Of a DNA stretch of 64,000 nucleotides, positions 1-64,000 are shown piece after piece; the stretch's first letter is position 1; every line of letters starts with the position of its first letter. The translations under genes were made by a program, and so were the position numbers. This stretch comes from a bacterium (GTDB taxonomy: Bacteria; Actinomycetota; Acidimicrobiia; Spongiisociales; ZC4RG35), in assembly GCA_028823995.1 (NCBI GenBank), contig JAPPFD010000009.1, positions 89,500-153,499 of the forward strand. The letters are read 5' to 3'. The notes under the pieces were generated by a model. The model made no database searches, was not told the origin of the DNA, and saw only the letters and a list, made by a program, of their open reading frames with translations.

Positions 1-1
1 G

Positions 2-850
2 AGGGTCGGAGAAGTTATTGACCTGTGCTCGGTGGCCGGGGAGCACCTCCTGCCGGTGGCGCTGCTTGACGAGTCGCTGCTGCTGGCTCCGGCCCTGGCC
101 GAGGCCGGTCACTCCGGCCTGCAGGGAGTGGTGGCGGGCGAGGTGGCCGGGGGAGCGGGATATGTCACCGAAGGATCGGGGGAACTGGACGCAGGTGGGA
201 TGCTGGCGGTTTCCGGGGTGGGGGTGAGGCTCTCGCCGGGAGCCGGGCTGGCGGCGCTCTGCCATCCCCGCTGGACGGCGGTGATTTCCCTCGAGGACCC
301 GGGCGTTCGCCTGGATCGGGCCGACGCCCTCGATCGGGCCCAAGGCGTTCATACCCTGTCGGCCGCGGGCGTCCGGCCCCATGTGATGCTGGATGGCTGG
401 GCAGAGGGCGGGGCCGTGGCCGCCGGGTGGCTGGCGGGGCTCCTGGCCGACCTGGTGGGAGGGGCGGAGCGGATCATGACGCTGTCGGTCTCCCATGCCC
501 GGAGCCGCCAGCAGTTCGGACGTCCTCTCACCCGTTTCCAGGCGGTGACGCATCTTCTGGCGGACATGAAGGCTCGTCTGGAGTTGATGCGCTCCGCGGT
601 GGCCCGACTGGCCTTCCTGATGGATGAGGGCTCCTGGGACCCGGCTTTTCTTGCAGGCCTGCTGTGGTCCGTCCCGGCCTACGCAAGGGAGGTGTGCGAG
701 TCCGCCATCCAGGTGCACGGCGGGATCGGCTTCACCTGGGAATACGGCCTTCACCTCTATTACCGCAGGATCCTCTCCCTCCAATCCATGCTGGGTGGCG
801 CCTTGGACACCGCAGCCCAAGCCGGCCGGGCCTACATGGACGCCGGCTAG
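2..850 (+). CDS. Acyl-CoA dehydrogenase family protein (5' end outside window)
   Basis: Frame is open from the window edge. C-terminal ACAD signature AIQVHGGIGFTWEYGLHLYYRR and RQQFGRPLTRFQAV. Confidence 0.88.
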   Translation, partial: RVGEVIDLCSVAGEHLLPVALLDESLLLAPALAEAGHSGLQGVVAGEVAGGAGYVTEGSGELDAGGMLAVSGVGVRLSPGAGLAALCHPRWTAVISLEDPGVRLDRADALDRAQGVHTLSAAGVRPHVMLDGWAEGGAVAAGWLAGLLADLVGGAERIMTLSVSHARSRQQFGRPLTRFQAVTHLLADMKARLELMRSAVARLAFLMDEGSWDPAFLAGLLWSVPAYAREVCESAIQVHGGIGFTWEYGLHLYYRRILSLQSMLGGALDTAAQAGRAYMDAG

Positions 851-876
851 AGGAGGCTGTCGAGGGTGATGGGATC

Positions 877-1132
877 ACACCTGCCGTAGGTTTTGCCACA
901 GGCTGTGAAAAAAGCTGCGGTGGGGAGGTTGATCTTGTCCCACGGACAGTCCCATATTGACATGAGCCAAACACCGAGACCCGTCCGCCCCAGGCGTCGC
1001 CCGGACCGCGTCGAGGGATCAAATCGACCCAATCAGCAAGCCTGTCCCAGGCTGGACAGAGCCTGTTCAACCCATGGAAAGGTGGTGGCGGGGGAGGGTT
1101 CCCGAAATAGGGGCTGAGAATTTCGCGACATT
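877..1132 (+). repeat. Dispersed ~255-bp intergenic repeat, copy A
   Basis: Aligns end to end with the reverse complement of 58692-58943. Shared blocks include ACACCTGCCG, TGTCCCAC, CCGAGACC, GACCGCGTCGAGG, CTGTCC-N6-GGACAGAGCCTGTTCAACC, GGTGGTGGCGGGG, GAGGGTTCCC and TTTCGCGACATT. Confidence 0.9.
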
Positions 1133-1148
1133 CCTGAAAGCTGCGGGA

Positions 1149-1170
1149 TGTCGGCTGTGATCAGTAGGGT
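1149..1170 (+). promoter_or_regulatory. PafBC/RecA-NDp-type DNA-damage promoter
   Basis: Exact TGTCGG-N10-TAGGGT match to the mycobacterial consensus TGTCGG-N10-TA-N3-T. A GTG follows 7 nt downstream (1178). Confidence 0.6.
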
Positions 1171-1177
1171 GGCAGCG

Positions 1178-1270
1178 GTGTCTGCGCCCACTGGTTGAAG
1201 ATCGACGACCTGGCATCCGATCTGCGATTGGCCGAAAGCCATGGAGTTACCACAGCTTGGTTGACACGCA
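1178..1270 (+). pseudogene. Possible 5' stub of a decayed leaderless gene behind the PafBC-type promoter
   Basis: GTG at leaderless spacing opens only MSAPTG*. The position mirrors that of the HNH gene behind repeat copy C. Identity of the stub is not established. Confidence 0.3.
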
Positions 1271-1816
1271 TCAACTCGGTGGATGACCGACTGCTTCATC
1301 CACAAGCGGGGCCAGATCCTTCCATGCTGTGAGAATCGTCTCCACTATGTAGTTGCGGTATTCCTTGAGGTTGTCATCCTCCCAGAACCTGTCTTGTGGG
1401 GGATCCAGGTACTGATAGGCCGGCCACCACTTGGCGGATCGATAGTCGGGGAGAGCTTCCTTTGTGAAGGGCGATCTGTAGCTTTCTATATTCGTCCTGA
1501 CTCCGTAGTACAGCTCTCCATGAGGAGGGAATAGCGTCTTGTGAAACCACTCCAATCTCACGTCCGGGTCATCTTTGCCTTTCGGCCAACCCTGTCGACG
1601 CAGGCCCAGACCTGGCCATCTGCCTCCGGTTAGAAACGACCTTACGCCGTCTTCAGCGATCCTTCCGCTCCTTAGGGCCGCGTCGAGATCGCTTTTGAGA
1701 CTGCGGTAGAACCGATCCACGAACTTTGACACTTCGCCTTCCAGGGCAGCCCACTCCCTGATCCGCGCTTGATGCTCCAGAAAGAACTTTATTTGTTCGT
1801 CTTCGATCCGATTCAT
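1271..1816 (-). CDS. Hypothetical protein (181 aa), translationally coupled to the PD-(D/E)XK nuclease
   Basis: Protein-like composition, ATGA overlap with the upstream stop at 1813-1816, A/T-richer DNA than the flanks. Confidence 0.8.
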   Translation of the reverse strand: MNRIEDEQIKFFLEHQARIREWAALEGEVSKFVDRFYRSLKSDLDAALRSGRIAEDGVRSFLTGGRWPGLGLRRQGWPKGKDDPDVRLEWFHKTLFPPHGELYYGVRTNIESYRSPFTKEALPDYRSAKWWPAYQYLDPPQDRFWEDDNLKEYRNYIVETILTAWKDLAPLVDEAVGHPPS

Positions 1817-2475
1817 CCGAACTGCTCCTTGAGGGTTCGTAGGTAATTCTTGACGACATCAGTAGCACTGGCAACCTCGGCGGCAGACTGAGATTTGTTC
1901 AGGGCCTCCTCCAACATCGCCCGGACCTTGGGCCACGAGAGGGTCTTGAAAGCACTTTGGGAGGGCGGTGTGGTCGCCGTGTGCGGCTTGCGACCGTCGG
2001 GGGTCAGGAACATGAAGAGAGGCGCGTTCTCGTTCTTGAAGTTCTCGTACAAATCGTCGCACTGGCTCGGCTGCTCTAACGCGTCGACCTTGTTCTCGAT
2101 GACCAGCGTGAAGTTCTCGCCCCACACGACGAGGTCGGCCTCTCTGTCCTTCCGCCACACGGAAAACTTCACCTTCCTTACTGCCAGTGGGACGGACACC
2201 GGTTCACCGGTGCAGTGTTCTACTAGGCGCTCCACGAACTCACAACCCAAGCCGTGCCGGGCCGTCGGATCCAAGAGCCACTTTAACATGCGAGAATGGG
2301 TGTTTTCGTGGCGGGCGAGCCCCACAATCTTAAGGAAGTCCGATGGCCCGGTCAACCACAGCCCGTCCGAAACGAGACGGTCATGCCGGCCGCGCATCTC
2401 CGTCATGGCCCCACGCCACTCGGCAAGTAGCGTCCTCGTCCGGCGCACGGCGATCTCGTCCCACTCGCGCTCCAT
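1813..2475 (-). CDS. PD-(D/E)XK nuclease family protein (PDDEXK_4-like)
   Basis: ENTHSRMLKWLLDP, EADLVV and LVIENKVDALEQPSQCDDLY motifs, plus FLTPDG. Start placed at MEREW (2475; alternative 2484). Confidence 0.8.
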   Translation of the reverse strand: MEREWDEIAVRRTRTLLAEWRGAMTEMRGRHDRLVSDGLWLTGPSDFLKIVGLARHENTHSRMLKWLLDPTARHGLGCEFVERLVEHCTGEPVSVPLAVRKVKFSVWRKDREADLVVWGENFTLVIENKVDALEQPSQCDDLYENFKNENAPLFMFLTPDGRKPHTATTPPSQSAFKTLSWPKVRAMLEEALNKSQSAAEVASATDVVKNYLRTLKEQFG

Positions 2476-2537
2476 CGCACACATGCGCGCCTTCCACGAG
2501 GGGACTCGATTAACCGGTGTGGCTATAGGAGCAACCC

Positions 2538-2819
2538 CTAACCCAGAATCAGACTCAGGACCGCCACTGCGATGCCGACCACGGCAATGGTGGTGCCGCC
2601 CAGCCACTTGATCAACTCCAGTTTCAGTTCTTTCAGATCTGCTCGGAATTCCGCCCGCAGGAGTTCCAGATCTGTCCGCACGAGACCCAGGTCGGCCTTG
2701 GTTGCCAATCCGGCACGCGCCGCCATGACGGTCCCGACCACGGCCTCGGCTTGAGATTCCTTCAATCCGGCGCCCACGAGATTCTTCACCTCTCTATGAG
2801 TATCTACGGTTGTTGCCAC
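2538..2819 (-). CDS. DUF1640/CCDC90-like coiled-coil protein with C-terminal TM helix
   Basis: GTG start with GAGGAAGG RBS. DTHREVKNLVGAGLKESQAEAVV, LATKADL heptads, KWLGGTTIAVVGIAVAVL tail. Confidence 0.75.
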   Translation of the reverse strand: MATTVDTHREVKNLVGAGLKESQAEAVVGTVMAARAGLATKADLGLVRTDLELLRAEFRADLKELKLELIKWLGGTTIAVVGIAVAVLSLILG

Positions 2820-2944
2820 TTTGCGTCGCCCCCTTCCTCGGTTGGCTCCCGAGTACTCCAACTGCACTGCACCCCGCCGCGGGAGTATGTGATCACTATA
2901 CATCGCCTCGGGCCCAAGAGCCCGGGAACGACCGGTCCGGACGG

Positions 2945-3736
2945 TCAGCGGCCTTCGAAGGTGGGGGGCCGTCTCTCCGCGATGGCCCGGATAGCTTCGT
3001 CGTGGTCGTCGGACAGGAAGGTCAATAGCTCCCATCCCCCCGCCGAGTCGAAGGCGACGTTCAGCGCGTCCTTGATCAGCTTGTTGACGGCCATCTTGGT
3101 GAAGCGGATGGCCAGGGGAGCGCCCCGTGCCAGCCGTTCCGCGAAGGCGGTGGCCTCGGGGAGAAGCTTCTCGGGAGGGAACACCCTGTTCACCAGCCCG
3201 ATCCGCTCCGCCTCCTCGGCGGAGAGGGGGTCTCCGGTCATCAGGTACTCCTTGGCGCGAGCCGGGCCCACCAGGAGCGGCCAGATGGCGGTGCCCCCGT
3301 CTCCCGCCACCAGCCCCACCCGGACGTGGGGATCGGAGATGACGGCGTCGGCGGACATGAATATCACGTCGCACAGCAGGGCTATGGAGGCGCCCAGGCC
3401 CACCGCCGGGCCGTTGACGGCGGCGATGATGGGGATCTCTATGTCCACCAGGTCCCAGATGAGCTGCTTGGCGTCCCGGCGGAGGTGGTCCAAGGTCTCA
3501 GTGTCCCGCAGGGTCGGGAACCATCCGAAGTCCCCGCCGGCCGAGAACGCCCGCCCGCTTCCGGTGAGGATCGCCACCCGCGCCTCGTCCTCTCGCTTCA
3601 GCATCCTGAACAGGGCGGTCAGGTCCTCGTGGAGTTGGCCGTCCACGGTGTTGAGGGGAGAACGGGGGTTATCTATGACGGCTGTCAGCACATCTCCGGT
3701 ACGCTGGATACCGATGGTTGGCAAATGGCGTTCCAT
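2945..3736 (-). CDS. Enoyl-CoA hydratase/isomerase family protein
   Basis: AFSAGGD, IAAVNGPAVGLG and SAEEAERIGLVNRV motifs. Confidence 0.92.
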   Translation of the reverse strand: MERHLPTIGIQRTGDVLTAVIDNPRSPLNTVDGQLHEDLTALFRMLKREDEARVAILTGSGRAFSAGGDFGWFPTLRDTETLDHLRRDAKQLIWDLVDIEIPIIAAVNGPAVGLGASIALLCDVIFMSADAVISDPHVRVGLVAGDGGTAIWPLLVGPARAKEYLMTGDPLSAEEAERIGLVNRVFPPEKLLPEATAFAERLARGAPLAIRFTKMAVNKLIKDALNVAFDSAGGWELLTFLSDDHDEAIRAIAERRPPTFEGR

Positions 3737-3835
3737 GTCGCTCCTTGACGGACAAATCCCAGGCTACTCCGTCTTCGGACCGAGCACGGAAGCCGCACCC
3801 CGCGCCACTCCGCTGACGCCCGAACCGGGGATGTG

Positions 3836-5191
3836 ATGTTCGAGTCACTCACCGACAGATTCTCCTCCATCTTCACCCGGCTGAAGGGAAAGGGCCGGCT
3901 CTCGCAGGCGGACCTGAAATCGGCCCTCCGGGAGGTGCGTCTGGCCCTGCTGGAAGCGGACGTCAACATCCAGGTGGTCAACAGTCTCTGCGAGCGGATC
4001 GGAAAGAGAGGCCGGGGCGCCGAGGTGTCGAAGAGCCTCACCCCCGGCCAGCAGGTGATCAAGATCGTCCACTCGGAGTTGGTCAAGACCCTGGGCGAGG
4101 AGCCCGCGCCCCTGGTCGTGAAGGGGTCGCCGCTCACCGTGATGGTGGTAGGCCTCCAGGGATCGGGCAAGACCACCACAGCCGCCAAGCTGGCCCTTCA
4201 CCTGCGGGAGACGTACCGCAAGCGCCCCCTCCTGGTGGCCGCCGACCTGCAGCGACCTGCCGCGGTGGAGCAACTGGTCACCCTCGGGGAGAGAGCGGGG
4301 GTGGCCGTCTATCGCGAGCCGGAGGCGTCCAGTCCCCAGCGGGTGGTGCGGGCAGGCCTGCGACACGCTCGGGGCCGGGGCAACGACGCAGTGGTGATCG
4401 ACACCGCCGGTCGGCTGCAGATCGATCAACGGCTGATGAACGAGTTGGCCGCCATGTCCGAAATCGCTCGGCCCCAGGAGACGCTGCTGGTGGTGGACGC
4501 CATGACCGGCCAGGACGCGGTCACGGTGGCGCAGGGGTTCTCCGAACGGGTGGACCTGACCGGGATCGTCCTCTCCAAACTGGATGGAGACGCCCGGGGC
4601 GGGGCGGCCATCTCGGTCAGCGAGGCCACCGGGCAGAAGGTCAAGCTGGTGGGAGAGGGTGAGGAGTTGACGGCCCTCTCGGTTTTCCATCCCGACCGCA
4701 TGGCGTCCCGGATCCTGGGGATGGGAGACGTGCTCACCCTCATCGAGAAAGCCGAAGCCGTGACCCCTCGGGCGGATGCGGAGAAGTTCGTCCGCGCCGC
4801 CACCTCGCAGAGTCTCGGCCTCGACGACTTCCTGGAGCAACTTCACAGCCTGCGTCGGATGGGGGGATTGGACGCGGTTCTTGCTATGATGCCCGGTGGG
4901 GCCCGAACAGGCATCGCCGGATTGAGCGATGACGAAATGCGGCGCACCGTGGGGATCATCCACTCGATGACCCCCGAGGAACGGCGCAATCCCAAGTTGA
5001 TCACCGGCAGCCGTAGGCGTCGGATCGCTACGGGGTCGGGCACCACCGTTACCGCGGTGAACCGGTTGCTGAAGAGGTTCGCCGACACCCAGAAAATGAT
5101 GAACATGCTGTCCGGCAGAGGGAAGTTCCCCGGAATGGGAATGGAAGGGCTTCTCCAGCCGGCCAGGGCCCGACGACGACGCAAGAGGTGA
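3836..5191 (+). CDS. ffh: Signal recognition particle protein
   Basis: GLQGSGKTT, DTAGR and SKLDGDARGG GTPase motifs. M domain RRRRIATGSG. Confidence 0.97.
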   Translation: MFESLTDRFSSIFTRLKGKGRLSQADLKSALREVRLALLEADVNIQVVNSLCERIGKRGRGAEVSKSLTPGQQVIKIVHSELVKTLGEEPAPLVVKGSPLTVMVVGLQGSGKTTTAAKLALHLRETYRKRPLLVAADLQRPAAVEQLVTLGERAGVAVYREPEASSPQRVVRAGLRHARGRGNDAVVIDTAGRLQIDQRLMNELAAMSEIARPQETLLVVDAMTGQDAVTVAQGFSERVDLTGIVLSKLDGDARGGAAISVSEATGQKVKLVGEGEELTALSVFHPDRMASRILGMGDVLTLIEKAEAVTPRADAEKFVRAATSQSLGLDDFLEQLHSLRRMGGLDAVLAMMPGGARTGIAGLSDDEMRRTVGIIHSMTPEERRNPKLITGSRRRRIATGSGTTVTAVNRLLKRFADTQKMMNMLSGRGKFPGMGMEGLLQPARARRRRKR

Positions 5192-5197
5192 ATGAAC

Positions 5198-5557
5198 ATG
5201 GCGGTACGCATCCGTCTCATGAGGATAGGGAAAAAGAAGACGCCCAGCTACCGGGTGGTGGTGATCGATGGGAGGAAGCCCCGCGACGGGCGGTACATAG
5301 AACAGATCGGCCGTTACGACCCCCTGGCTGAACCGTCGCTGATCGAGATCGAAAACGACCGGGCGGTCGATTGGCTGGTGAAGGGGGCCCGGCCCTCCGA
5401 CCGCGTCCGCAAGCTGATGGAGATCTCGGGCGCCTGGACCCGGTACCGGGTGATAGCGGGCAAGGCGCATCGAGTCAGCGACGAGACGTCGGCAGCCGCG
5501 CCGGACCCCGGTCCCGGTGAGAAGGCGGTGGCCGCCGCCGAGACCCCGGCATCCTGA
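5198..5557 (+). CDS. rpsP: 30S ribosomal protein S16
   Basis: [42 protein letters not shown]. Follows ffh. Confidence 0.97.
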
Positions 5558-5568
5558 GGGAGATGGCT

Positions 5569-5817
5569 ATGAGCGACGCCGACAGGGTGGAACGGTTGGT
5601 CGGATACCTGGTGAGGGAGATCGTCGAGCGGTCCTCGGAGGTAACCGTGACGATGGTGAAGAACCGGCCGAGGCGGGTGCTGGCCGAGGTCCGGGCCGCA
5701 AAACAGGACATGGGGCGGCTGATCGGTCGGCGGGGGAGGACCGCCAATGCCATACGAACGCTGGCTCAACTCGTCTGTGACGATGACTGGATTGTCGAGA
5801 TCGAATTCCTCGACTGA
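5569..5817 (+). CDS. khpA: KH-domain RNA-binding protein
   Basis: DMGRLIGRRGRTANAIRTL KH motif between rpsP and rimM. Confidence 0.9.
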   Translation: MSDADRVERLVGYLVREIVERSSEVTVTMVKNRPRRVLAEVRAAKQDMGRLIGRRGRTANAIRTLAQLVCDDDWIVEIEFLD

Positions 5818-6304
5818 CGGGGTGGTCGTCGGGCGGGTGGGGCGCCCGCACGGATTGGACGGCGCCGTCTATGTGTGGCCGGACACCGATGATCCCCACC
5901 GCTTCGAGCCCGGGGCAAGGGTCATGGTGGCGGGAAGGGGAGCGCTGCAAGTGGAGAGGACCCGCACCCACCTGGAGAGACTGCTGGTCAAATTCGTGGA
6001 GGTGTCCGACCGGACCTCAGCCGAGAAGTTGAGGGGCGCCGAACTCTACATCGAGGAGCGCCAACGTCGACCGCTGGACTCGGAGGAGTTCTGGCCCGAT
6101 GAACTGGAGGGACTGGAAGTCAGGACGGCGAGGGGGAAGGTGGTGGGGAGAGTGAGGGGAGTGGAGTGGTCGGAGGCCCAGAGTCGGCTGGTGATCGAGA
6201 CCCCATCCGGGTTGCGGGAGGTTCCCTTCGTGGACGAACTCGTGCCGTCTGTGAATCTTCCCGACGGGTATCTGATCCTCGTCGACCTTCCCGGATTGCT
6301 CTAG
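5783..6304 (+). CDS. rimM: Ribosome maturation factor RimM (start uncertain; alternative GTG 5822)
   Basis: VVGRVGRPHGLDG, AEKLRG, EFWPDELEGLEV and EVPFVDELVP motifs. Expected synteny. Confidence 0.92.
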   Translation: MTGLSRSNSSTDGVVVGRVGRPHGLDGAVYVWPDTDDPHRFEPGARVMVAGRGALQVERTRTHLERLLVKFVEVSDRTSAEKLRGAELYIEERQRRPLDSEEFWPDELEGLEVRTARGKVVGRVRGVEWSEAQSRLVIETPSGLREVPFVDELVPSVNLPDGYLILVDLPGLL

Positions 6305-6387
6305 CGGGTCGTCGGCCCGCGGCCTCGGCCCTCCCCGTGGTCAGCGGGCCCGCCGGTCGACCGGTCCTGCCCTTTGAAGGGGATGTT

Positions 6388-7311
6388 TCAGTTCTCGAAG
6401 AACACCCGGGCCTGGGCGTCCTCCACCTGCAGGGTGGCCCATCCGGCCGGACCCTCCAGGAACACCGCTACGAAACTCGACCACAGGTCGTCGGTGCCCG
6501 CCAGGGGGAAGCGGGCCTCGGTCACCGAGCCGTCCGGGCCGGTGAGGGTGGCCACCGACTCATCGATCCCCGGACGCAGATACCCGTTCACCGTGAAGGG
6601 ATAGTGGATCTCCTCCCGACCCGACGGCAGGAACAGGACCGCCGAGGAGCCGACCACCGGCTTGCGGGAGAACGGGATGTTCCCGGACCGGAGATCGAGT
6701 GTCAGGGTGGCAGGAGCGGAGCTGGGAATCATCCTGGCCGAGACCGGCTCGTAGACGTGAAGGTCCACGATCAGTCCTGCGTCGGGCGCCTTCACCACGT
6801 AGATCCGGTCGACCAGCGGCGTGTTCACCAACTGGTAGGAGACCGCCGAGGTCTCATCCCCCTCACCGAGTTGCAGACGCACCACCCCGCGCTCGGCGAA
6901 GGAGGTCAGCAATGCGGGGGGTGGCACCAGGGTGGGCGCTCCCTCCGGGCTGGCCATGGAGAGCACGAATCTCTCGCACTCGCCCCAGGACTGCCAGTCG
7001 ATGGAGACCAGGATCGCCGAGTCCGACCCGGTCGGGCTGTAGCTGCCGATCTCTCCTTCATCTCCGAAAGGGGGTTCGGGGGTGAGGCAGGGGGGGATGG
7101 GACGGGGATCGGGGGTTTCTGACATCCGGGTTGTGGAGGTGGTGAGCACCGGAGGCGGACTGGTGGTAGTGGTGGTGGTGGAGGGGGCGGTGGTGGAGGT
7201 TGGGGCAGGCGTCACGGATACCGGCGCGGCGGCGGTGGTGGAGGTGGGCGCCTCCGCCGGTACGCAGGCCCCTATCAGAACCAGTCCGGCCATCAGCCCC
7301 CTGCGAAGCAT
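6388..7311 (-). CDS. Lipoprotein with Thr-rich linker and probable AMIN-like/Ig-like domains
   Basis: Lipobox LIGAC, poly-Thr linker, CERFVLSM and beta-rich C-terminus. Domain names are inferred. Confidence 0.7.
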   Translation of the reverse strand: MLRRGLMAGLVLIGACVPAEAPTSTTAAAPVSVTPAPTSTTAPSTTTTTTSPPPVLTTSTTRMSETPDPRPIPPCLTPEPPFGDEGEIGSYSPTGSDSAILVSIDWQSWGECERFVLSMASPEGAPTLVPPPALLTSFAERGVVRLQLGEGDETSAVSYQLVNTPLVDRIYVVKAPDAGLIVDLHVYEPVSARMIPSSAPATLTLDLRSGNIPFSRKPVVGSSAVLFLPSGREEIHYPFTVNGYLRPGIDESVATLTGPDGSVTEARFPLAGTDDLWSSFVAVFLEGPAGWATLQVEDAQARVFFEN

Positions 7312-7342
7312 CTATCCAGGCTAGTTGAGGCCGGTCCGGGGT

Positions 7343-7933
7343 TCAGGCGCCGCCACCCCAGCGCTGGTAGTGGACGGTCTTCGATCGGGGTCGCCTTCCC
7401 CGATCCAGGGAACCGGAGCGGCGGTCGGGGGAGGGGTGGCCGATGGTCACCACCCCCAGGGGAGCGGTGTTCTCGGGGATCCCCAGCAGCCGCGACAGTC
7501 CCGGGATGGCGTGGGCGCCCAGGAATCCCGCGGCCAGGCCCTCGTCCACCGCCGCCAGCAGGACGGCCATCAACGCGGCGCCGCCGTCCACCCACCAGTA
7601 GGGGACCGGCCAGGCGTCGGCGGCCCCCTTGTCCGGCGCCTGATAGCGACGGTGATAGGCGTCGGCGGAGACGCACACCACTATGTGCACGGGAGCGCCG
7701 GAAATCCAGGGGTCGAAGCCGCGCTCTGAGTAGCCGGGCTCCCCCGCCAACCGGGCGATCTGCGTCCGGGTCCGTGCGTCTGTCACCACCACCAGGGACT
7801 GTCCCTGTGAGTAGCCCGCCGAGGGAGCGGACAGCCCGGCGGACACGATCCGTTCCACCGCCTCTCCGGAGACCGCCACAGGCCGGTAGTTTCGCACCAT
7901 CCGTCTCCGCCGGATCGCCTCGCTGAACTCCAT
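7343..7933 (-). CDS. Nitroreductase family protein
   Basis: MEFSEAIRRRRMVRNY, APSAGYSQ, VLLAAVDEGLAAGF and LGVVTIGHP motifs. Confidence 0.92.
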   Translation of the reverse strand: MEFSEAIRRRRMVRNYRPVAVSGEAVERIVSAGLSAPSAGYSQGQSLVVVTDARTRTQIARLAGEPGYSERGFDPWISGAPVHIVVCVSADAYHRRYQAPDKGAADAWPVPYWWVDGGAALMAVLLAAVDEGLAAGFLGAHAIPGLSRLLGIPENTAPLGVVTIGHPSPDRRSGSLDRGRRPRSKTVHYQRWGGGA

Positions 7934-8058
7934 GGCTGCCTTCTTTCCGGGTGGCCGCGTGCGGCCGGTTGCCGAACCCCGCTTGCCGGGCTCGGTCACG
8001 ACGATACCGGTCTCCGGTTTCTTCCCACCGGCGACCGAGGGAATACTCTGATGTCACA

Positions 8059-9171
8059 ATGAGCCGACCCATGATCGCCCTGAAAGACGTCTCCAAGACC
8101 TACGGTGACTCCTCCCGGCCGGCGGTGGGTTCTCTCACCCTGGAGATAGCCAGGGGTGAGGTTGTCGTGCTGGTGGGGCCGTCGGGATGTGGGAAGACCA
8201 CCGTCCTGAAGATGATCAACCGGCTGGTGGAGCCCACCTCCGGGTCAATCGAGGTGGACGGCGCGCCCATAGGGGAAGGGGAGGCTCACCTGCTGCGGCG
8301 CTCGATCGGGTACGTGATCCAGCAAGTCGGGCTGTTCCCGCACTGGACGGTGGGCCGCAACATCGCCACCGTCCCCGAGTTGTTGGGTTGGTCGCCGGAG
8401 CGGACCGCCGAGCGGGTGACCGAGTTGGCTCGACTGGTCGGATTGGAAGAGTCGATGCTGGGTCGCTATCCGGCAGCCCTGTCGGGGGGCCAGCAGCAGC
8501 GGGTGGGAGTGGCCCGCGCCCTGGCCGCCGACCCGCCGGTGCTGCTCATGGACGAGCCGTTCGGGGCGGTGGACCCCATCGTTCGTCACCGGCTGCAGGA
8601 CGAACTCCTGGATCTCCAGAAACGGCTGCGGAAGACCATCGTGTTCGTGACCCACGACATAGAGGAGGCCATCAAGCTGGGCGATCGGATCGTCATACTC
8701 AACGAGGGTGGAGTGTTGGAGCAGGTGGGGTCCCCGCGTGAGATCCTGAGCCATCCCGCCAACCGCTTCGTGGAGGACTTCATCGGAGCGGAGCGGAACC
8801 TCCAGCAGTTGGCGCTGAGGAAGGTGGCGGGGCTGACCCTCCGGTGGGGTCCCGTGCTGGAGGTCTCCTCCACTCCCCGGGCGGCCCGGGACGCGGCCCG
8901 CAGGGAGGGGACCGACTGGGTGGGCCTGCTCTCCGATGGGATGATCCGGGGCTGGGCGCCCGTCTCCGAACTGGAGGGGGTCTCCTCCCTCGAGGAGTTG
9001 GCAGCCCGCCCCTTCTCCGCCCCGATCCGCCGGAGTTCCACCCTGCGGCAGGCGTTGGACGCCATGGTCGGCGCCCGCTTCGCGTCGGCGGTGGTGGCCG
9101 AAGACGGCTTCTACTGCGGGCTGGTGGACATGAGGACGGTCTGGGAGGCGCTGGGGTCGTCGGACGAATGA
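8059..9171 (+). CDS. Osmoprotectant (Opu/ProV-type) ABC transporter ATP-binding protein with CBS-like tail
   Basis: GPSGCGKTT, LSGGQQQRV, LLMDEPF and VTHD motifs. Confidence 0.93.
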   Translation: MSRPMIALKDVSKTYGDSSRPAVGSLTLEIARGEVVVLVGPSGCGKTTVLKMINRLVEPTSGSIEVDGAPIGEGEAHLLRRSIGYVIQQVGLFPHWTVGRNIATVPELLGWSPERTAERVTELARLVGLEESMLGRYPAALSGGQQQRVGVARALAADPPVLLMDEPFGAVDPIVRHRLQDELLDLQKRLRKTIVFVTHDIEEAIKLGDRIVILNEGGVLEQVGSPREILSHPANRFVEDFIGAERNLQQLALRKVAGLTLRWGPVLEVSSTPRAARDAARREGTDWVGLLSDGMIRGWAPVSELEGVSSLEELAARPFSAPIRRSSTLRQALDAMVGARFASAVVAEDGFYCGLVDMRTVWEALGSSDE

Positions 9172-9181
9172 GGAGCGGCGC

Positions 9182-9829
9182 ATGAACCTCTTCAACTGGG
9201 ATTGGGTGGCCCGCAACTGGAGTTCCATTCTGGAAAGGGCCTGGGAGCACCTGTTCCTTACCGGGGTGGCGGTGGGGGTGGGGACTGTGATCGCCATGGG
9301 ACTCTCGCTGGCGGCCGTTCGGCGGCGCCGTTGGTACGGGCCGATCACATCCGCCACCAACGTCCTCTACACCATCCCCTCCCTGGCTTTGTTCGCCTTC
9401 CTGGTGCCGTTCACCGGCCTGTCCACCCTCACATCGGAGATCGGCCTGGTCAGCTACACCCTGCTGATAATCGTGCGAAACACCGTGGCGGGGATCGACG
9501 GCGTCTCGGCGGGGGTCAGGGAGGCGGCGGACGGGATGGGGTTCACCGCCCGCAGTCGCTTCTGGAAGGCGGAGTTTCCCCTGGCCCTGCCGGTCATCAT
9601 GGCAGGGATTCGCATCGCTTCGGTCACCACGGTGGGACTGGTGACCATCACCGCCATCCTGGGCCAGGGGGGCCTGGGATTCTTCATCCTGGCGGGCCTC
9701 CGAAGTTTCTTCTGGACCCAGATAATCATCGGGACACTGGGCTCGGTCCTGTTGGCGGTGGTGATCGATGTGGGACTGCTGCGGGTCGAGCGCCTGCTGA
9801 CCCCCTGGAGCAGGAGCAGGACGGCATGA
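9182..9829 (+). CDS. Osmoprotectant ABC transporter permease
   Basis: TIPSLALF, EAADGMG and ELPLALPVIMAGIR-type EAA loop. Confidence 0.92.
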   Translation: MNLFNWDWVARNWSSILERAWEHLFLTGVAVGVGTVIAMGLSLAAVRRRRWYGPITSATNVLYTIPSLALFAFLVPFTGLSTLTSEIGLVSYTLLIIVRNTVAGIDGVSAGVREAADGMGFTARSRFWKAEFPLALPVIMAGIRIASVTTVGLVTITAILGQGGLGFFILAGLRSFFWTQIIIGTLGSVLLAVVIDVGLLRVERLLTPWSRSRTA

Positions 9830-10509
9830 CCGACCGTCCCCTCACCGAGGAACTCAAGCTGTTCCTGGGCGACCCCGAGACCTGGTGGGGACCGGGGAGC
9901 ATCCCCCTCCGACTGGCCGAGCATCTGCTGTTGTCGGCGGTGGCGGTGATCGTCGCGGCCGCGCTGGTCATCCCCGCCGCTCTGTGGGCGGCTCACCGGA
10001 GGCGGGGGATCGCGGCGGTGTCGGCGGTGGTCAACATCGGCCGGGCGGTCCCGACCTTCGGAATCCTGGTGATCGTGGTGGTGTGGCTGGGGTTGGGCCC
10101 CTGGCCCGCCCTGGTGGCTCTCGTGGCCTTGAGCGGACCTCCGATGTTCACCAACACGGTGGCAGGAGTCCTGGCGGTTGACCCCGCGGTGTTGGAGTCT
10201 GCTCGGGGGATGGGGATGACCGGAGGGCGGATCCTCAAGGAGGTGGAGTTGCCCCTGGCCCTGCCGGTGATCTCCGAAGGCGTGCGGATCGCAACTTCAC
10301 AGGTGATAGCCACCGCCACCCTTGCCGCCTTGGCGGCGGGCGGGGGCCTGGGTCGCTTCATAGTGGACGGCTTCGCCAAGCGGGACCAGGGAGAGTTGTT
10401 GATCGGGGCGGTGCTGGTGGCCATCCTGGCGGTGGCGGCGGAGAGGGCGTTCACCCGCGGGCAGCGCCTCCTGACTCCGGCGGGCGTCAGATCCGGGGCC
10501 GGCGGGTAG
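9826..10509 (+). CDS. Osmoprotectant ABC transporter permease
   Basis: ATG at 9826 overlapping the upstream stop. GRAVPTFG, ESARGMG, ELPLALP and GGGLG motifs. Confidence 0.9.
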   Translation: MTDRPLTEELKLFLGDPETWWGPGSIPLRLAEHLLLSAVAVIVAAALVIPAALWAAHRRRGIAAVSAVVNIGRAVPTFGILVIVVVWLGLGPWPALVALVALSGPPMFTNTVAGVLAVDPAVLESARGMGMTGGRILKEVELPLALPVISEGVRIATSQVIATATLAALAAGGGLGRFIVDGFAKRDQGELLIGAVLVAILAVAAERAFTRGQRLLTPAGVRSGAGG

Positions 10510-10615
10510 GACGTCGGCCGGGAGAAAGGGGACCCAGGGGCCGGTACCATGTTCCGGGAGGCGGGCGCCCGCAAGCGGTTCCCGCCCACCAACTATTGAC
10601 AGGAGATGGATACCC

Positions 10616-11527
10616 ATGTTGCATTTGTTGCGCAAGGGCGTCGTTGGGGCGACCCTTCTGGCTTTGGCGCTGCTGGCCGGGGCCTGCGGGTCGGGAGACG
10701 ACGCCGACGGCCCCACCATCGTGGTGGCCTCCTTCAACTTCGGAGAGAGCCTGATACTCGGTGAGATCTACGCCCAGGCGCTGGAAGACGCCGGCTATGC
10801 GGTGGAGAGGAACCTCGGCCTGGGATCGCGGGAGGTTGTGAAGCCCGCCCTCGAGTCGGGCGAGATCGGCCTGGTCCCCGAATACACGGGAAGCCTGGGC
10901 AACTTCCTCGGCGTGGTGCCGACCGCCGACGAGCAGTCCACCTGGCAGGAAGTCAAGGACGCCTTCGAGGCCAATGGAGTGACGCTCCTCGCCTACGCCC
11001 CCGCACAGGACAAGAACGGGTTCGTGGTGACCGGCGAGACGGCGGCCGCTCTCGGCCTCGCCAGCGTCAGCGACTTGGCGCCGCACGCCTCCGACCTGGT
11101 GTTCGGGGGTCCGCCGGAGTGCCCCGAGAGACTCAACTGCCTCCCCGGCCTGGAGAGCGTGTACGGTCTGGTGTTCGCCGAGTTCAAACCCCTGGACGTG
11201 GGGGGTCCCCTCACGGTGGCGGCCCTGGAAGGAGGCGATGTCGATGTGGGGGTGCTGTTCACCACCGACGGCGTCATCGCGGCCAAGGGTCTGGTGCTCC
11301 TCGACGACGACCGGGGTCTGAATCCGGCGGAGAACATCGTGCCGGCGGTCCGTATGGACATCGTCGACGCCTACGGTGATGACTTCGTCGAACTCCTGGA
11401 CGGAGTCTCGGCGGCCATCACCACCCCGGAACTCACCGAGATGAACCGCCGGGCGGGGATCGATCAGGAGGACCCGGCGGACATAGCCGCCCAGTGGCTG
11501 TCGGACAAGGGATTCGTCTCCGGCTGA
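10616..11527 (+). CDS. Osmoprotectant ABC transporter substrate-binding lipoprotein (OpuAC/OsmF-like)
   Basis: Lipobox LAGAC. NFGESLILGEIYAQALE and VPEYTGS motifs. Confidence 0.92.
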   Translation: MLHLLRKGVVGATLLALALLAGACGSGDDADGPTIVVASFNFGESLILGEIYAQALEDAGYAVERNLGLGSREVVKPALESGEIGLVPEYTGSLGNFLGVVPTADEQSTWQEVKDAFEANGVTLLAYAPAQDKNGFVVTGETAAALGLASVSDLAPHASDLVFGGPPECPERLNCLPGLESVYGLVFAEFKPLDVGGPLTVAALEGGDVDVGVLFTTDGVIAAKGLVLLDDDRGLNPAENIVPAVRMDIVDAYGDDFVELLDGVSAAITTPELTEMNRRAGIDQEDPADIAAQWLSDKGFVSG

Positions 11528-11560
11528 ACCGGCTTTACGGAAGGATCGTCCGGCTTGAAT

Positions 11561-11821
11561 TCAGGAACGGGGGTCTTCTGGCTCCCGTTCCTGGTATTCG
11601 CGCCATTCGGCGATCGAGCGGGAGACGAGGACCATGATCACCGCCATCCCCACCAGGCCCAGGGCGAAACCCACCACACTCCAGAAGAGGGACCGGCCCA
11701 CACAACCCGATCCGAAGTCGGAACGGCAGGCCACGTCGTTCACCACCCATCCCAGACCGCCGCCGAACAACCCGGCCGCCAGCGACGGGACGGCTATCCA
11801 CGGATTGGGCCGGCGCCTCAT
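11561..11821 (-). CDS. Small two-TM membrane protein with a Cys pair
   Basis: MRRRPNPWIAVPSLAAGLFGG...VACRSDFGSGC...SIAEW. ATGA overlap with the upstream ORF. Confidence 0.7.
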   Translation of the reverse strand: MRRRPNPWIAVPSLAAGLFGGGLGWVVNDVACRSDFGSGCVGRSLFWSVVGFALGLVGMAVIMVLVSRSIAEWREYQEREPEDPRS

Positions 11822-12585
11822 CTCCGGTCTCCCCTCTGATCGGGCGCCGGGCGGGACCGGGCGGCCTCCCCGGCTGATCTGATGCGCAAGGGTGTGGGGC
11901 CCGGCACGGGTTCCGGCCGGGTGTCCACCAGGGGCCGTACCGCCAGGCGCGCATCTTCCGACCAGGCGGCCCAGGAGGCGACGCCGGCCCCGGCGACGAT
12001 CACGGTCCAACCCGGCCAGGGGGTGGTGAGGGCAGCCGGCAGCGCGGCCGCCGGGACGACAAACCGGGTGACGAAGAGAGAGCCCGTAACAGCCTTGGCG
12101 TAAATCGCCGCCGCGGCCGCGGAGAGGGCCGCAAACGCCCAGCCCCCGCCCAACCCGTCCACCGACACCGCCGCCAGGACGACCGGGAGACCGGCCAGCA
12201 CGCAGAGGAGCAGCACGGATCGGGCGGGAGGACCGAGGGTGGGCGCCCGGCCCCGCCCGGACTCGGCAAGCCAGGGGCCCGCCACCAGGGTCAGGGTCGC
12301 CGCGGCCATGCCGACACCCACCCACCACCATCCCGACAGGGTGATGGCCGTCGCCAGGCCCAACTCGCCCGCAGCCAACCCACCGGCCATCCTGCGTCCC
12401 CACCGGGAGTTCTTCATCACAACTCCTACCAGGGCGGCCGTGGAGAGCACCACCAGTCCGGCGGCCAGCACGGCCGACTGGACCGGCTCCCAGGGACCCC
12501 CGCCCACGGAGATGGCGCCGGCCCACGCCAGGGCGGCCAGCAGACAGAGCCCTCCCGCGGTGGCGGCGGCGGGAGAGGACTTCAC
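11818..12585 (-). CDS. Multi-pass hypothetical membrane protein
   Basis: Several hydrophobic Ala/Leu/Trp segments. Starts 15 nt after topA. Confidence 0.7.
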   Translation of the reverse strand: MKSSPAAATAGGLCLLAALAWAGAISVGGGPWEPVQSAVLAAGLVVLSTAALVGVVMKNSRWGRRMAGGLAAGELGLATAITLSGWWWVGVGMAAATLTLVAGPWLAESGRGRAPTLGPPARSVLLLCVLAGLPVVLAAVSVDGLGGGWAFAALSAAAAAIYAKAVTGSLFVTRFVVPAAALPAALTTPWPGWTVIVAGAGVASWAAWSEDARLAVRPLVDTRPEPVPGPTPLRIRSAGEAARSRPAPDQRGDRR

Positions 12586-12599
12586 CGTCTTCTCAGGAT

Positions 12600-15155
12600 C
12601 TACCTGCGACGCCGTGACCGGGATCGCCCCTTCGAGGAACCCCTGGTCTGGCGGCGTCTCTCCAAGAGTTCACTGGCCCGGTCGGCGGTGATGTTGTCAG
12701 GGGTGTCCTTCTCACTGAGAGAAGCGTTGGTGACCCCATCGCTCACATACAGGCCGTACCTGCCGTCCCGGAGTTCGAGCGGCTTCCCGGTGCGGGGATC
12801 GTCTCCGAGCTTCCGGAGAGCCGGGCTTCCTCCCCGTCGGTAGGGCGTGGCCAGCACGCCGAGCGCCTCCTCCAGGGTTATGGTGAACAGTTGCTCCACA
12901 TCCGGGAGGGTGCGGTTGGTCTTACCCCGGGAGATGTAGGGGCCGTACCGGCCGTACCGGGCGACCACCTCGTCGCCGCTCTCGGGGTCCACCCCGACGG
13001 TCCGGGGAAGACCGAGCCAACGCAGCGCCTCGGGGAGGCTGAGACCCCCCAACTCGGTTCCCTTGGGTAGAGAGACCCGCTTGGGCTTGGGTTTCCCGCG
13101 CTCGGTCTCTCCCAGTTGCAGGTAGGGACCGTACCTGCCTTCCAACGCCAGCACCTCGAGCCCGCTCCCGGGATCGGTCCCGAGTATCTTGCGATCGCCG
13201 CCCGACTTCCCCTCAGCCAGCATCTCCAGCGCCTTCTCCGGGGTCAGTTCGTCGGGGGGCATCCGATCGGGGATGGAAACGGTTTGGCCTTCCCAGAACA
13301 GGTAGGGTCCGTACCTGCCGATCCGGGCCGCGATCTCGTTCCCCTCGGGGTCCAGGCCTATCAGGATCTTTCGGGAGAGCCGGGTGTCGACTTTCTCGAG
13401 ACTCGTCTCCACCCCCGCCTGGAGGCCGTCGGGGCCGAAGTAGAAACGCTCCAACCACGGCCTGGTCTGCTCCTGGCGCGAGGCGATGCGGTCCAGATCG
13501 TCCTCCATCTTTGCGGTGAACTGGTAGTCGACCAGCTTGGGAAAGCTCTGCTCCAACAGGGTGACCACCGCGAAGGCCGTGAACGTGGGGATCAGGGCCC
13601 GGCTTTGGCTCCACACATAACCGCGGTCCTGGATGGTGCTCATTATCGACGCGTAGGTCGATGGCCGGCCCACACCCAGCCTCTCCAGCGTCCTGATCAG
13701 GGAGGCCTCGGTGTACCACGCCGGTGGCCTGGTCCGGTGGTCCCGGGCGGTCATGTCCTCCGTGGTCACCTCCTGGCCGACCGAGAGCACCGGAAGCGCC
13801 TTCAGGCCGCCCTTCCCCTTGCCGGCGCCCGCCCTGTCCATGGACCCGAGTGCCCTGAGGAACCCGGGGAAGGTGATGGTCCGCCCCTGTGACTCGAACT
13901 CCACGGCCTGGCCCGCCGATGAGACGCCGCCCAGGGTGACGGTGACGCTCTCCCCGGTGGCGTCCTTCATCTGGGATGCAACGGCCTGATTCCATATCAG
14001 CCGGTATAGACGGGACGCATCCCCCTCGCCGATGGCGGAGGTCACCTGCCGGGGGGTCTTCCATGACATGCCGGAGGGACGGATCGCCTCGTGCGCCTCC
14101 TGGGCTCCCCTCACCCGGGACTTGTAGACCCTCGGCCGGGAGGGAAGGAACCGGTCGCCGAACTCGCTCCTGATCAGTTTCCGGGCGGTGGCGATGGCCT
14201 CGTCGGAGACGGAGACCGAGTCGGTGCGCATGTAGGTGATGTACCCGTTCTCGTAGAGTTGCTGGGCGGCGCGCATGGTGCGCGAAGGGCTCATTCTGAG
14301 TCTTCCGGAGGCTTCCTGCTGGAGGGTGGAAGTACGGAAAGGGGGAGAGGGAGAGCGCTTGTACGGCTTTTGTTTCAGGTCCGTGACCGAGAACGCCGAG
14401 TCGGCCAGTTCGGCCACCAGGCGCTCGGCGTCGGCCTTGTCCAACTGGAGCCTCTTGGGATTCTTCAGTTCGCCGCGGGAGGTGAAGTCCCTGCCGGTGG
14501 ACACCCGCCGTCCCTCCACCGAGGCAAGGTGGGCCTCGAACCCGTCGGCCGGTTTCCCGACCGGGTGGAAGACCCCGGCGATGTCCCAGTATTCGGCTCT
14601 GACGAACTTGATGCGCTCCCGGGCCCTCTCCACAACCAGGCGGACCGCCACGCTTTGCACCCGTCCGGCGGATAGTCCCGTCTTGATCTTCTTCCACAGC
14701 ACCGGCGAGACCTCGTAACCGTAGAGGCGATCCAGGATCCGCCTCGCTTCCTGGGAGTCCACCAGGGCCGTGTCGAGCTCCCGGGGGTTCTCGAAGGCGT
14801 GGCGGATGGCGTCGCGGGTGATCTCGTAGAACACCATTCTCCTCACCGGCACCGTGGGCTTCAGCAACTGGGTCAGGTGCCAGGCAATGGCCTCTCCCTC
14901 CCGGTCGCGGTCGGTGGCCAGGTACAGGGAGTCTGCGCCCGCCAGCGCCTCCCGGAGCTTTCTGACCTGCCCGGACTTGCCCGGAGAGGTGACGTACTTG
15001 GGTTGGAACCCGCCCTCCACGTCCACGCCCAGTTCCTTTTCGGGCAGGTCCCGCACATGCCCCATGGAGGACTGCACCACTACGTCAGGCCCCAGATAAG
15101 AGGAGATGTTGCGCGCCTTGGTGGGCGATTCGACGACGACTAACGCCTTGCTCAT
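12600..15155 (-). CDS. topA: DNA topoisomerase I (actinobacterial type with C-terminal repeats)
   Basis: LVVVESPTKA, LATDRDREGE, SAGRVQS, catalytic ITYMRTDS and repeated GRYGPY C-terminal motifs. Confidence 0.97.
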   Translation of the reverse strand: MSKALVVVESPTKARNISSYLGPDVVVQSSMGHVRDLPEKELGVDVEGGFQPKYVTSPGKSGQVRKLREALAGADSLYLATDRDREGEAIAWHLTQLLKPTVPVRRMVFYEITRDAIRHAFENPRELDTALVDSQEARRILDRLYGYEVSPVLWKKIKTGLSAGRVQSVAVRLVVERARERIKFVRAEYWDIAGVFHPVGKPADGFEAHLASVEGRRVSTGRDFTSRGELKNPKRLQLDKADAERLVAELADSAFSVTDLKQKPYKRSPSPPFRTSTLQQEASGRLRMSPSRTMRAAQQLYENGYITYMRTDSVSVSDEAIATARKLIRSEFGDRFLPSRPRVYKSRVRGAQEAHEAIRPSGMSWKTPRQVTSAIGEGDASRLYRLIWNQAVASQMKDATGESVTVTLGGVSSAGQAVEFESQGRTITFPGFLRALGSMDRAGAGKGKGGLKALPVLSVGQEVTTEDMTARDHRTRPPAWYTEASLIRTLERLGVGRPSTYASIMSTIQDRGYVWSQSRALIPTFTAFAVVTLLEQSFPKLVDYQFTAKMEDDLDRIASRQEQTRPWLERFYFGPDGLQAGVETSLEKVDTRLSRKILIGLDPEGNEIAARIGRYGPYLFWEGQTVSIPDRMPPDELTPEKALEMLAEGKSGGDRKILGTDPGSGLEVLALEGRYGPYLQLGETERGKPKPKRVSLPKGTELGGLSLPEALRWLGLPRTVGVDPESGDEVVARYGRYGPYISRGKTNRTLPDVEQLFTITLEEALGVLATPYRRGGSPALRKLGDDPRTGKPLELRDGRYGLYVSDGVTNASLSEKDTPDNITADRASELLERRRQTRGSSKGRSRSRRRR

Positions 15156-15232
15156 GTGGCTTACCAAGTTACCCGCACGCGGCGGCCAATGCCTAACCGA
15201 GATCGGCTGAAACGGGTTGGTGAGTTAGTGTT

Positions 15233-16630
15233 GTGAGGGTGGATTCGGTGGAAAACATCCGCGGCAGGGAGCTGATACGCCGAGGTCCATTCGCCAAGTT
15301 GTGGTGGGCGAACAGTATCTCCAGCCTGGGGGACTGGGTGAACATCTTCGCCACGCTCGCCCTCGCCGCCCGTATCGGCGGTGGGGGGGACGCCTCCACG
15401 GTGGCCATCATCGTTCCACTGGTGGCGCGCTTTTTGCCGGGGATGGTGGCGGGGATGCTCGGAGGGGTGGTGGCGGACCGCTGGAACCGGAAGGTGACAA
15501 TGGTCGTCTCCGACTTCGGGAGGGCGGTCCTGGTGGGCAGCCTGCTGTTCGTGTCCACCCTCTCCCAACTCTTCTTGATCATCGTGTTGGTGGAACTCCT
15601 CGGGCTCTTCCGCCAGCCGGCCCGGGAAGCGGTGGTGCCCACCCTGATCGCCTCACGCCATCTGGCGGCGGCCAACGGGCTCAACCTGGTCTCCATGTAC
15701 GGCACCGCCCCGATCGGCTCGGCGCTGTTCGCCCTGTTGACCGAATTCAGCGAGCTCCTTCCCGAAATCAGCCAGTTCGGCGCCTGGGTGCTGCCCGCCT
15801 TCCTGTTCGACATGGCCACCTTCGTGGCTTCGGGGCTGATCACCCTCACCATCCCCATCAAGCGGACCCTGTTGCCGGAGCAGCGACGCATGCGGTTGAA
15901 GGCCAGGTCGCTGGCGGCGCCCGTGCGGGACCTGCTGGAAGGGTGGGCCCTGGTGGGGAAGAAGGGCCCGGTGCGCCGGCTGGTGTGGGGAATGGCGGTG
16001 GCGCTCCTGGGAGGAGGGGGGCTGTTCGTAATGGGGCAGCCGTTCAGCCAGCAGGTCCTGGAGGCGACCGAGAGTGGGTACGGGGCGTTGCTCACCTCGC
16101 TCGGCCTGGGGGTGACGATCGGGATGGTGCTGCTGGCCGGTCTCGGGAAGAACCTGCTGCACCGCGAGCCGATCTTCTGCCTGGGCCTGTGGGCGGCAGG
16201 CGCGGGAATCGTCTTTACCAGCTTCTCTCAGTCGGTCATCTCGGCGGTGGGCTGGGTGCTGCTTCTGGGCGTGGGGACCGGCATGGCGTACGTGGCCGGG
16301 TTCACCCAACTCCATTCGGTGGTGACCGACGAGATCAGGGGCAGGACTTTCGGGGCGCTCTACACCCTGGGACGGATGGCCCTTCTGGTCTCACTGGCCG
16401 TGGCGGGGGTGGGGGCGGTGGCGCTGGAGGGGGTTCTCCCCGGCCTGCTGAGCGATGGGATCCGGGCCGTGCTGTTCATCAGCGGCCTGGCGGTGCTCCT
16501 CACCGGACTGGCGACGATCTGGGCGGTGCGGTCCCAGTTGCGAGTGGTGTTCGACAGGTCGATGACCGCCATGAGAGACACCGGCCAGGCGTTGGGGACG
16601 CTGAGACATCGGAAGTCCGGGAAGCCGTGA
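15233..16630 (+). CDS. MFS transporter (H+ antiporter-like)
   Basis: GVVADRWNRK motif A, about 12 TM segments, IRGRTFG. Confidence 0.9.
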   Translation: MRVDSVENIRGRELIRRGPFAKLWWANSISSLGDWVNIFATLALAARIGGGGDASTVAIIVPLVARFLPGMVAGMLGGVVADRWNRKVTMVVSDFGRAVLVGSLLFVSTLSQLFLIIVLVELLGLFRQPAREAVVPTLIASRHLAAANGLNLVSMYGTAPIGSALFALLTEFSELLPEISQFGAWVLPAFLFDMATFVASGLITLTIPIKRTLLPEQRRMRLKARSLAAPVRDLLEGWALVGKKGPVRRLVWGMAVALLGGGGLFVMGQPFSQQVLEATESGYGALLTSLGLGVTIGMVLLAGLGKNLLHREPIFCLGLWAAGAGIVFTSFSQSVISAVGWVLLLGVGTGMAYVAGFTQLHSVVTDEIRGRTFGALYTLGRMALLVSLAVAGVGAVALEGVLPGLLSDGIRAVLFISGLAVLLTGLATIWAVRSQLRVVFDRSMTAMRDTGQALGTLRHRKSGKP

Positions 16631-17247
16631 CGAAAGCCCGCTATCTGGCGACCGAGGGTACGGAAGGGGTGGGAAAGACCACCCTGTGCGACCTCCTGGC
16701 CGCCCGCCTGATCGACCGCGGCGTCGAGGTGGTGAGGGTCAGGGAGCCCGGAGGGACCCGACTGGGGGAGGCAGTGCGGGAAGTTCTCCTGCATGGAGGT
16801 GAGATGAGCGACTGGAGCGAGGCGCTCCTGTTCGCCGCCCAGCGGGCCGAGTTGGCGGAACGGGTCGTGCGTCCCGCCCTCTCCGACGGCAAGTGGGTGC
16901 TGTCCGATCGGTGCTACTACTCGTCCCTGGCCTATCAGGGCTATGCCCGCCGACTGGGAGTCGGTCGCGTCTGGTCGGTGAACAGGCCGGCTCTGGATGG
17001 GACCCTGCCCGACCTGGTGGTGTGGATGGACATGGATGCCGGGGAGGCCCTGGCCCGTCAGCAGGGGGCCGACCGCATCGGGGCGGCGGACCTTGCGTGG
17101 CACAGGGAGGTGTGGAAGGGTTATCGGAGCCTGTGGACGTCCGACCGCGGTCGGATGGTGAGAGTTGACGCCGCGGCGCCCACCGCAAAGATCGCGGAGC
17201 GCCTGGTTTCCGTCTTGGAGGAGCGGGGATGGCTGAGGGACTGCTAG
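16627..17247 (+). CDS. tmk: Thymidylate kinase
   Basis: EGTEGVGKTT, REPGGT, LLFAAQRA and DRCYYSSLAYQG motifs. Confidence 0.95.
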   Translation: MTKARYLATEGTEGVGKTTLCDLLAARLIDRGVEVVRVREPGGTRLGEAVREVLLHGGEMSDWSEALLFAAQRAELAERVVRPALSDGKWVLSDRCYYSSLAYQGYARRLGVGRVWSVNRPALDGTLPDLVVWMDMDAGEALARQQGADRIGAADLAWHREVWKGYRSLWTSDRGRMVRVDAAAPTAKIAERLVSVLEERGWLRDC

Positions 17248-18302
17248 CCGCGCGGGAAGGCCCTCCACCGATCATCGGGCATCGAGCCGTCTGGGAGAGG
17301 CTGGTCGCCGAATCCCGCGCCCCGGCGGGCGCCTATATGTTTGTGGGACCGCGGGGGGTCGGCAAGAGCCTGGTGGCTCGGCGCTTTGCCGAGCGGTTGG
17401 TCTGCTCTCGGGACGGCGACCATCCCGATGGGTGTCTTTCATGTGGGAGGGCCCGGGCAGGTGGGCATCCGGACATCGTGGAGGTGAGCCCCGCCGAGAG
17501 ACAGCGGATCGGGGTGAACGACGCCCGGGGGGTGGTGCAGAGGGCGGCGCGGACTCCGGTGGAATCGTCTCGCAAGGTGTTCATTATCGACCGGGAGATG
17601 ACCGAGCAGGCAGCCAATGCGCTGCTCAAGACGCTGGAGGAGCCCACGGGCTCCACCGTGTTCATCCTGGTGTCCGTCTCCGCAGAGGACTTTCCGACCA
17701 CCGTGGCCAGCCGCTGCCGCATCATCCACTTCGGCAAGGTGGGGACCTCCGAGCTGGTGGAGGGGCTATTGAGGAGAGGCATGGAACGTTCCGAGGCAGA
17801 GGTGGTGGCGGAGGTGGCGGGAGGCCGGCCGGGGATGGCGCTGCAGCTCAGGGGAGAAGCCCCGGTGGCGAGGTTTCGCTCCGCCTGGATGGAGAAGGCG
17901 GAGCAATTGGCCGAACTCGACCACTTGGGGGCCGGCCAGGCGCTGGCCATGGTGGATGAGGCGCTGATCCACACCGAGCGGATGCTCGACCAGGTGCGGC
18001 CCTCCCGGTCGGCGAAGGGCGCCGAGCGGGAGAAGGCGCAGCGGGAGGCCCGCCGACAGCGACGGTTGCTGTGGGTGTCGGGGCTGGAAATAATGGCCGG
18101 GTGGTTTGTGGAGGCCGCAGCCCGGGAGTTGTCAGGGTCCGCCGAAGGATCGGGGGACCGGATGCGGCCGCCGTCGGTTGATCCCGCCCGGGCGCTCCGC
18201 TCGGCGGACCTGATCCTGGAGGCCGGCGTCGAGCTCTCCCGGCTCAACCTCCGTCCCCGGGCCCGCTTGGGGGAGCTCTTCTGCAGGCTGGGCACGCAAT
18301 GA
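17229..18302 (+). CDS. holB: DNA polymerase III subunit delta'
   Basis: GPRGVGKS, zinc-module Cys (CLSC), HPD, AANALLKTLEEP and TVASRC motifs. Follows tmk. Confidence 0.92.
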   Translation: MAEGLLAAREGPPPIIGHRAVWERLVAESRAPAGAYMFVGPRGVGKSLVARRFAERLVCSRDGDHPDGCLSCGRARAGGHPDIVEVSPAERQRIGVNDARGVVQRAARTPVESSRKVFIIDREMTEQAANALLKTLEEPTGSTVFILVSVSAEDFPTTVASRCRIIHFGKVGTSELVEGLLRRGMERSEAEVVAEVAGGRPGMALQLRGEAPVARFRSAWMEKAEQLAELDHLGAGQALAMVDEALIHTERMLDQVRPSRSAKGAEREKAQREARRQRRLLWVSGLEIMAGWFVEAAARELSGSAEGSGDRMRPPSVDPARALRSADLILEAGVELSRLNLRPRARLGELFCRLGTQ

Positions 18303-18874
18303 GCGGGACACGTTCCGGCAGGTCGCGGATAATTACCGTTCCCAACCTGGTCTCCTTTTTCCGCATTCTCCTGGTCCCGCTGTTCTGGTGGGTCCTCCTG
18401 GGGGGCCGCCCCACGGCGGCCGCGCTGATCCTGGTGGTGATGGGAGTCACCGACTGGCTGGATGGATGGCTGGCCCGCCGGCTGGACCAGGTGACTGATC
18501 TGGGGACCTTCCTGGACCCGGTCGGGGACTGGCTGATGATGGGGTCGGCTGTGCTGGGCGGGATGGTCGAGATGCTGCTGCCCGTCTGGGTCGGAGCGGT
18601 CATACTGTCCAGGTCGGTGGTGGTCGGTCTCTGGTCAGCGTGGATGACTGCCCGGCGAAGCGCACTCGAGGTCCGCATGATCGGGAAGGCGGCCATCACC
18701 TTCCTCTACGTGGCGATTCCCCTGTTCTACTTCTCCCCGGACCTCAGCGGCGCCTTCGGGGCGGTCATAGACGCCATAGCCTGGGTGGCGGTGGTGGGGG
18801 GGATGGCGCTGTACTGGTGGTCTGGAGTCCTGTACGTCCGGGACGGACTGGCGGCGGTCCGGGAGGCGGGGTAG
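18299..18874 (+). CDS. CDP-alcohol phosphatidyltransferase family protein
   Basis: TDWLDGWLARRLDQVTDLGTFLDPVGD signature. Confidence 0.93.
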   Translation: MSGTRSGRSRIITVPNLVSFFRILLVPLFWWVLLGGRPTAAALILVVMGVTDWLDGWLARRLDQVTDLGTFLDPVGDWLMMGSAVLGGMVEMLLPVWVGAVILSRSVVVGLWSAWMTARRSALEVRMIGKAAITFLYVAIPLFYFSPDLSGAFGAVIDAIAWVAVVGGMALYWWSGVLYVRDGLAAVREAG

Positions 18875-18960
18875 CGGCGCTCCGGGACGGCGGCGACCCG
18901 GCCGGGAGGGAAGGCGGAGAAGCGGCAGGCCCATGCCCATTCCTGATAAGGTATGTCCCC

Positions 18961-19350
18961 ATGGAAGACAACCGTATCGAGATCCCCGACCACCTCCTTT
19001 ACACCACCGAGCACGAGTGGGTCCTGGTCGGAGACGGCAAGGCCCGGTTGGGCATCACCGACTACGCGCAGGACGCCTTGGGCGATGTGGTCTATGCACA
19101 GTTGCCTCAGGTTGGCGACGAGGTGACGGAGGGAGAGATCATCGCCGAGTTGGAGTCGACCAAGTCGGTGGGCGAGATCTACGCGCCCTTCGATGGTGAG
19201 ATCCTGGCGGTGAATGAGGAGTTGGAGAGCCGACCGGAGTTGGTCAACCACGATCCCTATGGCGTGGGCTGGATACTGGATCTGTCCCAAGCCGGGTCGC
19301 TGCCCTCCGCCCTCCTGGACGCGGCGGGTTACCGGGACCTGGTTTCCTGA
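18961..19350 (+). CDS. gcvH: Glycine cleavage system H protein
   Basis: YTTEHEW, GITDYAQDALGD and lipoyl site ESTKSV. Confidence 0.96.
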   Translation: MEDNRIEIPDHLLYTTEHEWVLVGDGKARLGITDYAQDALGDVVYAQLPQVGDEVTEGEIIAELESTKSVGEIYAPFDGEILAVNEELESRPELVNHDPYGVGWILDLSQAGSLPSALLDAAGYRDLVS

Positions 19351-19413
19351 GGCGGGCCCGTTCGGGCCGACTTGGCAGGTCCGGCGGGGGGACGCCAAGT
19401 TACAATGAAGGGT

Positions 19414-19854
19414 GTGCACTTTCCGCTGCTGTCCGGGGAACAATCTTCCGGTGCCGGGGCGTCGTCCAGTCGGGGGAGTGATCCCACCGCCATCTTCCGG
19501 CCGGTTGACCCCCACTCGGCGCCTCGCAGGGAGGAACCTGGCCGCTTGGAGGGGTTCGGCGGGTGGGGGCTGATGGTGGAGAAAGGGGCTCAGGCCGGCA
19601 GGACCTATCCCCTTTCGAAGGGAATCACCGAGGTGGGGCGCCATCTGCACAGCGGGATACTCCTGGACGACATCACGGTTTCCCGCCGGCATTGCCGCCT
19701 GACGGCGGAGGCGGACCGATTGACGGTGGAGGATGAGGGCTCCACCAATGGAACCTATGTGAACGGCGCCAGGATGGAGGAAAGCCGGCTGCAGCCCGGG
19801 GACAGGCTGATGGTGGGACGCTTCCACCTGGTTGTAGTCCGGGGCAATGACTGA
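19414..19854 (+). CDS. FHA-domain protein, GarA/OdhI-like
   Basis: VGRH...LLDDITVSRRH...STNGTYVNG FHA core. N-terminal PTAIFRP resembles the GarA phospho-motif. TACAAT lies 7 nt before the GTG. Confidence 0.88.
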   Translation: MHFPLLSGEQSSGAGASSSRGSDPTAIFRPVDPHSAPRREEPGRLEGFGGWGLMVEKGAQAGRTYPLSKGITEVGRHLHSGILLDDITVSRRHCRLTAEADRLTVEDEGSTNGTYVNGARMEESRLQPGDRLMVGRFHLVVVRGND

Positions 19855-20530
19855 GCAGCGGGACCTCTCCATCGGGGAGGTGATCAAGGTCCTCAAGAAA
19901 GACTTTCCCGAGATCACCGTCTCGAAGGTGCGGTTCCTGGAGACAAAGGGCATGATCCTCCCGCGCCGCACCGAAGGGGGGTACCGGCGGTTCGACCGGA
20001 CCGATGTGGCCCGGCTCCGATACATCCTGGGACAGCAGCGGGACCACTTTCTTCCACTCAAGGTGATCAAGTCCAAGCTGGCCGCCTGGGAACGGGGAGA
20101 CGACCCCCATGACCCGACGGGCTCGGACGGCTCCCTCCTGGAAGAGGCGGGTGAGCCGATCACCCGCGCCGACGTGTTGCGGCGCAGCGGCATGAGACCC
20201 GATCAACTGGAGGACCTGGTCGCCCATCGGATCATCTCCCCGCTGCGGGGGGAGGAGGACATCTTCCCTCCCGAGGCCGGTCCGGTGGCGTCGGAGGCCA
20301 AGCGCCTGATGGACCGGGGTCTGAGTGGTCGCCATCTCCGCTCCATCCGTTTGGCGGTGGACCGGGAAGTGGACCTGTTCCGGTCGGTGGCGGGCCCCCT
20401 GATGAGGGTGCAGTGGCTGGGCGAGGGCGGCGAGCATGTCCAGGACTTGCTGATAGGGTGCGCCGACGCGCTGGTCGGCATCCATCGGGCCTTGCTTCTG
20501 GCTTCTCTCCGGGCGGAGTTGCGCCGCTGA
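19847..20530 (+). CDS. MerR-family transcriptional regulator (FtsR/Rv1828-like)
   Basis: LSIGEVI...ITVSKVRFLE...RTEGGYRRF...HFLPLKVIK. Confidence 0.92.
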   Translation: MTEQRDLSIGEVIKVLKKDFPEITVSKVRFLETKGMILPRRTEGGYRRFDRTDVARLRYILGQQRDHFLPLKVIKSKLAAWERGDDPHDPTGSDGSLLEEAGEPITRADVLRRSGMRPDQLEDLVAHRIISPLRGEEDIFPPEAGPVASEAKRLMDRGLSGRHLRSIRLAVDREVDLFRSVAGPLMRVQWLGEGGEHVQDLLIGCADALVGIHRALLLASLRAELRR

Positions 20531-20553
20531 AAACCCCCACCCGCCTCGGGTTG

Positions 20554-21621
20554 ATGGTGGCGTGCCTGGCCACGCTCCTGGTAGCGGTGATGGGCGCCAC
20601 GGCCACGGCCAGTCCCCTGTGGGTCGAGCCGCCCCCTCTTCCCTGGACTCTGGTTCCCGATCCGCCGGAACTCGCCGCCGAGTCGTGGGTGCTGTTCGAT
20701 GAACGCCACGGGGTGGTGCTGGCGGAGCACAACGCCGACCAGCGCAGGCCGATGGCTTCAACCACCAAGCTGATGACCGCCCTTCTGGCGGTGGAGGCCG
20801 GTGATCTCTCCTCTCCCGTGCGGGTGAGCGAGGCTGCCGTGTCGATAGGGGAGGCGGGAGTGGATCTCGTGGAGGGAGAGGTCTTCCTGTTGCGCACCCT
20901 GGTGAGGGCCCTTCTGATCCGCTCGGGCAACGACGCGGCCTATGCGGTGGCCGAGAACGTGGGCGGAAGCGCCCAGGAGTTTGTGAGGATGATGAACCAG
21001 CGGGCCTCCGAACTGGGTCTGGTGAACACCTCCTACGCCAATCCCCATGGTCTCGATCATCCCGACCAGTACTCCACGGCTCGGGATCTCCTGGTCCTGA
21101 CCCGGGAGGCTCTCTTGCACCCGGAGTTGGTCGAGGCGGTGGCCACCCGTCAGATCTCTCTCCGGGATTCGCCGGACGGCCAGGAACGGGTCTACACGAA
21201 CACCAATCAACTGCTGTTCGACTACGAGGGAGCGATCGGGGTGAAGACCGGGTACACCGACGACGCCGGAAGGGTGCTGGTGGCGGGCGCCGTGAGACAG
21301 GGCAGGAGGCTTCTGGCGGTGGTGATGAACACCGAGGACCACTTCGCCGAAGCAGAAGCGCTGCTTGACTTCGGGTTCGACTCGTTCGGGTCAGTCCCCG
21401 GTCTGGCCTTTTCCGATCTGAAGATAAACCGCAGCCAGCTATTGGCCGAGTCGGCCACCCCCACCACGATCGCCGACCTCCCGGTGGAGACCGAGGAGGT
21501 CCCGGAGGCGGAGGTGGTGATCACCCGCGAACAAGTGGCGATCCGGGTGGGTGAACCTCCCGGGGGGCTGGGTGATCTGTTGGGTTGGATGCTGGGCGTC
21601 TTCTCCTCCGAAGACCCATAG
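20554..21621 (+). CDS. D-alanyl-D-alanine carboxypeptidase (peptidase S11); start uncertain
   Basis: STTK, SGN and KTG motifs. N-terminal signal-like segment. Confidence 0.92.
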   Translation: MVACLATLLVAVMGATATASPLWVEPPPLPWTLVPDPPELAAESWVLFDERHGVVLAEHNADQRRPMASTTKLMTALLAVEAGDLSSPVRVSEAAVSIGEAGVDLVEGEVFLLRTLVRALLIRSGNDAAYAVAENVGGSAQEFVRMMNQRASELGLVNTSYANPHGLDHPDQYSTARDLLVLTREALLHPELVEAVATRQISLRDSPDGQERVYTNTNQLLFDYEGAIGVKTGYTDDAGRVLVAGAVRQGRRLLAVVMNTEDHFAEAEALLDFGFDSFGSVPGLAFSDLKINRSQLLAESATPTTIADLPVETEEVPEAEVVITREQVAIRVGEPPGGLGDLLGWMLGVFSSEDP

Positions 21622-21630
21622 CCCGCGTTC

Positions 21631-22365
21631 TCAGCGCCCACACCTTCTCAGCAGCAACCGGGTGTCGGAGGTTATGGTCCGCCAGTTCAGCTTGGACTCC
21701 CCGGCCACCCGATCCCTGATCACCGTGTCGACTCCGGTTGCCCGGAGCCGTCTGGACATCAGGACCGCGATCAGGACCTTGAAGCCGTGCGGCGCCATCC
21801 CTTCCAGGGCTTCGGCCAGGACCGACCGGCGGGTTCCGAAGAAACCGGACTGGGGGAAGCGCAGCCCCCTGGTCCGGCGGGGCATCCGCAGGCGCGTCAG
21901 CAGTATCGAGGTCCGGGTGAGGGCCATGCGGTACCACCTCTTCCCCCGCTGCTCCAACTCTCCCACACACAGGTCGTACCCGTTCGCCAGCGCCGCGACC
22001 ATCTCTTCCACCGCGGCCGGGTCGTGTTGTCCGTCGGCGTCCATCACCACCACCAGTTCGTGACGGGCCGCGTGTGCGGCGTTGCGGACCGCCTCGGCGA
22101 GCCCTCCTCCGTCGCACACTCGCACCCGGCGGTCTCCGCCGGCCAGGGCTGTCTGCCCGGTCGGGCTGCGCTCGCCCCTCACCAACGAGCCATCGGCGTG
22201 GTCGGCGGCGGCCACCAGCACTTCGGCGTCTTGCGGTAGGTACTCCAGCAACTCGGCCAGGGTGGTCCCGATGACATCCGTCTCGTTGTAGGCGGGCATG
22301 AGGACCGAGAAGGGGACTCCTAGGGGAGGGTGACCGTTCCGGGTCTCGGTCTCCGACGCCTTCAT
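21631..22365 (-). CDS. GT2 glycosyltransferase (polyprenol-phosphate mannose synthase-like)
   Basis: SVLMPAYNE, VVVMDADGQHDP, SGFF and GFKVL motifs, GESK tail. Confidence 0.85.
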   Translation of the reverse strand: MKASETETRNGHPPLGVPFSVLMPAYNETDVIGTTLAELLEYLPQDAEVLVAAADHADGSLVRGERSPTGQTALAGGDRRVRVCDGGGLAEAVRNAAHAARHELVVVMDADGQHDPAAVEEMVAALANGYDLCVGELEQRGKRWYRMALTRTSILLTRLRMPRRTRGLRFPQSGFFGTRRSVLAEALEGMAPHGFKVLIAVLMSRRLRATGVDTVIRDRVAGESKLNWRTITSDTRLLLRRCGR

Positions 22366-22487
22366 GGGCAATAGTTTGGCCGCATGGCGATGAGATGCTA
22401 AACCGGTCGGGACGGAGAACGCCCGCCGGGCGGGCTCGCGCAGTCGATCCTGGGTCATGGGATGGGGGTCATTAAGATAGGAAAGCC

Positions 22488-23078
22488 ATGAACGACGCTG
22501 ACCGGCTGTTCGGCCCGAGCACCGTCTCTGAAGTGATCACCTCCACCGAGATCGCGGAACGGGTGGCCGAACTGGGCAGGGCCCTTACCACCGAATACCG
22601 GGACCGCTCACCCGTGATGGTGGGGATAATGAAGGGATCGGTGTGCTTTCTGGCGGACCTGGTGAGGAACATGGATCTTGAGATGGAGATCGAGTTCCTG
22701 GCGCTCAAACGCTACAGGGAGGGCCCCTATGTCGGTATCGCCATGGACCTCTTCACCGATGTCGGTGGACGAGACGTGATCGTGGTCATGGACATGGTGG
22801 ACACCGGTTTCAACCTCGACGCCATCCACCGGTTGTTGAGAGAGCGTGCCCCGGCTTCCATTGCCACGGTTGCCCTTCTGGACCGGAAGGTGCGTCGGCT
22901 GATCGAGGTGCCCCTGGAATACCGCGGCTTTGAGGTCGGATACGACTTCCTGGTGGGATACGGCTTGGACTGGGATGGCCGCTACCGGGGGCTGCCTTCG
23001 ATTTGGGCGGTGCTCGATCGGTCGGCCCTCGAAACCGATCCCCATTTGCTCGACCGCCACGTGTTTGCGGAGAGGTAG
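22488..23078 (+). CDS. hpt: Hypoxanthine phosphoribosyltransferase-like protein (divergent motifs)
   Basis: VGIMKGSVCFLADL, VMDMVDTG, ALLDRK and FLVGYGLDWDGRYRGLP motifs. Confidence 0.85.
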   Translation: MNDADRLFGPSTVSEVITSTEIAERVAELGRALTTEYRDRSPVMVGIMKGSVCFLADLVRNMDLEMEIEFLALKRYREGPYVGIAMDLFTDVGGRDVIVVMDMVDTGFNLDAIHRLLRERAPASIATVALLDRKVRRLIEVPLEYRGFEVGYDFLVGYGLDWDGRYRGLPSIWAVLDRSALETDPHLLDRHVFAER

Positions 23079-23081
23079 CCC

Positions 23082-23099
23082 CCCTCCAGTTGTGGAGGG
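23082..23099 (+). terminator. Small hairpin between convergent hpt and purN
   Basis: CCCTCC-AGTTGT-GGAGGG inverted repeat. No U-tract. Confidence 0.35.
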
Positions 23100-23144
23100 C
23101 GCGCCCCGGCCTCCATCGCCGCGGTTGCCCTCCCGGACGGGTCG

Positions 23145-23759
23145 TCAGCGCCGCTCTTCGAGAAGTGTTGTCACCGCGTGGACCAGTAGCCGGTGCTCTA
23201 CCCGGTGGATCCGCTCGGTGAGGCTGTGGATCGAGTCGTCGTCGTGTATCGGTATCTCTTCGGAGGTGATGACAGGACCGTCATCCACGCCCTCGTCCAC
23301 GACGTAGTGAACCATCACGCCGGCGGACGTGACTTCCCCGGCTCGATAGGCCGCCCATGTTTCTTCGATTGCGTTAGCTCCGGGGAACATCCCGGGAAGG
23401 GCGGGATGGAGGTTGATCACCTGTTTCGGAAATCGTTCGAGAAACGCCATTGACAACAGGTGCATCCACCCGGCCAGCACCACCAGATCGGGCCGGGCGG
23501 CGGCTACCGCGTCGGCCAGGTCGGCGTCGTAGCGGGACCGGGCCGCCAGGGGATCGGGTTCACCTTCGACATAGGGCCCGAGCAGGCGGCATTCCTCGGG
23601 GATTCCTGCGCGGCGGGCACGTTCCTGGGCGGGCACCCCCCGGCGATTGACGATCACCTTGGTCACTTGGGCCGGAACCCGACCGGCCGCCACCGCGTCG
23701 ATCAGTGCTTGCAGGTTGGTGCCCGAGCCCGAGGCCAGGACGACCAGCCGTCCCGTCAC
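23145..23759 (-). CDS. purN: Phosphoribosylglycinamide formyltransferase
   Basis: LASGSGTNLQAL, VLAGWM, NLHPAL and DDGPVI motifs. Confidence 0.96.
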   Translation of the reverse strand: MTGRLVVLASGSGTNLQALIDAVAAGRVPAQVTKVIVNRRGVPAQERARRAGIPEECRLLGPYVEGEPDPLAARSRYDADLADAVAAARPDLVVLAGWMHLLSMAFLERFPKQVINLHPALPGMFPGANAIEETWAAYRAGEVTSAGVMVHYVVDEGVDDGPVITSEEIPIHDDDSIHSLTERIHRVEHRLLVHAVTTLLEERR

Positions 23760-24757
23760 CGCCAGGAACCGGCGAACGCCACCCGTTCACCCCCGTCCCG
23801 GACGGGCATCACTTCCCCGATCTCCAGACAGCCCAGCTCCGTGGCTCGCCTACCGAGAGCCCTGTCGATGACCGCCGCCATACCGATGCCCATGTTCCAT
23901 GTGCGGAATGCCTCACCATCTTCGATCCCGCTCCAATCCACAAGGGTCACGAAGGGCTCCGGTATCTTCCACGATCCCAGTTCGACCGTCACACCCAGGC
24001 CAAAGGGGAGCACTCTGGGAAGGTTGTCGACCAGGCCGCCACCGGTTACATGCGCCAGGGCCTTGGGCGCCACTCCTTCGGCTTGCAGCGAGCGCATGAA
24101 CGGCAGGTAGCTGCGGTGAGGGGCCAGCAGGCGATCGATCATGGCTGGCGGCGGTTCCCGGTCCTCGATCAGCCGACGGATCAGCGAATACCCGTTGGTA
24201 TGCGGCCCGCTGCTGGGTAGGCCGACCAGCAGGTCCCCTTTTCTCACCTCGTCCAAACGGGGGAGAAGACCATCGCGGTCGGCCGTCCCTACAATCGTTC
24301 CGACGACGTCCACCGCTCCGGCCGCATAGACACCCGGCATCTCCGCCGTCTCACCTCCCAGCAACGCACAGCCTGCCTCCCGGCAGGCCTCCGCCATACC
24401 CGCAACGATTGCGACCACCACCTCGGGTATCAGTTTCGATGTCGCGATGTAGTCGAGGAAGAATCTCGGCTCGGCGCCGACCACCAGGATGTCGTTGATG
24501 CAGTGGTTGACCACATCGACTCCTACTCCGTGCCAGCGGTCGTACCGAGCCGCCAGCGCCACCTTCGTGCCGACCCCGTCAGTGGATGCCACCAGCACTT
24601 TCCCGGGTCCGAGCCGGTCGGCCGCGTAAAGGCCGCCGAATCCTCCCCCGCCCTCCAGTACCTCGTCGGTAGCGGTGGAGGCCACCGCCGAGGCCAGGAG
24701 TTCCACGGTTCTGTTGCCGGCATCTATGTCGACCCCGGCGTCGCGATAGGTAATCAT
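23756..24757 (-). CDS. purM: AIR synthase
   Basis: TYRDAGVDID, STDGVGTK, GGETAEMPG and HTNGYSL motifs. Confidence 0.96.
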   Translation of the reverse strand: MITYRDAGVDIDAGNRTVELLASAVASTATDEVLEGGGGFGGLYAADRLGPGKVLVASTDGVGTKVALAARYDRWHGVGVDVVNHCINDILVVGAEPRFFLDYIATSKLIPEVVVAIVAGMAEACREAGCALLGGETAEMPGVYAAGAVDVVGTIVGTADRDGLLPRLDEVRKGDLLVGLPSSGPHTNGYSLIRRLIEDREPPPAMIDRLLAPHRSYLPFMRSLQAEGVAPKALAHVTGGGLVDNLPRVLPFGLGVTVELGSWKIPEPFVTLVDWSGIEDGEAFRTWNMGIGMAAVIDRALGRRATELGCLEIGEVMPVRDGGERVAFAGSWR

Positions 24758-26067
24758 CCGATGTCCACCTCCCGGCGCGGCAGTGATCGGGCCCCGGGTG
24801 GGAGGCGGCGGCCGATGTCCCGCCGGTAATGCGCACCCTCGAAGGAGATGGACTCGGTGCCCGCGTAGGCACGCTCCGTCGCCTCCGCCAGGGTGCTCCC
24901 CAGGGCGGTGACGCCCAGCACCCTCCCCCCGGTGGCAAGGGTCACGCCGTCGATGCGGTCGGTCCCGGCATGGAACACCAAGCATCCCGTCAGTTTCGCC
25001 TCTTCGAGACCGGTGATCGGCGCAGGTGGCGCAGAACCGGTCGGATAACCGGCAGAGGCCATCACCACGGTGGCGGACGCCGACCGCGACCAGTCCACCG
25101 AGACGCCGTCCAGCGAACCGGTGGCGCATCCGAGCATGACCTCGAAGAGGTCGGTCTCCAAGAGTGGCAGCACCGCTTGCGCTTCAGGATCGCCCATGCG
25201 GCAGTTGATCTCCAGCACCTTGGGCCCGGCGTCGGTGATCATCAGCCCGAAGTAGATCACGCCTCGATACGGCGTACCGGTCTCGCCGAGCGCGTCAAGG
25301 GTCGGCCGGATGATGCGGTCGCTCACTTCGTCGATGAGCGCTGCGCTGGCGACCGGGGACGGTACGAAGGCGCCCATTCCTCCCGTATTCGGTCCCCTGT
25401 CACCGTCGAAGAGCCGTTTGTGGTCCTGCGCCGAGGGCATGACGACGAAGTCGGTCCCGTCGCTGAAGGCAAGCACCGACACCTCGGTACCCCACAGCCG
25501 CTCCTCCACCAACACCTCTCGGCCTGCTTCACCAAACCGCCCTTCGATTAGCATCGCCCGGAGAGCCGCAGCCGCCTCCCCATGGGTCTCGGCGACCACC
25601 ACTCCCTTGCCGCCCGCCAGGCCACTGGCCTTGATGACCGGGGGGGACGGGAGTTGCTCGAGATAGGCGATGGCGAGGTCCGGGTCACGGAACGAGGCCG
25701 ATGCGCCGGTCGGTATCGAGAGCGCGTTCAAGAAGGTCTTGCAATAGGCTTTCGAAGCCTCGAGGCGGGCGCAGGCGGCGGTGGGGCCGAAGGCAGGGAT
25801 ACCGACCGCATCCAGCGCATCGGTAAGTCCCGCAGCCAGCGGGGCTTCGGGACCCACTGCCACCAGATCGACCGATTCATGGCGGGCAGCGGCCACCAAC
25901 CCGGCAAGGTCACCTGCTCCGACGGCCAGGTTCTCGCAATGCTTCTCCGAAGCCGTCCCTGGGTTACCGGGAGCTACGAGGATCCGGTCCACCCGGGGGG
26001 ACTTGCCCAGGGACCAAGAGAGCGCATGCTCGCGGCCTCCTCCACCCACGACAAGCACCGTGGTCAC
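24754..26067 (-). CDS. purD: Phosphoribosylamine-glycine ligase
   Basis: GGGGREHAL, VGPEAPL, AQDHKR, GPNTGGMGA and GGRVL motifs. Confidence 0.97.
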   Translation of the reverse strand: MTTVLVVGGGGREHALSWSLGKSPRVDRILVAPGNPGTASEKHCENLAVGAGDLAGLVAAARHESVDLVAVGPEAPLAAGLTDALDAVGIPAFGPTAACARLEASKAYCKTFLNALSIPTGASASFRDPDLAIAYLEQLPSPPVIKASGLAGGKGVVVAETHGEAAAALRAMLIEGRFGEAGREVLVEERLWGTEVSVLAFSDGTDFVVMPSAQDHKRLFDGDRGPNTGGMGAFVPSPVASAALIDEVSDRIIRPTLDALGETGTPYRGVIYFGLMITDAGPKVLEINCRMGDPEAQAVLPLLETDLFEVMLGCATGSLDGVSVDWSRSASATVVMASAGYPTGSAPPAPITGLEEAKLTGCLVFHAGTDRIDGVTLATGGRVLGVTALGSTLAEATERAYAGTESISFEGAHYRRDIGRRLPPGARSLPRREVDIG

Positions 26068-26071
26068 CTGC

Positions 26072-27502
26072 TCACTCTCCCCACACTGATGCGAAGCGAT
26101 CCTTGAGACCGAGTTGCAACTGAACGAAACTCTCAGGTTCGAACGGGTACTTACCGGTGAAACAGGCGTTGCAGTAGCCGTCTTCGGAAGAGAGTGCTCT
26201 CATCAGACCCTCCAGCGAGAGATAGGCGAGTGAGTCGGCGCCGATCTCCTCACAGATCTCGGCCACCGACATGCGGGCGGCGACCAGATGCTCCGGGGAG
26301 TCTATGTCGATCCCCATGTAGCAGGGATGGGTGATGGCGGGACACGCCACCCGCACGTGTACCTCCGCGGCTCCGGCGTCGCGCAACATACGCACCAACT
26401 GTCCGACAGTCGTCCCCCTCACGATCGAATCGTCGACCATCACGATCCGCCGGCCTGCCAGGTTATCCCGGAGGGGATTGAATTTCATGGCCACCCCGGC
26501 ATCGCGCAGCTCCTGGGTCGGTTCGATGAAAGTCCGGCCCACATAGCGGTTCTTGATCAGCCCCTCGGTGTAGGGCAGATCCGATTCCTGGGCGAAGCCG
26601 ACCGCATGAGGCGTTCCCGAGTCGGGCACGGAAAGGACCAGGTCCGCTTCGACCGGGGCTTCCCGCGCCAGTTCCCTGCCTAGCCGCTGTCGCACGCTGT
26701 GCACCAGGTCGCCGTCGTGGACGGTGTCGGGCCGGGAGAAGTAGATGTGCTCGAAAGTGCAGAAGGCCCGGGCGGGCGGAGGCGCCCCCTGTTCGATGTG
26801 CAGCCCCGAAGCGTCGATCCTGGCAATCTCCCCTGGCTGCAGCTCGGCCACGAAGCTGGCGCCGGTCGTTGAGAACGCACAGGTCTCCGACGCAAGTATG
26901 TAGCCATCATTGATCTCCCCGATCACCAGGGGACGGAATCCACGCGGATCGCGGACTCCGTAGATAGCCTGGCGGGTGAGAATGGTGAGCGAGTAGGCTC
27001 CCTCGACCCGCCTCATGAGCGTCCGGATCCTTTCCAGCCAGCTACCCGACGCCCCGGTGAGGACATGGACCATCAGCTCGGTGTCGGAGGATGTCTGCAA
27101 GCCCACGCCCTGTTCCAGAAGCTCCCGGCGAAGCTGGGGGGCGTTCACGAGGTTGCCGTTGTGGGCGACCGCCAGCGGACCGTCGATGGTCTCGATCACC
27201 TGCGGCTGAGCATTGCGAAGGGTGGAACCGCCGGTGGTGCTGTAGCGGTTGTGGCCGATGGCCACCGAACCTTTCAAAGTCGAGAGGATGTCCTCGTTGA
27301 AAACCGAGCCGACCAGCCCCTCACCCTTGTGCACATGGGTGAACAGGCTGTCGTGGCTGACGATACCGGCGGCCTCCTGACCTCGATGCTGCAGGGCGAA
27401 GAGCCCGAAGAACGCTATCCGGGCCGCTTCCCGGCCGGGCGCATAGACGCCCACCACCCCGCACTTCTCGCGGGGGCTGTCACGGTCAAGCTCGCCGATC
27501 AT
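26072..27502 (-). CDS. purF: Amidophosphoribosyltransferase
   Basis: EKCGVVG, LQHRGQE, HNRYSTTG and VDDSIVRGTT motifs. Confidence 0.97.
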   Translation of the reverse strand: MIGELDRDSPREKCGVVGVYAPGREAARIAFFGLFALQHRGQEAAGIVSHDSLFTHVHKGEGLVGSVFNEDILSTLKGSVAIGHNRYSTTGGSTLRNAQPQVIETIDGPLAVAHNGNLVNAPQLRRELLEQGVGLQTSSDTELMVHVLTGASGSWLERIRTLMRRVEGAYSLTILTRQAIYGVRDPRGFRPLVIGEINDGYILASETCAFSTTGASFVAELQPGEIARIDASGLHIEQGAPPPARAFCTFEHIYFSRPDTVHDGDLVHSVRQRLGRELAREAPVEADLVLSVPDSGTPHAVGFAQESDLPYTEGLIKNRYVGRTFIEPTQELRDAGVAMKFNPLRDNLAGRRIVMVDDSIVRGTTVGQLVRMLRDAGAAEVHVRVACPAITHPCYMGIDIDSPEHLVAARMSVAEICEEIGADSLAYLSLEGLMRALSSEDGYCNACFTGKYPFEPESFVQLQLGLKDRFASVWGE

Positions 27503-28665
27503 GACCGCCGCCGAAGCCTGCGGCGCGCCGCCAGGGCGCGTTGCAAAGCCCGCTCGACCGTGGTGTCGGTGCACGTGATGTGGCCCATCTTGCGACCGGT
27601 GCGGACCTCCTCCTTGCCATAGAGATGGAGGTGCGCGCCAGGGTCGGACAGGGCCTCCGACCATGCAGGTTGGCGGCCGGGATGATCGTTCCAGAGATCA
27701 CCGAGAAGCTGCACCATGGCCGCAGGACGGCAAGAGCCGTCACCGAGGGGCAGGCCGCATATCGCCCGGATATGCTGACCGAACTGGCTGGTGGAGGCCG
27801 CCTCGATGGTGCAGTGGCCGCTGTTGTGGGGACGCGGAGCGATCTCGTTCACCACTAGGCTGTCTCCGGCTACGAACATCTCAACGCAGAGGACCCCGAC
27901 CAGGTCGAGGTGACGGGCGATCGCGGTTGCGAGGTCCACGGCAGCTCCGACCACCCTGGGCGGGACCGATGCGGGTGGCGTAACGGTCGTGTCGAGTATC
28001 CGGTTGACGTGGACGTTCTCCATGACGCCGTGATGGGCCACTTCGCCATTGACCCCCCGGGCTACCACGACCGAGATCTCCACGTCGAAGGGAACAACCT
28101 CCTCGACCAGCATGCGCTCGGGACCGAGTGCATCCACAACCCCGCGCACCGCGGCCTGGTCAACCTTCGTGAGTCGGACCTGGCCGCGGCCATCATATCC
28201 GAACCGCATGCGCTTGACGATGACCGGCAGACCGAGATCCGCTACGGCGCGATCCAGGTCGGTTGCCGTAGCCACTTCGCGAAACGCCGCCACCGGCGCC
28301 CCGGCGGCCATCAGGGCGCGGCGCTCCCGACCCCGGTCCTGGGCAGCCGCGATCACCGATCCGGCCGGCCGAACCGGTACCCCCGACCGGGCAGCCAGAT
28401 CTGCAAGCAGGCCCACTTCGACATTCTCGAACTCCCAGGTGATGACGTCGGAGAGATCTACAAACTGCTGCACGGCCAGTTCGTCGTCGTAGGAGGCCGC
28501 CACCTCGACGTCCGCCACCCGCCCGCCCGGGGTGTCCTTGGCCCCTCCGGTCAGAACGGCCACGCGGTAGCCGAGCCGATGAGCCTCGAAGGACAGCATC
28601 CTCCCCAGTTGTCCGCCACCCACGATGCCGATCATGCCTCCGGGCTCCAACGGGCGGTTCATCAT
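27499..28665 (-). CDS. purK: N5-CAIR synthase
   Basis: [32 protein letters not shown] and RKMGH motifs. Confidence 0.96.
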
Positions 28666-29153
28666 AGTTCGAGCTCGACCTCGCTCACGGCCGCGGCCCG
28701 CCTTTCACGGTACGCCTTGAGCCTCCCGGCCAGCCGTGGATCGTGACGGGCCAGCATCGCCACCGCGTACAGGCCGGCATTGGTGGCCCCCGCCTCGCCG
28801 ATCGCCATGGTGGCGACCGGTACCCCGGCTGGCATCTGCACGATCGACAGCAGCGAATCCATACCTCTCAGGGCTCGGCTCCTGATCGGAACACCTATCA
28901 CCGGAACAATCGTGTGTCCGGCGACCATCCCCGGCAGGTGGGCGGCGCCACCGGCCCCGGCGATGATGACCACCAGCCCCCGGTCGGAAGCAGATAGGGC
29001 GTAGTCCGCCATGAGGTCGGGAGTGCGGTGCGCCGAGACGACCCTGGACTCGTATGGAACGCCGAAGTCTTCGAGCACCTCGGCGGCCTGTTGCATAGTG
29101 GGCCAGTCGGACTGGCTGCCCATGATGATCCCAACGAGCGGGCGTCCGGTCAA
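28662..29153 (-). CDS. purE: N5-CAIR mutase
   Basis: IMGSQSD, SAHRTP and [14 protein letters not shown] motifs. Confidence 0.97.
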
Positions 29154-29289
29154 GCTCCTTCCCCTCCGCCCCCTGTCGGCGAGTTGCCGGATGAAGCAAT
29201 CACTCTATGTACACAGACCAGTGCACCGGTCCTTTCCCGCTTCCAAAGCCGACGAGGAACTGGTCCACCCGCCGGAGTCTTGTGCACCA

Positions 29290-30300
29290 TTATGCACGCT
29301 GGTACGAGCGAAGCGCGGTAACGACGCGAGGCGTGGCCGGGTAGGCCGCCGGAACCAGCGGCCGGCCGGTGAGGACCTCGAACACCTCCAGGTAAGCTCT
29401 GGCGGTCCTGACCGCCAACCCGGTTGCCAGCGGCGGCGGGTCACCCTCGCCCACGAATCCCTGAGCGGCAAAGGCGATGCGCACGACTTCCTTGTCCAGA
29501 TTCTCCGGCTCCCCGCCGGCGGCGAGGCGCTCTTCCACGGTTGCCGCCCTCCAGAACCGAGACGAGTCGGGTGTGTGGACCTCGTCGATGATGACCACGC
29601 CTCCCTCCGGGTCGAGACCGAACTCGTACTTAGTGTCGACCAGCACCAAGCCGGCTTCCGCCGCCGCCTGTTCACCCCGCTCGAACACCGAAAGGGCGAT
29701 ACTCCGCACCTCATCCCAGAGCCGGGCCTCCACCAGGCCGCTGTCGACGATGTCCCCCTCGCTGATCGGACGGTCGTGGGCGCCCATGGATCCCTTGGTG
29801 GTGGGGGTGATGATCGGTCGCGGCAGCGGATCGTTCTTCTTCATACCATCGGGGAACCGCATGCCGTAGACGTGGCGGGCGCCGGCTGCGTAGAGGGTCC
29901 ACAGCGAGGTGCCGGTCGTCCCGGTCAGGCGGCTCCGAACCACCACCTCCACCGGCAGAGGCCGGCACTTGCGGGCGATCGTCACGTTGGGGTCCGCCAC
30001 CTCGACCAGGTGGGTGGGTACCAGGTCGGCGATCCGATCGAACCACCAGGCCGACAACTGGGTGAGAACCTGGCCTCGGTACGGCACGGTTCCCAGCACC
30101 CGGTCGAAGGCCGACAGACGGTCGGTGGCGATCAACGCCAGGCGGTCACCCAGATCGACGATGTCACGCACCTTGCCCCGCACGACGGGACCGATGCCGC
30201 CCACGTCCGCGGCTTCGATACCTGTGAAGGGCTGGGCCAGGGGGAGCTGGAAGTCGGGTCTCACGACCTCGACCTCGTCGGGCTGCTCAACGGGCGGCAT
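29290..30300 (-). CDS. purC: SAICAR synthetase
   Basis: RGKVRDI, ATDRLSAFD, DTKYEFG, DEVHTPDSSRFW and LDKE motifs. Confidence 0.96.
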   Translation of the reverse strand: MPPVEQPDEVEVVRPDFQLPLAQPFTGIEAADVGGIGPVVRGKVRDIVDLGDRLALIATDRLSAFDRVLGTVPYRGQVLTQLSAWWFDRIADLVPTHLVEVADPNVTIARKCRPLPVEVVVRSRLTGTTGTSLWTLYAAGARHVYGMRFPDGMKKNDPLPRPIITPTTKGSMGAHDRPISEGDIVDSGLVEARLWDEVRSIALSVFERGEQAAAEAGLVLVDTKYEFGLDPEGGVVIIDEVHTPDSSRFWRAATVEERLAAGGEPENLDKEVVRIAFAAQGFVGEGDPPPLATGLAVRTARAYLEVFEVLTGRPLVPAAYPATPRVVTALRSYQRA

Positions 30301-31078
30301 CGACGAATGCTTTGAAGAGGGGTAGCCCCCGCGCCCCGGGCGGCCCCCCTGGCCGTTGCCAGTCGACCACATGGTCTTCGGGATGCGGCATGAGACCGAC
30401 GACCGCCCCGGTGGCGTCACAGAGACCGGCGATGTCACCTGCCGAGCCGTTGGGATTGGCCGGATAAAGACCCCCGGCCAAGCGGTCCCCGCCTTCGTGG
30501 CCGTCCTCCGACAGGTAGCGGAAGGCGATCCTCCTCTCGGATTCGAGGGTGCCGATGACCTCGGAATCGCTCACCGCCACCCGGCCCTCGCCATGGGCCA
30601 CAGGGCAGCGGATCTTCATGCCCGCCATGGAGCCGAGCCAGCCGGACCGGACCACCGGCTCGACCCGCAACGTCACCCACCGGCACTCGAAGCGTCCGTT
30701 GGCATTGTCGGTGAGCGTAACCCTCCGGCGCCCCTCCGGTCCGCTCGGTTCCCCCAGCAGGCCGGACTTGAGAAGTGCTTGGAAACCGTTGCAGATCCCG
30801 AGCAAGGGCCGCCCCGAGCGGACGGCGTCGGCAAGTTCATCGGACAGCCAGGTGCGCAGCTCAAGGGCGAGACGCGCTCCGGCTCCGAGGGCATCGCCAT
30901 AGGAGAAGCCCCCCGGCAGCAACAGGCCGCCGAACTCGGACATCGAGACGACTCCTGTACGGAGGTCGGTCATGGACACGATGCGCGGGTCACCCCCGGC
31001 CAACTCCACGGCCACCGCCGCCTCGGCGTCGCGGTTGGTTCCGGGAGCGTGAAGGATGAGGATCGGTGGCAGGGTCAC
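30287..31078 (-). CDS. purQ: FGAM synthase glutaminase subunit
   Basis: PGTNRD, PGGFSYGD, GICNGFQ, AHGEG and MPHPE motifs. Confidence 0.96.
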   Translation of the reverse strand: MTLPPILILHAPGTNRDAEAAVAVELAGGDPRIVSMTDLRTGVVSMSEFGGLLLPGGFSYGDALGAGARLALELRTWLSDELADAVRSGRPLLGICNGFQALLKSGLLGEPSGPEGRRRVTLTDNANGRFECRWVTLRVEPVVRSGWLGSMAGMKIRCPVAHGEGRVAVSDSEVIGTLESERRIAFRYLSEDGHEGGDRLAGGLYPANPNGSAGDIAGLCDATGAVVGLMPHPEDHVVDWQRPGGPPGARGLPLFKAFVDAAR

Positions 31079-33930
31079 GACTCTGCTCCCTGCACGGTGA
31101 AGGCCCGCACGGCTGCATCGAGGTCGATCGAGACCGAATCTCCGTTTACCCCTATCGGCTCGGCCCCTCCGGCGACGGCGATCTTGATCGAGGAACCCTC
31201 GGTCACCACTCCGATGCGACGACCCAGCGGGCCGAGCCGGGCCGCGAGGTGGTCGCGCCTCGCCGGCGCCGACTCCAACAGCAGTCGGCCGGCCGCCTCG
31301 TTGGTGAGGGCGGTGAGAATGCCTCTTGAACCCACCATCGGGACGGTTGCCTCGACCCCGAGCCTTCCCCCGATGGCCATCTCTGCGATCGCCACCGCGA
31401 TGCCACCGTCGCTCACGTCGTGGGCGGCTGTCACGATGCCGTCGGCGATCAGGCGATGAACCGCCATGTAGCGCTCCAGCGGCGTGTCCAATGTCGGCGG
31501 CACGCGCCGGTCGCCGATTCCCAGCAGGTCGTCGACAAGAGAGCCGCCGAGTCGGTCCGATGGGTCCCCGACCAGCCAGAGATCGCACCCGGCCCGGGTG
31601 AACGCACTGCTGACCGTCCGGTGCAGGTCGGGTACCAGCCCGAGGGCTGAGATGAGCAAGGTACCGGGAATCGCCTCTCCAGCGAATTCGTTGAACAGGC
31701 TGTCCTTCCCGGAGATGAACGGCATGCGGTAGCGGCGCGCTCCCTCCAAGCATCCCTCCAGCGCCCTGACCAGCGATCCGAGCCGGTCGGGCTTGGTGGG
31801 GTCGCCCCAGCAGAAGTTGTCGAGCAGGGCGACCCGGGCCGGATCGGCCCCCACCGCCACGAGATTCCTGACCGCCTCGTCGATGGCGTGCAGCGCCATG
31901 GACCAGGGATCGAGACGGCCGACACGCGGATTGATGCCCACCGACAGAGCAACGGCCGCGTCATGGTGCCAGGTGCCCAGGGGCTTGAGCACCGCTGCGT
32001 CCCCGGGGCCATCGGCCCGGACGCCGACGAACGGGCGACCGATGGTGCCGCCGCGTACCTCGTGGTCGTAGGTGCGCACTATGGACTCCTTCGAGGCTAC
32101 GGTCGGATGGGACAGGAGTTCGAGGACCACTCGGGTGGGGTCGACCTCGGGCACCTCTCCGGACTCGGGTACGGGGTCCGCCCAGCGCCCGACCATCTCT
32201 TTGCGCGGGACTCCGTGATGGAGAAACTCCATAGAGAGATCCACTACCGGCGTATCACCATGTCGCACCACCAGACGCCCGGTCCCGGTGAACCGCCCGA
32301 GGTCGGTCATCTCCACTTCATGGTGCTCGCACAACTCCCGTAGGGCTCCAACCCTGCTGCCCGGCACCGCCAGAACCATGCGCTCCTGGGCCTCGGAGAG
32401 CCAGATCTCCCATGGTTCCAGGCCCGCGTACTTCAGGGGCGCGCCCGCCAGGTCCACTTCGGCGCCGAGGCGCTCTCCCATCTCACCGACCGCCGAGGAG
32501 AACCCGCCGGCTCCGCAGTCGGTGATGGCGTGATAGAGGCGCAGGTCCCGGGCCTGCTCGACCACCTCGATGCACCCTTTCTGGGTGATCGGGTCGCCGA
32601 TCTGCACGGCAGTTCCCGCCTGCCCGGCGGTGGCTTCGTCCATCCCTGCCGAGGAGAAGGTGGCGCCGTGGATACCGTCCCGGCCGGTTCGTCCTCCGAT
32701 GGCGATGATCCGGTCGCCGGCCCGCGGCTCGGTGGGATGTGACCCCGAGGGCAGCAAACCCAACGCCCCGCAGTAGACGAGCGGGTTGGCGACGTATCCC
32801 TCGTCATAGACCACTGCGCCGTTTACGGTGGGAAGACCCAGCTTGTTGCCGTAGTCGCCGATACCTGCCACCACGCCGTCTCGCACCCGACGGGGATGGA
32901 GCACACCCGGGGGCAGGTCGCGGTCCGCAGGGTCGGGCGGACCGAAACACAGGACGTTCGTACAGGCGATAGGCCGCGCCGACACCCCCATTACGTCCCG
33001 AACCACTCCACCTATGCCCGTATTGGCGCCCCCGAAGGGTTCGAGAGCCGATGGATGATTGTGGGTCTCGACTTTGAAGGCGAGATCGAAGTCATTGTCG
33101 AAGGCCACTATGCCGGCGTTGTCGTCGAACGCAGAGCGCAGCCAGGGTGGAGCAAGTTCCTCCGTGACCCTTCTGAGGGCAGCAAGTAGGCCCTCGTGGG
33201 AAGAGACCGCAACCGAGCCGTCCGATTTCGTGTGTTCCAGGCGGATATGAGCCCGGAACGTCTTGTGCATGCAGTGTTCCGACCAGGTCTGGGCCAGCGT
33301 TTCGAGCTCGGCATCGGTCGGATCCCTCCCCTCTCGCGCGAAGTGATCCTGGATCGCCCTCATCTCCCCAAGATCCAGGGAGAGGAGACCCTCTCTGCTG
33401 AGACGCACGAGATCGGCGTCCGCCAAACCGGCCAGCTTCACGGTGTTGACCTGCACCTCCCCCTTAGCCGGCGAGTCGAAACAGGGCCGGACCGAACCAA
33501 GTGAATGCACTTCGATGATCTCGTTGGCCAGCAGTTGTCGGCTTATGGCAGATACGGCCGCCTCGTCGAGATCGCCTATCAGTTCGTAACGGCGGGCGGT
33601 GGAAGCCCGCACCGGGGGTAGGCCCAGGGCGGCTGCTGCTCGTTCCAGTTCCCTGGCCTCCACATCCGTCACGCCCGGACGCGGTGCGACCTCCACGACG
33701 GGATAGGAAGTGGGCAAAAGGGAACCCACAATCACCTCGTCCACGACCGGGTCGACCAGGACTTCTCGACTCAGCCGGTCGATTTCCTCCGTGGACAGGT
33801 CGCCCTGCAGGTGATAGACCCTGCTGACCCGACACCCGACCAGACCCGGCACCCCTAGGAGGCGAACAAGGTGGACGATCTGACCCGCTCTGGGGTCGTC
33901 GGCAGCGGTCACCTCGATGCGGGTGGTCAC
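31075..33930 (-). CDS. purL: FGAM synthase subunit PurL with N-terminal tandem PurS-like domains (start 33930 or 33954)
   Basis: WSEHCMHK, ETHNHPS, GRTGRDG, DCGAGG, SEAQERM and SGKDS motifs. Extra ~150-aa N-terminus with LVDPVVDE and LLANEIIE. Confidence 0.95.
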   Translation of the reverse strand: MTTRIEVTAADDPRAGQIVHLVRLLGVPGLVGCRVSRVYHLQGDLSTEEIDRLSREVLVDPVVDEVIVGSLLPTSYPVVEVAPRPGVTDVEARELERAAAALGLPPVRASTARRYELIGDLDEAAVSAISRQLLANEIIEVHSLGSVRPCFDSPAKGEVQVNTVKLAGLADADLVRLSREGLLSLDLGEMRAIQDHFAREGRDPTDAELETLAQTWSEHCMHKTFRAHIRLEHTKSDGSVAVSSHEGLLAALRRVTEELAPPWLRSAFDDNAGIVAFDNDFDLAFKVETHNHPSALEPFGGANTGIGGVVRDVMGVSARPIACTNVLCFGPPDPADRDLPPGVLHPRRVRDGVVAGIGDYGNKLGLPTVNGAVVYDEGYVANPLVYCGALGLLPSGSHPTEPRAGDRIIAIGGRTGRDGIHGATFSSAGMDEATAGQAGTAVQIGDPITQKGCIEVVEQARDLRLYHAITDCGAGGFSSAVGEMGERLGAEVDLAGAPLKYAGLEPWEIWLSEAQERMVLAVPGSRVGALRELCEHHEVEMTDLGRFTGTGRLVVRHGDTPVVDLSMEFLHHGVPRKEMVGRWADPVPESGEVPEVDPTRVVLELLSHPTVASKESIVRTYDHEVRGGTIGRPFVGVRADGPGDAAVLKPLGTWHHDAAVALSVGINPRVGRLDPWSMALHAIDEAVRNLVAVGADPARVALLDNFCWGDPTKPDRLGSLVRALEGCLEGARRYRMPFISGKDSLFNEFAGEAIPGTLLISALGLVPDLHRTVSSAFTRAGCDLWLVGDPSDRLGGSLVDDLLGIGDRRVPPTLDTPLERYMAVHRLIADGIVTAAHDVSDGGIAVAIAEMAIGGRLGVEATVPMVGSRGILTALTNEAAGRLLLESAPARRDHLAARLGPLGRRIGVVTEGSSIKIAVAGGAEPIGVNGDSVSIDLDAAVRAFTVQGAES

Positions 33931-34035
33931 GCACACCGAACTTAGCCGAGACAACCGCCGATGAGGTGTATTCCCGCCGGCCTCGCCCTGTCACGCCCTG
34001 GCGGCTGCGCGCCGATCGCGGGCCGGGCAGAGCGC

Positions 34036-34157
34036 GGCTACAGCCTCAAGAGAGATGGCTGCCATCGGGGGCTCCCCTCGATTGGGCGGTTTTGGACCGG
34101 CCGGCTCTCGAAACCGATCCCCACATTCTCGACCGTCAGGTGTTTGCGGAGAGGTAG
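34036..34157 (+). pseudogene. hpt: Displaced, frameshifted 3' fragment of hpt
   Basis: Reads GYSLKRDGCHRGLPSI[-1 nt]AVLDRPALETDPHILDRQVFAER* versus hpt GYGLDWDGRYRGLPSIWAVLDRSALETDPHLLDRHVFAER*. About 25 differences in 123 nt. Confidence 0.9.
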
Positions 34158-34169
34158 TATCGGCTGGCG

Positions 34170-34709
34170 ATGTCGGAAAACATTCCCATGGCCATCGACG
34201 GCGTCCAGGTCGGATTCTCCTCGGCCACCCCGGTTGTCTTGCTCAAGGAGGCCGACGGGGAGAGATACCTTCCCATCTGGATCGGGGCGGTCGAGGCCAC
34301 GGCCATCGTGGCGGCGTTGGAGGAGATGGTGCCGCCCCGACCGCTCACCCACGACCTGTTGCGGATGGCGGTGGAATCTCTGGGGGCGGAGGTGGACAGG
34401 GCGGTGGTGACCGAGGTCCGCGACAATGTGTTTTACGCCGAGTTGGTGCTGACCACCGGCGGGGGAGAGGTGACTGTCTCCTGTCGCCCTTCGGACGCCA
34501 TCGCGCTGGCGGTGAGAACCGAGGCGCCGTTGTTCGCCCACCACGATGTGCTGGACGAGGCCGGGGTGATGATCAAGGCGGCCGAGGAACCCGAGGAGCA
34601 GATCGAGGAATTCCGGCGTTTCCTGGAGGCCGTCAGCCCCGAGGACTTCTCGTCCGGCGGGCCTGCGGCGGGTCCGGACGATCCAGACCCGGACCCGGCC
34701 TCCCCCTAG
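34170..34709 (+). CDS. Bifunctional nuclease family protein (DUF151)
   Basis: RYLPIWIGAVEA, RPLTHDLL and RPSDAIALA motifs. Confidence 0.94.
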   Translation: MSENIPMAIDGVQVGFSSATPVVLLKEADGERYLPIWIGAVEATAIVAALEEMVPPRPLTHDLLRMAVESLGAEVDRAVVTEVRDNVFYAELVLTTGGGEVTVSCRPSDAIALAVRTEAPLFAHHDVLDEAGVMIKAAEEPEEQIEEFRRFLEAVSPEDFSSGGPAAGPDDPDPDPASP

Positions 34710-34813
34710 GGGGCGCCCCGCCTGATCGGGGAGATGGTTGGAAATGGGGGGCGGAGCCGTTATGGTTGATGCTTCGGTAAATCACCGGTCTGTAATCACA
34801 AAGGAGTAAGGCG

Positions 34814-35299
34814 GTGAACCAAGCGGAAAGGGGATATCGCGCCCCCCAGGTCTGCCGGATGGTGGGCATCACCTACCGGCAGTTGGACTATTGGGCCCGC
34901 ACGGGGTTCATGGTGCCCTCCCTACAGCAAGCCAGGGGGTCGGGTAGCCAACGCCTCTATTCCTTCGCGGACCTGGTGCAGCTGAAGGTGATCAAGAAGC
35001 TCCTCGACGCCGGGATGGACCTCAGGCGGATCAGGTCGGCCTTCGCGGCGTTGTCCAATCAGAGGAGTACCTGGAGCTGGGAGGACGGTGAGGTGACCCT
35101 GGCGTCCGACGGCGCCTCGATATACGCCTTGAGGAGTCCCGAAGAGGTGATCGACCTTCTTCAGAAGGGCCAGGGGGTGTTCGGGGTGGCCCTGGGTCCG
35201 CTGGTGGAAGAGGTTGCCGGAGAGGTTCACCAACTGTCGAGGACATCGGAGGTCGAGGAGGGGTACCGCGCCTCCCCGTCGCAGTCGGAGGTCATCTAG
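34814..35299 (+). CDS. MerR-family regulator (Rv1830-like)
   Basis: GITYRQLDYWART...GSGSQRLYSF...LLQKGQGVFG. AAAGGAG RBS. Confidence 0.93.
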   Translation: MNQAERGYRAPQVCRMVGITYRQLDYWARTGFMVPSLQQARGSGSQRLYSFADLVQLKVIKKLLDAGMDLRRIRSAFAALSNQRSTWSWEDGEVTLASDGASIYALRSPEEVIDLLQKGQGVFGVALGPLVEEVAGEVHQLSRTSEVEEGYRASPSQSEVI

Positions 35300-35379
35300 G
35301 CGCCCGACCGTCCCGTTGACTCCCGGACCGCCGGACGCCCTTAGACTACGGACTCGATTCGTCTCTTCGGTCAAGGACA

Positions 35380-36426
35380 ATGCCCCAGTCCCCTCTTCAT
35401 CACTATCACCAGGAGCTTGGCGCCCGCTTCGTGGACTTCGGGGGATGGGAGATGCCCCTCTCCTACGGATCGGCCCTGACCGAGCACCGGGCCGTGAGGG
35501 AAGGGACGGGATGGTTTGACGTGTCGCACCTGGGCCGTTTCTCATGGAGCGGGGAGGGATGGGACCCGGCTCTCTCCAGGCTGTTGTGCAACGACCATGG
35601 ACGGATAGGCCCCGGGCGGGCCCAGTACACCATGATCCTCAACTCCCGGGGCGGGGTGATCGATGATCTGATCATCTGGAAGCGCACCCCCGACGAGGTG
35701 ACGGTCATGCCCAACGGGGTGAATCACCTGCGGGTGATGGAGGCCTTCGGCGCGGCCGAGCCACGGGCCGACCTCTCAGACCTGCGCCCGGTGACCGTCA
35801 GCCTTGCCGTGCAGGGGCCCGAGGCTCCCTCACGGGTGGAGGCCCTGCTGGGAAGCGTCCCCGGCCCCTTCCGGGTGATGAAGGCCGCATACCGGGGCGA
35901 GGAGGTGTGGGTGGCGGGGACCGGCTACACCGGGGAGCGGGGAGTGGAACTGATCGCCGATCCGGAGACCGGGGAGGCGCTGGCCCGAGACCTGACCGCG
36001 AGCGGCGCCACGCCCTGCGGGCTGGCCTCCCGCGACCTGCTGCGGCTGGAAGCGGGCCTGATGCTCTGGGGTCACGACCTGAATGACGACATCACGCCTT
36101 TGGAGGCCGGTCTGGATTGGACGGTGCGGTTCAACCGGGACTTCGTGGGCCGGGAGGCGTTGGAGCGTTCCCGGAAGGAGGGTCTTCGCAGGCGTTTGGT
36201 TGCCTTCCGCATGGGTGACCGCCGCATTCCCCGGGAGGGGTACGCCCTCAGAGCGGGCCAGTCCTCCGGCGCGGTGACCAGCGGCAACTTCAGCCCCATG
36301 TTGGGAGTGGGCATCGGGATGGGGTATTTGTCCACGCCCTTTGACGCGGCGTCTTTGGAGGTGGAGATCCGTGGCCGTTGGGTCCCCACCGAGGTGGTGG
36401 AGGGGGCTTTCTACCGCCGGGGCTGA
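35380..36426 (+). CDS. gcvT: Glycine cleavage aminomethyltransferase T
   Basis: DFGGWEMP, FDVSHLG, GVIDDL, TGYTGERG and RDLLRLEAG motifs. Confidence 0.94.
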   Translation: MPQSPLHHYHQELGARFVDFGGWEMPLSYGSALTEHRAVREGTGWFDVSHLGRFSWSGEGWDPALSRLLCNDHGRIGPGRAQYTMILNSRGGVIDDLIIWKRTPDEVTVMPNGVNHLRVMEAFGAAEPRADLSDLRPVTVSLAVQGPEAPSRVEALLGSVPGPFRVMKAAYRGEEVWVAGTGYTGERGVELIADPETGEALARDLTASGATPCGLASRDLLRLEAGLMLWGHDLNDDITPLEAGLDWTVRFNRDFVGREALERSRKEGLRRRLVAFRMGDRRIPREGYALRAGQSSGAVTSGNFSPMLGVGIGMGYLSTPFDAASLEVEIRGRWVPTEVVEGAFYRRG

Positions 36427-36429
36427 GTC

Positions 36430-37092
36430 ATGGCTGCGACAGAGGTCTGGGTCTCCGACGGGGTCCCCTCCGATGTTCTGTCACGTTGTTCGTCGGTCTG
36501 GCCGGAGCCGGCGTTGCGCCTCCCCCTGCTGGGAGGGGTGACAGTGTGGGGAGACCCACCCGACAACCGGGTGAGGGTGGTGATGGCCTGTCCCAACCGG
36601 TTGGGCGTCCACGAGCCTCTGCCTCCCGGAGGCGGATGGGCGGAGATCTGGTGGTGGTCGGACCCGCTGTGCGCCGCCCGCTCGTACTACCGGGACGCCC
36701 CCCGGGTGCGCCGGGTGACCGCCCCGGTCCCCCTCCCGTCCGGCCGATCGGTGACCGAGGCTTCGGAGCGTTGCCGGCGGGCGGCGGATTACCTGGTTCG
36801 CAGGGTCCGCCAGATCCGGGGTGTCCACATACCATCCGTTCCCCATGGTCGGCGCTTTCCCGTGCTGTTGCCCACCGAGCCCGCCCCTCTGCTGGAAGGG
36901 GTGGCCGAGGAGCTCTCGGTTCCCGGACGGGCGGTGGACGGTTGGCCCGGGCTGATGCTGTGCGAGGTCGGCTGGTGGCAGACGCGGTCAAGGCTCGACG
37001 CCCTGGTGGAGGCGGTGGCGAGGGTGGCGAGGGGGGAGAGACCGCTCCTCCTGGGCAGGAGCGAGCGGGACTGGCCGGCGGAAGGGCTGTGA
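36430..37092 (+). CDS. Truncated, highly diverged GcvPA-derived protein
   Basis: Lies directly after gcvT. Segments VVMACPNRLG..PPG, AARSYYRDAP, RRAADYLVRRVRQIRGV and QTRSRLDALVEAV resemble the C-terminal half of GcvPA (by eye). Confidence 0.55.
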   Translation: MAATEVWVSDGVPSDVLSRCSSVWPEPALRLPLLGGVTVWGDPPDNRVRVVMACPNRLGVHEPLPPGGGWAEIWWWSDPLCAARSYYRDAPRVRRVTAPVPLPSGRSVTEASERCRRAADYLVRRVRQIRGVHIPSVPHGRRFPVLLPTEPAPLLEGVAEELSVPGRAVDGWPGLMLCEVGWWQTRSRLDALVEAVARVARGERPLLLGRSERDWPAEGL

Positions 37093-37094
37093 GG

Positions 37095-38150
37095 CTATCC
37101 GACCCAGGGGGAGAGGCGAGCGCCCTCGACCCGGTAGGCGGGGAGGATCCGCCGCTCCCACAACTCGGCCTTCAGGCCCTCGTCGCAGAAGGCCGCCTCA
37201 AGGGCTCGACGGGTGACCCCGGCCAGGTCATCCACCCCGAACCCCTGATGGTTCACCGCCAGCCGGAACTCGTTGGTGGGCGTGGTGCTGCTCATCAGCC
37301 GGTTGTCGGTGTTGAGGGTCACTGCGAAACCGGCCCGATGCAGCATCCCCACCGGGTGGCCTGCCGGCGCCCAGCCCTTGGTGTCCAGGTTTGATTTGAT
37401 GCAGACCTCGAGCGGGACTCCCCGCTCCAACACCTCGGTGGCCACCGGTCCCATCTCCGATATCTCCCCGGCGGCCACACGGCAGTCCTCAATCACCTCC
37501 ACCCCGTGACCGATCCGCTCGGCGCCGCATGACAACGCGTCACGGATGCTGGGAGCCCCCGCCGCCTCTCCGGCGTGGAGCGTCACCCTCACGCCTGCGT
37601 CCAGCGCCGCCTCGATAGCCGGCAGATGCTCCACGGCGGGATACCCCGCCTCGGGTCCGGCCAGGTCGAAGCCCACCACTCCCAGCGGCGAGGTCCGGGC
37701 GGCCAGGCGAGCCGTCTCGAGGGAGGTGGAGGTGTGGCGGAGAGAACACAGGATCAGCGACCACCCCATACCCGTGCGGTCCGCGGCTTCGGAGAGGCCC
37801 TCGGCCACCGACTGCACGACCTGTGCGGGGCTCATGCCTCCATCGGTGTGGAGGTGGGGGGCGAAGCGGATCTCGGCGTACACCACCGAATGGGAGGAGA
37901 GGTCCTCCACCGCCTCGGAGGCCACCCGCCTGAGGGCGTCGGCGTCCTGCATGACCCCCACCGTGTGGGAGAAGGCTTGCAGGTACCGCTCCAGGCTGTG
38001 GGCGCCGGATTGGTGAAACCAGTCCCCCAGCAGGTCGGGCCTCTCCACCGGGAGGGGGCGTCCCGCCCTCTCCGCCAGGCGGTGGACCGTGCGGGGGCGA
38101 AGGCTGCCGTCGAGGTGCTCATGCAGGATTACTTTGGGAAGGTGGCGCAT
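37095..38150 (-). CDS. add: Adenosine deaminase
   Basis: LHEHLDGS, AEIRFAP, GFDLAGPE, HAGE, RIGHG and NTDN motifs. Confidence 0.95.
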   Translation of the reverse strand: MRHLPKVILHEHLDGSLRPRTVHRLAERAGRPLPVERPDLLGDWFHQSGAHSLERYLQAFSHTVGVMQDADALRRVASEAVEDLSSHSVVYAEIRFAPHLHTDGGMSPAQVVQSVAEGLSEAADRTGMGWSLILCSLRHTSTSLETARLAARTSPLGVVGFDLAGPEAGYPAVEHLPAIEAALDAGVRVTLHAGEAAGAPSIRDALSCGAERIGHGVEVIEDCRVAAGEISEMGPVATEVLERGVPLEVCIKSNLDTKGWAPAGHPVGMLHRAGFAVTLNTDNRLMSSTTPTNEFRLAVNHQGFGVDDLAGVTRRALEAAFCDEGLKAELWERRILPAYRVEGARLSPWVG

Positions 38151-38192
38151 GGTGGCTTTTATTGAAGGGCGGTCCGCGCCAACATTAGGGAA

Positions 38193-38729
38193 GTGGATAC
38201 TCTGGCGGGACAGCTTCTGGTTGCCTCGCCCCGGCTGGTGGACCCCAACTTCGTCCGCACGGTGGTGGTGATGTTGAACCACGACGGCCAGGGCGCGATG
38301 GGAGTGGTGATAAACCGTCCCAGCGAGTTGCCGGTCGCCGATTACCTACCCGAGTGGGTGGACACCCTGGCGTCTCCCGAGGTCGTCTTCTACGGCGGCC
38401 CGGTGGAGCAGACGGTCGCCATCGGGCTACGGGAGAGTGCGGACGCCGGAGCGAACTCCACCCCCATTCCGGGGCTCGGCATGGTCAACTTCGGTGAGGA
38501 CCAAGCGGACCTGACGGACGGCCGCGTGCGGGTCTTCGCCGGTTACGCCGGATGGGGGCCCGGCCAACTCGAGGAGGAGATCGAGGAGGAGTCCTGGATC
38601 ACCGTGCCGGCCTTCGCCGGGGATGTCTTCTCCCCGGTCCCCGAAGACCTGTGGGCCAAGGTCCTCAGCCGCCAGGGCGGACAAATCGCTCTCCTGGCCT
38701 CCATGCCGCTCGACCCCGAGCTCAACTGA
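38193..38729 (+). CDS. YqgE/AlgH (DUF179) family protein
   Basis: DPNFVRTVV, GVVINRP, GGPV and FAGYAGWGPGQLEEE motifs. Confidence 0.95.
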   Translation: MDTLAGQLLVASPRLVDPNFVRTVVVMLNHDGQGAMGVVINRPSELPVADYLPEWVDTLASPEVVFYGGPVEQTVAIGLRESADAGANSTPIPGLGMVNFGEDQADLTDGRVRVFAGYAGWGPGQLEEEIEEESWITVPAFAGDVFSPVPEDLWAKVLSRQGGQIALLASMPLDPELN

Positions 38730-38763
38730 CCCCGGGCGCCGCAACCCGGCCCGCCGTGTCTTA

Positions 38764-39022
38764 ATTCTTGGGTTTACCCTCCCGACCCGCCGCCGCCTTT
38801 CCGGTCGAAAAATATCGGATGGGCGCAGGCCGATCCGAAACCGAGGATCTGATCGTCGGCTAGATTGCTCCCTGCCCGTGGATAGTGAGTGGTTTTCCGC
38901 GGGACAGGAGGCTTGATGGTGATCGAAACGGTCCGGGCCATTTGTGATGTTTGTTGCTGACAGTGTGGTCGGGTGGTGGGACACTCGGCCCGGCCGTGTT
39001 CCCCGGTTTTTCCGCGACTGCG
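38764..39022 (-). repeat. Dispersed intergenic repeat, diverged copy B
   Basis: The minus strand carries the family blocks in order: GAAAAACCGGGG, TGTCCCACCA..CCACA.TG, CCCGGACCG, CTGTCCC and GGAAAGGCGGCGGCGGG..GGGAGGGT..CCC..AAT. Confidence 0.65.
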
Positions 39023-39097
39023 AGATTTTTTCCCACCTTTGGGATGGGGGACGGCCCGGGCTGTCCACAAGGCCCACCCGGGGAGATGGGCACATCT

Positions 39098-39874
39098 ATG
39101 CTGGGCCGGGTGGTGACCACCACCGTGCCCCGGTTGCGCAAGTCCATCGCCGCCCGTCCCCCGGGGTTGAAGGCGGAGCGGGAGATGTGGGAGGCGGGCC
39201 GGGAGGTGGTGGCCGGGATGGACGAGGTGGGCAGGGGAGCATGGGCGGGGCCGATCACCGTGGGGGCGGTGGTGGCGCCCCGGAATCGCCGGGTCTACAA
39301 GGTCCGGGACTCCAAACTCCTCAAGCCTTCGGAGAGGGAGGCCCTCTTCGACCGGATTGCAGGTTGGTGTCTGGCCTGGGCGGTAGGGCACGCCAGCGCG
39401 GCGGAGTGTGACCACCTCGGGATGTCCGAGGCCCAGCGGCTCGCGGCTCGTCGAGCCCTGGCTGGGCTGGACATGCCGGTGGACGGGGTGCTGGTGGATG
39501 GCCGGTGGGACTTCGTGGGCCATCGGAGCACCCGGCGGATAGTCGGAGGTGATCGAACGTCCCTCTCGATCGCCGCCGCCTCGGTCCTGGCCAAGGTGAC
39601 CCGCGACCGGATGATGATCACCGAGTCCTCCCGCTTTCCCGCATACAACTTCGAGGACAACAAGGGGTACCCGTGTCCGGTGCACCGGGCGGCTCTGCAC
39701 GCCGTCGGTCCGAGCGCCATCCATCGCAGGTCCTGGGTGTTCATGGAAGGTCTGGTCTGGACGGGCGTTCCCCGCTACCGCCGTCCCGACTCCCAGGGCG
39801 TCCTCCCCTTCGAGGACTCACCGTCCCGAGCCCACCTCTTCCCGCCTCCCGCCCGCGCCGGTCCCGCCAAATAA
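39098..39874 (+). CDS. rnhB: Ribonuclease HII (start uncertain)
   Basis: GMDEVGRG, DSK, LVDG and GDRTSLSIAAASVLAKVTRD motifs. Confidence 0.94.
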   Translation: MLGRVVTTTVPRLRKSIAARPPGLKAEREMWEAGREVVAGMDEVGRGAWAGPITVGAVVAPRNRRVYKVRDSKLLKPSEREALFDRIAGWCLAWAVGHASAAECDHLGMSEAQRLAARRALAGLDMPVDGVLVDGRWDFVGHRSTRRIVGGDRTSLSIAAASVLAKVTRDRMMITESSRFPAYNFEDNKGYPCPVHRAALHAVGPSAIHRRSWVFMEGLVWTGVPRYRRPDSQGVLPFEDSPSRAHLFPPPARAGPAK

Positions 39875-39919
39875 ACGTTGGTGAGCGGGTTCCGGAGACC
39901 TAGAATGTCCTAGCACAAC

Positions 39920-42424
39920 GTGGGTACCAGGACGCCCACCCGTCGGAGGCAGAGCGGGCGGAGGCGGGTGTCCTCCAAGAAAACCAAAAAGCCGGTCAAA
40001 GGGAAATCAGCGCCCAGGCGGCCGGTGAGTCCCCCTCAGCCCAAGTTGCCCCTGCGGAGTCGGCTGTGGTCTGCCGCTTCTTCCCGGATGGGCAAAGTGG
40101 GCGCCGAGGCGTGGGGAGTCATGCTCGTGCTGTTCTCGGTGATCCTCACCCTGTTCCTGGTGGGCGCCGGAGGACCGGCGGGGCAGGCCGTCAAGACCGC
40201 CTTCTCCTACCTGTTCGGCCAGTGGTCCGCTTTGACGCCCCTCGCCCTGCTGGGAATGGGCTTGGTGCTGGTTTTGGGGAAGCCGGCCCTGAGCAAGCGG
40301 CGGCTCTTCTTCGCGGTCATGGTGTTCTTCTTCTCCACCCTGGGGCTGTTCCACCTCCTGACCGGCGCTCCATCCCTGGCCAGCGGGGCTGAGGTCATCG
40401 GAGAGCGAGGCGGGGCGGTGGGCGCGCTGGTCGCCTTTCCCCTCCAGCGCTCGATCGGATACGCCTCCACCTTCGTGATCCTGGTGGGAGGGGTGACCAT
40501 GAGCGTCCTGATGGTAAGCAGGACGCCGATGCGGGAGTTCTTCGTGGCTTTGGGGGAGTTGATGATGTGGGCGCCCAGGATGATGCGGCGGCGCCGGACG
40601 CTCTCCCGCATCTCCAAGGCGGTGGCGGCCTCGGCGCCGGACTCGTCAACCGTCGTAAGGGCGCCGACCAGGACCGCCGGCAAACGCCGGGGATGGAGGA
40701 GGAAAGCCCTCGGATCGGGGCCGTGGCCGATCGCTCCCGTGTTGGAGGTCCCGGACGCCGAAACCGATCCCGCCGTTCCTGAGGCGGAGGTCCTCGAGGT
40801 GTTGGAGGAGGAGCCGGAGACCGACACCGTGGTACCGGGCTCTCCTCGCCTGCAGGTGGTGGAGGATCCACCCCTGGGCGGTTCGGACCTGTCTGGGCAG
40901 AACGGGCGGGTGAGCGGAGCGGGAGACGCGCCGGAGCCCCCTGCTCCCGATGTGAAGACTGCCCCGGACCGCGAAGCCGCTCCCACCTCCGAGTACCAAC
41001 TTCCCCCGCTCGATCTGCTGAGAAGGGGAGGAAAGGCGACGGGCACCTCCGAAGGCATGAAGAACACGGCCGCCGCCCTGCGCAAGGCGCTGTCGGACCA
41101 CGGCGTGGATGCCCGGATCACGGGGGTGGTGTCGGGGCCCTCGGTCACTCGCTTCGAAATCGAACTGGCGCCCGGGGTGAAGGTGCAGAAGCTGTCGGCT
41201 CTCTCCAATGACATCGCCTACGCCCTGGCCACCCCGGATGTGAGGCTGCTGGTTCCCATCCCGGGCCGCTCGGCGATCGGGGTGGAGGTGCCCAACGTGC
41301 AGCGGCGGCTTGTGAGGCTGGGTGACATCCTGGCCAGCCCCGAGGCCCGGGAGGATCACCGCCCCCTGGTGGTGGGGCTGGGGATGGACATCAGCGGCAA
41401 GCCGTGCTTTCTCGACTTGGCCGAACTCCCCCATGTGCTGATCGCCGGGGCCACCGGGGCCGGCAAGTCGTCTTGCATCAACTCGATGATCACCTCGCTG
41501 CTGACCAGGACCAGTCCCGAGGATCTCAAACTGATTCTGGTGGATCCGAAACGGGTGGAGTTGCGGCAGTACGAGGGCGCTCCCCACCTGCTCACCCGGG
41601 TGATCACCGATCCGAAGAAGGCCACCGAGGGGCTCAAGTGGGTCGTGGCGGAGATGGACCGCCGCTACGACCTGCTGGCCGAGGCTGAGGTGCGGGACAT
41701 CTCCGGGTACGCGGCGAAGTGGAAGATGGGGGCGCTGGAACCGGAGATGTTCGATCTCTTTCCGTATTTGGTGGTGGTGGTGGATGAACTCAACGACCTG
41801 ATGATGGTCGCCGGACGGGAGGTGGAGATGGCGATCGTGCGCATCGCCCAGATGGCGCGGGCGGTCGGCATCCACCTGGTGCTGGCTACCCAGCGACCGT
41901 CCGTGAACGTGATCACGGGGGTGATCAAGGCCAATGTCCCTTCCAGGCTGGCGTTCAGCGTGGCGTCCCAGACCGACAGCCGGGTGATCATAGACTCGGC
42001 GGGCGCCGAGAAGCTGGTGGGACAGGGCGACATGCTGGTTGTGACCGCCCGCCAACCCCGGCCGCAGCGGATTCAGGGAGCCTGGGTGGACGAGGCCGAG
42101 ATATCCCGGGTGGTTTCCTGGGTGACCCGCCAGGGCCGGCCGGATGGGTCAGTCGACGAAGTGCTGGAAATGGCCCTCACCCAGGAGGCGGCCGGCGCGC
42201 CGCCCGAGGACGACGAGGACGAGGAACTGCTGAGACAGGCAATGGAACTGGTGGTTCGCTCCCAGCTCGGCTCCACGTCCATGCTGCAGAGAAAGCTGAG
42301 GGTCGGGTTCGCACGGGCCGGCCGCTTGATGGACATCCTGGAGCGCAGGGGGGTGGTGGGACCCTCCCTCGGGTCCAAGGCCCGGGAGGTGCTGATCGGT
42401 CCCGACGAACTGGGGGTTCGCTGA
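39920..42424 (+). CDS. ftsK: FtsK/SpoIIIE DNA translocase
   Basis: N-terminal TM domain, GATGAGKS, VVDELNDLMM, LATQRPS and gamma domain LQRKLRVGFARAGRLMD. Confidence 0.96.
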   Translation: MGTRTPTRRRQSGRRRVSSKKTKKPVKGKSAPRRPVSPPQPKLPLRSRLWSAASSRMGKVGAEAWGVMLVLFSVILTLFLVGAGGPAGQAVKTAFSYLFGQWSALTPLALLGMGLVLVLGKPALSKRRLFFAVMVFFFSTLGLFHLLTGAPSLASGAEVIGERGGAVGALVAFPLQRSIGYASTFVILVGGVTMSVLMVSRTPMREFFVALGELMMWAPRMMRRRRTLSRISKAVAASAPDSSTVVRAPTRTAGKRRGWRRKALGSGPWPIAPVLEVPDAETDPAVPEAEVLEVLEEEPETDTVVPGSPRLQVVEDPPLGGSDLSGQNGRVSGAGDAPEPPAPDVKTAPDREAAPTSEYQLPPLDLLRRGGKATGTSEGMKNTAAALRKALSDHGVDARITGVVSGPSVTRFEIELAPGVKVQKLSALSNDIAYALATPDVRLLVPIPGRSAIGVEVPNVQRRLVRLGDILASPEAREDHRPLVVGLGMDISGKPCFLDLAELPHVLIAGATGAGKSSCINSMITSLLTRTSPEDLKLILVDPKRVELRQYEGAPHLLTRVITDPKKATEGLKWVVAEMDRRYDLLAEAEVRDISGYAAKWKMGALEPEMFDLFPYLVVVVDELNDLMMVAGREVEMAIVRIAQMARAVGIHLVLATQRPSVNVITGVIKANVPSRLAFSVASQTDSRVIIDSAGAEKLVGQGDMLVVTARQPRPQRIQGAWVDEAEISRVVSWVTRQGRPDGSVDEVLEMALTQEAAGAPPEDDEDEELLRQAMELVVRSQLGSTSMLQRKLRVGFARAGRLMDILERRGVVGPSLGSKAREVLIGPDELGVR

Positions 42425-42572
42425 GCGGCCAGGGCGGCCCCCACTTTATCGGGGCCTCTTTGAAGGTAAGGAGGGGCCGCGGGTGGTACTGCTGGCGTGC
42501 AAGTCGGTCATCACCAGCCGTGGATTTTTTGACTGGCTAACCTTCGCTTGGCGAAAGGACCGAAGGAGAACT

Positions 42573-43178
42573 TTGAAAGTCCCTCCCGCCCTGGCGACTG
42601 TCGCCAAGGTAACCGACTGGACGGCGCAGACCTACATAAAGGTGGCCGACGGCCTGACCGATGTGGCGGGGTGGATTGCCCGGGCGCTGGTGTTGATCCT
42701 CATCCCCATCGGCTTCTTGAACGTGTTCTTACGCTACGTGGGCCAATACGTGCAGGCCCAGTTGGTCAACAACACGTGGATCGAGGCCCAGTGGTACCTG
42801 TACGGGCTGATTTTCCTCTTGATGTTCCCCTACCTGCTCCGCTACGACGGCAACGTGCGGGTCGACTTCTGGTATGCCGAGCGCAGCGACCGGGTCAAGG
42901 CCAGGATCGACCTGATCGGACACCTGGTCGGCCTCGTGCCGTTCACCCTGCTCGCCATCTGGGTTTCGTGGAAGCCGGTCCAGGACTCTTGGAGGCACTG
43001 GGAGATGTCCCCCGATCCCGGAGGTCTCCCCCGGGCGCCGATCAAGGCGATGATCCTGCTGGCGTTCATACTCCTGGGAATGCAGGCGCTGGCCTCCTTG
43101 ATACGGCTGGCGGCATACTTCACGGGGCGGGGCGCGGAACTGTTCATAGAACGCGAAGCCCCGATGAGAATCGAATGA
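42573..43178 (+). CDS. TRAP transporter small permease (DctQ-like)
   Basis: TTG start with GAAGGAG RBS. EAQWYL, NVRVDF and DPGGLPR motifs. Confidence 0.9.
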
Positions 43179-43215
43179 TGGGAGCCAGCCCCGCAGGAAC
43201 GGAGAGGACCGGCTG

Positions 43216-44580
43216 ATGAGCGTCGAGTGGCTCGCCATCATCATGTTCGCGGTCTTCCTGGTCCTGCTGCTGGCGGGGTATCCGGTGGCGTTCTCATTCG
43301 CGGGCACCGCCATCGTGTTCGGGGCCATCGGGATCCTGCTGGGCGAGTTTGATTTCAACCGGTTGATCATCCTGTTCAGCCGATGGTTCAAGGCCGTGGA
43401 CAACTTCACCCTGCTGGCCGTTCCCTTCTTCGTCTACATGGGGGCGATACTGGAGAAGTCCGGCTTGGCGGAACGGATGCTGACCACCATCGGCATGGCC
43501 CTGGGGCGCTTGAAAGGGGGATTGGGGCTGACGGTGGTCCTGGTCGGAGCCATGCTGGCGGCGGCCACCGGCGTGGTGGCGGCCACGGTGATCGTCATGG
43601 GCCTGCTGTCCCTTCCCACCATGGTGCGCTACGGCTACGACCACCGCCTGGCCACCGGGCTGATCACCGCCTCGGGGACCCTGGCCCAGCTCCTGCCGCC
43701 TTCCCTTGTTCTGATCCTTCTGGCCCAGGTGGTGGGAGTGTCGGTTGGGGACCTGTTCCTGGGCGCCATGGTCCCGGGCTTCATGTTGGCCGCCATTTAC
43801 GGTCTCTACGTCATCTACCGCGCCTACAAGGACCCCGACGCGGCGCCCGCCCTTCCCGACGAGGCCCGGACCATCCGGGGCCTGCGCCTCGCGAGAGAAC
43901 TCCTGATCGCGGTCGTGCCGGTGATACTGCTCATACTGGCGGTGCTGGGCTCGATCTTCACCGGCATCGCCACCCCCACCGAGGCGGGTGCGGTGGGTGC
44001 CACCGCCGCCGTCGCCCTGGCGGCCGCCAACCGCAACCTGAACCGCTCCGTCCTGGTCGGGGCGTCACGCTCCACGGCCAACATCACCGGCCTGGTCCTG
44101 ATGATCCTCTTCTGCTCGACCTTCTTCCAACTGATCTTCGATCAACTGGGCGGCCAGCGCCTCGCTCAGGAGATCCTCACCGGTCTTCCCGGAGGGTTCT
44201 GGGGGTTCATCATCATCGCCAACATCGCCGTGTTCCTATTGGGGATCAACCTGGAGTTCATCGAGATCACCTTCATAGTGATGCCCATCTTCGTCCCCGC
44301 GGTGAGAGTGCTGTTCGAAACCGGAGTCACCCCCTTCGACACCCTTCCGGCCTTGATGGTCTGGTTCACCGTGATGATGGCGATCAACCTCAACATGGCC
44401 TTCATCTCCCCTCCGGTGGGCTTCTCCCTCTTCTACCTGCAGAGTGTGGCCCCTCCGGAGGTGAGAACGATTGACATCCACCGGGGCGCCTTGCCCTTCA
44501 TGGTCCTCCAGGGTGTGGCGCTGGTGCTGGTGATGATCTTCCCCCAGACCGTGATCTGGCTGCCGAGCGTGGTGGGCTGA
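43216..44580 (+). CDS. TRAP transporter large permease (DctM-like)
   Basis: [28 protein letters not shown] and [11 protein letters not shown] motifs. Confidence 0.94.
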
Positions 44581-44633
44581 GGTCTGTAGATCCGACCCGG
44601 TTGCGGCGTCATGGCCTGGTTTCTGCCAAATTG

Positions 44634-44665
44634 AAGGAGGGACGGGCAGGCGCCCGTCCCTCCTT
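44634..44665. terminator. Bidirectional terminator-like hairpin
   Basis: Perfect 14-bp stem AAGGAGGGACGGGC-AGGC-GCCCGTCCCTCCTT between convergent dctM and dctP. Confidence 0.75.
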
Positions 44666-44684
44666 TGGTTGGTGAGAGGATCTA

Positions 44685-45905
44685 CTACGTCCTGCGACCG
44701 GTCCAGCTGACCATGGCGGTCTCGGCGAGGCCGTGCCACTGGGTGATTCCGGCGCGGAATTCCTTCCACTGCTCGTAGATCGTGGCGAAGTCGTCATCGG
44801 CCGCCGCCGTCTCGTCGAACAACTCGAAGGCCGCATCCTCGGATGCCTGCATCACGTCATCCGGGAATGGACGCAACTCGATGTCCGACTGGATGATCTC
44901 CTGCAGGGAAACCGGGTTCTTGGCGTCGTAGCGGGCCATCATGGTGGCGTTGGCCCCGTAGGCGGCCGCTTCGACGATCGCCTGGTACTCCTCGGGGAGA
45001 TCGTTCCAGCGGGACAGCGGGATGAACGTATCCAGCTGCGGGCCCGGCTCCCACCACCCGGGGTAGTAGTAGTACGTGGACACCTGGTGGAATCCCATGG
45101 TGGTGTCGTCGTAGGGTCCCACCCACTCGGTGGCGTCGATGGCGCCGGTCTGGAGGGCTTGGAAGATCTCTCCTCCGGGCAGCACCTGGACGGTGACACC
45201 CAGCCGCTCCAAAACCTTGCCGCCGAAGCCGGGGATCCGCATGCGCAGACCCTCCAGATCGGCCAGAGAGTTGATCTCCTTGTTGAACCAACCGCCCATC
45301 TGCACGCCGGTGTTACCGGCCGGGAAGTTGATCACGCCGAAACGGTCGGCGTAGAAGTCCCGCATCAGAGGCAGTCCGCCTCCTTCGTACATCCACGCGT
45401 TCTGCTGGCGATAGGTGAGTCCGAACGGCAGTGCGGTCGAGAACGCCGTTGCCGGGCTGAGGCCCACGTAGTAATAGGAGGCCGTGTGACCGGCCGGGAT
45501 GGCGTCCTGCTGGACGTTCTGGAGCACCTCCAGGCCGGGGACGAGTTCGCCTCCCGCCCGGGGTGTGATCCGGAAGCGTCCGCCGGACAGCTTGCTGACC
45601 CGCTCGGCGAAGTCGACGGCTCCGCCGTAGATCGTGTCGAGGGACAGCGGCCAACTGGTGCCCATCTCCCACTCGATCTCCGGACCGCCCTCCGCCGCCA
45701 CCACCTCGGCGGCCTCCTGGGCTGCCGTAGTGGCCGGCGCGGCGGTCGTGGCCGGCGCTTCCTCATCTTCGCTTGCGCAGGCAGCCACGGCGGTCAGAAG
45801 GCCACCGGCTGCCACGGTCATCCCGGCTTTCTTCAGAAAGTCCCGCCGGTCGACCTTGGTCTCGATCGTCTCTTCCAGGGACGGTCCTGGGTTCTTGGTT
45901 GTCAC
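44685..45905 (-). CDS. TRAP substrate-binding protein (DctP/TakP-like), Tat lipoprotein
   Basis: DRRDFLKKAG Tat motif plus AVAAC lipobox. GNTGVQMGGW, LRMRIPG, EWVGP and YPGWWEP motifs. Confidence 0.93.
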   Translation of the reverse strand: MTTKNPGPSLEETIETKVDRRDFLKKAGMTVAAGGLLTAVAACASEDEEAPATTAAPATTAAQEAAEVVAAEGGPEIEWEMGTSWPLSLDTIYGGAVDFAERVSKLSGGRFRITPRAGGELVPGLEVLQNVQQDAIPAGHTASYYYVGLSPATAFSTALPFGLTYRQQNAWMYEGGGLPLMRDFYADRFGVINFPAGNTGVQMGGWFNKEINSLADLEGLRMRIPGFGGKVLERLGVTVQVLPGGEIFQALQTGAIDATEWVGPYDDTTMGFHQVSTYYYYPGWWEPGPQLDTFIPLSRWNDLPEEYQAIVEAAAYGANATMMARYDAKNPVSLQEIIQSDIELRPFPDDVMQASEDAAFELFDETAAADDDFATIYEQWKEFRAGITQWHGLAETAMVSWTGRRT

Positions 45906-46148
45906 TTGTTCTCCTTTCTGTTTCTTAACCTTTCGCTTGGTGGTTTCATTCTATTCACACGGGTTCCCCTATGTTCCCGTGGAAGGGGGGATCAGGCTCG
46001 TTGTGTGACGGCTTCATTAGCCATGGGCCCTTTCCTGCCCCTTTCCCGGCCCCAAGCGACTGCTCCCGCTGGTCACATCTCGGCAAGGGGGCGCCGGGCG
46101 TTTATTGGCCGAGATTGAGCCGGACCATCCTTACCATTCGATGCAAGC

Positions 46149-46970
46149 GTGATCGGTTCTGGCAACATCCCTGCGGCGGCCGCCGTGGCACAGGTGGCCC
46201 TGTTGGGCATCGGACCGCCCGGAGGGGCCGTCGCCTCCGGCCTGAACGCCGATCGGGTGCCACATTCCCACCCCGAGGACCCGGCTCCGCAGCCGCCACC
46301 GTTAGAGGACCCCGCCCCGGTCGTCTACCTCACCTTCGACGACGGGCCTCACCCCGTCTACACACCCCAGGTGCTGGAGGTCCTGGCTTCCTATGAGATC
46401 AAGGCCACCTTCTTCGTGGTGGGCGACATGGTGCGGAGGTGGCCGGACGCCGCACGGCAGATAGTTGCGGAAGGCCATTCCATCCAATCGCATGCCTGGA
46501 ATCATGACACCCTCACGGCATTCAACCGCAAGGAATTCAAAAGGGACATGATCAGGACCCAGACCGAACTGCTCTATGCCACCAAGACGCAGGCCACCTG
46601 TCTGCGGCCTCCTTACGGCGCCACCAATTCCAAAGTGGAGAAGTGGGCGAATGAGTTGGGGCTGCCCGTCGAACTGTGGGATGTGAGCGGAAACGACTGG
46701 ACCGACATCTCGGCTGAGGGGATCGCCAGGAGGGTCTTACGCGGGGTCGCTCCGGGATCGGTGGTGCTTCTTCATGATGGGGGCGGCCCCCGCTCCCGCA
46801 CGGTCTCCTCGCTGGAAATCATCATTCCCACCTTGCTGGACGACGGTTACCGCTTCGGACTGCTGTGCCGGACCAACCCGGTGTCAGTCGAGCCGGCGGT
46901 TTGCGCGTTCTCCCCTGCCTGGCCGAGGGTGGGGACTTGTGGGCGTTACTCGTCGCGGGACATTCAATAG
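46149..46970 (+). CDS. Polysaccharide deacetylase (CE4/NodB); start uncertain
   Basis: LTFDDGP, HAWNH, RPPYG and LLHDGG motifs. Confidence 0.9.
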   Translation: MIGSGNIPAAAAVAQVALLGIGPPGGAVASGLNADRVPHSHPEDPAPQPPPLEDPAPVVYLTFDDGPHPVYTPQVLEVLASYEIKATFFVVGDMVRRWPDAARQIVAEGHSIQSHAWNHDTLTAFNRKEFKRDMIRTQTELLYATKTQATCLRPPYGATNSKVEKWANELGLPVELWDVSGNDWTDISAEGIARRVLRGVAPGSVVLLHDGGGPRSRTVSSLEIIIPTLLDDGYRFGLLCRTNPVSVEPAVCAFSPAWPRVGTCGRYSSRDIQ

Positions 46971-49900
46971 CGTCTGGCCTTGGCGGGAAGGCCCAGTCCC
47001 TTCAGGCTGACGGCGAAACCCTCGCCCTGCAGGGCGGCGGAGAGGGGGTGCTCCCCGGCGGGGAGCTCGTTGATCCGGTCTATCCGAAATCGACGGTGGC
47101 GACTCCCCAGCTTGGCCAGCCCTTCAGCCAGCGTTTCGGGCGTCAGGTCGTCGAGGTCCCGCACCGTCAGCCGGCGGTGGTTCAGGAAGGCGGCCAGTTC
47201 TCCGTTCCAAAGCGCCACATAGCATCCCGCCGCCCTGGCGAAACGGACATCGGGGAGTTTGGGCCAGGGGATCGCCGCTCCGTAGGGGTTGGCCGGATCG
47301 GTGGCCGCCAGCACCACGAGCCGGGGCTCGGATTCCTCCCGGAGGCGGTCGACCGCTCCCGCCAAGGCGAACTGGGCCCCACCCAGGCCCTCGATGAAGT
47401 AGCCGCGCCTGGACTTGCCGGTCTCTTCCAGGCGGGCCAGCACCGGGTAAATGCCCGTGAACCCACCCCGAATGCCCTCTGCGGCCACCACCGACCGGGT
47501 CACGATCCCGTGCCGGTCGAGAAGTTGGATCCCCAGCGCGGCGTAGTGCTCGGTGGCAGGGAGGGAGCCTTCGCCGGAAACGTCGGGCACCAGCGACCAC
47601 CTTCCGGCCGTGTCCGGGGGAAATGCCATGTTCCTGCGGCGACCCGTGGGGGAGCGGCGGGCGCGGAGATGCGCCCGGAGGGCGTGGAGGCTGTCGTTGG
47701 TCACCAGCCCGGCCCACACCAGGTCCCAGAGGGCGTCGACCACGTCGGGGAGGTCCTCGCCGCCGGCGGCCTGGAGGATCTCTGCGAAGAAGGACGCCCC
47801 CCGTCTGTCGAGATGCTCGCGGATGGCCCGGTGAAGGGGCTGGTCGGGGGGGTCCTCCGGTCCCCCGGGATCAAGTTGGCTGAACCGGTCCCGCAGGTAG
47901 AGGGCCACCTTCCCGTCCCGCCGCCCCAGTGATCCCCTCCCCACCCAGATCAGGCGGCCCTCCGCCAGCAACTGGTCGAGCCGAGGTGTGGGATTGGAGT
48001 GGCGCGCCGCCAGGATGTCGCTCTCCAGCATGGAGGCGGGGACCGGACAGCCCTGTATCTGTGCGATGGTTCCCAAGAGCGAACCGGGGCCGCCGGGAGG
48101 ATCGTCTCCCACCCGGTGCCATGCGGTGAGAAACCGGGCCAGCGCCACCGAGTCGACCGGCTCCACCTGGCGGCGCAGCGAAGCCAGCGAGCGGCGCTTG
48201 AGCCTTCTGAGAACCTCGGTATCCACCCACTCGGGCGGTCCCCCGGCGCGGAACACGCCTCCGATCACTCTTGACTCGCCCGCCAGGCGGGAGAGCACTT
48301 CCTCGGTCACCGCGGTGGGCAGGCCCAGGGCGGCGGCCGCCTGGGAGGCCGGGAAGGGACCGTGGGTGCGGGCATAGCGGGAAACCACGTCTCCCAGCGG
48401 GTCCTCGACGGGCTCGGAGAAGGCCGCCGGGACCCCGGGCGGGAGTTGACAGCCCAGGGCGTCCCGGAGACGGGCCGCATCCTCGACCGCCGCCCACACC
48501 GGGCGGGCGGCCACCGTCACTCCGATAACCCGCCGGGTGTTTCGAAGCTCCTCCAGGGCGGCGCCTGCCCCGTGGGCGCGTAGATCCAGGTCGGACCGGC
48601 TCAGGGGACCGAGCCTGCGCAGCAGGTCATGAACTCCGTCGGCACCGCGCACCCGCCTTTCTTCGGTGAGGTGCTGGAGTTCCAACTCAAGGGAGGCGAC
48701 CACGTCCGGCGAGATCAGTTCTCCGATCTCTCCTTCTCCGAGGAGTTGGGAGAGAAGATGGCGGTCCAGGGTGATGGCCATGGCCTTGCGCTCGGCGGCC
48801 GGACCGTCGGTCTCGTAGAGGAACCCCGCCAGGAAGGCCTGCATCAGGGAGGTGGCGAAGGGAGAGGCCTGCAGGAGTTCCACCTCCACCAAACGCACCT
48901 TGCGGCTGCGGAGGTCGGTGAGCAGGGACCGCAGGTAGGGGAGGTCGAAATCATCCTGCAGCACCTCCCGGTAGGTCTCGAGGATTATCGGGAAGGAGTC
49001 GAAGCGGCGGGCCACCGACAACAGGTCCGCCGCCCGTCGTCGCTGGAGCCAGAGGGGGGTGCGGTAACCCGGGCGCCGGCGAGGCAGCAGAAGGGCGCGC
49101 CCGGCCGCCTCGCGGAACCGGGAGGCGAAGAGAGCGGTGCCCGACAGGTGGTCCATCAGCAGGTCGGACACCTGGTCGGGGGTCAGCAGGATGTCGTCGG
49201 CGGAGGGGGGATCGTCCGCATCGGGAAAGCGAAAGATGATCCCGTCGTCCGACCATGCCGCGTCGATCTCGATCCCGTAGCGGGAACGGAGATGGCCGAT
49301 GGCGGCCATCGCCCAGGGGGCGTGGATCCGCGCCCCCAGCGGGGAGAGGACCACCATCCTCCAGTCCCCGATCTCGTCCCGGAAACGCTCCACGACCACG
49401 GTCCGGTCGTCGGGGAGAGCGCTGCCCGAGGTCCGCTGGTCCTCCAGGTAGGCGACCAGGTTCTCGGCCGCCCACCGGTCGAGGCCCACCTGCTCGGTGA
49501 GGCGACGTTCCGCTTCCTCCGGCGCCAGGGCGGAGGTCTCCCGAAGGAACCTGCCGATCGCCAGCCCGGTCTCGGCCGATCGCCCTATCGTGTCTCCCCG
49601 CCAGAACGGCATCTGGCCCGGTACGCCCGGCGCCGGGGTCACCTCTATCCGGTCATGGGTGATCTCGCCGATCCGCCACGAGGAGGACCCGAGGAGAAAG
49701 ACGTCGCCGGGCCGGGACTCATAGACCATCTCCTCATCGAGTTCCCCAACCCGGCTGCCGTCGGGGAGTTGGACGCGGTAGAGGCCCCGGTCGGGAATCA
49801 CTCCGGCGTTGGTCACCGCCAGTTGCCTGGCGCCCGACCGGGGTTTGACGGTGTCCTCCATCCGGTCCCACACGACCCGGGGCCGGAGTTCGGCGAAGAG

Positions 49901-51337
49901 ATCGGACGGATAGCGTCCGGCCAGCATGTCCAGGGTGGCCAGGAACACCTCCCGGGAGAGGTCGGCGAAGGGAGCGGCCCGGCGCAGCATGAGGTACAGG
50001 TCGTCGACGCTGCGCTCGGAGGCGACCACCGCGGCGACGATCTGCTGGGCCGCCACGTCGATGGGATTGGCGGGGATTACGGTGCTCTCCACCTGTCCGT
50101 CCCGCATGCGCTGGGCGACCACCGTGGAGGTGAGCAGGTCCCCCCGGTACTTCGGGAACAGCTTGGCCCGGCTGGTCCCGCCGACCTGGTGTCCGGAGCG
50201 CCCCACCCGCTGGAGCCCGGAAGCCACGCTGGTGGGCGACTCGATCTGGATGACCAGGTCGACCGCCCCCATGTCGATGCCCAACTCCAGGGAAGATGTG
50301 GCCACCACCGCCCGGAGTTGTCCCCGCTTGAGGCCGTCCTCGATCTCCAGGCGGCGTCGCCGGGCCACCGATCCGTGATGGGCGCGGGCGATCTCCTCGG
50401 CGGCCAGGTTGTTCAACTCGGCGCACACTCGCTCGGCGAGTCGCCGGCTGTTGGTGAACACGATGGTGGAGGTGTGCTGTTGGATCAGGTCCAGCAATCG
50501 CCGGTAGATGGAGGGCCAGATGGACCGGGACCGGGTCTCCTCGCCTTCCTCCACCGGCTCGGGCTGGGTCATGTCGCGGCTGGGGACCACCAGTTCGAGC
50601 TCGAGCGGACGGCGATGGTCGGCGTCCACGATGGTCACCGGGCGGGGCCGGTGGGGCGCCTCGGGGCGCTCCACGCTCCCACCGCCCAGGAAGCGGGCGA
50701 TGGTCTCCAGGGGACGCTGGGTGGCCGACAGGCCGATCCGCTGGGGAGGGGCGTCGGCGGTCTCCTCCAATCGTTCCAGGGACACAGCCAGATGGGCCCC
50801 CCGCTTGGTGCCCGCCACGGCGTGCACCTCGTCGACTATCACCCACCGCACCGGCGCCAGCCGCTCCCGGGCGGCCGAGGTGAGCATCAAATAGAGCGAC
50901 TCGGGAGTGGTGATGAGGATGTCGGGCGGGCGACGCAGCATCTTCTGGCGATCGGATGCGGGCGTGTCGCCGGTCCGCATGAAGGTGGTGAGCACCGGAG
51001 GGGGTTCGGCGCCGATTCGAGCCGCGGCGTGCCGGATCCCGGCCAGGGGAGCTCGCAGGTTGCGTTCGATGTCGTAGGCAAGCGCCTTGAGCGGTGAGAT
51101 GTAGAGCAGGCGGCACCGGCCGCCGGTGGGCGGGAGGGGCTCGTCACACAGCCGGTCGAGGGTCCACAGGAAGGCGGCCAGGGTCTTCCCCGAGCCGGTG
51201 GGGGCGTGGATCAGGGTGTGGCTGCCAGAGGCGATGGCCGGCCAGCCCAGGGTCTGGGGGAGGGTCGGCGCCTCGAAGGTCGCCTCGAACCACGCCCGGG
51301 TGGCAGGAGCGAACTGCTGCAGACTGGAGTCTCCCAT
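46964..51337 (-). CDS. lhr: Lhr-like SF2 helicase (no C-terminal glycosylase domain)
   Basis: APTGSGKT, TTPES, DEVH, GLSAT, HHGS, QRVGRSGH and ATDPANPYG motifs. Confidence 0.95.
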   Translation of the reverse strand: MGDSSLQQFAPATRAWFEATFEAPTLPQTLGWPAIASGSHTLIHAPTGSGKTLAAFLWTLDRLCDEPLPPTGGRCRLLYISPLKALAYDIERNLRAPLAGIRHAAARIGAEPPPVLTTFMRTGDTPASDRQKMLRRPPDILITTPESLYLMLTSAARERLAPVRWVIVDEVHAVAGTKRGAHLAVSLERLEETADAPPQRIGLSATQRPLETIARFLGGGSVERPEAPHRPRPVTIVDADHRRPLELELVVPSRDMTQPEPVEEGEETRSRSIWPSIYRRLLDLIQQHTSTIVFTNSRRLAERVCAELNNLAAEEIARAHHGSVARRRRLEIEDGLKRGQLRAVVATSSLELGIDMGAVDLVIQIESPTSVASGLQRVGRSGHQVGGTSRAKLFPKYRGDLLTSTVVAQRMRDGQVESTVIPANPIDVAAQQIVAAVVASERSVDDLYLMLRRAAPFADLSREVFLATLDMLAGRYPSDLFAELRPRVVWDRMEDTVKPRSGARQLAVTNAGVIPDRGLYRVQLPDGSRVGELDEEMVYESRPGDVFLLGSSSWRIGEITHDRIEVTPAPGVPGQMPFWRGDTIGRSAETGLAIGRFLRETSALAPEEAERRLTEQVGLDRWAAENLVAYLEDQRTSGSALPDDRTVVVERFRDEIGDWRMVVLSPLGARIHAPWAMAAIGHLRSRYGIEIDAAWSDDGIIFRFPDADDPPSADDILLTPDQVSDLLMDHLSGTALFASRFREAAGRALLLPRRRPGYRTPLWLQRRRAADLLSVARRFDSFPIILETYREVLQDDFDLPYLRSLLTDLRSRKVRLVEVELLQASPFATSLMQAFLAGFLYETDGPAAERKAMAITLDRHLLSQLLGEGEIGELISPDVVASLELELQHLTEERRVRGADGVHDLLRRLGPLSRSDLDLRAHGAGAALEELRNTRRVIGVTVAARPVWAAVEDAARLRDALGCQLPPGVPAAFSEPVEDPLGDVVSRYARTHGPFPASQAAAALGLPTAVTEEVLSRLAGESRVIGGVFRAGGPPEWVDTEVLRRLKRRSLASLRRQVEPVDSVALARFLTAWHRVGDDPPGGPGSLLGTIAQIQGCPVPASMLESDILAARHSNPTPRLDQLLAEGRLIWVGRGSLGRRDGKVALYLRDRFSQLDPGGPEDPPDQPLHRAIREHLDRRGASFFAEILQAAGGEDLPDVVDALWDLVWAGLVTNDSLHALRAHLRARRSPTGRRRNMAFPPDTAGRWSLVPDVSGEGSLPATEHYAALGIQLLDRHGIVTRSVVAAEGIRGGFTGIYPVLARLEETGKSRRGYFIEGLGGAQFALAGAVDRLREESEPRLVVLAATDPANPYGAAIPWPKLPDVRFARAAGCYVALWNGELAAFLNHRRLTVRDLDDLTPETLAEGLAKLGSRHRRFRIDRINELPAGEHPLSAALQGEGFAVSLKGLGLPAKARRY

Positions 51338-51346
51338 TCTGAAGTC

Positions 51347-51368
51347 AGGGTAGAGGGCCTCGGTGACA
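51347..51368 (-). promoter_or_regulatory. PafBC-type promoter of lhr
   Basis: TGTCAC-N10-TACCCT, 9 nt before the ATG. Confidence 0.6.
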
Positions 51369-51417
51369 AATGGCCCGGGAGACTCCGGCAGGGGTCGCGG
51401 TTCTCTCCGGGGGAGAC

Positions 51418-52137
51418 CTAGTAGACCGAGAGCATCTCCAGGGCGTGTTCGGCTGTCTCGGTGGAGCAGTCCAGGCTGGTCTCCGACGGCGCCAGCCGTT
51501 GAACGGCCAGGCGGGCCCAGTCGGAGGCGCTTCCCTTGATCTGGTGGGGGGACTTCTCCTCCCCGAACACCCACTTGTAGTACTGGGGTCCGATCACCTC
51601 CACCCGGACCGGCGGGTTCTCCCCATTCTCCTGGAACTGGTGGGCCAGGGTGGCCCATCCCAGCCAGCAGATGTGGCGGATGCGGGTGGTGTCCTCGTAC
51701 TCGTCTCCCATGGCCTCGTAGATGTCAAGCCCGTAGGCCCAGGTGTCGGTCAACCGGTAAATGGCCACGGTCTGTGCCGCCACCTGGCCGCCCATCCAGG
51801 GTGTCAGCTGGGAGGGGGACATCTCCGAGAGGGGCTCGATCAGCCTGGCGCGGCCCTTTCTCCACCACTCGATGACGTCCTGAGGCCTTATTTCCCGACC
51901 CCTCCGCACTCCTTCCCAGTGCAGATCACCCGCCTCGCCCTCGCCGATGGGAAGCGCCTCTCCCACGACCGTCTGAGCGGTCAGTTCCTCGAAGTGGGCG
52001 AGATGGCTGACTATGTCCCGGATGTCCCAACCCTGGACGGCGGTGGGGGTGCCCCAGTCGCGCACCGGGATTTTCTGGAGATACTGATCCAGTGACTGCT
52101 GCTCGGCTACGAGGTCGGAGAGGATGGTGCGCACCAT
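51418..52137 (-). CDS. MDMPI/DinB-like metal-binding protein (TIGR03083/03084-like)
   Basis: WGTPTAVQGWDIRDIVSHL, RLTDTWAYGLD and GSASDW motifs. The usual metal histidines appear partly substituted. Confidence 0.8.
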   Translation of the reverse strand: MVRTILSDLVAEQQSLDQYLQKIPVRDWGTPTAVQGWDIRDIVSHLAHFEELTAQTVVGEALPIGEGEAGDLHWEGVRRGREIRPQDVIEWWRKGRARLIEPLSEMSPSQLTPWMGGQVAAQTVAIYRLTDTWAYGLDIYEAMGDEYEDTTRIRHICWLGWATLAHQFQENGENPPVRVEVIGPQYYKWVFGEEKSPHQIKGSASDWARLAVQRLAPSETSLDCSTETAEHALEMLSVY

Positions 52138-52147
52138 CCCCATTCTA

Positions 52148-53161
52148 TCAGGTTTTTGGGGTCGGCCTCCCAAAAGGCGGCCCGCTCGGACCTTGCCGGA
52201 CCACCGCTCGCCACACCGTCTCGTAGTGGTCGCGGTCGTGGGGGTCCACTCTGGGGAGCACCAACTCCTCCCAGGCTCGGCGGAGCGGATCGGGGTGCTC
52301 GGAGAAGATTCGCAAGCCGGTGGGCAGCCGGTCGAGGGCGCCTCGAAGGGACATGGGGGTCTCCACCCGGGTGTCGGCGTCGGTGGTCTCGAAGGACGCG
52401 TTTATGTCCACGGTGAGCCGGGCGATGGCGGTGACGAAGGTGTCGATCATCGCCGGATAGCGCCGCCGGAGCATTGCCTCCACCTGGGGGGCGGTCGGAA
52501 AGTTCTTCTCCCAGATCACCCAGCGGTCCGCGAAGGCCTTGTTGAGGGTCTGGGTGCCTGCGTAGTCCCTCAAGTCGGTGGGGTTCATGGTCCCGAATAT
52601 GCGAACGTCGTCCCGAAGCCGGATGGTCTCGCCGGTGGGGAGGTCCAGGGCGGCATAGCGATCGAGGAGTCCGTGCAGGGCAAAGAGCGTCTCGGCGCCC
52701 GCCGCGTTCAACTCCGACAGGTTGATGAGCGCCGGGCCGCGCAGCGCCCGGGTGATGTCCCCGTCCTCCCAGCGGCTCTCGGTGCCGCCCTTGCCGTCCC
52801 CGTGCAGCCGGGTGGAGCCGATCAGGGTGAGGTCCCGCACCTCCCCGGTCATGGGGACCCGGTAGTAGGGAAGTCCCAGCCGGGCGGCGAACTGCTCGAT
52901 GTCATGGTCCTTGCCGGTGCCCATGTGGCCGCGGACTGCGATGTGGAGGGAGACGTACCCCGGAGGGCGAAGGCGATGCACCCTCTCCAGCGCCGCGAAT
53001 CGATAGAGCATCCCGAGGTCCACGTAATAGGGGTCGGGCGCGGGGATCTTCCCCAGGCGCTGGGAGTAGTCCGGCAGGTCGGGCGCCACCGAGAAGGGAT
53101 CCAGGCTGATCTCCCGCTCGGGCTTGCCGGACGGATGGGCGAAGGTCGCCTTGGCGGTCAT
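52148..53161 (-). CDS. MoxR/CbbQ/NirQ-like AAA+ ATPase with atypical Walker motifs
   Basis: GHMGTGKD, WEDG, LINLSELN, GTMNP, YAGT and LNKAFADRW motifs. Confidence 0.88.
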   Translation of the reverse strand: MTAKATFAHPSGKPEREISLDPFSVAPDLPDYSQRLGKIPAPDPYYVDLGMLYRFAALERVHRLRPPGYVSLHIAVRGHMGTGKDHDIEQFAARLGLPYYRVPMTGEVRDLTLIGSTRLHGDGKGGTESRWEDGDITRALRGPALINLSELNAAGAETLFALHGLLDRYAALDLPTGETIRLRDDVRIFGTMNPTDLRDYAGTQTLNKAFADRWVIWEKNFPTAPQVEAMLRRRYPAMIDTFVTAIARLTVDINASFETTDADTRVETPMSLRGALDRLPTGLRIFSEHPDPLRRAWEELVLPRVDPHDRDHYETVWRAVVRQGPSGPPFGRPTPKT

Positions 53162-55203
53162 GCCGCGGGCGCCTTCAGGCTGTGAAGACTCCGGCGCAGG
53201 AGGTCCTTGGTCCCCTCGACCATCGCCCGGGCCAGTTCCCCGGGGTGGTGGACCACCTGATGGCGCGGGTAGGCGGCGGCCACCGTGTCGTCGCCGATCC
53301 CGATTCCCAGGACGGTGGCTCCCCCTCTCTCGACTGCGGAGACGGCATTGGCCAGGTTGCGGACCGACCCTCGGGTCATCCCATCGGCCAGCACCATCAA
53401 TAGGCGCGTCTGCGCGCCGTGTGCGGCCATTCTCTGGGCGGCGTGGATGACGTTGAGTTCGTCCACGTTTGCGGCTTTGTCGAACATGGAGACGGGCGGT
53501 GCGGTTCGGGGGTTTTTGCGGGCTTCCAAAGCGGCCTTACGGGGCGCGGAGGCAGTCCAGAGCATACCCGCCAGTATCTCCTCGGCGCTCGCCCATCGCT
53601 TGTCGAAGGGCTTGATCAGATAGTGGTTGACCGTGGTGGTGAGCCGCTCGGCGGATTCCCCGTGGCTGGCTCTCAGACCGGCCGTGGACTGGCTGAGAGA
53701 CCGGGTGTACGACCACTCGGTGTCCTGCTGGCGGGCCGCGAACGACCGGTTGAATATGCTGACCTCGAAGTCGATCTGCAGTTCGTTGCACAGCACCGCA
53801 ACGGTCCATGCGCCCAGCAGGGCGGCGGACATGCCCCATCCGCTTCCGGGCGGGCCGTAACGGCGGGCCTGCAGCATGGAGGCCGAGCCATCCACCAGAA
53901 CGCTTACCGCGTAGTGGCGCCGGGTCGGCAGGTGACGCCGCTCGTAGAGACGCTGGTAGAGGCCGGCGCCGATAAAGAGGGCCGAATAGGGGGAGATGTC
54001 TCCCTGGTCGAAGCCCGATCGGAGTCCCCGCCTCTGGTTGGCGGTGAAAAGGTGGAACAGTTCTCCCGACACCCGCCGGGGGACCACCCCCCACTTCTCC
54101 GCCGACCGACGGTATGCCTCGCGTCCCTGCTCGGCGAAGCGGGAGAAGGCGGCGGGAGCGGGGGAGATCAGGAGCCGACCGCTCTGGCCGGTGGGAAGGT
54201 GGATGAGGGGTGACGCTCCCACCCGCAGCAACTGGTCGGTGCTGGATTGGTCGGTTTCCCGGGAGAGCTGGGCCTCTCTCCCGGCGCCGTTCTCGGCGCC
54301 GACCGCTTCCAGGTAGGACTCGGCGTCGGCCACCGCCGGGCTGGGGAGGCGGACCATGTCGAGGGTCTCGGCCGCCTTTTCGGTGACTGCCTTCCCGGCG
54401 GAGGACTCGCGGGGAAGGGTGGGAGGAACCAGGCGTTGGTCCATGGCGATCCGCAGCATGGCGAGGGCTGTCTCTCCCACTTCCCAGGGGTCGTCGAGGC
54501 CGGGGACCCGGGACAGCAGTTGCGCCCCGTCCCGGAGGGCGTCTGCTGCGGGTCGGCTCACCAAGTCGGGCGGCCGCCGAGCGGAGAGAGCGCCGGCCGC
54601 CGCCAGGAAGCATCCGGCCACGAACTGGGATAGGTCGGGCTGGGACTCCAGGGCGGGGACCGCCGCTCGATAGAGGTCGTCGAGAATCGACCGGGCCCCC
54701 GGATAGTTGACCAGTCCCCTGTGTTCCTGGCGAGCGTCTTCAAGGGCGAAGAAGAACAGCAGGGCCAGTTCTCCGCCGGTCCGTTCGAGGGCGGCCAGCA
54801 GGTCCACCGGCTCGTCGGGGATGGGTGCGGGGCGGGCGGCCTCCTCCCCGAGCAGGCCGGACCAGTGCTCGGGGACGGGCCGTTTGTCCTCGAAGCGGCT
54901 GGAGAGAAGATGCACCACCTCGTGAAGGGCGGAGGCCACCGCCACCTCTTCGGGGGTGACCGGGGCGCGGCGCTGGTAGGCGTTCTGGAAGAGACGGGGG
55001 TCGCACACCACCTCGCCTGTGACGCGGTGGGAGTGGGAGCCCAGCCTGACCCGCAGCTCGGGGTCGCCCGAGAGGGTGCGGGCGAACCGGGTTATGGCGG
55101 GCGCCACCCGCTGGTAGCGGCTGACCACCTCTTCTATGGTGTTCTCCTCCGAGGAGAGGAGCCGGTGGAGGACGGTGGCCGAGCGGGCGGGCATAAGGGT
55201 CAC
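53158..55203 (-). CDS. vWA-domain protein with N-terminal HExxH (CobT/NorD-like architecture)
   Basis: LHEVVH and LEDARQE in the N-terminal region. MIDAS DGSAS...LADG. Overlaps the ATPase start (ATGA). Confidence 0.85.
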   Translation of the reverse strand: MTLMPARSATVLHRLLSSEENTIEEVVSRYQRVAPAITRFARTLSGDPELRVRLGSHSHRVTGEVVCDPRLFQNAYQRRAPVTPEEVAVASALHEVVHLLSSRFEDKRPVPEHWSGLLGEEAARPAPIPDEPVDLLAALERTGGELALLFFFALEDARQEHRGLVNYPGARSILDDLYRAAVPALESQPDLSQFVAGCFLAAAGALSARRPPDLVSRPAADALRDGAQLLSRVPGLDDPWEVGETALAMLRIAMDQRLVPPTLPRESSAGKAVTEKAAETLDMVRLPSPAVADAESYLEAVGAENGAGREAQLSRETDQSSTDQLLRVGASPLIHLPTGQSGRLLISPAPAAFSRFAEQGREAYRRSAEKWGVVPRRVSGELFHLFTANQRRGLRSGFDQGDISPYSALFIGAGLYQRLYERRHLPTRRHYAVSVLVDGSASMLQARRYGPPGSGWGMSAALLGAWTVAVLCNELQIDFEVSIFNRSFAARQQDTEWSYTRSLSQSTAGLRASHGESAERLTTTVNHYLIKPFDKRWASAEEILAGMLWTASAPRKAALEARKNPRTAPPVSMFDKAANVDELNVIHAAQRMAAHGAQTRLLMVLADGMTRGSVRNLANAVSAVERGGATVLGIGIGDDTVAAAYPRHQVVHHPGELARAMVEGTKDLLRRSLHSLKAPAA

Positions 55204-55240
55204 TTTATCCCTGATCGGTTCATCTACAATTTCGGCGGGT

Positions 55241-56494
55241 ATGACTCATTATCGTCTCTCCACTTTGGACAACGGCCTGCGGCTGATCACCGAGGAGATG
55301 CCCGCGCTCCGTTCGGTGTCGGTGGGGTGCTGGGTGGACACCGGCGCCCGCGACGAACGCGCCAACGAGGCCGGAGCATCCCACTTTCTCGAGCACCTGC
55401 TCTTCAAGGGCACAGACGAGCTTTCCGCTCGCCAGATCGCCGAGACCTTCGACGGGATGGGGGCGGAGTCGAATGCCTTCACATCCAAGGAGCAGACCTG
55501 TTACTGGGCGCGTTTGGTGGACGACGACCTGCCGGTGGGGTTGGGGCTCATCTCCGAGATGCTGCAGCGACCCGCATTCCGGCAGAGCGAGATCGACTCG
55601 GAGCGACAGGTGGTGTTCGAGGAGATCAACATGCGGGAGGATGACCCTCAGGACTCGGCCTTCGAGGCCTTCAGCCGTACTGTCCTCGACGGCCATGCGC
55701 TGGGACGCCCCGTTCTGGGCACCCGGGAGTCGATCGGGGAGATGACCCGGGCCGACCTGGAGGGCTATTGGAGGAGACGCTACGGTCCGCATTCGATGGT
55801 GGTGGCGTTAGCCGGTGCGGTGCGGCATTCGGAGGCCCTGGAGTTGGTTGAGGAACTGTTCGGGGAGTGGTCGGGAGGGGAGGTGGGCCATGACTTCTCT
55901 CCCAACGTGCCGTCCGCATCGGTCGGACTGGTGGAGCGGGACACCGAGCAGGCCCACCTGGTGCTGGGAGGCGCGGGGATAGACCGGACCGACGAGCGGC
56001 GGTGGGCGTTCGGCGTGCTCAACCTGGTGCTGGGCGGGGGAATGTCCTCGCGTCTGTTCACGAGCATTCGGGAGGAGCGGGGATTGGCCTACGCCATCTT
56101 CAGCTTCGGCCACTCCTATGCCGACTCGGGCGTGTGGGGCATCTATGCGGGAACCACCCCCCGGCAGACCGCCGAGGTGATGGAAGTCATCGACGGCCAG
56201 CTCTCCATGCTGATGGAGGACGGCATAACCGATGCCGAGTTGGAGAAGGCGCGGGGCGCGGCGCGGGGGGCCCTGGCGCTGGCGATGGAGGACTCCCAGA
56301 GCCGCATGGTCCATCTGGGCCGCGAGGAGATCTGCGGGCTGGAGCACCTTTCCATGGACGAGCGGCTGGAGAGGATCCTGGCGGTGGACCGGGCCGAGGT
56401 CACCGAGGTGGCCCGCCAGGTCTTCTCGGGTCCCAAGACCCTGGGAGTGGTGGGACCGTTCGCAGAGTCTGACCTGACCGGGTACGTGACGTGA
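55241..56494 (+). CDS. M16 family zinc peptidase
   Basis: HFLEHLLFKGT (HxxEH), NAFTSKE and GGGMSSRLF motifs. Confidence 0.95.
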   Translation: MTHYRLSTLDNGLRLITEEMPALRSVSVGCWVDTGARDERANEAGASHFLEHLLFKGTDELSARQIAETFDGMGAESNAFTSKEQTCYWARLVDDDLPVGLGLISEMLQRPAFRQSEIDSERQVVFEEINMREDDPQDSAFEAFSRTVLDGHALGRPVLGTRESIGEMTRADLEGYWRRRYGPHSMVVALAGAVRHSEALELVEELFGEWSGGEVGHDFSPNVPSASVGLVERDTEQAHLVLGGAGIDRTDERRWAFGVLNLVLGGGMSSRLFTSIREERGLAYAIFSFGHSYADSGVWGIYAGTTPRQTAEVMEVIDGQLSMLMEDGITDAELEKARGAARGALALAMEDSQSRMVHLGREEICGLEHLSMDERLERILAVDRAEVTEVARQVFSGPKTLGVVGPFAESDLTGYVT

Positions 56495-57252
56495 CCATCC
56501 GGGTCGGGGTGGCGGGAGCGCTGGGCCGGATGGGGTCATTGATCGCCGAGACGGTTGCAGAAGCGCCGGATGTGGAACTGGTGGCCGGCTACGACCTCTT
56601 CGAAGGAGAGGTGGCGGGGACGTCGGTCCAGGTGGATGCCGCATGCCTGGCTGACGCGGATGTGGTGGTCGACTTCACCAACCCCGAGGTGGTGATGGAC
56701 AACCTCGCTAAATACCGTGACATGGACTGCCACGCGGTGGTGGGCACCTCCGGCTTCACCGCCGAGCGGGTCGACTCGGTCCGCGGTCTGTGGGGAGAGG
56801 AGCGCACGGCCCGGTGTTTGATCGTTCCCAACTTCTCGATCGGGGCGGTGCTGATGATGCGCTTCGCGCGAGCCGCCGCCGGGTTCTTCGCAGCGTCCGA
56901 GGTGATCGAACTCCACCACGACCAGAAGGCCGACGCTCCCTCGGGTACGGCGGTGTCCACCGCGGTGGGGATGGCCGAGACCGGAGGTCAGTCCCGGCAA
57001 GTGTCGTCGGCTGAGCTTTACGCGGGTGCGTTGGGCGCCCGGGTGGAGGGCGTTCCGGTGCACTCGGTGCGGCTTCCCGGCCTGCTGGCTCACCAGGAGG
57101 TGCTGTTCGGGAATCCCGGCGAGATCCTCACCATCCGCCATGACTCAACCGACCGGGTTTCGTTCCTGCCCGGAGTGATGCTGGCCGTGCGGGGAGTGTC
57201 GGGACTGGAGAGCGGTGTCTCGGTAGGACTCGAGGTCTTGCTGGACGCTTAG
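56491..57252 (+). CDS. dapB: 4-hydroxy-tetrahydrodipicolinate reductase
   Basis: GALGRMG, VDFT, GTSG, PNFSIG and HHDQKADAPSGTA motifs. Confidence 0.96.
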   Translation: MTIRVGVAGALGRMGSLIAETVAEAPDVELVAGYDLFEGEVAGTSVQVDAACLADADVVVDFTNPEVVMDNLAKYRDMDCHAVVGTSGFTAERVDSVRGLWGEERTARCLIVPNFSIGAVLMMRFARAAAGFFAASEVIELHHDQKADAPSGTAVSTAVGMAETGGQSRQVSSAELYAGALGARVEGVPVHSVRLPGLLAHQEVLFGNPGEILTIRHDSTDRVSFLPGVMLAVRGVSGLESGVSVGLEVLLDA

Positions 57253-57354
57253 CCGCCCCGTTGCTAAGACACAGCCCAGGTCGGCGGGCGCAGGTACGCC
57301 GGGCAGGGCCACATGCCCATCGGGTACTGGACCTCCGCATCACCAAACGCCGGA

Positions 57355-58575
57355 TCATTTTCTTTGTTTGAAGGGGGTCCGACGGCGCCGTCGGATTGTC
57401 CGGTTGCGCCGGACGGTGGTTGGGCTGTTGTGTTTGAGTGGTGGTTTGAGGTGGTATTTGCCGGTTGGTGTTTTGCGTACTTGCCAGTGGTCGTCGTGGA
57501 CTTTGTGGTGGCAGCGTGAGCACAATAGACACATGTCGTCGAGGTCGGTGTTGCCTTGGACGGCCCAAGGGATGATGTGGTGGGATTGGCACCAGTTGGC
57601 GCTAGCGCCACATCCCACGCATGCTTTGTCCCGGGCTACGAGGGCGATGCGTTGGGCGGGGCTGGCGGCCCGTCGTGACCGTCCCAGGTCCAGGGGTTGT
57701 GACATGCCCCGGAAGATGGCGGGGAGGATGTCCGATTGGCAGGCCAGGTCCCGGATCTTCTCTATCGGGATGGGGGTCCCGTCACCGAGACGCCCGTTGC
57801 GAAGCTCCCGAGAGACCACGTCGTAGTCGGCGATCAACAACAGCCTGGGTCCGCGGGGAGGTTTTCCGTCTTCGCCGGTGTCTTCTCTGGTGACCAACTG
57901 TGCCAGGGCGTCGGCCATTCGCTGGCCCGGAGAGCACCTTGCGCGGGGGTCTTCCTCACGCCACAGTTCGTTCATCTTCTGCGACAACGCCGTTTCGATT
58001 AAGGCGCCGGTGATCGGGTCGAACCGACCGTACAAAACGGTCATGCCGTCTGTGCGGTCGGTGCGGATCTTGGCGAACCTACGTGACCGTTGATGCTCCA
58101 ACCGCGACATCCCGTCGTCTTCTGAGCGTTGCTGTTGGTACTTGCGGACCGTCCCGGCGAATTTGTCAGGCGACTGGGTTCGGGCCTTGCCCACCAACTC
58201 TGTTTCGTCTATCTCCCCCTCCTGGGAGGCCCTGGCCAGGATCCGGGCGTTCTCATAGGGGATCTCTCCATCCCGCATCCCCTCCGACGTCTTAGGCAAC
58301 TCCTCCAGTTCCACCGCGGTTTCTACTTCCGAGCGGGCCTTCCGGCGGGGTCGCAGACCCTTCTCCCGCAGGTTGTCCTCGGTGATGTGGACGCCTTCTC
58401 TGCGGGTCAACTCCGCCAGCGTCTCGGCACGCACCGCCGCGGCCTGGTTCTCCACCCGGAAAGTGGACTGCAACCGTACCCGGAGCTGATCCAGGGTTGC
58501 GTCGCCCACCGCCAGATTGGGCAGAACCGCCTCGATCTGGTTGATGACCCGACCGTCCATGACTGTCTTTTCCAT
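57355..58575 (-). CDS. DUF222-domain HNH endonuclease (13E12-like)
   Basis: GQRMADAL, LDLGRSRR, RDKACVGCGASANWCQSHHIIPW..G.TDLDDMCLLCSRCHHKVH. Basic C-terminal tail. Confidence 0.92.
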   Translation of the reverse strand: MEKTVMDGRVINQIEAVLPNLAVGDATLDQLRVRLQSTFRVENQAAAVRAETLAELTRREGVHITEDNLREKGLRPRRKARSEVETAVELEELPKTSEGMRDGEIPYENARILARASQEGEIDETELVGKARTQSPDKFAGTVRKYQQQRSEDDGMSRLEHQRSRRFAKIRTDRTDGMTVLYGRFDPITGALIETALSQKMNELWREEDPRARCSPGQRMADALAQLVTREDTGEDGKPPRGPRLLLIADYDVVSRELRNGRLGDGTPIPIEKIRDLACQSDILPAIFRGMSQPLDLGRSRRAASPAQRIALVARDKACVGCGASANWCQSHHIIPWAVQGNTDLDDMCLLCSRCHHKVHDDHWQVRKTPTGKYHLKPPLKHNSPTTVRRNRTIRRRRRTPFKQRK

Positions 58576-58582
58576 GTGTACC

Positions 58583-58604
58583 AGTATGCCAAGGGGGTGT
58601 GACA
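58583..58604 (-). promoter_or_regulatory. PafBC-type promoter of the HNH gene (leaderless)
   Basis: TGTCAC-N10-CATACT, 7 nt before ATG 58575. Confidence 0.6.
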
Positions 58605-58691
58605 AAACACTGCTATATATCACCAAAATGGGAAAACAAACACGAATGTTCTTGGCGGTCCTCCCGTGAACCACCACCCGACTACCGGAGA

Positions 58692-58943
58692 AATGTCGCG
58701 AAAATCGGGGCCCCTATTTGGGAACCCTCCCCCGCCACCACCGTTCCATGGTTGAACAGGCTCTGTCCAGCCCGGGACAGGGCTTGTTGCATTACCTTTC
58801 TTTAGTTCCTCGACGCGGTCCTGGCGGCGCCTGGGCGGCCGGTCTCGGTGCTTGGCTCCTACCAATGTGGCCTGCTGGTGGGACAGAATCAAGCCTTCGA
58901 CCCCGGGTTTTCGAAAACCTGTGAAAAAAGCCGCGGCAGGTGT
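58692..58943 (-). repeat. Dispersed ~255-bp intergenic repeat, copy C
   Basis: Reverse complement aligns with 877-1132. Contains the palindrome GGTTTTCGAAAACC (58906-58919) and the CTGTCC/GGACAG stem (58763-58780). Confidence 0.9.
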
Positions 58944-59014
58944 CGCCTCAGCATCGACCCACCTCACCCTGGGGTTGTCCAAGTCCGGTGCCGACGAGGG
59001 CTATCCTCGCGGGT

Positions 59015-59905
59015 GTGAGTCCGCCTAACCTGCCTTTCGGCCGCGTCCTGACCGCCATGGTCACCCCCTTCGCCGCCGACGGATCGCTGGATACGGACAA
59101 GGCCGGCCGCTTGGCCCGCCACCTCGTGGAGAACGGGTCGGACGGATTGGTGATCAGCGGCACCACCGGCGAGTCGCCCACCCTTTCCTCCGACGAGAAA
59201 GTGCGCCTCTTCGAAGCCGTGGTCGGGGCGGTGGGAGACCGGGCCATGGTGGTGGCGGGTACCGGCACCTACGACACGGCCGGTTCGGTGGCGCTCAGCC
59301 GCCGGGCGGCCCAGGCCGGTTGCGGGGGAGTGATGGCGGTCACCCCGTACTACAACAAACCCACCCAGGAGGGACTGGTGGCGCACTTCGAGGCCATCGC
59401 CGACGCCACCGAACTCCCGGTCCTGGTCTACAACATCCCCTCCCGCACGGCCCGGCTGATCGAAGTCTCCACGATGGCCCGCCTCTCCACCCATCCCAAC
59501 ATCGTGGCCACCAAGGACGCGGTCATGGACCTCGACTTCACCTCCCTCACCGTGGAGACCGCCCCCGACCTGATCGTGTATTCCGGGCAGGACTCCTACA
59601 CGCTTCCCATGATGTCGGTGGGAGCCGTGGGGGTGGTCTCGGTGATCTCCCATCTGGCGGGGAGGACGGTGGCCGGGATGGTCGCCGCCGCCGCCGGAGG
59701 GGACTATGACAGGGCGGCCGCCCTCCACCATGCCCTCATGCCGCTGTCCGTGGCCTGTTTCATGGAGACCAACCCCGGCCCGGTCAAGGCGGCCCTTTCG
59801 GAGAGTTGGGAGCCGGTCGGGGACCTCCGCCTGCCGATGGTGGCGCCCGCCGGGGACACGCTGCGGGCTGTCATGAAAGCTTTGGCCGCATTGGACGGAG
59901 GGTGA
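59015..59905 (+). CDS. dapA: 4-hydroxy-tetrahydrodipicolinate synthase
   Basis: GTTGES, PYYNKP, VYNIPSRT, catalytic KDA and ETNPGPVK motifs. TATCCT lies 7 nt before the GTG. Confidence 0.96.
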   Translation: MSPPNLPFGRVLTAMVTPFAADGSLDTDKAGRLARHLVENGSDGLVISGTTGESPTLSSDEKVRLFEAVVGAVGDRAMVVAGTGTYDTAGSVALSRRAAQAGCGGVMAVTPYYNKPTQEGLVAHFEAIADATELPVLVYNIPSRTARLIEVSTMARLSTHPNIVATKDAVMDLDFTSLTVETAPDLIVYSGQDSYTLPMMSVGAVGVVSVISHLAGRTVAGMVAAAAGGDYDRAAALHHALMPLSVACFMETNPGPVKAALSESWEPVGDLRLPMVAPAGDTLRAVMKALAALDGG

Positions 59906-61539
59906 GCGTACGCATCACCTTCCTGGGGGGCTTGGGAGAGGTAGGCCGTAATTGCGCGGCGCTGGAAGTCGAGGGAAGGATCTGTCTGATCGACTGCGGC
60001 CTGATGTTTCCGGAGGCCGACATGCTGGGGGTGGACCTGGTCTTCCCGGACTGGTCATGGGTGGTGGAGCGCTCCGAAGACGTGGAGTGCGTGGTGTTGA
60101 CCCATGGCCACGAGGACCATGTCGGGGCGTTGGGCTACTTCCTGGAGCAGGTGAACGTACCGGTGTACGGCACCGATCTCTCCCTGCAGATAGCCGGCGA
60201 GCGGATCAAGGAGTTGGGAGTCACCCCGGACCTGCGCCCCGTACCCACCGGGGAGGAGATCCGTCACGGGCCGTTTTTCTTCACGTTGATCCCGGTCTGC
60301 CACTCCATTCCCGACGCGGTGGCTCTGGCTTTCGACACTCCCGAGGGTGTGATACTCCACTCCGGGGACTTCAAGCTCGATCCCACTCCGATCGACGACC
60401 GGGCGACGGACCTGGGGGCCCTGGCGGAGTTCGGCGACCGGGGAGTCCGGTTGTACCTGGGAGACAGCACCAACGCGGAGCGCAGCGGGTTCGTCCCCTC
60501 GGAGAGTTCCCTGGCCGGGCCTATCACCGACATCGTCCGGAATGCCGGGGGAAGGGTCATCGCGGCGTGCTTCTCCTCCCACATCCACCGCGTCCAGCAG
60601 ATCGTGGACGCCGGGGTGGCGGCAGGGCGCAAGGTCGCCCTGGCGGGACGCTCGATGATGCGCAACAGCCAGATCGCCTCCGAGTTGGAGGTGCTGCGAC
60701 TCCCCGACGGGCATGTGGTCAGCGTCAACGAATTGTTGCGGTTCCACCCTTCCCAGCAGTTGCTGATCGCCACCGGCAGCCAGGGCGAGCCCTTCTCGGC
60801 GTTGTCGCGCATGTCGAACGGGACCCATCGGCAGATCTCCCTCGAGCCCGGCGACACGGTGTTGATCAGCGCCACGCCGGTTCCGGGCAACGAGAAGGCG
60901 GTCTCCAAGCTGGTTTCGGGGATGCTCCGGCTGGGAGCCAATGTCTACCACGGTCTCAACTCTCCGGTGCACGTCTCCGGGCACGGGGCCCGCGACGAAC
61001 TGGCCGTCATGCTGAGGTTGGTGCGACCCGAGGCCTTCGTGCCGGTGCACGGTGAGTACCGCCATCTGCACGCCCATGCCCGTCTGGCCGAGGAGGTGGG
61101 CGTGGAACAGATCGAGGTCCTCGAGGACGGGGACCGGGTGGTGATGGAGGGCGACGACCTGTGGGTGGAGCGGGCGGTGGTGGAGGCGGACTACGTGTTC
61201 CTGGACGGATCCTCCCTCGGTGGCGTGCAGACCAGGGTGCTCCGGGACCGCAGCCGCCTGTCCGAGGCCGGGGTGGTGACGGTGGCGGTAGTGATCGACG
61301 CGGGGAGCGGGGAACTTGTCTACGATCCTTCCTTCACCAGTTGGGGGCTGGTGGATGATCCGGTGTCGGTGTTGGACGTTGCCGCAGACGAGGTGGTGGA
61401 GCTGGTGTCGGCGCGGATGGCCGACGGGTTGACCGACCGCGACCAGTTGCGAGCCGTGGTGAGAAGGACCGTGGCCAGGGTGGTCCGGGCCGAGACGCGC
61501 CAGCGACCGGTGGTGCTGGTGGAGGTCGTGGAGGTCTGA
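59902..61539 (+). CDS. rnj: Ribonuclease J
   Basis: GGLGEVGRN, THGHEDH, HSGDFK, DSTNAE, HVSGH and PVHGE motifs. Confidence 0.96.
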   Translation: MSVRITFLGGLGEVGRNCAALEVEGRICLIDCGLMFPEADMLGVDLVFPDWSWVVERSEDVECVVLTHGHEDHVGALGYFLEQVNVPVYGTDLSLQIAGERIKELGVTPDLRPVPTGEEIRHGPFFFTLIPVCHSIPDAVALAFDTPEGVILHSGDFKLDPTPIDDRATDLGALAEFGDRGVRLYLGDSTNAERSGFVPSESSLAGPITDIVRNAGGRVIAACFSSHIHRVQQIVDAGVAAGRKVALAGRSMMRNSQIASELEVLRLPDGHVVSVNELLRFHPSQQLLIATGSQGEPFSALSRMSNGTHRQISLEPGDTVLISATPVPGNEKAVSKLVSGMLRLGANVYHGLNSPVHVSGHGARDELAVMLRLVRPEAFVPVHGEYRHLHAHARLAEEVGVEQIEVLEDGDRVVMEGDDLWVERAVVEADYVFLDGSSLGGVQTRVLRDRSRLSEAGVVTVAVVIDAGSGELVYDPSFTSWGLVDDPVSVLDVAADEVVELVSARMADGLTDRDQLRAVVRRTVARVVRAETRQRPVVLVEVVEV

Positions 61540-61553
61540 GGACTCAGGCCCCC

Positions 61554-61576
61554 TGTCACACCGGGAATGACATCTT
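61554..61576 (+). promoter_or_regulatory. Possible PafBC-like promoter of comF
   Basis: TGTCAC-N11-CATCTT, 6 nt before the ATG. The spacer is one base longer than consensus. Confidence 0.35.
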
Positions 61577-61582
61577 GTCGCC

Positions 61583-62146
61583 ATGGTTTGGTGTCTGGCC
61601 TGTCTGCGACCCGCCGAACTGGCGGTCTGCCCCGATTGTCTGCGCACCATGGGTGCGGGGCCCTGGCGGAGGCTGGCGTGCGGGATAGGCGTGTCCTCGG
61701 CTCTTGTGCATCGGGCGGCGGCGCGCCGGTTGGTTCTCCGTCTCAAGTACGGCGGTTGCCGGGAGTCGGCCCAGGTGCTGGCGGCCGTGATGCACCCGCT
61801 CCTGCCGACCGACGCATCGGCCCTGGCGCCTGTGCCCCGCATCTACTCCCGGCGTTTGAAATACCGCTCCGACCCCGGCGTACTCCTCGCCGGGGCCCTA
61901 TCGCGGCGCTCGGGCCTCCCGGTCCGCGCGGTCCTCGGCCCTCGCCTTGTGGGTGGGGCCAACGCCGGGTTGGGCCGTACGGACCGGACCGCCCCCCGTT
62001 TTCGCCGCCGGTGGACTCCCACCGGTGGGTTGGTGCTGGTTGACGACGTGCTGACCACCGGGGCCACGCTGACGGCCGCCGCGGCCGCCCTCGGGCACTC
62101 GGTGGTGCTGGGGGCGGTCACCGCAACTGCCTCCTCCCATGCCTGA
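61583..62146 (+). CDS. ComF family protein
   Basis: N-terminal CxxC...CxxC and LKY. PRT motif LVDDVLTTGATL. Confidence 0.88.
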   Translation: MVWCLACLRPAELAVCPDCLRTMGAGPWRRLACGIGVSSALVHRAAARRLVLRLKYGGCRESAQVLAAVMHPLLPTDASALAPVPRIYSRRLKYRSDPGVLLAGALSRRSGLPVRAVLGPRLVGGANAGLGRTDRTAPRFRRRWTPTGGLVLVDDVLTTGATLTAAAAALGHSVVLGAVTATASSHA

Positions 62147-62188
62147 GGGATCGGTAGTCTTCGCGGCACCGGAGAGAGGATTTCCGAC

Positions 62189-62719
62189 ATGGATGTGAGG
62201 CTCAGCGCCCGGAATACGGATGTGACCGACGACTTCCGCCGCGCCGTGACGGCCAAGATGAGCCGGGCGGCGCGGGTGTTCTCGGACCTGACCTCGGTGG
62301 ACGTGGAGATCATCCAGGAGACCAACCCCCGCCTGTCCGGGGAACGGTTCCGCATCGAGTTGTCGGGACAGGCGCTGGGCAGGATCGTTCGGGTGGAGGC
62401 GGCCGCTCCCACCGCCGAGACGGCGCTCGACACCGCCGCCGACCGTTTCACCCGCCGGATTCGCAGGCTCAAGGAGCGGGTGATCGACCGGCATCGCCAG
62501 GGAGAACCGCCATCCCCGACCCTCCCGGAGACCGAGGGTGACGAGATCGTGCGGGTGAAGAGGTTCATCATGAAGCCGATGAGCGTTGCCGAGGCGCAGT
62601 TGCAGATGGAGATGCTGGGCCACGACTTCTTCTTCTTCCTCAACTCGGCCAACCGCCGCCACAGCGTCCTCTACCGCCGCCGCGACGGTCGCCTGGGCCT
62701 GATCGAGTCGGGAAGTTGA
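62189..62719 (+). CDS. hpf: Ribosome hibernation promoting factor (long form)
   Basis: S30EA-like N-terminal domain and VRVKRFIMKPMSVAEA...VLYRRRDG. Confidence 0.93.
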   Translation: MDVRLSARNTDVTDDFRRAVTAKMSRAARVFSDLTSVDVEIIQETNPRLSGERFRIELSGQALGRIVRVEAAAPTAETALDTAADRFTRRIRRLKERVIDRHRQGEPPSPTLPETEGDEIVRVKRFIMKPMSVAEAQLQMEMLGHDFFFFLNSANRRHSVLYRRRDGRLGLIESGS

Positions 62720-62779
62720 CCGATGGCGCCGGGCCATTTGCCCGCATAGCCGCCGCGCCCATATAGCATCTAGGTACGG

Positions 62780-64000
62780 ATGGGAATTCTCACCAAGGTT
62801 CTCAAGGCGGGGGAAAGCCGTTCGCTGAAGCGTCTGTCGGCGTTGGCAGACCGGGTGAACGCGCTGGAGGGTGACACCCAACGGCTCTCCGACGCCGAGC
62901 TTTCCGCCCGGACCGGGCATTTTCGAGAGAGGGTGGCGCGCGGCGAAAGCCTCGACGACCTGGCTCCCGAGGCCTTCGCGGTGGTCCGTGAGGTCGCCTG
63001 GCGGGTGCTGGGCCAGCGGCCCTACGACGTGCAGGTGGTCGGGGCGGGAGCCCTCCATGAGGGAAGGGTCGCCGAGATGAAGACCGGAGAGGGAAAGACC
63101 CTGGTCTCGACCATGCCGGCCTACCTCAACGCCCTGGGAGGCGGGGGCGTCCACCTGGTCACGGTCAACGACTACCTGGCGTCCCGGGACGCCGAGTGGA
63201 TGGGGGCGGTCCACCGCTTCCTGGGCCTGGAGGTCGGCCTGATCCAGAACTCCATGACCTCTGCCGAGCGCCGGCCCGCCTACCGGGCGGACATCACTTA
63301 CGGGACCAACAACGAGTTCGGCTTCGACTACCTGCGGGACAACATGTCGATGGACCCGGCCAACATGGTCCAGCGGGGACACCACTTCGCGATCGTGGAC
63401 GAGGTGGACTCCATCCTCATCGACGAGGCCCGGACCCCCCTGATCATCTCGGGCCGGGTGGCGGACAGCGCCAAGTGGTACCGGGACTTCGCCCGGATCT
63501 CTGCCCGGCTCCGCAGGGACATCCACTACGAGGTGGACGAGGGGAAGCGACAGGTGCTCACCACCGAGCAGGGGGTGGCGCAGGTGGAGGAGACGCTGGG
63601 GGTGGAGAACCTTTACGATCACGCGGCGGTCGACTTCGTCCACTACCTGGAGACGGCGCTGCGAGCCAAGGAGCTCTACCACCGGGACCAGGAGTACCTG
63701 CTCCACCGCGGGCAGGTGAAGATCGTCGACGAGTTCACCGGGCGGGTGCTGGAGGGACGTCGCTACTCCGAAGGGCTGCACCAGGCCATAGAGGCCAAGG
63801 AGGGGGTGAGGATTCTCGATGAGAACCAGACCCTGGCCACCATCACACTCCAGAACTTCTTCCGGATGTACGAGAAGCTGGCCGGCATGACCGGCACCGC
63901 CCAGACCGAGGCGCCCGAGTTGTCCCAGATCTACGGCCTCGAGGTGGTGAGCATCCCCACCAACCGGCCGGTGGTCCGCCTCGATGAGGGCGATCAGGTG
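62780..64000 (+). CDS. secA: Preprotein translocase SecA (runs off the window end)
   Basis: [30 protein letters not shown] and GMTGTA motifs. Confidence 0.97.

Follow-up and report, generated by a model that had tools for sequence, protein, structure and literature searches.

The DUF222-HNH genes of M. tuberculosis (REP13E12) and other Actinobacteria form a multicopy family with a DNA-damage-type promoter motif, and PMC3381160 reports that the M. tuberculosis 13E12/DUF222 genes carry RecA_NDp. Promoters of this type, dependent on PafBC, have the consensus tGTCgg(N10)tA(N3)T (PMC8635444). Bacterial MITEs and related dispersed repeats (Correia, ERIC, BOX, RUP) are intergenic, non-coding, multicopy units of 150-400 bp that can form hairpins and sometimes bear promoters. 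Multicopy small RNA families (Qrr1-5, LhrC1-5, actinobacterial 6C) comprise several paralogs with their own promoters, variable stems and one invariant motif. HEARO, or omega-RNA, is a non-coding RNA with a defined structure, a few hundred nucleotides long, and is encoded beside the gene of a selfish HNH nuclease, IscB.

The repeat analyzed here is an undescribed non-coding family with self-contained units of about 250-300 bp. In the collections searched, it occurs only in one clade of sponge- and coral-associated Acidimicrobiia. In the window, copy C has a DUF222-HNH neighbor of the REP13E12 type. Unlike REP13E12, the repeat does not contain this gene: it is a non-coding unit in its own right, lacks a conserved ORF and more often stands alone. 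In the parts seen of the literature mentioning DUF222 or 13E12, we found no description of such a companion non-coding element.

Profile HMM and covariance-model searches of the window (the whole 64,000-nt stretch under analysis) both found exactly three copies, A, B and C, the number originally predicted. Copies A (877-1135, plus strand) and C (58689-58943, minus strand) align as had been claimed, with 78.5% identity over 261 bp (blastn within the window, E 1e-50), and their match was also recovered as four inverted-repeat pairs. The covariance model R1 scored 155 bits on copy A (E 1e-35) and 155 bits on copy C. The A/C alignment contains 1- and 2-nt indels, and the overlapping ORFs (732-1070, minus strand, over A; 58620-58982, minus strand, over C) run on opposite strands relative to the element, so no reading frame is conserved between the two, again as predicted. 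The features of the three copies are as follows.

877-928, plus strand: upstream arm of copy A, with left-end motif ACACCTGCCGTAGG (877-890), palindrome CACAGGCTGTG (897-907) and a possibly UP-element-like A-tract GAAAAAAG (907-914)
929-958, plus strand: promoter-like block of copy A, with TTGATC (929-934), TGTCCCAC (936-943) and CATATT (953-958)
965-1129, plus strand: predicted transcript of copy A, about 165 nt (R1 model, both ends predicted), with 5' end AGCCAAACACC (965-975)
976-1012, plus strand: predicted hairpin P1 of copy A, loop GGCGTC
1042-1059, plus strand: predicted hairpin P2 of copy A, CTGTCC/GGACAG
1076-1099, plus strand: G-box of copy A
1099-1113, plus strand: predicted hairpin P3 of copy A
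1119-1129, plus strand: tail AATTTCGCGAC of copy A
1130-1168, plus strand: weakly conserved 3' extension of copy A, ending at GTGATCAGTAGG (1157-1168)
38955-39018, minus strand: upstream arm and promoter-like block of copy B (PWM score 28.5 bits), with GTCGCGGAAAAACCGGGG (39001-39018), a degenerate -35, TGTCCCAC (38976-38983) and CACACT (38962-38967)
38766-38954, minus strand: predicted B-type transcript of copy B, about 190 nt, with 5' end ACAAACATC
38922-38948, minus strand: predicted hairpin P1 of copy B
38867-38912, minus strand: predicted long hairpin P2a of copy B
38840-38860 and 38815-38838, minus strand: predicted hairpins P2b of copy B
38776-38802, minus strand: G-box of copy B, GGAAAGGCGGCGGCGGGTCGGGAGGGT
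38770-38779, minus strand: GGGTAAACCC of copy B
57355-58604, minus strand: DUF222+HNH gene neighboring copy C together with its promoter-like motif, ATG at 58575 (Pfam DUF222 1.6e-25, HNH 5e-07)
58858-58943, minus strand: upstream arm and promoter-like block of copy C (PWM score 33 bits), with ACACCTGCCGCGG (58931-58943), palindrome GGTTTTCGAAAACC (58906-58919), TTGATT (58887-58892), TGTCCCAC (58878-58885) and CACATT (58864-58869)
58695-58857, minus strand: predicted transcript of copy C, with 5' end AGCCAAGCACC
58812-58846, minus strand: predicted hairpin P1 of copy C
58763-58780, minus strand: predicted hairpin P2 of copy C
58724-58747, minus strand: G-box of copy C
58708-58727, minus strand: predicted hairpin P3 of copy C, GGGTTCC..GGGGCCC, followed by GATTTTCGCGAC (58695-58706)

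Each copy runs from an A-tract through a TTGAC -35-like hexamer, TGTC-N12-CAnnnT and about 160-200 nt of hairpins to the invariant, purine-rich box GGAANGGYGGYGGCGGG(N0-3)GGAGGG, which we call the G-box. A CCTGC..CG motif, a short palindrome and the A-tract, the last about 15-20 nt ahead of the -35, recur in A, C, D, E and B types; a short GC hairpin follows the G-box, with UUUUCGCGA after it in A/C/D/E types. Alignments place GTGATCAAC, GTGGTTCAC and CTGATTTCAC at the same position of the 3' extension in A, C and D types. Two details of the original prediction were confirmed: the CTGTCC/GGACAG stem is identical in A and C while its loops read CAGGCT and CGGGCT, and both copies hold a palindrome in the upstream arm.

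Copy B belongs to a diverged subfamily that has only the promoter block and the G-rich box in common with A and C. It had been proposed to keep the same blocks in the same order, and this held for two colinear ones, TGTCCCAC..CCAYAYTG and GGAANGGYGGYGGCGGG(N0-3)GGAGGGT; pairwise blast does not detect B against A or C (E about 1). The two-block pattern, derived from these same three copies, had 3 matches in the window and 0 in 100 shuffles. We nevertheless count B as a member because 10 further B-type sequences outside the window carry the same promoter block and G-box; their profile recovers copy B with E 4e-62 (nhmmer).

The searches yielded about 32 copies in total, spread over about 12 MAGs, all of sponge- or coral-associated Acidimicrobiia. 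The expectation of further copies genome-wide was borne out, with at least five in the genome that holds the window and seven or more in the MAG of isolate a5413b3d, where they are dispersed, 85-92% identical and sharp-edged, with unrelated flanks. When 185,579 species genomes were scanned with a single degenerate G-box pattern, 20 true copies emerged. Nineteen were in sponge or coral MAGs whose titles read Acidimicrobiia or unclassified 'bacterium' and the last in a MAG of Ca. Spongiisociaceae, a family of Acidimicrobiia; profile searches then added further copies. Plasmid, phage and IMG/VR searches gave no match to the repeat, and a metagenome scan with the G-box pattern returned six loci, namely one duplicate of L010 and chance matches in coding sequence. 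An Rfam search had been suggested at the outset. Rfam 15, whose families include HEARO, 6S, SRP, 6C, raiA and riboswitches, had no match at gathering thresholds across the whole window, and permissive E-values with A, B, C and one D-type copy gave chance-level hits only (E 0.85-10, at least 14 bits under threshold), so the repeat is indeed unannotated.

Our preferred reading, to which we give about an even chance, is that the repeats are a family of multicopy, independently transcribed small non-coding RNA genes (named here G-box RNA), probably inducible by DNA damage. The existence of the family, its anatomy and distribution, the conserved pairing, the promoter-like motif and the link to DUF222 are observed; transcription, its strand, damage control and the role of the G-box are all read from sequence features. 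The A-tract and -35-like hexamer, with TGTC at the PafBC -26 position and a CAnnnT -10, would drive a transcript of about 160-200 nt that folds into two to four hairpins, different in sequence among subfamilies and alike in their pairing. The RNA would be made, or made more strongly, after DNA damage, alongside DUF222-HNH genes with the same promoter type. Its working part would be the G-box, and conserved copies would also serve as landing places beside which selfish DUF222-HNH genes settle.

The TGTCCCAC..CAYAYTG block, overlooked in the original prediction, looks like a promoter rather than a part of an RNA. TTGAC, TGTC-N12-CAnnnT and their spacing are kept in subfamilies that otherwise share almost nothing. 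TGTC-N12-[CT]A-N3-T is fitted exactly by 20 of 22 element copies and by four of six DUF222 upstream regions. One extra base occurs in copy A (TGTC-to-CA spacing N13, one above the other copies), in the window's comF-like site and in duf_L005; CGTC replaces TGTC in duf_L007, and the element copies E_L020 and F_L016 lack TGTC. TTGAC or TTGAT lies 2-3 nt upstream of TGTC in most element copies; the promoters of DUF222 genes and of the comF-like gene lack it. In a simple sigma-70 scan, the window copies score just under the threshold (copy A, 8/12 matches). DUF222 genes and a comF-like gene have the TGTC-type motif ending 6-7 nt ahead of their ATG, where the promoter of a leaderless mRNA would lie, and thereby fix its orientation. 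At the DUF222 gene beside copy C, TGTCACAC-N8-CATACT (58583-58604) ends 7 nt before the ATG, so a leaderless mRNA is predicted. A PWM scan of the window found no further TGTC-type promoter upstream of recognisable DNA-repair genes.

PafBC (RecA-NDp) promoters of Mycobacterium and Arthrobacter resemble the repeat's block in having GTC about 26 nt upstream, an A(N3)T -10 and the same spacing; in both cases the motif precedes DUF222/13E12 genes and has leaderless geometry at protein genes. They differ in that the repeat has CC, AC or TC after GTC instead of gg (the consensus is mycobacterial), has C rather than T at the first -10 position, and keeps a -35-like hexamer that the hybrid PafBC type lacks. 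In addition, the motif of the repeat would drive a non-coding transcript. PMC6789036 states that no DNA-damage-responsive small RNA had been identified in Actinobacteria; if the promoter reading is true, the repeat is a candidate for one.

Hairpin pairing is kept across subfamilies despite sequence change, with moderate support from covariation. In the B type, 17 of 44 pairs are changed on both sides, against 10.1 ± 1.9 in shuffles (0 of 500), and 68% of cells are paired, against 31-46% with partner columns slid. P1 of A/C/D/E/F types is 87% paired with five of nine pairs compensated; these counts come from alignments and structures partly derived from the family members themselves, and many of the changes separate whole subfamilies and so represent few independent events. 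P2 has unrelated sequences in A/C, D, E and L015 copies, yet it always folds (segment z-scores -2 to -5). Whole-copy folds of A and C were not stabler than shuffles (z -0.3 and +0.9), and cross-subfamily RNAalifold on MAFFT alignments mostly failed because the hairpins cannot be aligned by sequence. Consensus folding was about equal on the opposite and forward strands (-35.1 against -33.1 kcal/mol), with more A-C cells (53) than G-U cells (35) in the model-fitted alignment; the strand is therefore assigned from the promoter.

The genomic setting is what would be expected of trans-acting small RNA genes. The copies are intergenic and begin with their own promoter-like block, their structure has moderate covariation behind it, and in at least seven of them, copy B included, no co-oriented gene follows. 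There a convergent gene comes next, at a distance of 6-86 nt, and convergent genes also follow copy A. Because most copies adjoin convergent genes, we consider them stand-alone units. The algH-rnhB locus that holds copy B also holds its orthologs in L016 and L002, and copy C has orthologs in L025/L037 (95% identical), L023 and L005, every one of them at the dapA locus. This synteny between species argues for stable genes. Compared with Qrr, LhrC and 6C, the invariant motif is G-rich instead of C-rich, the copy number reaches at least seven, and no target, chaperone or terminator was identified. A terminator scan of the window copies gave no clear intrinsic terminator; copy C has a GC hairpin followed by GAUUUU (58695-58727), and D and B types have no clear U-tract.

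Several roles for the G-box were considered and rejected. A long-range helix of 8 pairs could join GCCAARCACC at the 5' end to GGUGGUGGC in the G-box, but all its changes are C/U wobbles, 2 to 3 of 17 aligned copies (E_L020, C_L015) interrupt it, and the B type cannot form it. The G-box is not an accessible seed, with a predicted unpaired probability of 0.24-0.35 versus 0.42 for the remaining RNA. Pairing with the 16S 3' end was rejected by inspection, since the positions that would need to pair (N, Y) vary freely. Antisense regulation of DUF222 mRNA is contradicted by the rank of its 5' region, 39-42 of 45 genes. Pairing within the RNA cannot explain why the G-box is conserved. It may receive an external partner, either a protein or a nucleic acid rich in C and U, or it may form a two-layer G-quadruplex. 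As a separate observation, the top-ranked G-box 'targets' may only mirror C-rich low-complexity coding sequence.

The family is linked to DUF222-HNH genes, a point that the original prediction had missed. Six of the seven 13E12-type paralogs in two genomes (three in the window's genome, four in OZ242375.1) have a copy within 300 bp, which may lie upstream on the same strand, downstream on the same strand or divergently, and the seventh has a TTTTTCGCG remnant nearby. Most copies are solo, that is, they lack a DUF222-HNH neighbor.

This linkage also speaks for an alternative that we judge unlikely, though it deserves real weight: the repeat would depend on DUF222-HNH nuclease genes for its spread and would itself be a non-autonomous DNA element, either MITE-like or co-converted during homing. 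Under this reading, proteins would recognize its conserved blocks, for example the G-box or TCGCGAAAA/TTTTCGCGA, as DNA, and the blocks would not be parts of a functional RNA. The many dispersed, similar non-coding copies in isolate a5413b3d, with sharp edges and no common flanks, are as expected of MITEs. In related genomes, A-type copies are found at loci that are not orthologous, yet their identity (87%) exceeds that of syntenic C copies (72%). Comparison of L007 with L014 shows a cassette-swap point immediately 3' of the element. An imperfect inverted repeat, TCGCGAAAA..TTTTCGCGA, brackets the unit in C, D and E types and also favors this alternative. However, this repeat is set 30-60 nt in from the unit edges, and the A type has a degenerate version with no compensating changes. 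B and C stay at the same loci across species, and it is the promoter and one internal box, not the ends, that are most conserved.

Target-site duplications, which the original prediction had proposed to look for, showed no consistency across seven D-type copies aligned with their flanks, and the same seven gave nothing convincing as terminal inverted repeats. The true D-type edges show only a weak GCG.GTAGG resemblance, and the TA or TAA near both edges in some D-type copies is attributable to adjacent stop codons and fuzzy edges. There was no transposase-bearing autonomous relative with the same ends; the sole recurrent neighbor, DUF222-HNH, is not a known transposase. These features, together with the orthologs retained across species and the concentration of conserved sequence in a promoter and one internal box, separate the repeat from Correia, ERIC, BOX and RUP. 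Of the two natures first proposed, structured RNA or MITE, the former gains from hairpin pairing kept through compensatory change, and convincing termini were not found for the latter. The small RNA reading and mobility are compatible, as a transcribed element can also be mobile.

It is very improbable that the repeat is duplicated promoter or 5'-leader DNA that controls the following gene in cis, in the manner of a riboswitch or other regulatory leader. The unit does start with a promoter-like block, and a same-strand gene follows some copies (DUF222 after C, L007, L033 and L038; an aminotransferase 38 nt downstream of D_L012). Those downstream genes are unrelated to each other, the DUF222 ATG is separated from the element by a promoter motif of the gene's own, and the convergent neighbors described above are not suited to such a role. 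About as improbable is a guide or cofactor RNA for the DUF222-HNH nuclease, by analogy with IscB omega-RNA and with solo copies orphaned or acting in trans: the tight linkage, the common promoter type with its implied co-expression, the omega-RNA-like size of the predicted structured RNA and weak HNH-domain matches to IscB (NCBIfam guided_IscB, 30 bits against a cutoff of 175; IscB chains in PDB, E 0.01-0.3) speak for it, but those matches are to the generic HNH motif and far under threshold, Pfam finds DUF222 and HNH only and no RuvC or PLMP domain, HEARO is not matched in Rfam, the side and orientation relative to the nuclease gene vary, most copies are solo, there is no obviously hypervariable guide-like end, and the G-box complements the DUF222 mRNA poorly.

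A broader proposal, that the G-box element is a functional partner of DUF222-HNH nucleases, either as a homing or cleavage target or as an RNA that binds or directs them, seems improbable to us. If true, the pair would be a DNA-damage-triggered selfish system and the first mechanistic handle on the movement or control of the 13E12/DUF222 family, including that of M. tuberculosis. The near-obligatory adjacency of DUF222-HNH genes to the elements itself offers a testable idea on how selfish nucleases spread. The repeat also adds an unannotated, clade-specific non-coding gene family to Acidimicrobiia symbionts known only as MAGs, and in the window it accounts for three intergenic regions that had appeared 'empty'.

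The repeat is real. In the window (66.9% G+C), copies A and C align, as the original prediction had claimed; their blastn match spans 261 bp (identity 78.5%, E 1e-50), and indels of 1-2 nt between them destroy any shared reading frame. The CTGTCC/GGACAG stem is found in both, with loops CAGGCT and CGGGCT, as is the palindrome (CACAGGCTGTG at 897-907 in A, GGTTTTCGAAAACC at 58906-58919 in C). Copy B was undetected by pairwise blast against A and C, with which it has two colinear blocks in common. Profile-HMM and covariance-model searches of the 64 kb returned A, B and C only. Rfam gave 0 matches across the whole window at curated thresholds, and only chance-level matches on each copy at permissive ones; no tRNA genes were found in the window. 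We conclude that the element is neither an IS end nor a known RNA family.

Surroundings of the three copies in the window
877-1135, +: copy A; acyl-CoA dehydrogenase gene upstream (end 850, +), two convergent genes downstream within 1271-2607, -
~38766-39018, -: copy B; between an algH-like gene (end 38729, +) and rnhB (start ~39083, +), opposite in strand to both
58689-58943, -: copy C; divergent dapA (+), and downstream on the same strand a DUF222+HNH gene (57355-58575, -)

Because these neighbourhoods differ, no downstream gene is common to the three copies. A separate 76-nt direct repeat (23003-23078 and 34082-34157, 86% identical, with a weaker third copy at 40739-40778) may reflect paralogous genes that have a motif in common and not a non-coding repeat.

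Relatives were sought with the degenerate G-rich pattern GGAANGGYGGYGGCGGG(N0-3)GGAGGGT in GTDB, one genome per species. The scan yielded 25 loci, 20 of them true copies. All 20 belong to MAGs of sponge and coral projects, whose record titles read Acidimicrobiia, 'bacterium' or Ca. Spongiisociaceae (a family within Acidimicrobiia). No further copies came from a JGI metagenome scan, IMG/VR, plasmids or phages. The expectation of more copies genome-wide was borne out: a search for paralogs of the DUF222 protein turned up two extra B-type copies (L033, L032) in the window's own genome, which brings its total to at least five. All searches together gave a family of ~32 copies in ~12 MAGs.

Subfamilies, by locus
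A-like: L001, L008, L024
B-like: L002, L016, L007, L014, L011, L021, L010
C-like: L025 (95% identical), L023, L005, L015
D type: L004, L009, L012, L013, L017, L018, L019 (at least seven copies in one isolate, 85-92% identity, unrelated flanks)
Single diverged forms: E in L020; F in L016:310-526; others in L035 and L036

Weak covariance-model matches at L003:7731-7886 (+, E 0.003) and L021:1924-2078 (+, E 0.01) may be further diverged members. The ENA sample ERZ25069580 holds both the window contig (ctg105597_29x_l, 1.47 Mb) and a close relative, OZ242375.1 (closed genome ctg105685_165x_c, 2.6 Mb); two related family-carrying symbiont genomes therefore coexist there.

The order of parts is constant across the aligned subfamilies.

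Parts of the element, 5' to 3'
1: left-end motif CCTGC..CG, small palindrome (differing by subfamily) and A-tract
2: TTGAC/TTGAT
3: TGTCnnnn, 8 nt, CAnAnT
4: conserved start CAARCA(C/U)C, ~7 nt past CAnAnT
5: hairpins
6: invariant G-box
7: short GC hairpin
8 (A/C/D/E/F types): (A/U)UUUCGCGA(C/G), then ~35 weakly conserved nt

Copies of the B type carry an additional long hairpin and stop shortly past GGGUAAACCC.

The conserved 5' block reads as a promoter-like element that would lie outside the RNA. TTGAC and CAnAnT are 17-18 nt apart; in E_L020 and F_L016 the sequence between the hexamers is replaced and both hexamers are kept. Of the 22 element copies checked for TGTC-N12-(C/T)A-N3-T, 20 fit it without deviation; the copy A spacer has one extra base. 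A generic sigma-70 scan did not call the window copies. The same motif directly precedes the ATG of DUF222 genes, as TGTCACAC-N8-CATACT-GGTACAC-ATG in the window and in a like arrangement in L007, L005, L023, L025, L020, L032, L033, L036 and L038. In three genomes a comF-like gene that lies downstream of rnj likewise has the motif ahead of its ATG, and the window has a version one base longer.

Promoter-like motifs at protein genes
58583-58604, -: TGTCACAC-N8-CATACT, ending 7 nt before the DUF222-HNH ATG at 58575
61554-61576, +: TGTC..CATnTT abutting the ATG of the comF-like ORF at 61583-62146
L005:4040, L023:3526, L025:4250: TGTC..CATnTT abutting the comF-like ATG

The ORF at 61583-62146 encodes a small Cys-rich protein (MVWCLAC..) with weak comF likeness (TIGR00201 at 28 bits, which is under the cutoff). 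Its gene is flanked by rnj and hpf, and a gene judged by inspection only to be a probable secA follows further along. It is a third kind of gene with this promoter type. PafBC binds the consensus tGTCgg(N10)tA(N3)T, in which a GTC '-26 element' stands in for the -35 of actinobacterial DNA-damage promoters (PMC8635444), and in M. tuberculosis the 13E12 (DUF222) genes reportedly respond to DNA damage and carry this RecA_NDp motif (PMC3381160). The element's motif has the same spacing as PafBC promoters, but the bases following GTC are unlike, the first -10 base is C, and there is an additional -35-like hexamer, which the protein genes lack. The DUF222-HNH motif resembles a RecA-NDp/PafBC promoter and would give a leaderless mRNA. 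Because the motif at protein genes sits in this leaderless geometry, it also sets the strand of the element's presumed transcript, predicted to be read from the promoter-like block.

Single-sequence folds were no better than shuffles, the opposite strand folds equally well, and cross-subfamily alignments by sequence conceal the hairpins. Pairing is kept within and between subfamilies. Many of the compensatory changes divide whole subfamilies and so reflect few events, and with that limit they occur in 14 of the 38 pairs predicted by RNAalifold for eight B-type sequences, while in eleven B-type sequences (plain MAFFT alignment, structure from one member) both sides changed in 17 of 44 pairs, against 10.1 ± 1.9 in shuffles (0/500). 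Paired cells in the latter set made up 67.8%, against 31-46% with partners slid. For 18 A/C/D/E/F copies aligned to the covariance model R1, with hairpins P1, P2 and P3 hand-set, the figures were 68.7% and 30-45%, in a model-fitted alignment biased towards its structure. In helix P1 of these types 86.8% of cells pair, and compensation is seen, under the same limit, at 5 of 9 pairs (e.g., GUCCG/CGGAC vs GUCUG/CAGAC). P2 sequences are unrelated among A/C, D, E and L015, yet each folds (z-scores -2 to -5), and the B-type hairpins behave likewise.

The G-box, GGAANGGYGGYGGCGGG(N0-3)GGAGGG, is the sole long invariant stretch common to all subfamilies. Changes at the N and Y positions have no compensating change elsewhere in the aligned copies, and the 5' end, its possible intramolecular partner, is unlike between the B type and the others; its conservation is therefore not explained by pairing within the molecule. 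By prediction, the G-box is not especially single-stranded. Pairing with DUF222 mRNA gave no match, and the variable positions speak against pairing with the 3' end of 16S rRNA. From the GGNGGNGGNGG layout and its free loop bases we infer only that a two-layer G-quadruplex or a protein site would fit.

The best-supported reading, which we regard as an even call, makes the element a small RNA gene in multiple copies, with a PafBC/RecA-NDp-like promoter of its own, and hence putative damage induction, a conserved G-rich functional box, and DUF222-HNH and other cassettes inserting alongside. DUF222 paralogs number three in the window genome and four in OZ242375.1 (84-100% identity to the query), and in 6 of these 7 an element lies within 300 bp. 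At the dapA locus (C type) and the hemW-hrcA locus (B type, L033, L038) the element precedes the DUF222 gene in the same orientation; in L035 it follows the gene, again on one strand, and in L036 the two diverge. For the seventh paralog (L032), the upstream region retains just a remnant, TTTTTCGCG, and a B-type copy lies 2.3 kb off. DUF222 and element are also neighbours in L007, L020 and L016. Similarity of the HNH domain to IscB was generic and far below threshold. L007 and L014 have both flanks 97.8% identical and different cassettes, starting 8 nt past the B-type G-box, and directly 3' of copy A lies a low-GC island.

Cassettes and island beside the element
L007:1680-3152: DUF222-HNH
L014:3328-4401: unrelated 244-aa ORF, 54% GC, weak STM4504/CBY_0614-family match
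1136-2900: island, 58% GC vs 67%
1271-1816, -: island 181-aa ORF without known function
1813-2607, -: island PD-(D/E)XK_4 nuclease, matching the PADLOC candidate defence system PDC-S26 (E 1e-24)

The main rival reading, mobile non-coding DNA whose spread is linked to DUF222-HNH, is compatible with a small RNA, and we rate it as rather unlikely. A-type copies lie at different loci in related genomes; the B (algH-rnhB) and C (dapA) loci are syntenic in related MAGs, with flanking proteins 80-96% identical and elements 72-83%. Variable orientation and many solo copies argue for DUF222 insertion beside the element, much as free-standing homing-endonuclease genes sit beside their targets. The same features argue against a fixed RNA-protein operon, and a guide or cofactor RNA of DUF222-HNH is less likely. 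So is a cis-leader; at least seven copies have a convergent gene as their nearest downstream neighbour, 6-86 nt away, and these neighbours are mutually unrelated, as expected of a stand-alone unit. In the window's genome, the stretch that separates the B-type element of L033 from the DUF222 promoter contains a run of ~17 G (L033:3880-3900), which may be genuine or may have arisen in assembly.

Follow-up and report, generated by a model that had tools for sequence, protein, structure and literature searches.

In a group of sponge- and coral-associated Acidimicrobiia within Ca. Spongiisociaceae, a promoter-to-stop purine operon stands behind an intact hpt gene and is flanked on both sides by relics of a second hpt copy. 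This arrangement probably stems from a one-off illegitimate insertion, giving a haplotype that was later exchanged between species by homologous recombination, and not from a mobile element. The locus was analysed in a window of 64,000 nt (the whole stretch of DNA studied; genomes used for comparison carry L numbers), where the order is hpt with its TAG, hpt' fragment B2, purN to purSL, hpt' 3' end D2 with its TAG, and BFN:

22290..22487, no strand assigned: left edge of the haplotype-linked block, comprising the 5' end of GT2 and the spacer between GT2 and hpt, where the hpt promoter lies
22488..23078, plus strand: intact hpt (196 aa; Pfam Pribosyltran), allele type linked to the insert
23083..23141, plus strand: relic B2, a decayed copy of hpt 22826-22886 (alignment to hpt)
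23140..34009, minus strand: purine block, from the promoter to 5 nt beyond the purN stop (Pfam and NCBIfam)
23145-23759, minus strand: purN
23756-24757, minus strand: purM
24754-26067, minus strand: purD
26072-27502, minus strand: purF
27499-28665, minus strand: purK
28662-29153, minus strand: purE
29290-30300, minus strand: purC
30287-31078, minus strand: purQ
31075-33930/33936, minus strand: purS-purL fusion
33937..34009, minus strand: conserved upstream region of the purine block, kept across five contexts
34010..34036, no strand assigned: filler between the purine block and D2, with no match to hpt or other pur contexts
34037..34157, plus strand: relic D2, the hpt 3' end including TAG (Smith-Waterman (SW) match to hpt)
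34170..34709, plus strand: BFN-domain gene (Rv1829-like; Pfam BFN_dom), the first right-flank gene

A first-pass annotation of this DNA had noticed that the 3' end of hpt recurs beyond the operon with a 1-nt deletion and a bias towards synonymous differences, and both observations hold. Positions 22956-23078 of hpt pair with 34036-34157 at a local alignment score of 71 (purSL-BFN spacer against hpt; shuffle mean 11, sd 1.4, z=43). The two stretches are identical at 97-98 of 121-122 positions (~24 differences) and share the same terminal TAG, D2 has its 1-nt deletion at ~34083, and 6 of the 9 codons that differ from hpt in the last 80 nt of D2 do so synonymously. The left part of D2 (34037 to ~34082) is old and decayed, while the right part (~34083-34157) is of the empty-site type: over its last 80 nt it shares 95% identity with hpt of the empty-site relative L007 and 91% with that of L008, but only 82-87% with the intact hpt of insert-bearing genomes, with 4 of 72 sites differing from L182 and none from L010. 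This supports the earlier suggestion that both hpt ends were once functional in different lineages, the downstream copy carrying a different, once-functional allele. In L200, D2 is decayed throughout, its type is mixed to insert-type, and the 1-nt deletion is absent.

The second relic, B2, had been missed by the first-pass annotation. It matches hpt with a score of 33 (shuffle mean 9.5, SW z=18.6), including 47 nt ungapped at 83% identity, and runs from 0-5 nt past the hpt TAG up to the stop codon of purN. Six insert-bearing lineages carry B2, one of them the deep-branching L181; it was found in L001, L002, L009, L181 and L200, while L003 has lost most of it. The B2 consensus has 87.5% identity with the insert-linked type of hpt and 75% with the empty-site type. 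B2 and D2 have the same orientation, lie in the correct order and directly flank the purine block, though asymmetrically, as they correspond to hpt 22826-22886 and 22956-23078, respectively. Since B2 follows immediately upon the hpt stop and adjoins purN, the operon sits inside a 5'-truncated second hpt copy.

The state without insert is found in eight related lineages, in which the BFN gene lies 12-15 nt after hpt, and the direct hpt-BFN-MerR-gcvT run that had been predicted upon removal of the insert was recovered in L004-L008, L012, L182/L183 and L191-196. In the window, Pfam supports BFN, MerR and gcvT downstream of D2, BFN begins 12 nt past the relic TAG as it does after intact hpt in empty-site genomes, and the sequence at the junction with BFN matches L007, L182 and L183 at every position. 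The insert is present or absent at one locus between collinear, homologous flanks; hpt-BFN adjacency is the ancestral state, and the operon is a derived insertion. No intermediate was detected among the relatives, neither hpt with partial hpt' but no operon nor hpt disrupted by the operon, and every genome in which the insert was found is a member of one family. Both junctions are shared by three independent assemblies of the window's strain, 99.7% identical to the window (L197, a 29x long-read contig of 1.47 Mb; L198, an Illumina MAG; L199, a JGI contig), and recur in the complete long-read chromosome L001, in the Illumina MAGs L002/L010/L172 and in the further lineage L200.

Pfam confirmed the purine operon annotated between the hpt copies on the opposite strand, in the order purSL, purQ, purC, purE, purK, purF, purD, purM, purN. 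Every long ORF of the insert (23145 to 33954) is a pur gene, with the PurF, PurD, PurN, PurS/L/Q, PurM, PurK, PurE and PurC domains all present and the ORFs intact; by NCBIfam, PurL scored over its cutoff and PurQ and PurC slightly under their equivalog cutoffs. The operon covers steps 1-7 of the IMP pathway without purB and purH, and its gene order is the same as in other Acidimicrobiales (L090, L091, L099, L175 and L176). The insert is exactly one promoter-to-stop operon of ~10.87 kb, and the same block occurs in at least five genomic contexts, across all of which homology extends from ~50-58 nt upstream of the purSL start to TGACGACC just past purN; the four other contexts have no hpt fragments attached. 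A TANNNT-like TAAGTT at 33939-33944 and a GATACA box farther upstream may constitute the promoter, and the purSL GTG start is probably leaderless; a simple sigma-70 scan found none.

The insert-bearing pur operons are monophyletic and of single origin, the tree reading ((insert-bearing),(L178,(L188,L180))),(L173,L174),(L170,L189),L171. The window copy is sister to the copy at the URO-D/unk218 site, with an operon dS of 0.39-0.46 to L178 versus 0.16-0.37 inside the insert-bearing clade. The URO-D/B12, operon, unk218 context is common to L178 and L173/L174 and is thereby bracketed as ancestral. The operon is native to the family, and relocation or within-family transfer fits better than gain of a new pathway. 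Hence, of the earlier proposal that a whole pathway was acquired at the salvage locus, the derived and non-vertical insertion stands and the novelty of the pathway does not, the operon being family-native (dS ~0.4). In the L184/L188 lineage the unk218 site is vacated and the operon lies 60 kb off on the same contig; a DDE transposase is encoded 1.4 kb upstream of the operon in L188, and TnpB near the vacated site in L184.

The salvage gene has stayed intact. Its product, a putative hypoxanthine(-guanine) phosphoribosyltransferase, scores 142 bits against TIGR01203 (HGPRTase), under the cutoff of 150; relatives of either haplotype all fall at 141-150, so that no change in hpt is specific to one haplotype, and the dN/dS of hpt is 0.16-0.35. 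The haplotypes differ beyond the 3' end, over the whole of hpt and its promoter. At ~22441 the density of sites fixed between insert-bearing and empty genomes increases from 0.8 to 8.6 per 100 nt, and such sites continue from there across the entire gene. Sites uniting the window, L001 and L002 with L007 end after 22123, and sliding identity drops from ~22290 in two sister pairs; in 22290..22487 homology to empty-site relatives persists and the phylogenetic signal switches. Composition, which the first-pass annotation had proposed to compare, also differs, with a GC3 of 0.791 in the hpt and operon region versus 0.841 outside (p=1.4e-4).

The history of this block conflicts with that of its flanks. 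In neighbour-joining trees, built from 0.6-3 kb of one locus and not from whole genomes, both the upstream (2238 nt) and the downstream flank (3123 nt) group the empty L007 with the window, L001 and L002, and pair the empty L182 with the insert-bearing L200, each at 100% bootstrap, which suggests a position of L007 and L182 within the insert-bearing genomes. The hpt tree, in contrast, splits cleanly by insert into an insert-type clade and an empty-type clade at 96-100% bootstrap, the insert-linked allele class being monophyletic. Cross-haplotype hpt dS is 0.55-0.68 regardless of flank dS (0.27-0.64), and so also in the sister pairs, where flank dS is 0.27-0.33 and flank DNA differs by 10-13%; within a haplotype, hpt dS is usually 0.5-0.8x flank dS. 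The data support that the insert arrangement was not vertically inherited, and the case in which all relatives carry the operon here by vertical descent, named by the first-pass annotation as contrary to its reading, is contradicted by the empty sites and the conflicting trees. The window's operon is itself mosaic, its purE-purSL part showing a dS of 0.00-0.07 to L001/L002 and its purK-purN part, with hpt, 0.14-0.19 to L009. The right crossover appears to lie at ~34083 in the window and L010 versus ~34155 or beyond in L200, and the left switch at ~22290-22440 in both sister pairs, the only two pairs with both flanks. The operon split from its nearest relatives at a dS of ~0.42, versus 0.55-0.68 between insert-linked hpt and empty-type alleles; the hpt allele is thus apparently older than the operon split, and hpt and operon may have different histories.

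We found no integrase, resolvase or transposase domain in any ORF of the insert by Pfam, in agreement with the earlier statement that no integrase is present; there is no tRNA at the locus, Rfam gave no match, no direct or inverted repeats of at least 9 nt are shared by the block ends in 11 loci, and no IS ends or transposase genes flank the cargo in the window. An IS-flanked composite transposon is not supported, as neither transposase nor IS lies on either side. Since the junctions lack recombinase, IS and repeats, the insertion event was most likely illegitimate. We propose that in one ancestral lineage the family's own purine operon became inserted into a second, 5'-truncated copy of hpt that began immediately past the intact hpt stop codon, an event that would have deleted ~68 nt of the truncated copy and added ~27 nt of filler (34010-34036, which diverges fast between lineages), leaving hpt intact and BFN with its native upstream sequence. 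Two routes may have led to this: a partial tandem duplication whose spare copy then received the operon, or one repair event with multiple template switches. In L005 the 3' half of a CDP-alcohol phosphatidyltransferase gene is present in two additional tandem copies, making a 3'-partial tandem duplication plausible in this family. On the other hand, a duplication junction exactly at the stop codon needs selection or luck. The haplotype, consisting of the hpt promoter, the linked hpt allele, B2 and the operon, would later have moved between species by recombination in the conserved flanks, with right-hand crossovers varying by lineage and that of the window lineage falling within D2 at ~34083. 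The varying location of the operon would then reflect acquisition of a copy and loss of the resident one.

Alternatively, both haplotypes could be ancestral and have persisted through speciations as a trans-species presence/absence polymorphism, with flanks recombining and hpt locked to the indel, so that no repeated transfer is needed. The uniform, deep cross-haplotype hpt divergence at any flank distance agrees with this, as does the narrow high-divergence tract abutting the indel, and the scaling of hpt dS with flank dS in both haplotype classes (ratios ~0.5-0.8) is as compatible with a long-lived polymorphism as with repeated transfer. We nevertheless regard it as rather unlikely, as no species was shown to carry both haplotypes and the flanks of sister pairs are as diverged as given above, recombination between lineages inside the island is clear and recent (as seen in the dS of the window's operon parts to L001/L002 and to L009), the hpt split is deeper than the stem of the pur operon (0.42), and no balancing force is known. 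Somewhat more doubtful are two separate readings. The purine operon may be a recurrently relocating promoter-to-stop cassette, as it occurs in five or more contexts, always with the same tight boundaries and without repeats or mobility genes, and the hpt locus may be a long-lived trans-species presence/absence polymorphism with a deeply diverged allele locked to the operon in a supergene-like manner.

We consider it improbable that the operon made a single intragenomic jump from URO-D/unk218 to hpt followed by strict vertical descent without lateral exchange. The site shared by the nearest operon, L178, and the more distant L173/L174, the vacated site in L184/L188 and the short operon stem are compatible with such a jump, but insert-bearing genomes are non-monophyletic in both flank trees (the two mixed pairs), GC3 of hpt and operon is under that of the flanks, and hpt of the empty-site sisters belongs to a different allele class, so that the empty sisters are not deletion derivatives.

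The first-pass annotation had read the locus as an integrative element bringing its own hpt 3' end and displacing the native one, in which case the integrase would since have been lost. An 11-kb insert bordered on either side by a direct repeat of the hpt 3' end, with the target intact, the empty-site (native-like) type of the displaced end in the window and the lower GC3 inside are what such an element would leave, yet the model is largely refuted and we judge it very improbable: the insert has neither a recombinase domain nor spare ORF space for one, no att-like core or terminal repeats were found, divergence spans the whole of hpt and its promoter from ~22290-22441 and not just the part 3' of a crossover, B2 intervenes between the hpt stop and purN, the same block lies elsewhere without hpt fragments, and the displaced end in L200 is not of the empty-site type. 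Finally, although the genome was assembled from the metagenome of a community that contains several related strains, the chance that an assembly artefact or mixed-strain chimera produced a false hpt-end duplicate is negligible, given lineage-specific relic decay and the same junctions in L001, L197, L198, L199, L200 and L002/L010/L172.

Complex illegitimate rearrangements arise by partial tandem duplication or by replication template switching of the MMBIR/FoSTeS type, and the insertion haplotype resembles their products in joining a duplication of hpt 22826-23078, a 68-nt deletion, a large insertion and short untemplated filler. Here we infer the duplication or template switch, as well as the direction of each exchange, and the former from anatomy alone, at junctions with microhomology of at most 2 nt that have since decayed. 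Selfish-operon-style transfer, as described by Lawrence and Roth, moves a complete pathway unit, and here too nine consecutive-step genes move as one promoter-to-stop unit to different places; however, all movement is seen within one family, and the recipients probably already had the purine pathway. Integrase-driven islands, ICEs and prophages at gene or tRNA 3' ends share with this locus an intact target, a diverged 3'-end repeat beyond the insert and an 11-kb insert of composition unlike the flanks, but here recombinase, att core and terminal repeats are absent, the whole target and promoter differ between haplotypes, an extra target fragment lies between gene and cargo, and the cargo is one housekeeping operon found at other loci in relatives. 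Islet exchange through RecA-dependent flanking homology, as in capsule/O-antigen switching and Vibrio cholerae T6SS modules, is similar in its presence/absence block between conserved flanks, block-adjacent alleles that follow the block and not the genome, junction gene remnants and lack of mobility genes. [quoted passage not shown] Our locus differs in that the cargo is a core biosynthetic operon and not an accessory module, the partner haplotype is 'empty', and the relics come from a duplicated neighbour gene instead of a displaced predecessor module.

The locus represents an unusually well-resolved natural case of a core biosynthetic operon changing its chromosomal address in uncultured symbionts, in which one illegitimate event would have spared the neighbour gene via a partial duplicate and homologous recombination would then have spread the arrangement across species. 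It indicates that a repeated target-gene 3' end around an insert, resembling an integrative element, can arise without an integrase. A relocating cassette, if true, would be an unrecognised way of moving whole operons. The locus may serve as a marker for tracking recombination between co-resident sponge-symbiont species, and calls made from MAGs, such as 'purine prototroph', could come out differently for close relatives if recombinants lost the operon or ended up with two copies of it.

Pfam annotation of the window (G+C content 66.9%) places a nine-gene purine operon between hpt and the gene of a BFN-domain protein, in the following arrangement.

21631-22458, minus strand, glycosyltransferase gene
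22488-23078, plus strand, hpt
23145-33954, minus strand, nine purine genes: purN, purM, purD, purF, purK, purE, purC, purQ and a purS-purL fusion
34170-34709, plus strand, BFN-domain gene; behind it in turn MerR, gcvT, one unknown gene and the adenosine deaminase gene

Local alignment paired the 3' end of hpt (22956-23078) with a relic beyond the operon, D2 (34036-34157), at a score 43 standard deviations above shuffles, with about 24 mismatches, one base missing at about 34083 and the TAG common to both, confirming a repeat already noticed in the first-pass annotation. Within the last 80 nt of D2, six of the nine codons differing from hpt do so synonymously. The observation is extended by a second relic, B2 (23083-23141), in which hpt 22826-22886 recurs in decayed form (47 nt, 83% ungapped, z=18.6); it lies directly 3' of the hpt stop and has the purN stop as its right end. 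The order is intact hpt, TAG, B2 (the middle of a truncated second copy, hpt'), the operon, D2 (the 3' end of hpt'), TAG, 12 nt and BFN. The two relics share orientation and are correctly ordered, with about 68 nt of hpt (22887-22955) absent between them, and the operon thus lies within a 5'-truncated second hpt copy and not within hpt proper. Since the B2 consensus is 87.5% identical to the insert-linked hpt type vs 75% to the other type, hpt' was a copy of the allele that is intact today.

Neither integrase or transposase domains (by Pfam) nor a tRNA or Rfam family were found in the insert and its junctions, and no att-like or inverted repeats were found at the block ends; the integrative-element mechanism proposed in the first-pass annotation, with hpt itself as target, was thus not upheld. 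No riboswitch or other RNA was found at the junctions, where sigma-70 and terminator scans were also empty. A role of B2 as a terminator hairpin was rejected, as hairpins occur in some lineages but with folding energies no different from those of shuffles (z -1.0 to +1.1). In insert-bearing locus L003 (10589-10625), B2 is mostly deleted and only about 34 nt separate the hpt stop from purN, indicating that the relic is dispensable. A role of D2 as a conserved BFN promoter was also rejected; its last 80 nt are identical in the window and L010, but the same stretch is decayed in L200, and a recent recombination tract would explain the identity better than selection. At the purSL end of the operon, PurS is fused to the PurL N-terminus (953-959 aa; window 33930-33954), and the putative purSL GTG start 2-8 nt past a TAAGTT box suggests a leaderless transcript.

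A complete scan for hpt relatives led to Acidimicrobiia MAGs from sponges and corals; related proteins carry the names Ca. Spongiisocius or Spongiisociaceae. A JGI metagenome scan for hpt gave no match. The operon separates hpt and BFN in L001 (a complete chromosome), L002 (= L010, L172), L003, L009, L181 and L200. The empty sites predicted by the first-pass annotation are present in L004-L008, L012, L182/L183 and L191-196, where BFN starts 12-15 nt after the hpt TAG, and the far junction of the window matches their hpt-BFN junction almost base for base. An assembly artefact, which the same annotation had named as a refutation, is ruled out by three independent assemblies of the window strain (a 1.47-Mb contig from long reads at 29x, a MAG from Illumina data, and one JGI contig) that carry an identical spacer and are 99.7% identical to the window. 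B2 was found in every insert-bearing lineage, including its remnant in L003, and the insert-bearing operons are monophyletic in the Pur tree, which together points to a single origin of the insertion.

The flanks and hpt tell different histories. In neighbour-joining trees of both the upstream (2238 aligned nt) and downstream (3123 nt) flanks, empty-site L007 groups with the window, L001 and L002, and empty-site L182 with insert-bearing L200 (100% bootstrap each), with L181 (insert) and L008 (empty) on deeper branches, whereas hpt splits into one clade of all insert-linked alleles and a second clade of L007/L008/L182 (96-100% support). The divergence values follow the same division.

dS of hpt and its flanks within and between insert-bearing and empty-site haplotypes
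Window vs L007 (cross-haplotype): hpt 0.68; flanks 0.33 / 0.27
L200 vs L182 (cross-haplotype): hpt 0.64; flanks 0.29 / 0.33
All cross-haplotype pairs: hpt 0.55-0.68; flanks 0.27-0.64
Within-haplotype pairs: hpt usually 0.5-0.8 times flank dS

This pattern indicates lateral exchange of the hpt-linked operon arrangement between related species, the direction of which we infer. An alternative is a long-lived polymorphism, in which both haplotypes are old and have persisted in the group; within-haplotype divergence roughly follows flank divergence and therefore leaves room for this explanation, which we nevertheless consider unlikely. Relaxed selection on hpt after arrival of the operon does not account for the gap between hpt and flank dS, because dN/dS is unchanged (0.16-0.22) while dS doubled, and HGPRTase model scores are equal across haplotypes. 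Import of the right flank together with the operon is dismissed by the equal likeness of both flanks to L007. On the left, the last site uniting the window, L001 and L002 with L007 is at 22123, and fixed differences between insert and empty types rise tenfold at about 22441. On the right, the last 80 nt of D2 in the window and L010 are of the empty-site type (95% to L007, 4/72 differences to L182), bearing out the earlier suggestion that the two hpt ends derive from different functional alleles, whereas D2 of L200 is decayed throughout, mixed to insert-type and without the 1-nt deletion; hence the right crossover points vary by lineage. The proposed comparison inside and outside the island gave a GC3 of 0.791 for hpt and the operon vs 0.841 for the 41 other window genes (p=1.4e-4); in other contexts operon GC3 follows the host genome. 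The island is itself mosaic, with a breakpoint near 28660 at the purK/purE boundary: purE-purSL of the window is nearly identical to L001/L002 (dS 0.00-0.07), and purK-purN plus hpt are closest to L009 (dS 0.14-0.19, vs 0.25-0.46 to L001/L002). This split in dS indicates recent recombination among insert-bearing lineages.

The pur gene order recurs in other Acidimicrobiales (L090, L091, L099, L175, L176), and PurK homologues form a continuum of 75-89% identity before a gap down to 64%. Within the close PurK group the same 10.9-kb block occurs in at least five contexts.

Genomic contexts of the operon block
hpt / BFN: window, L001, L002, L003, L009, L181, L200
URO-D-B12 ... operon ... unk218-LbH: L173, L174, L178/L179; five further contigs assigned by their shared lengths
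Sulfatase / transposase ... operon ... HTH-sulfatase: L188, L180
AKR ... operon ... NIPSNAP-gpsA: L170, L189
Aldolase-like ... operon ... AdoHcyase: L171

Homology across contexts sets in 50-58 nt before purSL begins and ceases about 5 nt past the purN stop, with no terminal repeats common to the block contexts. The Pur protein tree reads ((insert-bearing),(L178,(L188,L180))),(L173,L174),(L170,L189),L171; as the URO-D/unk218 site is found in both L178 and L173/L174, bracketing makes it ancestral. On a 747-kb contig (746,921 nt; L184 8559-9233 and L188 2164-3153) this site is vacated, homology ending at the unk218 stop codon. The same contig carries the operon at a distance of 60 kb, with a DDE_Tnp_1 transposase 1.4 kb from the operon. 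An IS605-type TnpB is encoded two genes from the vacated site. Some relocations may have been driven by IS activity, of which none was seen at the hpt site. Nearby accession numbers (PurK MXY77522.1, hpt MXY74899.1) hint that a MAG with L007-type hpt carries the operon at the AKR/NIPSNAP site.

Operon dS is 0.39-0.46 between the window and L178 and 0.16-0.37 within the insert-bearing clade, which is not what a pathway brought in from a distant donor would look like. Chloroflexota were among the best non-family purN matches listed, from which close relatives were absent, but by its gene order and in the trees the operon belongs to Acidimicrobiales, and transfer from another phylum is rejected. 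As judged from order, trees and dS, the operon is a native of the family that has changed its location more than once, and the whole-pathway acquisition suggested by the first-pass annotation is not supported.

We propose that in one lineage the 3' part of hpt was duplicated in tandem, with the start of the copy exactly behind the hpt stop codon, and that the operon block landed in this spare copy, in one multi-switch repair event or in two events, with hpt functional throughout. Thereafter, as the pattern above indicates, related species exchanged the block with its linked hpt allele through homologous recombination in flanking DNA. Gain of a second operon copy by exchange, followed by loss of the resident copy, would alone explain the varying address in close relatives. 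The hpt allele linked to the insert seems to predate the split of the operon from its nearest relatives. In L005 (4491-5742), two additional copies of the 3' half (residues 98-191) stand in tandem behind the gene for CDP-alcohol phosphatidyltransferase, a second 3'-partial tandem gene duplication in the family and comparable to that proposed for hpt.

The cluster of gcvH, FHA (GarA-like), MerR (Rv1828-like), BFN (Rv1829-like), MerR and gcvT is conserved in actinobacteria, and in the window it falls within 18727-22458 and 34170-36426. In the family, the first MerR is separated from BFN by the genes of a D-Ala-D-Ala carboxypeptidase and a glycosyltransferase and by hpt, to which the window adds the pur operon, and this spot seems to gather insertions. 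Purine and one-carbon genes are grouped at the locus (hpt, pur, gcvH/T and, at 37095-38282, adenosine deaminase). Upstream of hpt in L006, a promoter-region segment of about 25 nt (…GGGATGCGTCCCTCATAAGAT), aligned to window ~22440-22470, is tandemly duplicated. Against the HGPRTase equivalog model (cutoff 150 bits), every hpt of the family, in the window and in all relatives, reaches 141-150 bits whatever its haplotype, and public annotations therefore call the product either 'hypoxanthine phosphoribosyltransferase' or 'phosphoribosyltransferase family protein'. The locus is a well-documented new case of known processes, namely an illegitimate insertion involving a duplicate of the target and subsequent exchange by way of homologous flanks.

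Follow-up and report, generated by a model that had tools for sequence, protein, structure and literature searches.

The region between dapB and dapA in the stretch of DNA analysed here (64,000 nucleotides, hereafter the window) probably holds two independent elements side by side, a DUF222-HNH nuclease cassette and an older repeat. The best reading of the former is that of a REP13E12-like selfish nuclease cassette with nothing beyond a promoter and an open reading frame (ORF), and the association data are best read as the preferential placement of such cassettes beside a family of probable RNA genes, to which the repeat would belong. A preliminary description of the same DNA had seen a single unit of ~1.7 kb, inserted antisense so as to split dapB from dapA, and all of the sequence features that it named are indeed present (Table 1); what changes is how they belong together.

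Table 1. Features of the dapB-dapA region and related sites, numbered from the first letter of the window.
Feature	Position	Strand	Basis or remark
Repeat copy A, solo	851-1143	+	Covariance model 256 bits; stop codon 26 nt before core
TGTCGG-N10-TAGGGT motif after copy A	1149-1170	+	No gene after it; not conserved at other copies
dapB (dihydrodipicolinate reductase)	56491-57252	+	Left flank of insertion; Pfam DapB_N and DapB_C; orthologues located
'Trailer' spacer, dapB stop to HNH stop	57253-57354	no strand	Locus-specific, outside HNH cassette
DUF222-HNH cassette, 1,292 bp	57355-58646	-	72-nt left end with promoter, plus ORF; right end is the stop codon
DUF222-HNH ORF, 406 aa	57355-58575	-	Pfam PF02720 and PF01844
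PafBC-type promoter-like element	58583-58604	-	-26 TGTCAC (58604-58599), N10, -10 CATACT (58588-58583), ATG (at 58575) 7 nt downstream
Variable spacer, repeat to cassette	58647-58680	no strand	Length comparison at the same locus
Repeat copy C	58681-58971	-	Core 58681-58947, 5' extension to ~58971; BLAST, nhmmer, covariance model 221 bits, structure counts
dapA (DHDPS)	59015-59905	+	Right flank of insertion; Pfam DHDPS, E 2.4e-86
Second promoter of the same class, TGTCAC-N11-CATCTT-N6-ATG	61554-61585	+	Before ComF-like phosphoribosyltransferase gene

That the HNH gene is an insertion, as had been proposed, is evident from the same junction in a sister lineage (MAG CBDBCY, locus L079), where dapB and dapA stand only 30 nt apart. 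This empty site is also devoid of the repeat and of the trailer, while the genome that contains it has HNH and repeat copies at other loci; alignment with its start region places the GTG start codon of dapA at ~59015 in the window by homology. No further empty and filled pair was found among the fetched loci for HNH insertions other than that at dapB-dapA. In five closely related species the site is occupied by the HNH cassette, which is consistent with vertical inheritance of the site. The sequence of the cassette itself, however, departs from the species tree; the flanks are 97% identical to those in the complete genome OZ242375, and the cassette only 85%. The trailer, of ~100 nt, is matched by BLAST only at the orthologous dapB loci (L067, L036 and L078), and the stretch that separates repeat from cassette measures ~38 nt both in the window and in RHO3 but ~165-170 nt at the same locus in OZ242375 and RHO1.

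The limits of the cassette itself are, in contrast, exactly the same in ~35 copies from related Acidimicrobiia MAGs, as seen from the comparison of both paralogues and orthologues. Their shared similarity opens at TT(T)AGTGTTTGTTTT and closes at AAAATGA plus ~10 nt, such that homology between copies runs from 72 nt before the ATG to the stop codon, directly past which the flanks of other HNH copies diverge. Neither the repeat nor the trailer is therefore part of the cassette.

The product of the ORF has two domains recognised by Pfam, an N-terminal DUF222 domain (PF02720, E 1.3e-25, 90.8 bits against a cut-off of 24.4) and a C-terminal HNH domain (PF01844, E 4.8e-7, 30.3 bits against a cut-off of 21.4). 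The zinc cysteines C319, C322, C352 and C355, along with the HNH histidines H332, H333 and H360, do not vary among 40 homologues, and the first ATG of the ORF is kept in all copies compared. A 440-aa ORF with a GTG start, which would run from 58677, was rejected because that start falls outside the conserved cassette. An AlphaFold2 model of the protein, built with 40 close homologues, was too poor for a fold search (pLDDT 50.5, pTM 0.28).

Ahead of the ATG lies a promoter-like block that is conserved in ~33 HNH copies with a spacing of N10 or N11, and in the region from 57150 to 59100 no sigma-70-type -35/-10 pair was found. Set against the published PafBC consensus tGTCgg(N10)tA(N3)T (PMC8635444), the block matches in spacing and contains the GTC, A2 and T6, differing from it at positions 5-6 and in the first base of the -10 hexamer, which is C. 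In other words, it has the bipartite -26 (TGTC)/-10 layout of the promoters used by PafBC in mycobacteria, where RecA-independent, PafBC-dependent promoters likewise have TGTC at -26, the -10 hexamer 10-11 nt further on, no -35 and a leaderless start. The resemblance is not complete, the motif here being TGTCAC in place of TGTCGG with a -10 of CATACT or TATAAT, and PafBC is a putative regulator in the present organism. From this architecture, placed 7 nt before the ATG, we infer that DNA damage, in the form of the single-stranded DNA that PafBC senses, most likely turns the HNH gene on, and that its ORF is probably translated from a leaderless mRNA. The second promoter of this class in the window keeps both of its hexamers, with a variable spacer, in OZ242375, RHO1 and CBDBCY as well, making four species with the window, and the ComF-like gene that follows it has a weak Pfam Pribosyltran match.

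A similar motif beyond repeat copy A had led the preliminary description to suggest a recurrent layout of repeat followed by promoter, at 877-1170. This layout does not hold as a feature of the family, since no gene follows and the other repeat copies lack the motif in their 3' flank; the GTG that stands 7 nt past the motif opens an ORF of six codons, and the distance between the motif and the end of the repeat is 13 nt at copy A as against ~85 nt at copy C.

The cassette is found in 8-12 copies per genome of ~2.6 Mb. Altogether 43 HNH loci were located in 10 MAGs, with at least eight in the complete genome OZ242375 and at least three in the window's own genome, which, along with the promoter conserved in most copies, bears out the earlier view of a selfish-looking unit with a leaderless promoter of the DNA-damage type, here PafBC-like, and shows it to be multicopy. 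It is maintained intact by purifying selection, 23 of the 26 full-length copies being intact and the median dN/dS among those 23 being 0.16. The insertion sites are orthologous across species, and yet in a tree the copies group by genome and not by locus, which indicates that they evolve in concert; the tree thus shows that the copies of one genome are kept alike by gene conversion or re-copying between them. No recent transposition of an HNH cassette was caught, nor any target site for it, most insertions being ancient and shared between species.

It could be argued from such data that the HNH copies are domesticated nucleases of the DNA-damage response, no longer mobile, and that their adjacency to the repeat is a relic of a few ancestral duplications. 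Most of the insertion sites are common to three to five species, selection on the gene is strong, and its promoter is of the same class as that of another host gene, all of which would be expected of a domesticated gene. This explanation is nevertheless rather unlikely, given that several copies are decaying, that the sets of copies differ among species and that the grouping by genome, along with a much greater divergence of the cassette than of its flanks, is a sign that the copies still exchange sequence.

The repeat has a different history. Copy C (58689-58943, minus strand) is 78.5% identical to 877-1135 (plus strand) over 261 nt (BLAST, E 1e-50), and these two are the only copies in the window, though the label 'copy C', given in the preliminary description, implies more. 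Four related MAGs have 2-6 copies per genome. Paralogous copies are 70-87% identical, and the copies group by locus, at orthologous sites in several species. In a three-way comparison, identity along the element is 0.67-0.93, against 0-0.37 in the spacer just past it. Its placement is also regular. Copy A starts directly past the TAG codon (848-850) that ends an acyl-CoA dehydrogenase gene; at five independent loci a genuine upstream ORF has its stop codon 22-29 nt before the repeat core, which is preceded by a locus-specific segment of 25-50 nt; and 5-6 independent loci have the start of the element at the stop codon, in most of them within CTAG or CTAA. A conserved ORF within the repeat was considered and rejected because indels of 1-2 nt between copies break every frame. 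All sightings of the family come from GTDB genomes that belong to a single Acidimicrobiia clade, and a metagenome scan with an invariant 20-mer returned 18 loci, all of them unrelated chance matches. The repeat is, in short, an independent element of ~290 nt, inherited vertically and conserved about as well as coding sequence. The best explanation of its distribution is that it is older than the HNH cassette, that it is under purifying selection and that it usually starts just past the stop codon of a co-oriented gene.

Several observations suggest that what is conserved is an RNA structure. When 41 pairs are counted across the repeats, 85% are paired, against 31-50% with slid partners, and pairs changed on both sides number 9-19, against 3.9-6.7 in shuffles, of which 0-2 in 500 reach the observed value; in both counts the structure was derived from the same related sequences. 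In the helices P1 and P2, pairing reaches 91-95% on the repeat's own strand, as against 62-66% on the other. Covariation is modest, most of the change in P1 and P2 being one-sided (C or U opposite G), and the energies of single-sequence folds do not improve on those of shuffles (MFE z-scores +0.9, -1.4 and -0.5). Searches of the window and eight loci against Rfam, at gathering and at permissive thresholds, gave nothing that overlaps the repeats, HEARO included, and the window has no tRNA or tmRNA gene according to ARAGORN. Reading the opposite strand of the repeat by hand for a 3' end like that of a tRNA also failed. The comparative counts point to a probable structured RNA, which would be transcribed in the direction of the repeat, at copy C from the minus strand.

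The repeat is also a site at which other DNA has entered. The orthologue of copy A in the closest relative (L002) is interrupted after the equivalent of window position 1098, beyond which comes a P4-type integrase gene, and L002, L005, L007 and L016 all show this junction, which falls after GGGGGAGGG, along with an intact P4-type integrase. The integrase gene lies directly downstream of the repeat, in the same orientation, and copy A of the window is the unoccupied form of this site. The sequence UUUCGUA, supplied by the element, keeps seven of the seven P1 pairs, as UA and GU pair types. The integrase element enters at one fixed position and brings with it a substitute 3' end that can still form the closing helix, in the manner of islands that target tRNA genes.

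This last feature bears on the possibility that the repeat is not an RNA gene at all, but a mobile element of some age with a preference for sites that contain TA (CTAG or CTAA), the HNH genes being simply among those behind which it happened to land. The family is multicopy, and its regular start at stop codons, mostly CTAG or CTAA, would then have a simple reason, because most sites of this kind in a GC-rich genome are stop codons. The absence of terminal inverted repeats (TIRs), target-site duplications (TSDs) and recent copies, the purifying selection across species and the retention of P1 by the replacement 3' end are, however, difficult to reconcile with this view, as are helices that are strand-specific, rich in G-U pairs and marked by compensatory changes. 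Moreover, at least eight landings behind HNH genes, among ~2,500 genes, lie far above chance. A TA-targeting origin is accordingly unlikely, and the reading of the repeat as a probable RNA gene is retained in what follows.

The preliminary description had tied the repeat to the HNH genes, and this connection is real and strong. Among ~17 independent HNH loci, which were found without reference to the repeat, 8-10 have a repeat within ~200 nt (OG1, OG3, OG4, where the match is weak, OG6, OG7, dapA, L047, L061 and L064); in OZ242375 it is 5-6 of eight, where ~1% would be expected. The arrangement is not fixed. The repeat may be upstream, downstream or inverted relative to the HNH gene, from 2 to 170 nt away, and cassettes lie against its 5' or its 3' edge or within it; HNH then repeat is the commoner order, and the inverted repeat occurs in one orthogroup. 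No repeat could be detected at about half of the HNH loci, which means that it cannot be an obligatory target. Repeats downstream of HNH genes form one clade, and the association may therefore partly reflect a few duplications of an HNH and repeat composite. A 7-nt complementarity between the left end of the cassette (GTGTTTG) and a block of the repeat (CAAACAC) was judged to be due to chance, being absent from half of the copies.

The variable arrangement and the limits of the cassette together dispose of the claim that the repeat is the upstream module of the HNH unit, for the homology of the ~35 cassettes excludes it, the commoner order is the reverse and about half of the cassettes are without it. 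The wider model, in which the repeat serves the HNH element in cis, as an end or module, and the solo copies are its MITE-like, non-autonomous derivatives, can point to the statistical association and to a composite of HNH gene, ~48 nt and repeat, with a homologous spacer, that is present at no fewer than two loci (OG1 and OG7). It is still very improbable. It is contradicted by the limits of the cassette, which lie 72 nt ahead of the ATG and at the stop codon, and the solo repeats have no termini in common with the cassette. Around the repeats no TIRs or consistent TSDs were found, only 8-11-nt matches with one mismatch, as would arise by chance. Furthermore, the divergence of the paralogous repeats, their orthologous positions and their grouping by locus differ from the grouping by genome of the HNH copies.

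A more specific relationship has been considered, in which the repeat encodes a structured RNA partner of the DUF222-HNH protein, acting as a guide or scaffold like the omega RNA (HEARO) of IscB or the RNA of TnpB, with the solo copies acting in trans. There is a likeness to IscB in that an HNH gene stands beside a structured non-coding element of ~250-300 nt, adjacent and co-oriented at most of the associated loci, and the HNH domain is by sequence of the IscB type, its best matches in PDB and NCBIfam being IscB, followed by group II intron maturase. An arginine-rich C-terminal tail on the protein and the locus-specific segment of 25-50 nt before the repeat core would also be in keeping with an RNA partner. 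On the other hand, the likeness to IscB is confined to the HNH motif (the NCBIfam guided_IscB match covers the HNH region only, at 30 bits against a cut-off of 175), RuvC, PLMP and TID domains were not found in the protein, where Pfam recognises DUF222 and HNH only, and the repeat has no Rfam HEARO match. Nor does the repeat behave as a partner gene would, since its position is unfixed, it lies outside the shared cassette homology and is missing from roughly half of the cassettes, the copies beside HNH genes often rank as the most degenerate (13-39 bits with the covariance model, against more than 200 bits for solo copies), and the solo copies are conserved at the 3' ends of host genes whether or not an HNH gene is present. 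An RNA partnership of this kind is therefore improbable.

The most likely reason for the association of HNH cassette and repeat would instead be homing-like copying, with the repeat acting as a landing pad for mobile DNA, in the form both of HNH cassettes and of the P4-type integrase element. In such a scheme a damage-induced nuclease would cut in or near copies of the repeat, or breaks would otherwise arise there, and a cassette-bearing repeat would serve as the template for repair, which would use homology at the side of the repeat and end-joining at the opposite side. Repair of this sort would copy the cassette beside another repeat and could give the variable spacers that are observed. The full proposal, that DUF222-HNH cassettes home onto a family of structured-RNA genes, the nuclease recognising the repeat as DNA or by way of its RNA and break repair copying the cassette, is put forward as a tentative possibility; in its extreme form, the repeat RNA would be a cofactor of the nuclease.

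Comparable arrangements are known elsewhere. Free-standing homing endonuclease genes exist, for example seg and mob of phage T4, in what is called intronless homing, and these share with the present cassette a promoter and nuclease ORF in intergenic DNA, a presence or absence that varies by lineage and, as we infer here, copying by recombination. They differ from it in that a T4 gene of this type occupies one allele, whereas the cassette is found at many chromosomal loci and would depend on the repeat as its source of homology. With regard to the integrase, tRNA and tmRNA genes are targets of P4-type integrases, and REP sequences are targets of IS elements. As in those cases, the repeat is a conserved multicopy integration site with the integrase downstream and co-oriented and a substitute 3' end supplied, and yet it is neither tRNA nor tmRNA, is not in Rfam and, at ~290 nt, is much longer than REP.

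The closest known counterparts of the cassette are the DUF222-HNH (13E12) genes, which are abundant in Actinobacteria, including Mycobacterium tuberculosis, where they drive gene conversion and large inversions. To our knowledge, neither the function nor the mode of spread of these genes has been established. The REP13E12 loci of M. tuberculosis have the same two Pfam domains, are multicopy, undergo gene conversion and recombination between copies, have a damage-type promoter and are of undefined function. They are described as hot spots of gene conversion and inversion (PMC13061034, PMC13157036). The present host, which is uncultured, is from a distant class, the host-associated Acidimicrobiia, with genomes of ~2.6 Mb, and its cassette, at 1.29 kb, has limits that are crisp and mappable. 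REP13E12 itself carries a prophage attachment site, whereas the target of the integrase here is the separate repeat; we know of no report of a separate, RNA-like repeat associated with REP13E12.

In this regard, the small-genome clade gives a clean view of a 13E12-type element, with exact cassette limits, a conserved leaderless promoter of the damage type, copies that evolve in concert and a measurable preference for a partner. The repeat, as DNA or as RNA, offers a concrete and testable target for a DUF222-HNH nuclease. It is at the same time a candidate for a new structured RNA, placed at the stop codons of unrelated genes, and in offering an integrase its attachment site it does what has so far been typical of tRNA and tmRNA genes. 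Were the homing proposal true, it would be the first mechanism proposed for the movement of 13E12-type elements, and the repeat would represent a new RNA family that doubles as a landing pad shared by HNH cassettes and P4-type integrases.

Between dapB and dapA, the DUF222-HNH reading frame, its TGTCAC-N10-CATACT-N7-ATG promoter and an upstream repeat are all present where the preliminary description had placed them, and the repeat, copy C, matches the only other copy within the window, copy A, on the opposite strand (58689-58943 with 877-1135; 78.5% identity over 261 nt, E 1e-50). A 1.47-Mb contig of ENA assembly ERZ25069580 encodes the HNH protein. Among GTDB representatives, the closest is OZ242375.1, an Acidimicrobiia metagenome-assembled genome (MAG) of 2.61 Mb with flanks 94-97% identical to those of the window; the related MAGs RHO1_bin_21, RHO3_bin_31, Plut_88890 and SB0665_bin_24 appear, from their names, to be sponge- or coral-associated. 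The dapB-dapA site carries the insertion in the window as well as in OZ242375 (L067), RHO1 (L060 and L073), RHO3 (L036) and SB0665 (L078). The empty site that the preliminary description had suggested seeking in relatives is found in the sister lineage CBDBCY (DapB 79% identical), where dapB and dapA are 30 nt apart (L079) and where HNH and repeat copies are present at another site (L047). Therefore, some 1.73 kb, made up of trailer, cassette, spacer and repeat, is inserted material.

Features of the window and of two related loci (window positions unless a locus is named)
Feature	Position	Strand	Basis
Repeat copy A	851-1143	+	
dapB	56491-57252	+	Pfam DapB_N, DapB_C
DUF222-HNH ORF	57355-58575	-	DUF222 E 1.3e-25, HNH E 4.8e-7
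DUF222-HNH cassette, 1,292 bp	57355-58646	-	Limits common to aligned HNH copies
-26/-10 motif before ATG	TGTCAC 58604-58599, N10, CATACT 58588-58583, N7, ATG	-	Sequence
Repeat copy C	58681-58971	-	
dapA (DHDPS)	59015 (putative GTG start) to 59905	+	DHDPS
Second promoter of PafBC-like class, TGTCAC-N11-CATCTT-N6-ATG, before ComF-like phosphoribosyltransferase gene just after rnj	61554-61585	+	Sequence
Integrase element	L002 2147-3487		
Integrase element	L016 5131-6455		

The limits of the cassette follow from a protein-based scan, independent of the repeat, which gathered 43 HNH loci from 10 MAGs; the genomes of the close relatives have 8-12 each. Aligned on the ATG, all loci have in common a 72-nt left end, TT(T)AGTGTTTGTTTTnCCAnnTTnGTGnTATAnnGCnGTGTTTTGTCACACC-N7/8-(C/T)ATA(C/A)T-N7-ATG, 5' of which the sequence differs at every locus, and at the right end similarity ceases at the stop codon (...AAACAACGAAAATGA) plus an ACCNCC-like tail of ~10 nt. 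Since the shared homology spans the left end to the stop codon, the window cassette is delimited accordingly. The repeat and the trailer, which had been counted as parts of the HNH unit, fall outside it: copy C starts 38 nt beyond the left end, and the trailer (57253-57354) finds matches at orthologous dapB loci only.

With regard to expression, the motif of PafBC, the mycobacterial DNA-damage regulator, is tGTCgg(N10)tA(N3)T, consisting of a PafBC-specific -26 element and a canonical -10 without a -35 (PMC8635444). The cassette promoter is kept in ~33 copies, a subgroup of which have TGTCAC-N11-TATAAT or TATACT, and a search of 57150-59100 for a sigma-70 -35/-10 pair returned none. As the ATG lies 7 nt past the -10, the HNH mRNA would be leaderless. 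The promoter of the same class before the ComF-like gene, putatively leaderless too, keeps both hexamers in four species, with a spacer of variable length, and the host thus appears to employ this class itself; we infer that the HNH cassette would be induced by DNA damage. A perfect match to the PafBC motif, TGTCGG-N10-TAGGGT, also occurs at 1149-1170 (+) with no gene behind it, where it would face the 3' ends of minus-strand genes; part of its sequence recurs at copy A's 5' edge (TGTCGA..GTGAT).

Of the full-length HNH copies, 23 of 26 are intact, with invariant zinc cysteines and HNH histidines and with median dN 0.12, dS 0.75 and dN/dS 0.16. Comparison of flanks places most insertions at orthologous positions in 2-5 species, giving nine orthogroups (OG) plus singletons. 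In a neighbour-joining tree, however, the copies group by genome and not by locus, and at dapB-dapA the cassettes of the window and OZ242375 are 85% identical while their flanks are 97% identical. This clustering by genome at orthologous sites, along with a cassette more diverged than its flanks, indicates from sequence comparison that the copies are under concerted evolution, via gene conversion or repeated re-copying, as has likewise recently been documented for the multicopy REP13E12 HNH loci of M. tuberculosis (PMC13061034, PMC13157036).

The repeat lies within ~200 nt of the cassette at 8-10 of ~17 independent HNH loci, and in OZ242375 at 5-6 of 8, where ~1% per locus is expected on the assumption of at most 20 repeats in 2.6 Mb (binomial P ~1e-8); two of the three known HNH loci in the window's own genome have one. 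The repeat is upstream in the same orientation at the dapA locus, OG6 and L061, upstream and inverted at OG3, and downstream in the same orientation at OG1, OG7 and L064 (core from 46-53 nt past the stop), at L047 (from 2 nt past the stop, its first ~15 nt missing) and at OG4 (a weak match, E 5e-4 to 2e-3). Because the HNH-downstream repeats form a single clade with a homologous spacer, part of the association may come from duplication of an HNH-plus-repeat composite. Copies beside HNH genes are frequently degenerate. One such copy, in the window's genome (L160 2473-2775), overlaps the end of a radical-SAM hemW-like gene and is followed by another HNH cassette, in a lepA-hemW-HNH-hrcA-dnaJ locus (OG6) conserved in four species. 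At the dapA locus, a spacer of ~38 nt separates repeat from cassette in the window (58647-58680) and RHO3, and one of ~165-170 nt does so in OZ242375 (L067 2262-2428) and RHO1 (L060 2257-2428). The RHO1 repeat at this locus falls in the HNH-downstream clade whereas that of the window does not, which suggests exchange between repeat copies too.

Searched by pattern, with nhmmer and with a covariance model, the retrieved loci yield ~25 good and ~10 degenerate repeat copies. Solo repeats lie 3' of unrelated genes, such as those for sodN (three species), acyl-CoA dehydrogenase (copy A), F420H2-dependent quinone reductase and groEL, among others, and always in the orientation of the upstream gene. 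The core begins 22-29 nt past the stop codon at five independent loci that have a well-supported, co-oriented unrelated upstream ORF, the corresponding distance after HNH genes being 46-53 nt. The stop-codon context is usually CTAG or CTAA (window 851, L001, L004, L005, L010, L013, L015, L016). In the sodN-metG spacer, three-way identity of the repeat is 0.67-0.93, about equal to that of the flanking genes, and falls to 0-0.37 in the ~50 nt 3' of it. Indels disrupt every reading frame, such that the repeat is non-coding. Orthologous copies group by locus and, on these comparisons, the repeat is a conserved element in its own right; contrary to what had been proposed, solo copies are not miniature derivatives of the HNH unit. 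Elsewhere in the window is a 76-nt direct repeat with a TAG at its end (23003-23078 and 34082-34157, 86% identity; weaker third copy at 40739-40778), probably a 3' terminus conserved among paralogous genes.

A structure for the repeat was modelled by hand from the copies themselves, the sequences of which are related. It comprises a closing helix P1 (UGUGAAA with UUUCGCG), a 12-bp P2 (UYYUGUCCCACC with GGUGGUGGCGGGG), a hairpin whose GGCGUC loop is conserved, and two further short hairpins. In the stem of the GGCGUC hairpin, substitutions are compensatory and deletions are paired (GUCCG/CGGAC, GGUCGCU/AGCGACC, GUUC/GAAC, CGGCC/GGCCG). With 23 copies aligned by MAFFT, the paired cells amount to 84.9%, as against 34-50% with partners slid; nine pairs change on both sides, as against 3.9 in shuffles (reached by 2 of 500), and covariation scores 0.136, where shuffles give 0.110 (0 of 500). 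In a model-fitted alignment, of 36 hits, both partners change in 19 pairs; shuffles give 6.7, and none of 500 reaches 19. Single-sequence folding energies are unremarkable, and searches against Rfam, tRNA and tmRNA gave no match. P1 and P2 contain 25-33% G-U pairs and are 91-95% paired on the given strand as against 62-66% on the complement; from this strand-specific pairing, the RNA, if the structure is real, would read in the same direction as the upstream genes and HNH. On this model, the repeat is rather likely to be a structured RNA.

The repeat is also the target of an integrase. In L002, L005, L007 and L016 it is broken after GGCGGGGGAGGG and continues into foreign sequence common to all four. 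In the OZ242375 orthologue of copy A the breakpoint lies after GGGGGAGGG, and three species have the same junction at a second locus. A P4-type tyrosine integrase (Arm-DNA-bind_3, Phage_int_M, Phage_integrase) comes next in L016, where it is intact, and in L002, where it is frameshifted. As L002 is the interrupted orthologue, carrying the integrase and a Fic/DOC gene, and copy A is whole, copy A is the empty attachment site, with its crossover near 1098/1099. The element brings ...GGUUUCGUAGCG..., the UUUCGUA of which can pair with all seven P1 bases, and in the model-fitted alignment the element-supplied P1 pairs are visible as UA and GU pair types. Islands that target tRNA genes restore the 3' end of the target gene; likewise, the element here supplies a replacement 3' end, and that it would preserve P1 gives indirect support to P1 and to a functional RNA. 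On the 3' side of copy A, a segment at 1271-2607 (-) holds two genes, one for a PD-(D/E)XK nuclease (PDDEXK_4) and one encoding 181 aa without a Pfam match, both with GC3 below that of their neighbours. Since the integrase island takes its place in OZ242375, this region is variable, and it may be a small island of the defence or mobile kind.

A reading of the repeat as an RNA cofactor of the HNH protein, in a relation of the IscB/omega-RNA kind, is disfavoured, given that the repeat-HNH geometry is variable, that many cassettes have no repeat and that solo repeats are conserved on their own. The HNH unit with its damage-type promoter does look selfish and is linked to the repeat, as first described, but the repeat is neither its end nor its derivative. 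The most likely mechanism would be homing-like copying, in which a repeat, or DNA close to it, would be broken and then repaired with a cassette-bearing repeat as template, with homology on one side only. All the data are most simply explained by a nuclease cassette that comes to lie preferentially next to an older, conserved and probably RNA-coding repeat, which is also an integrase attachment site.
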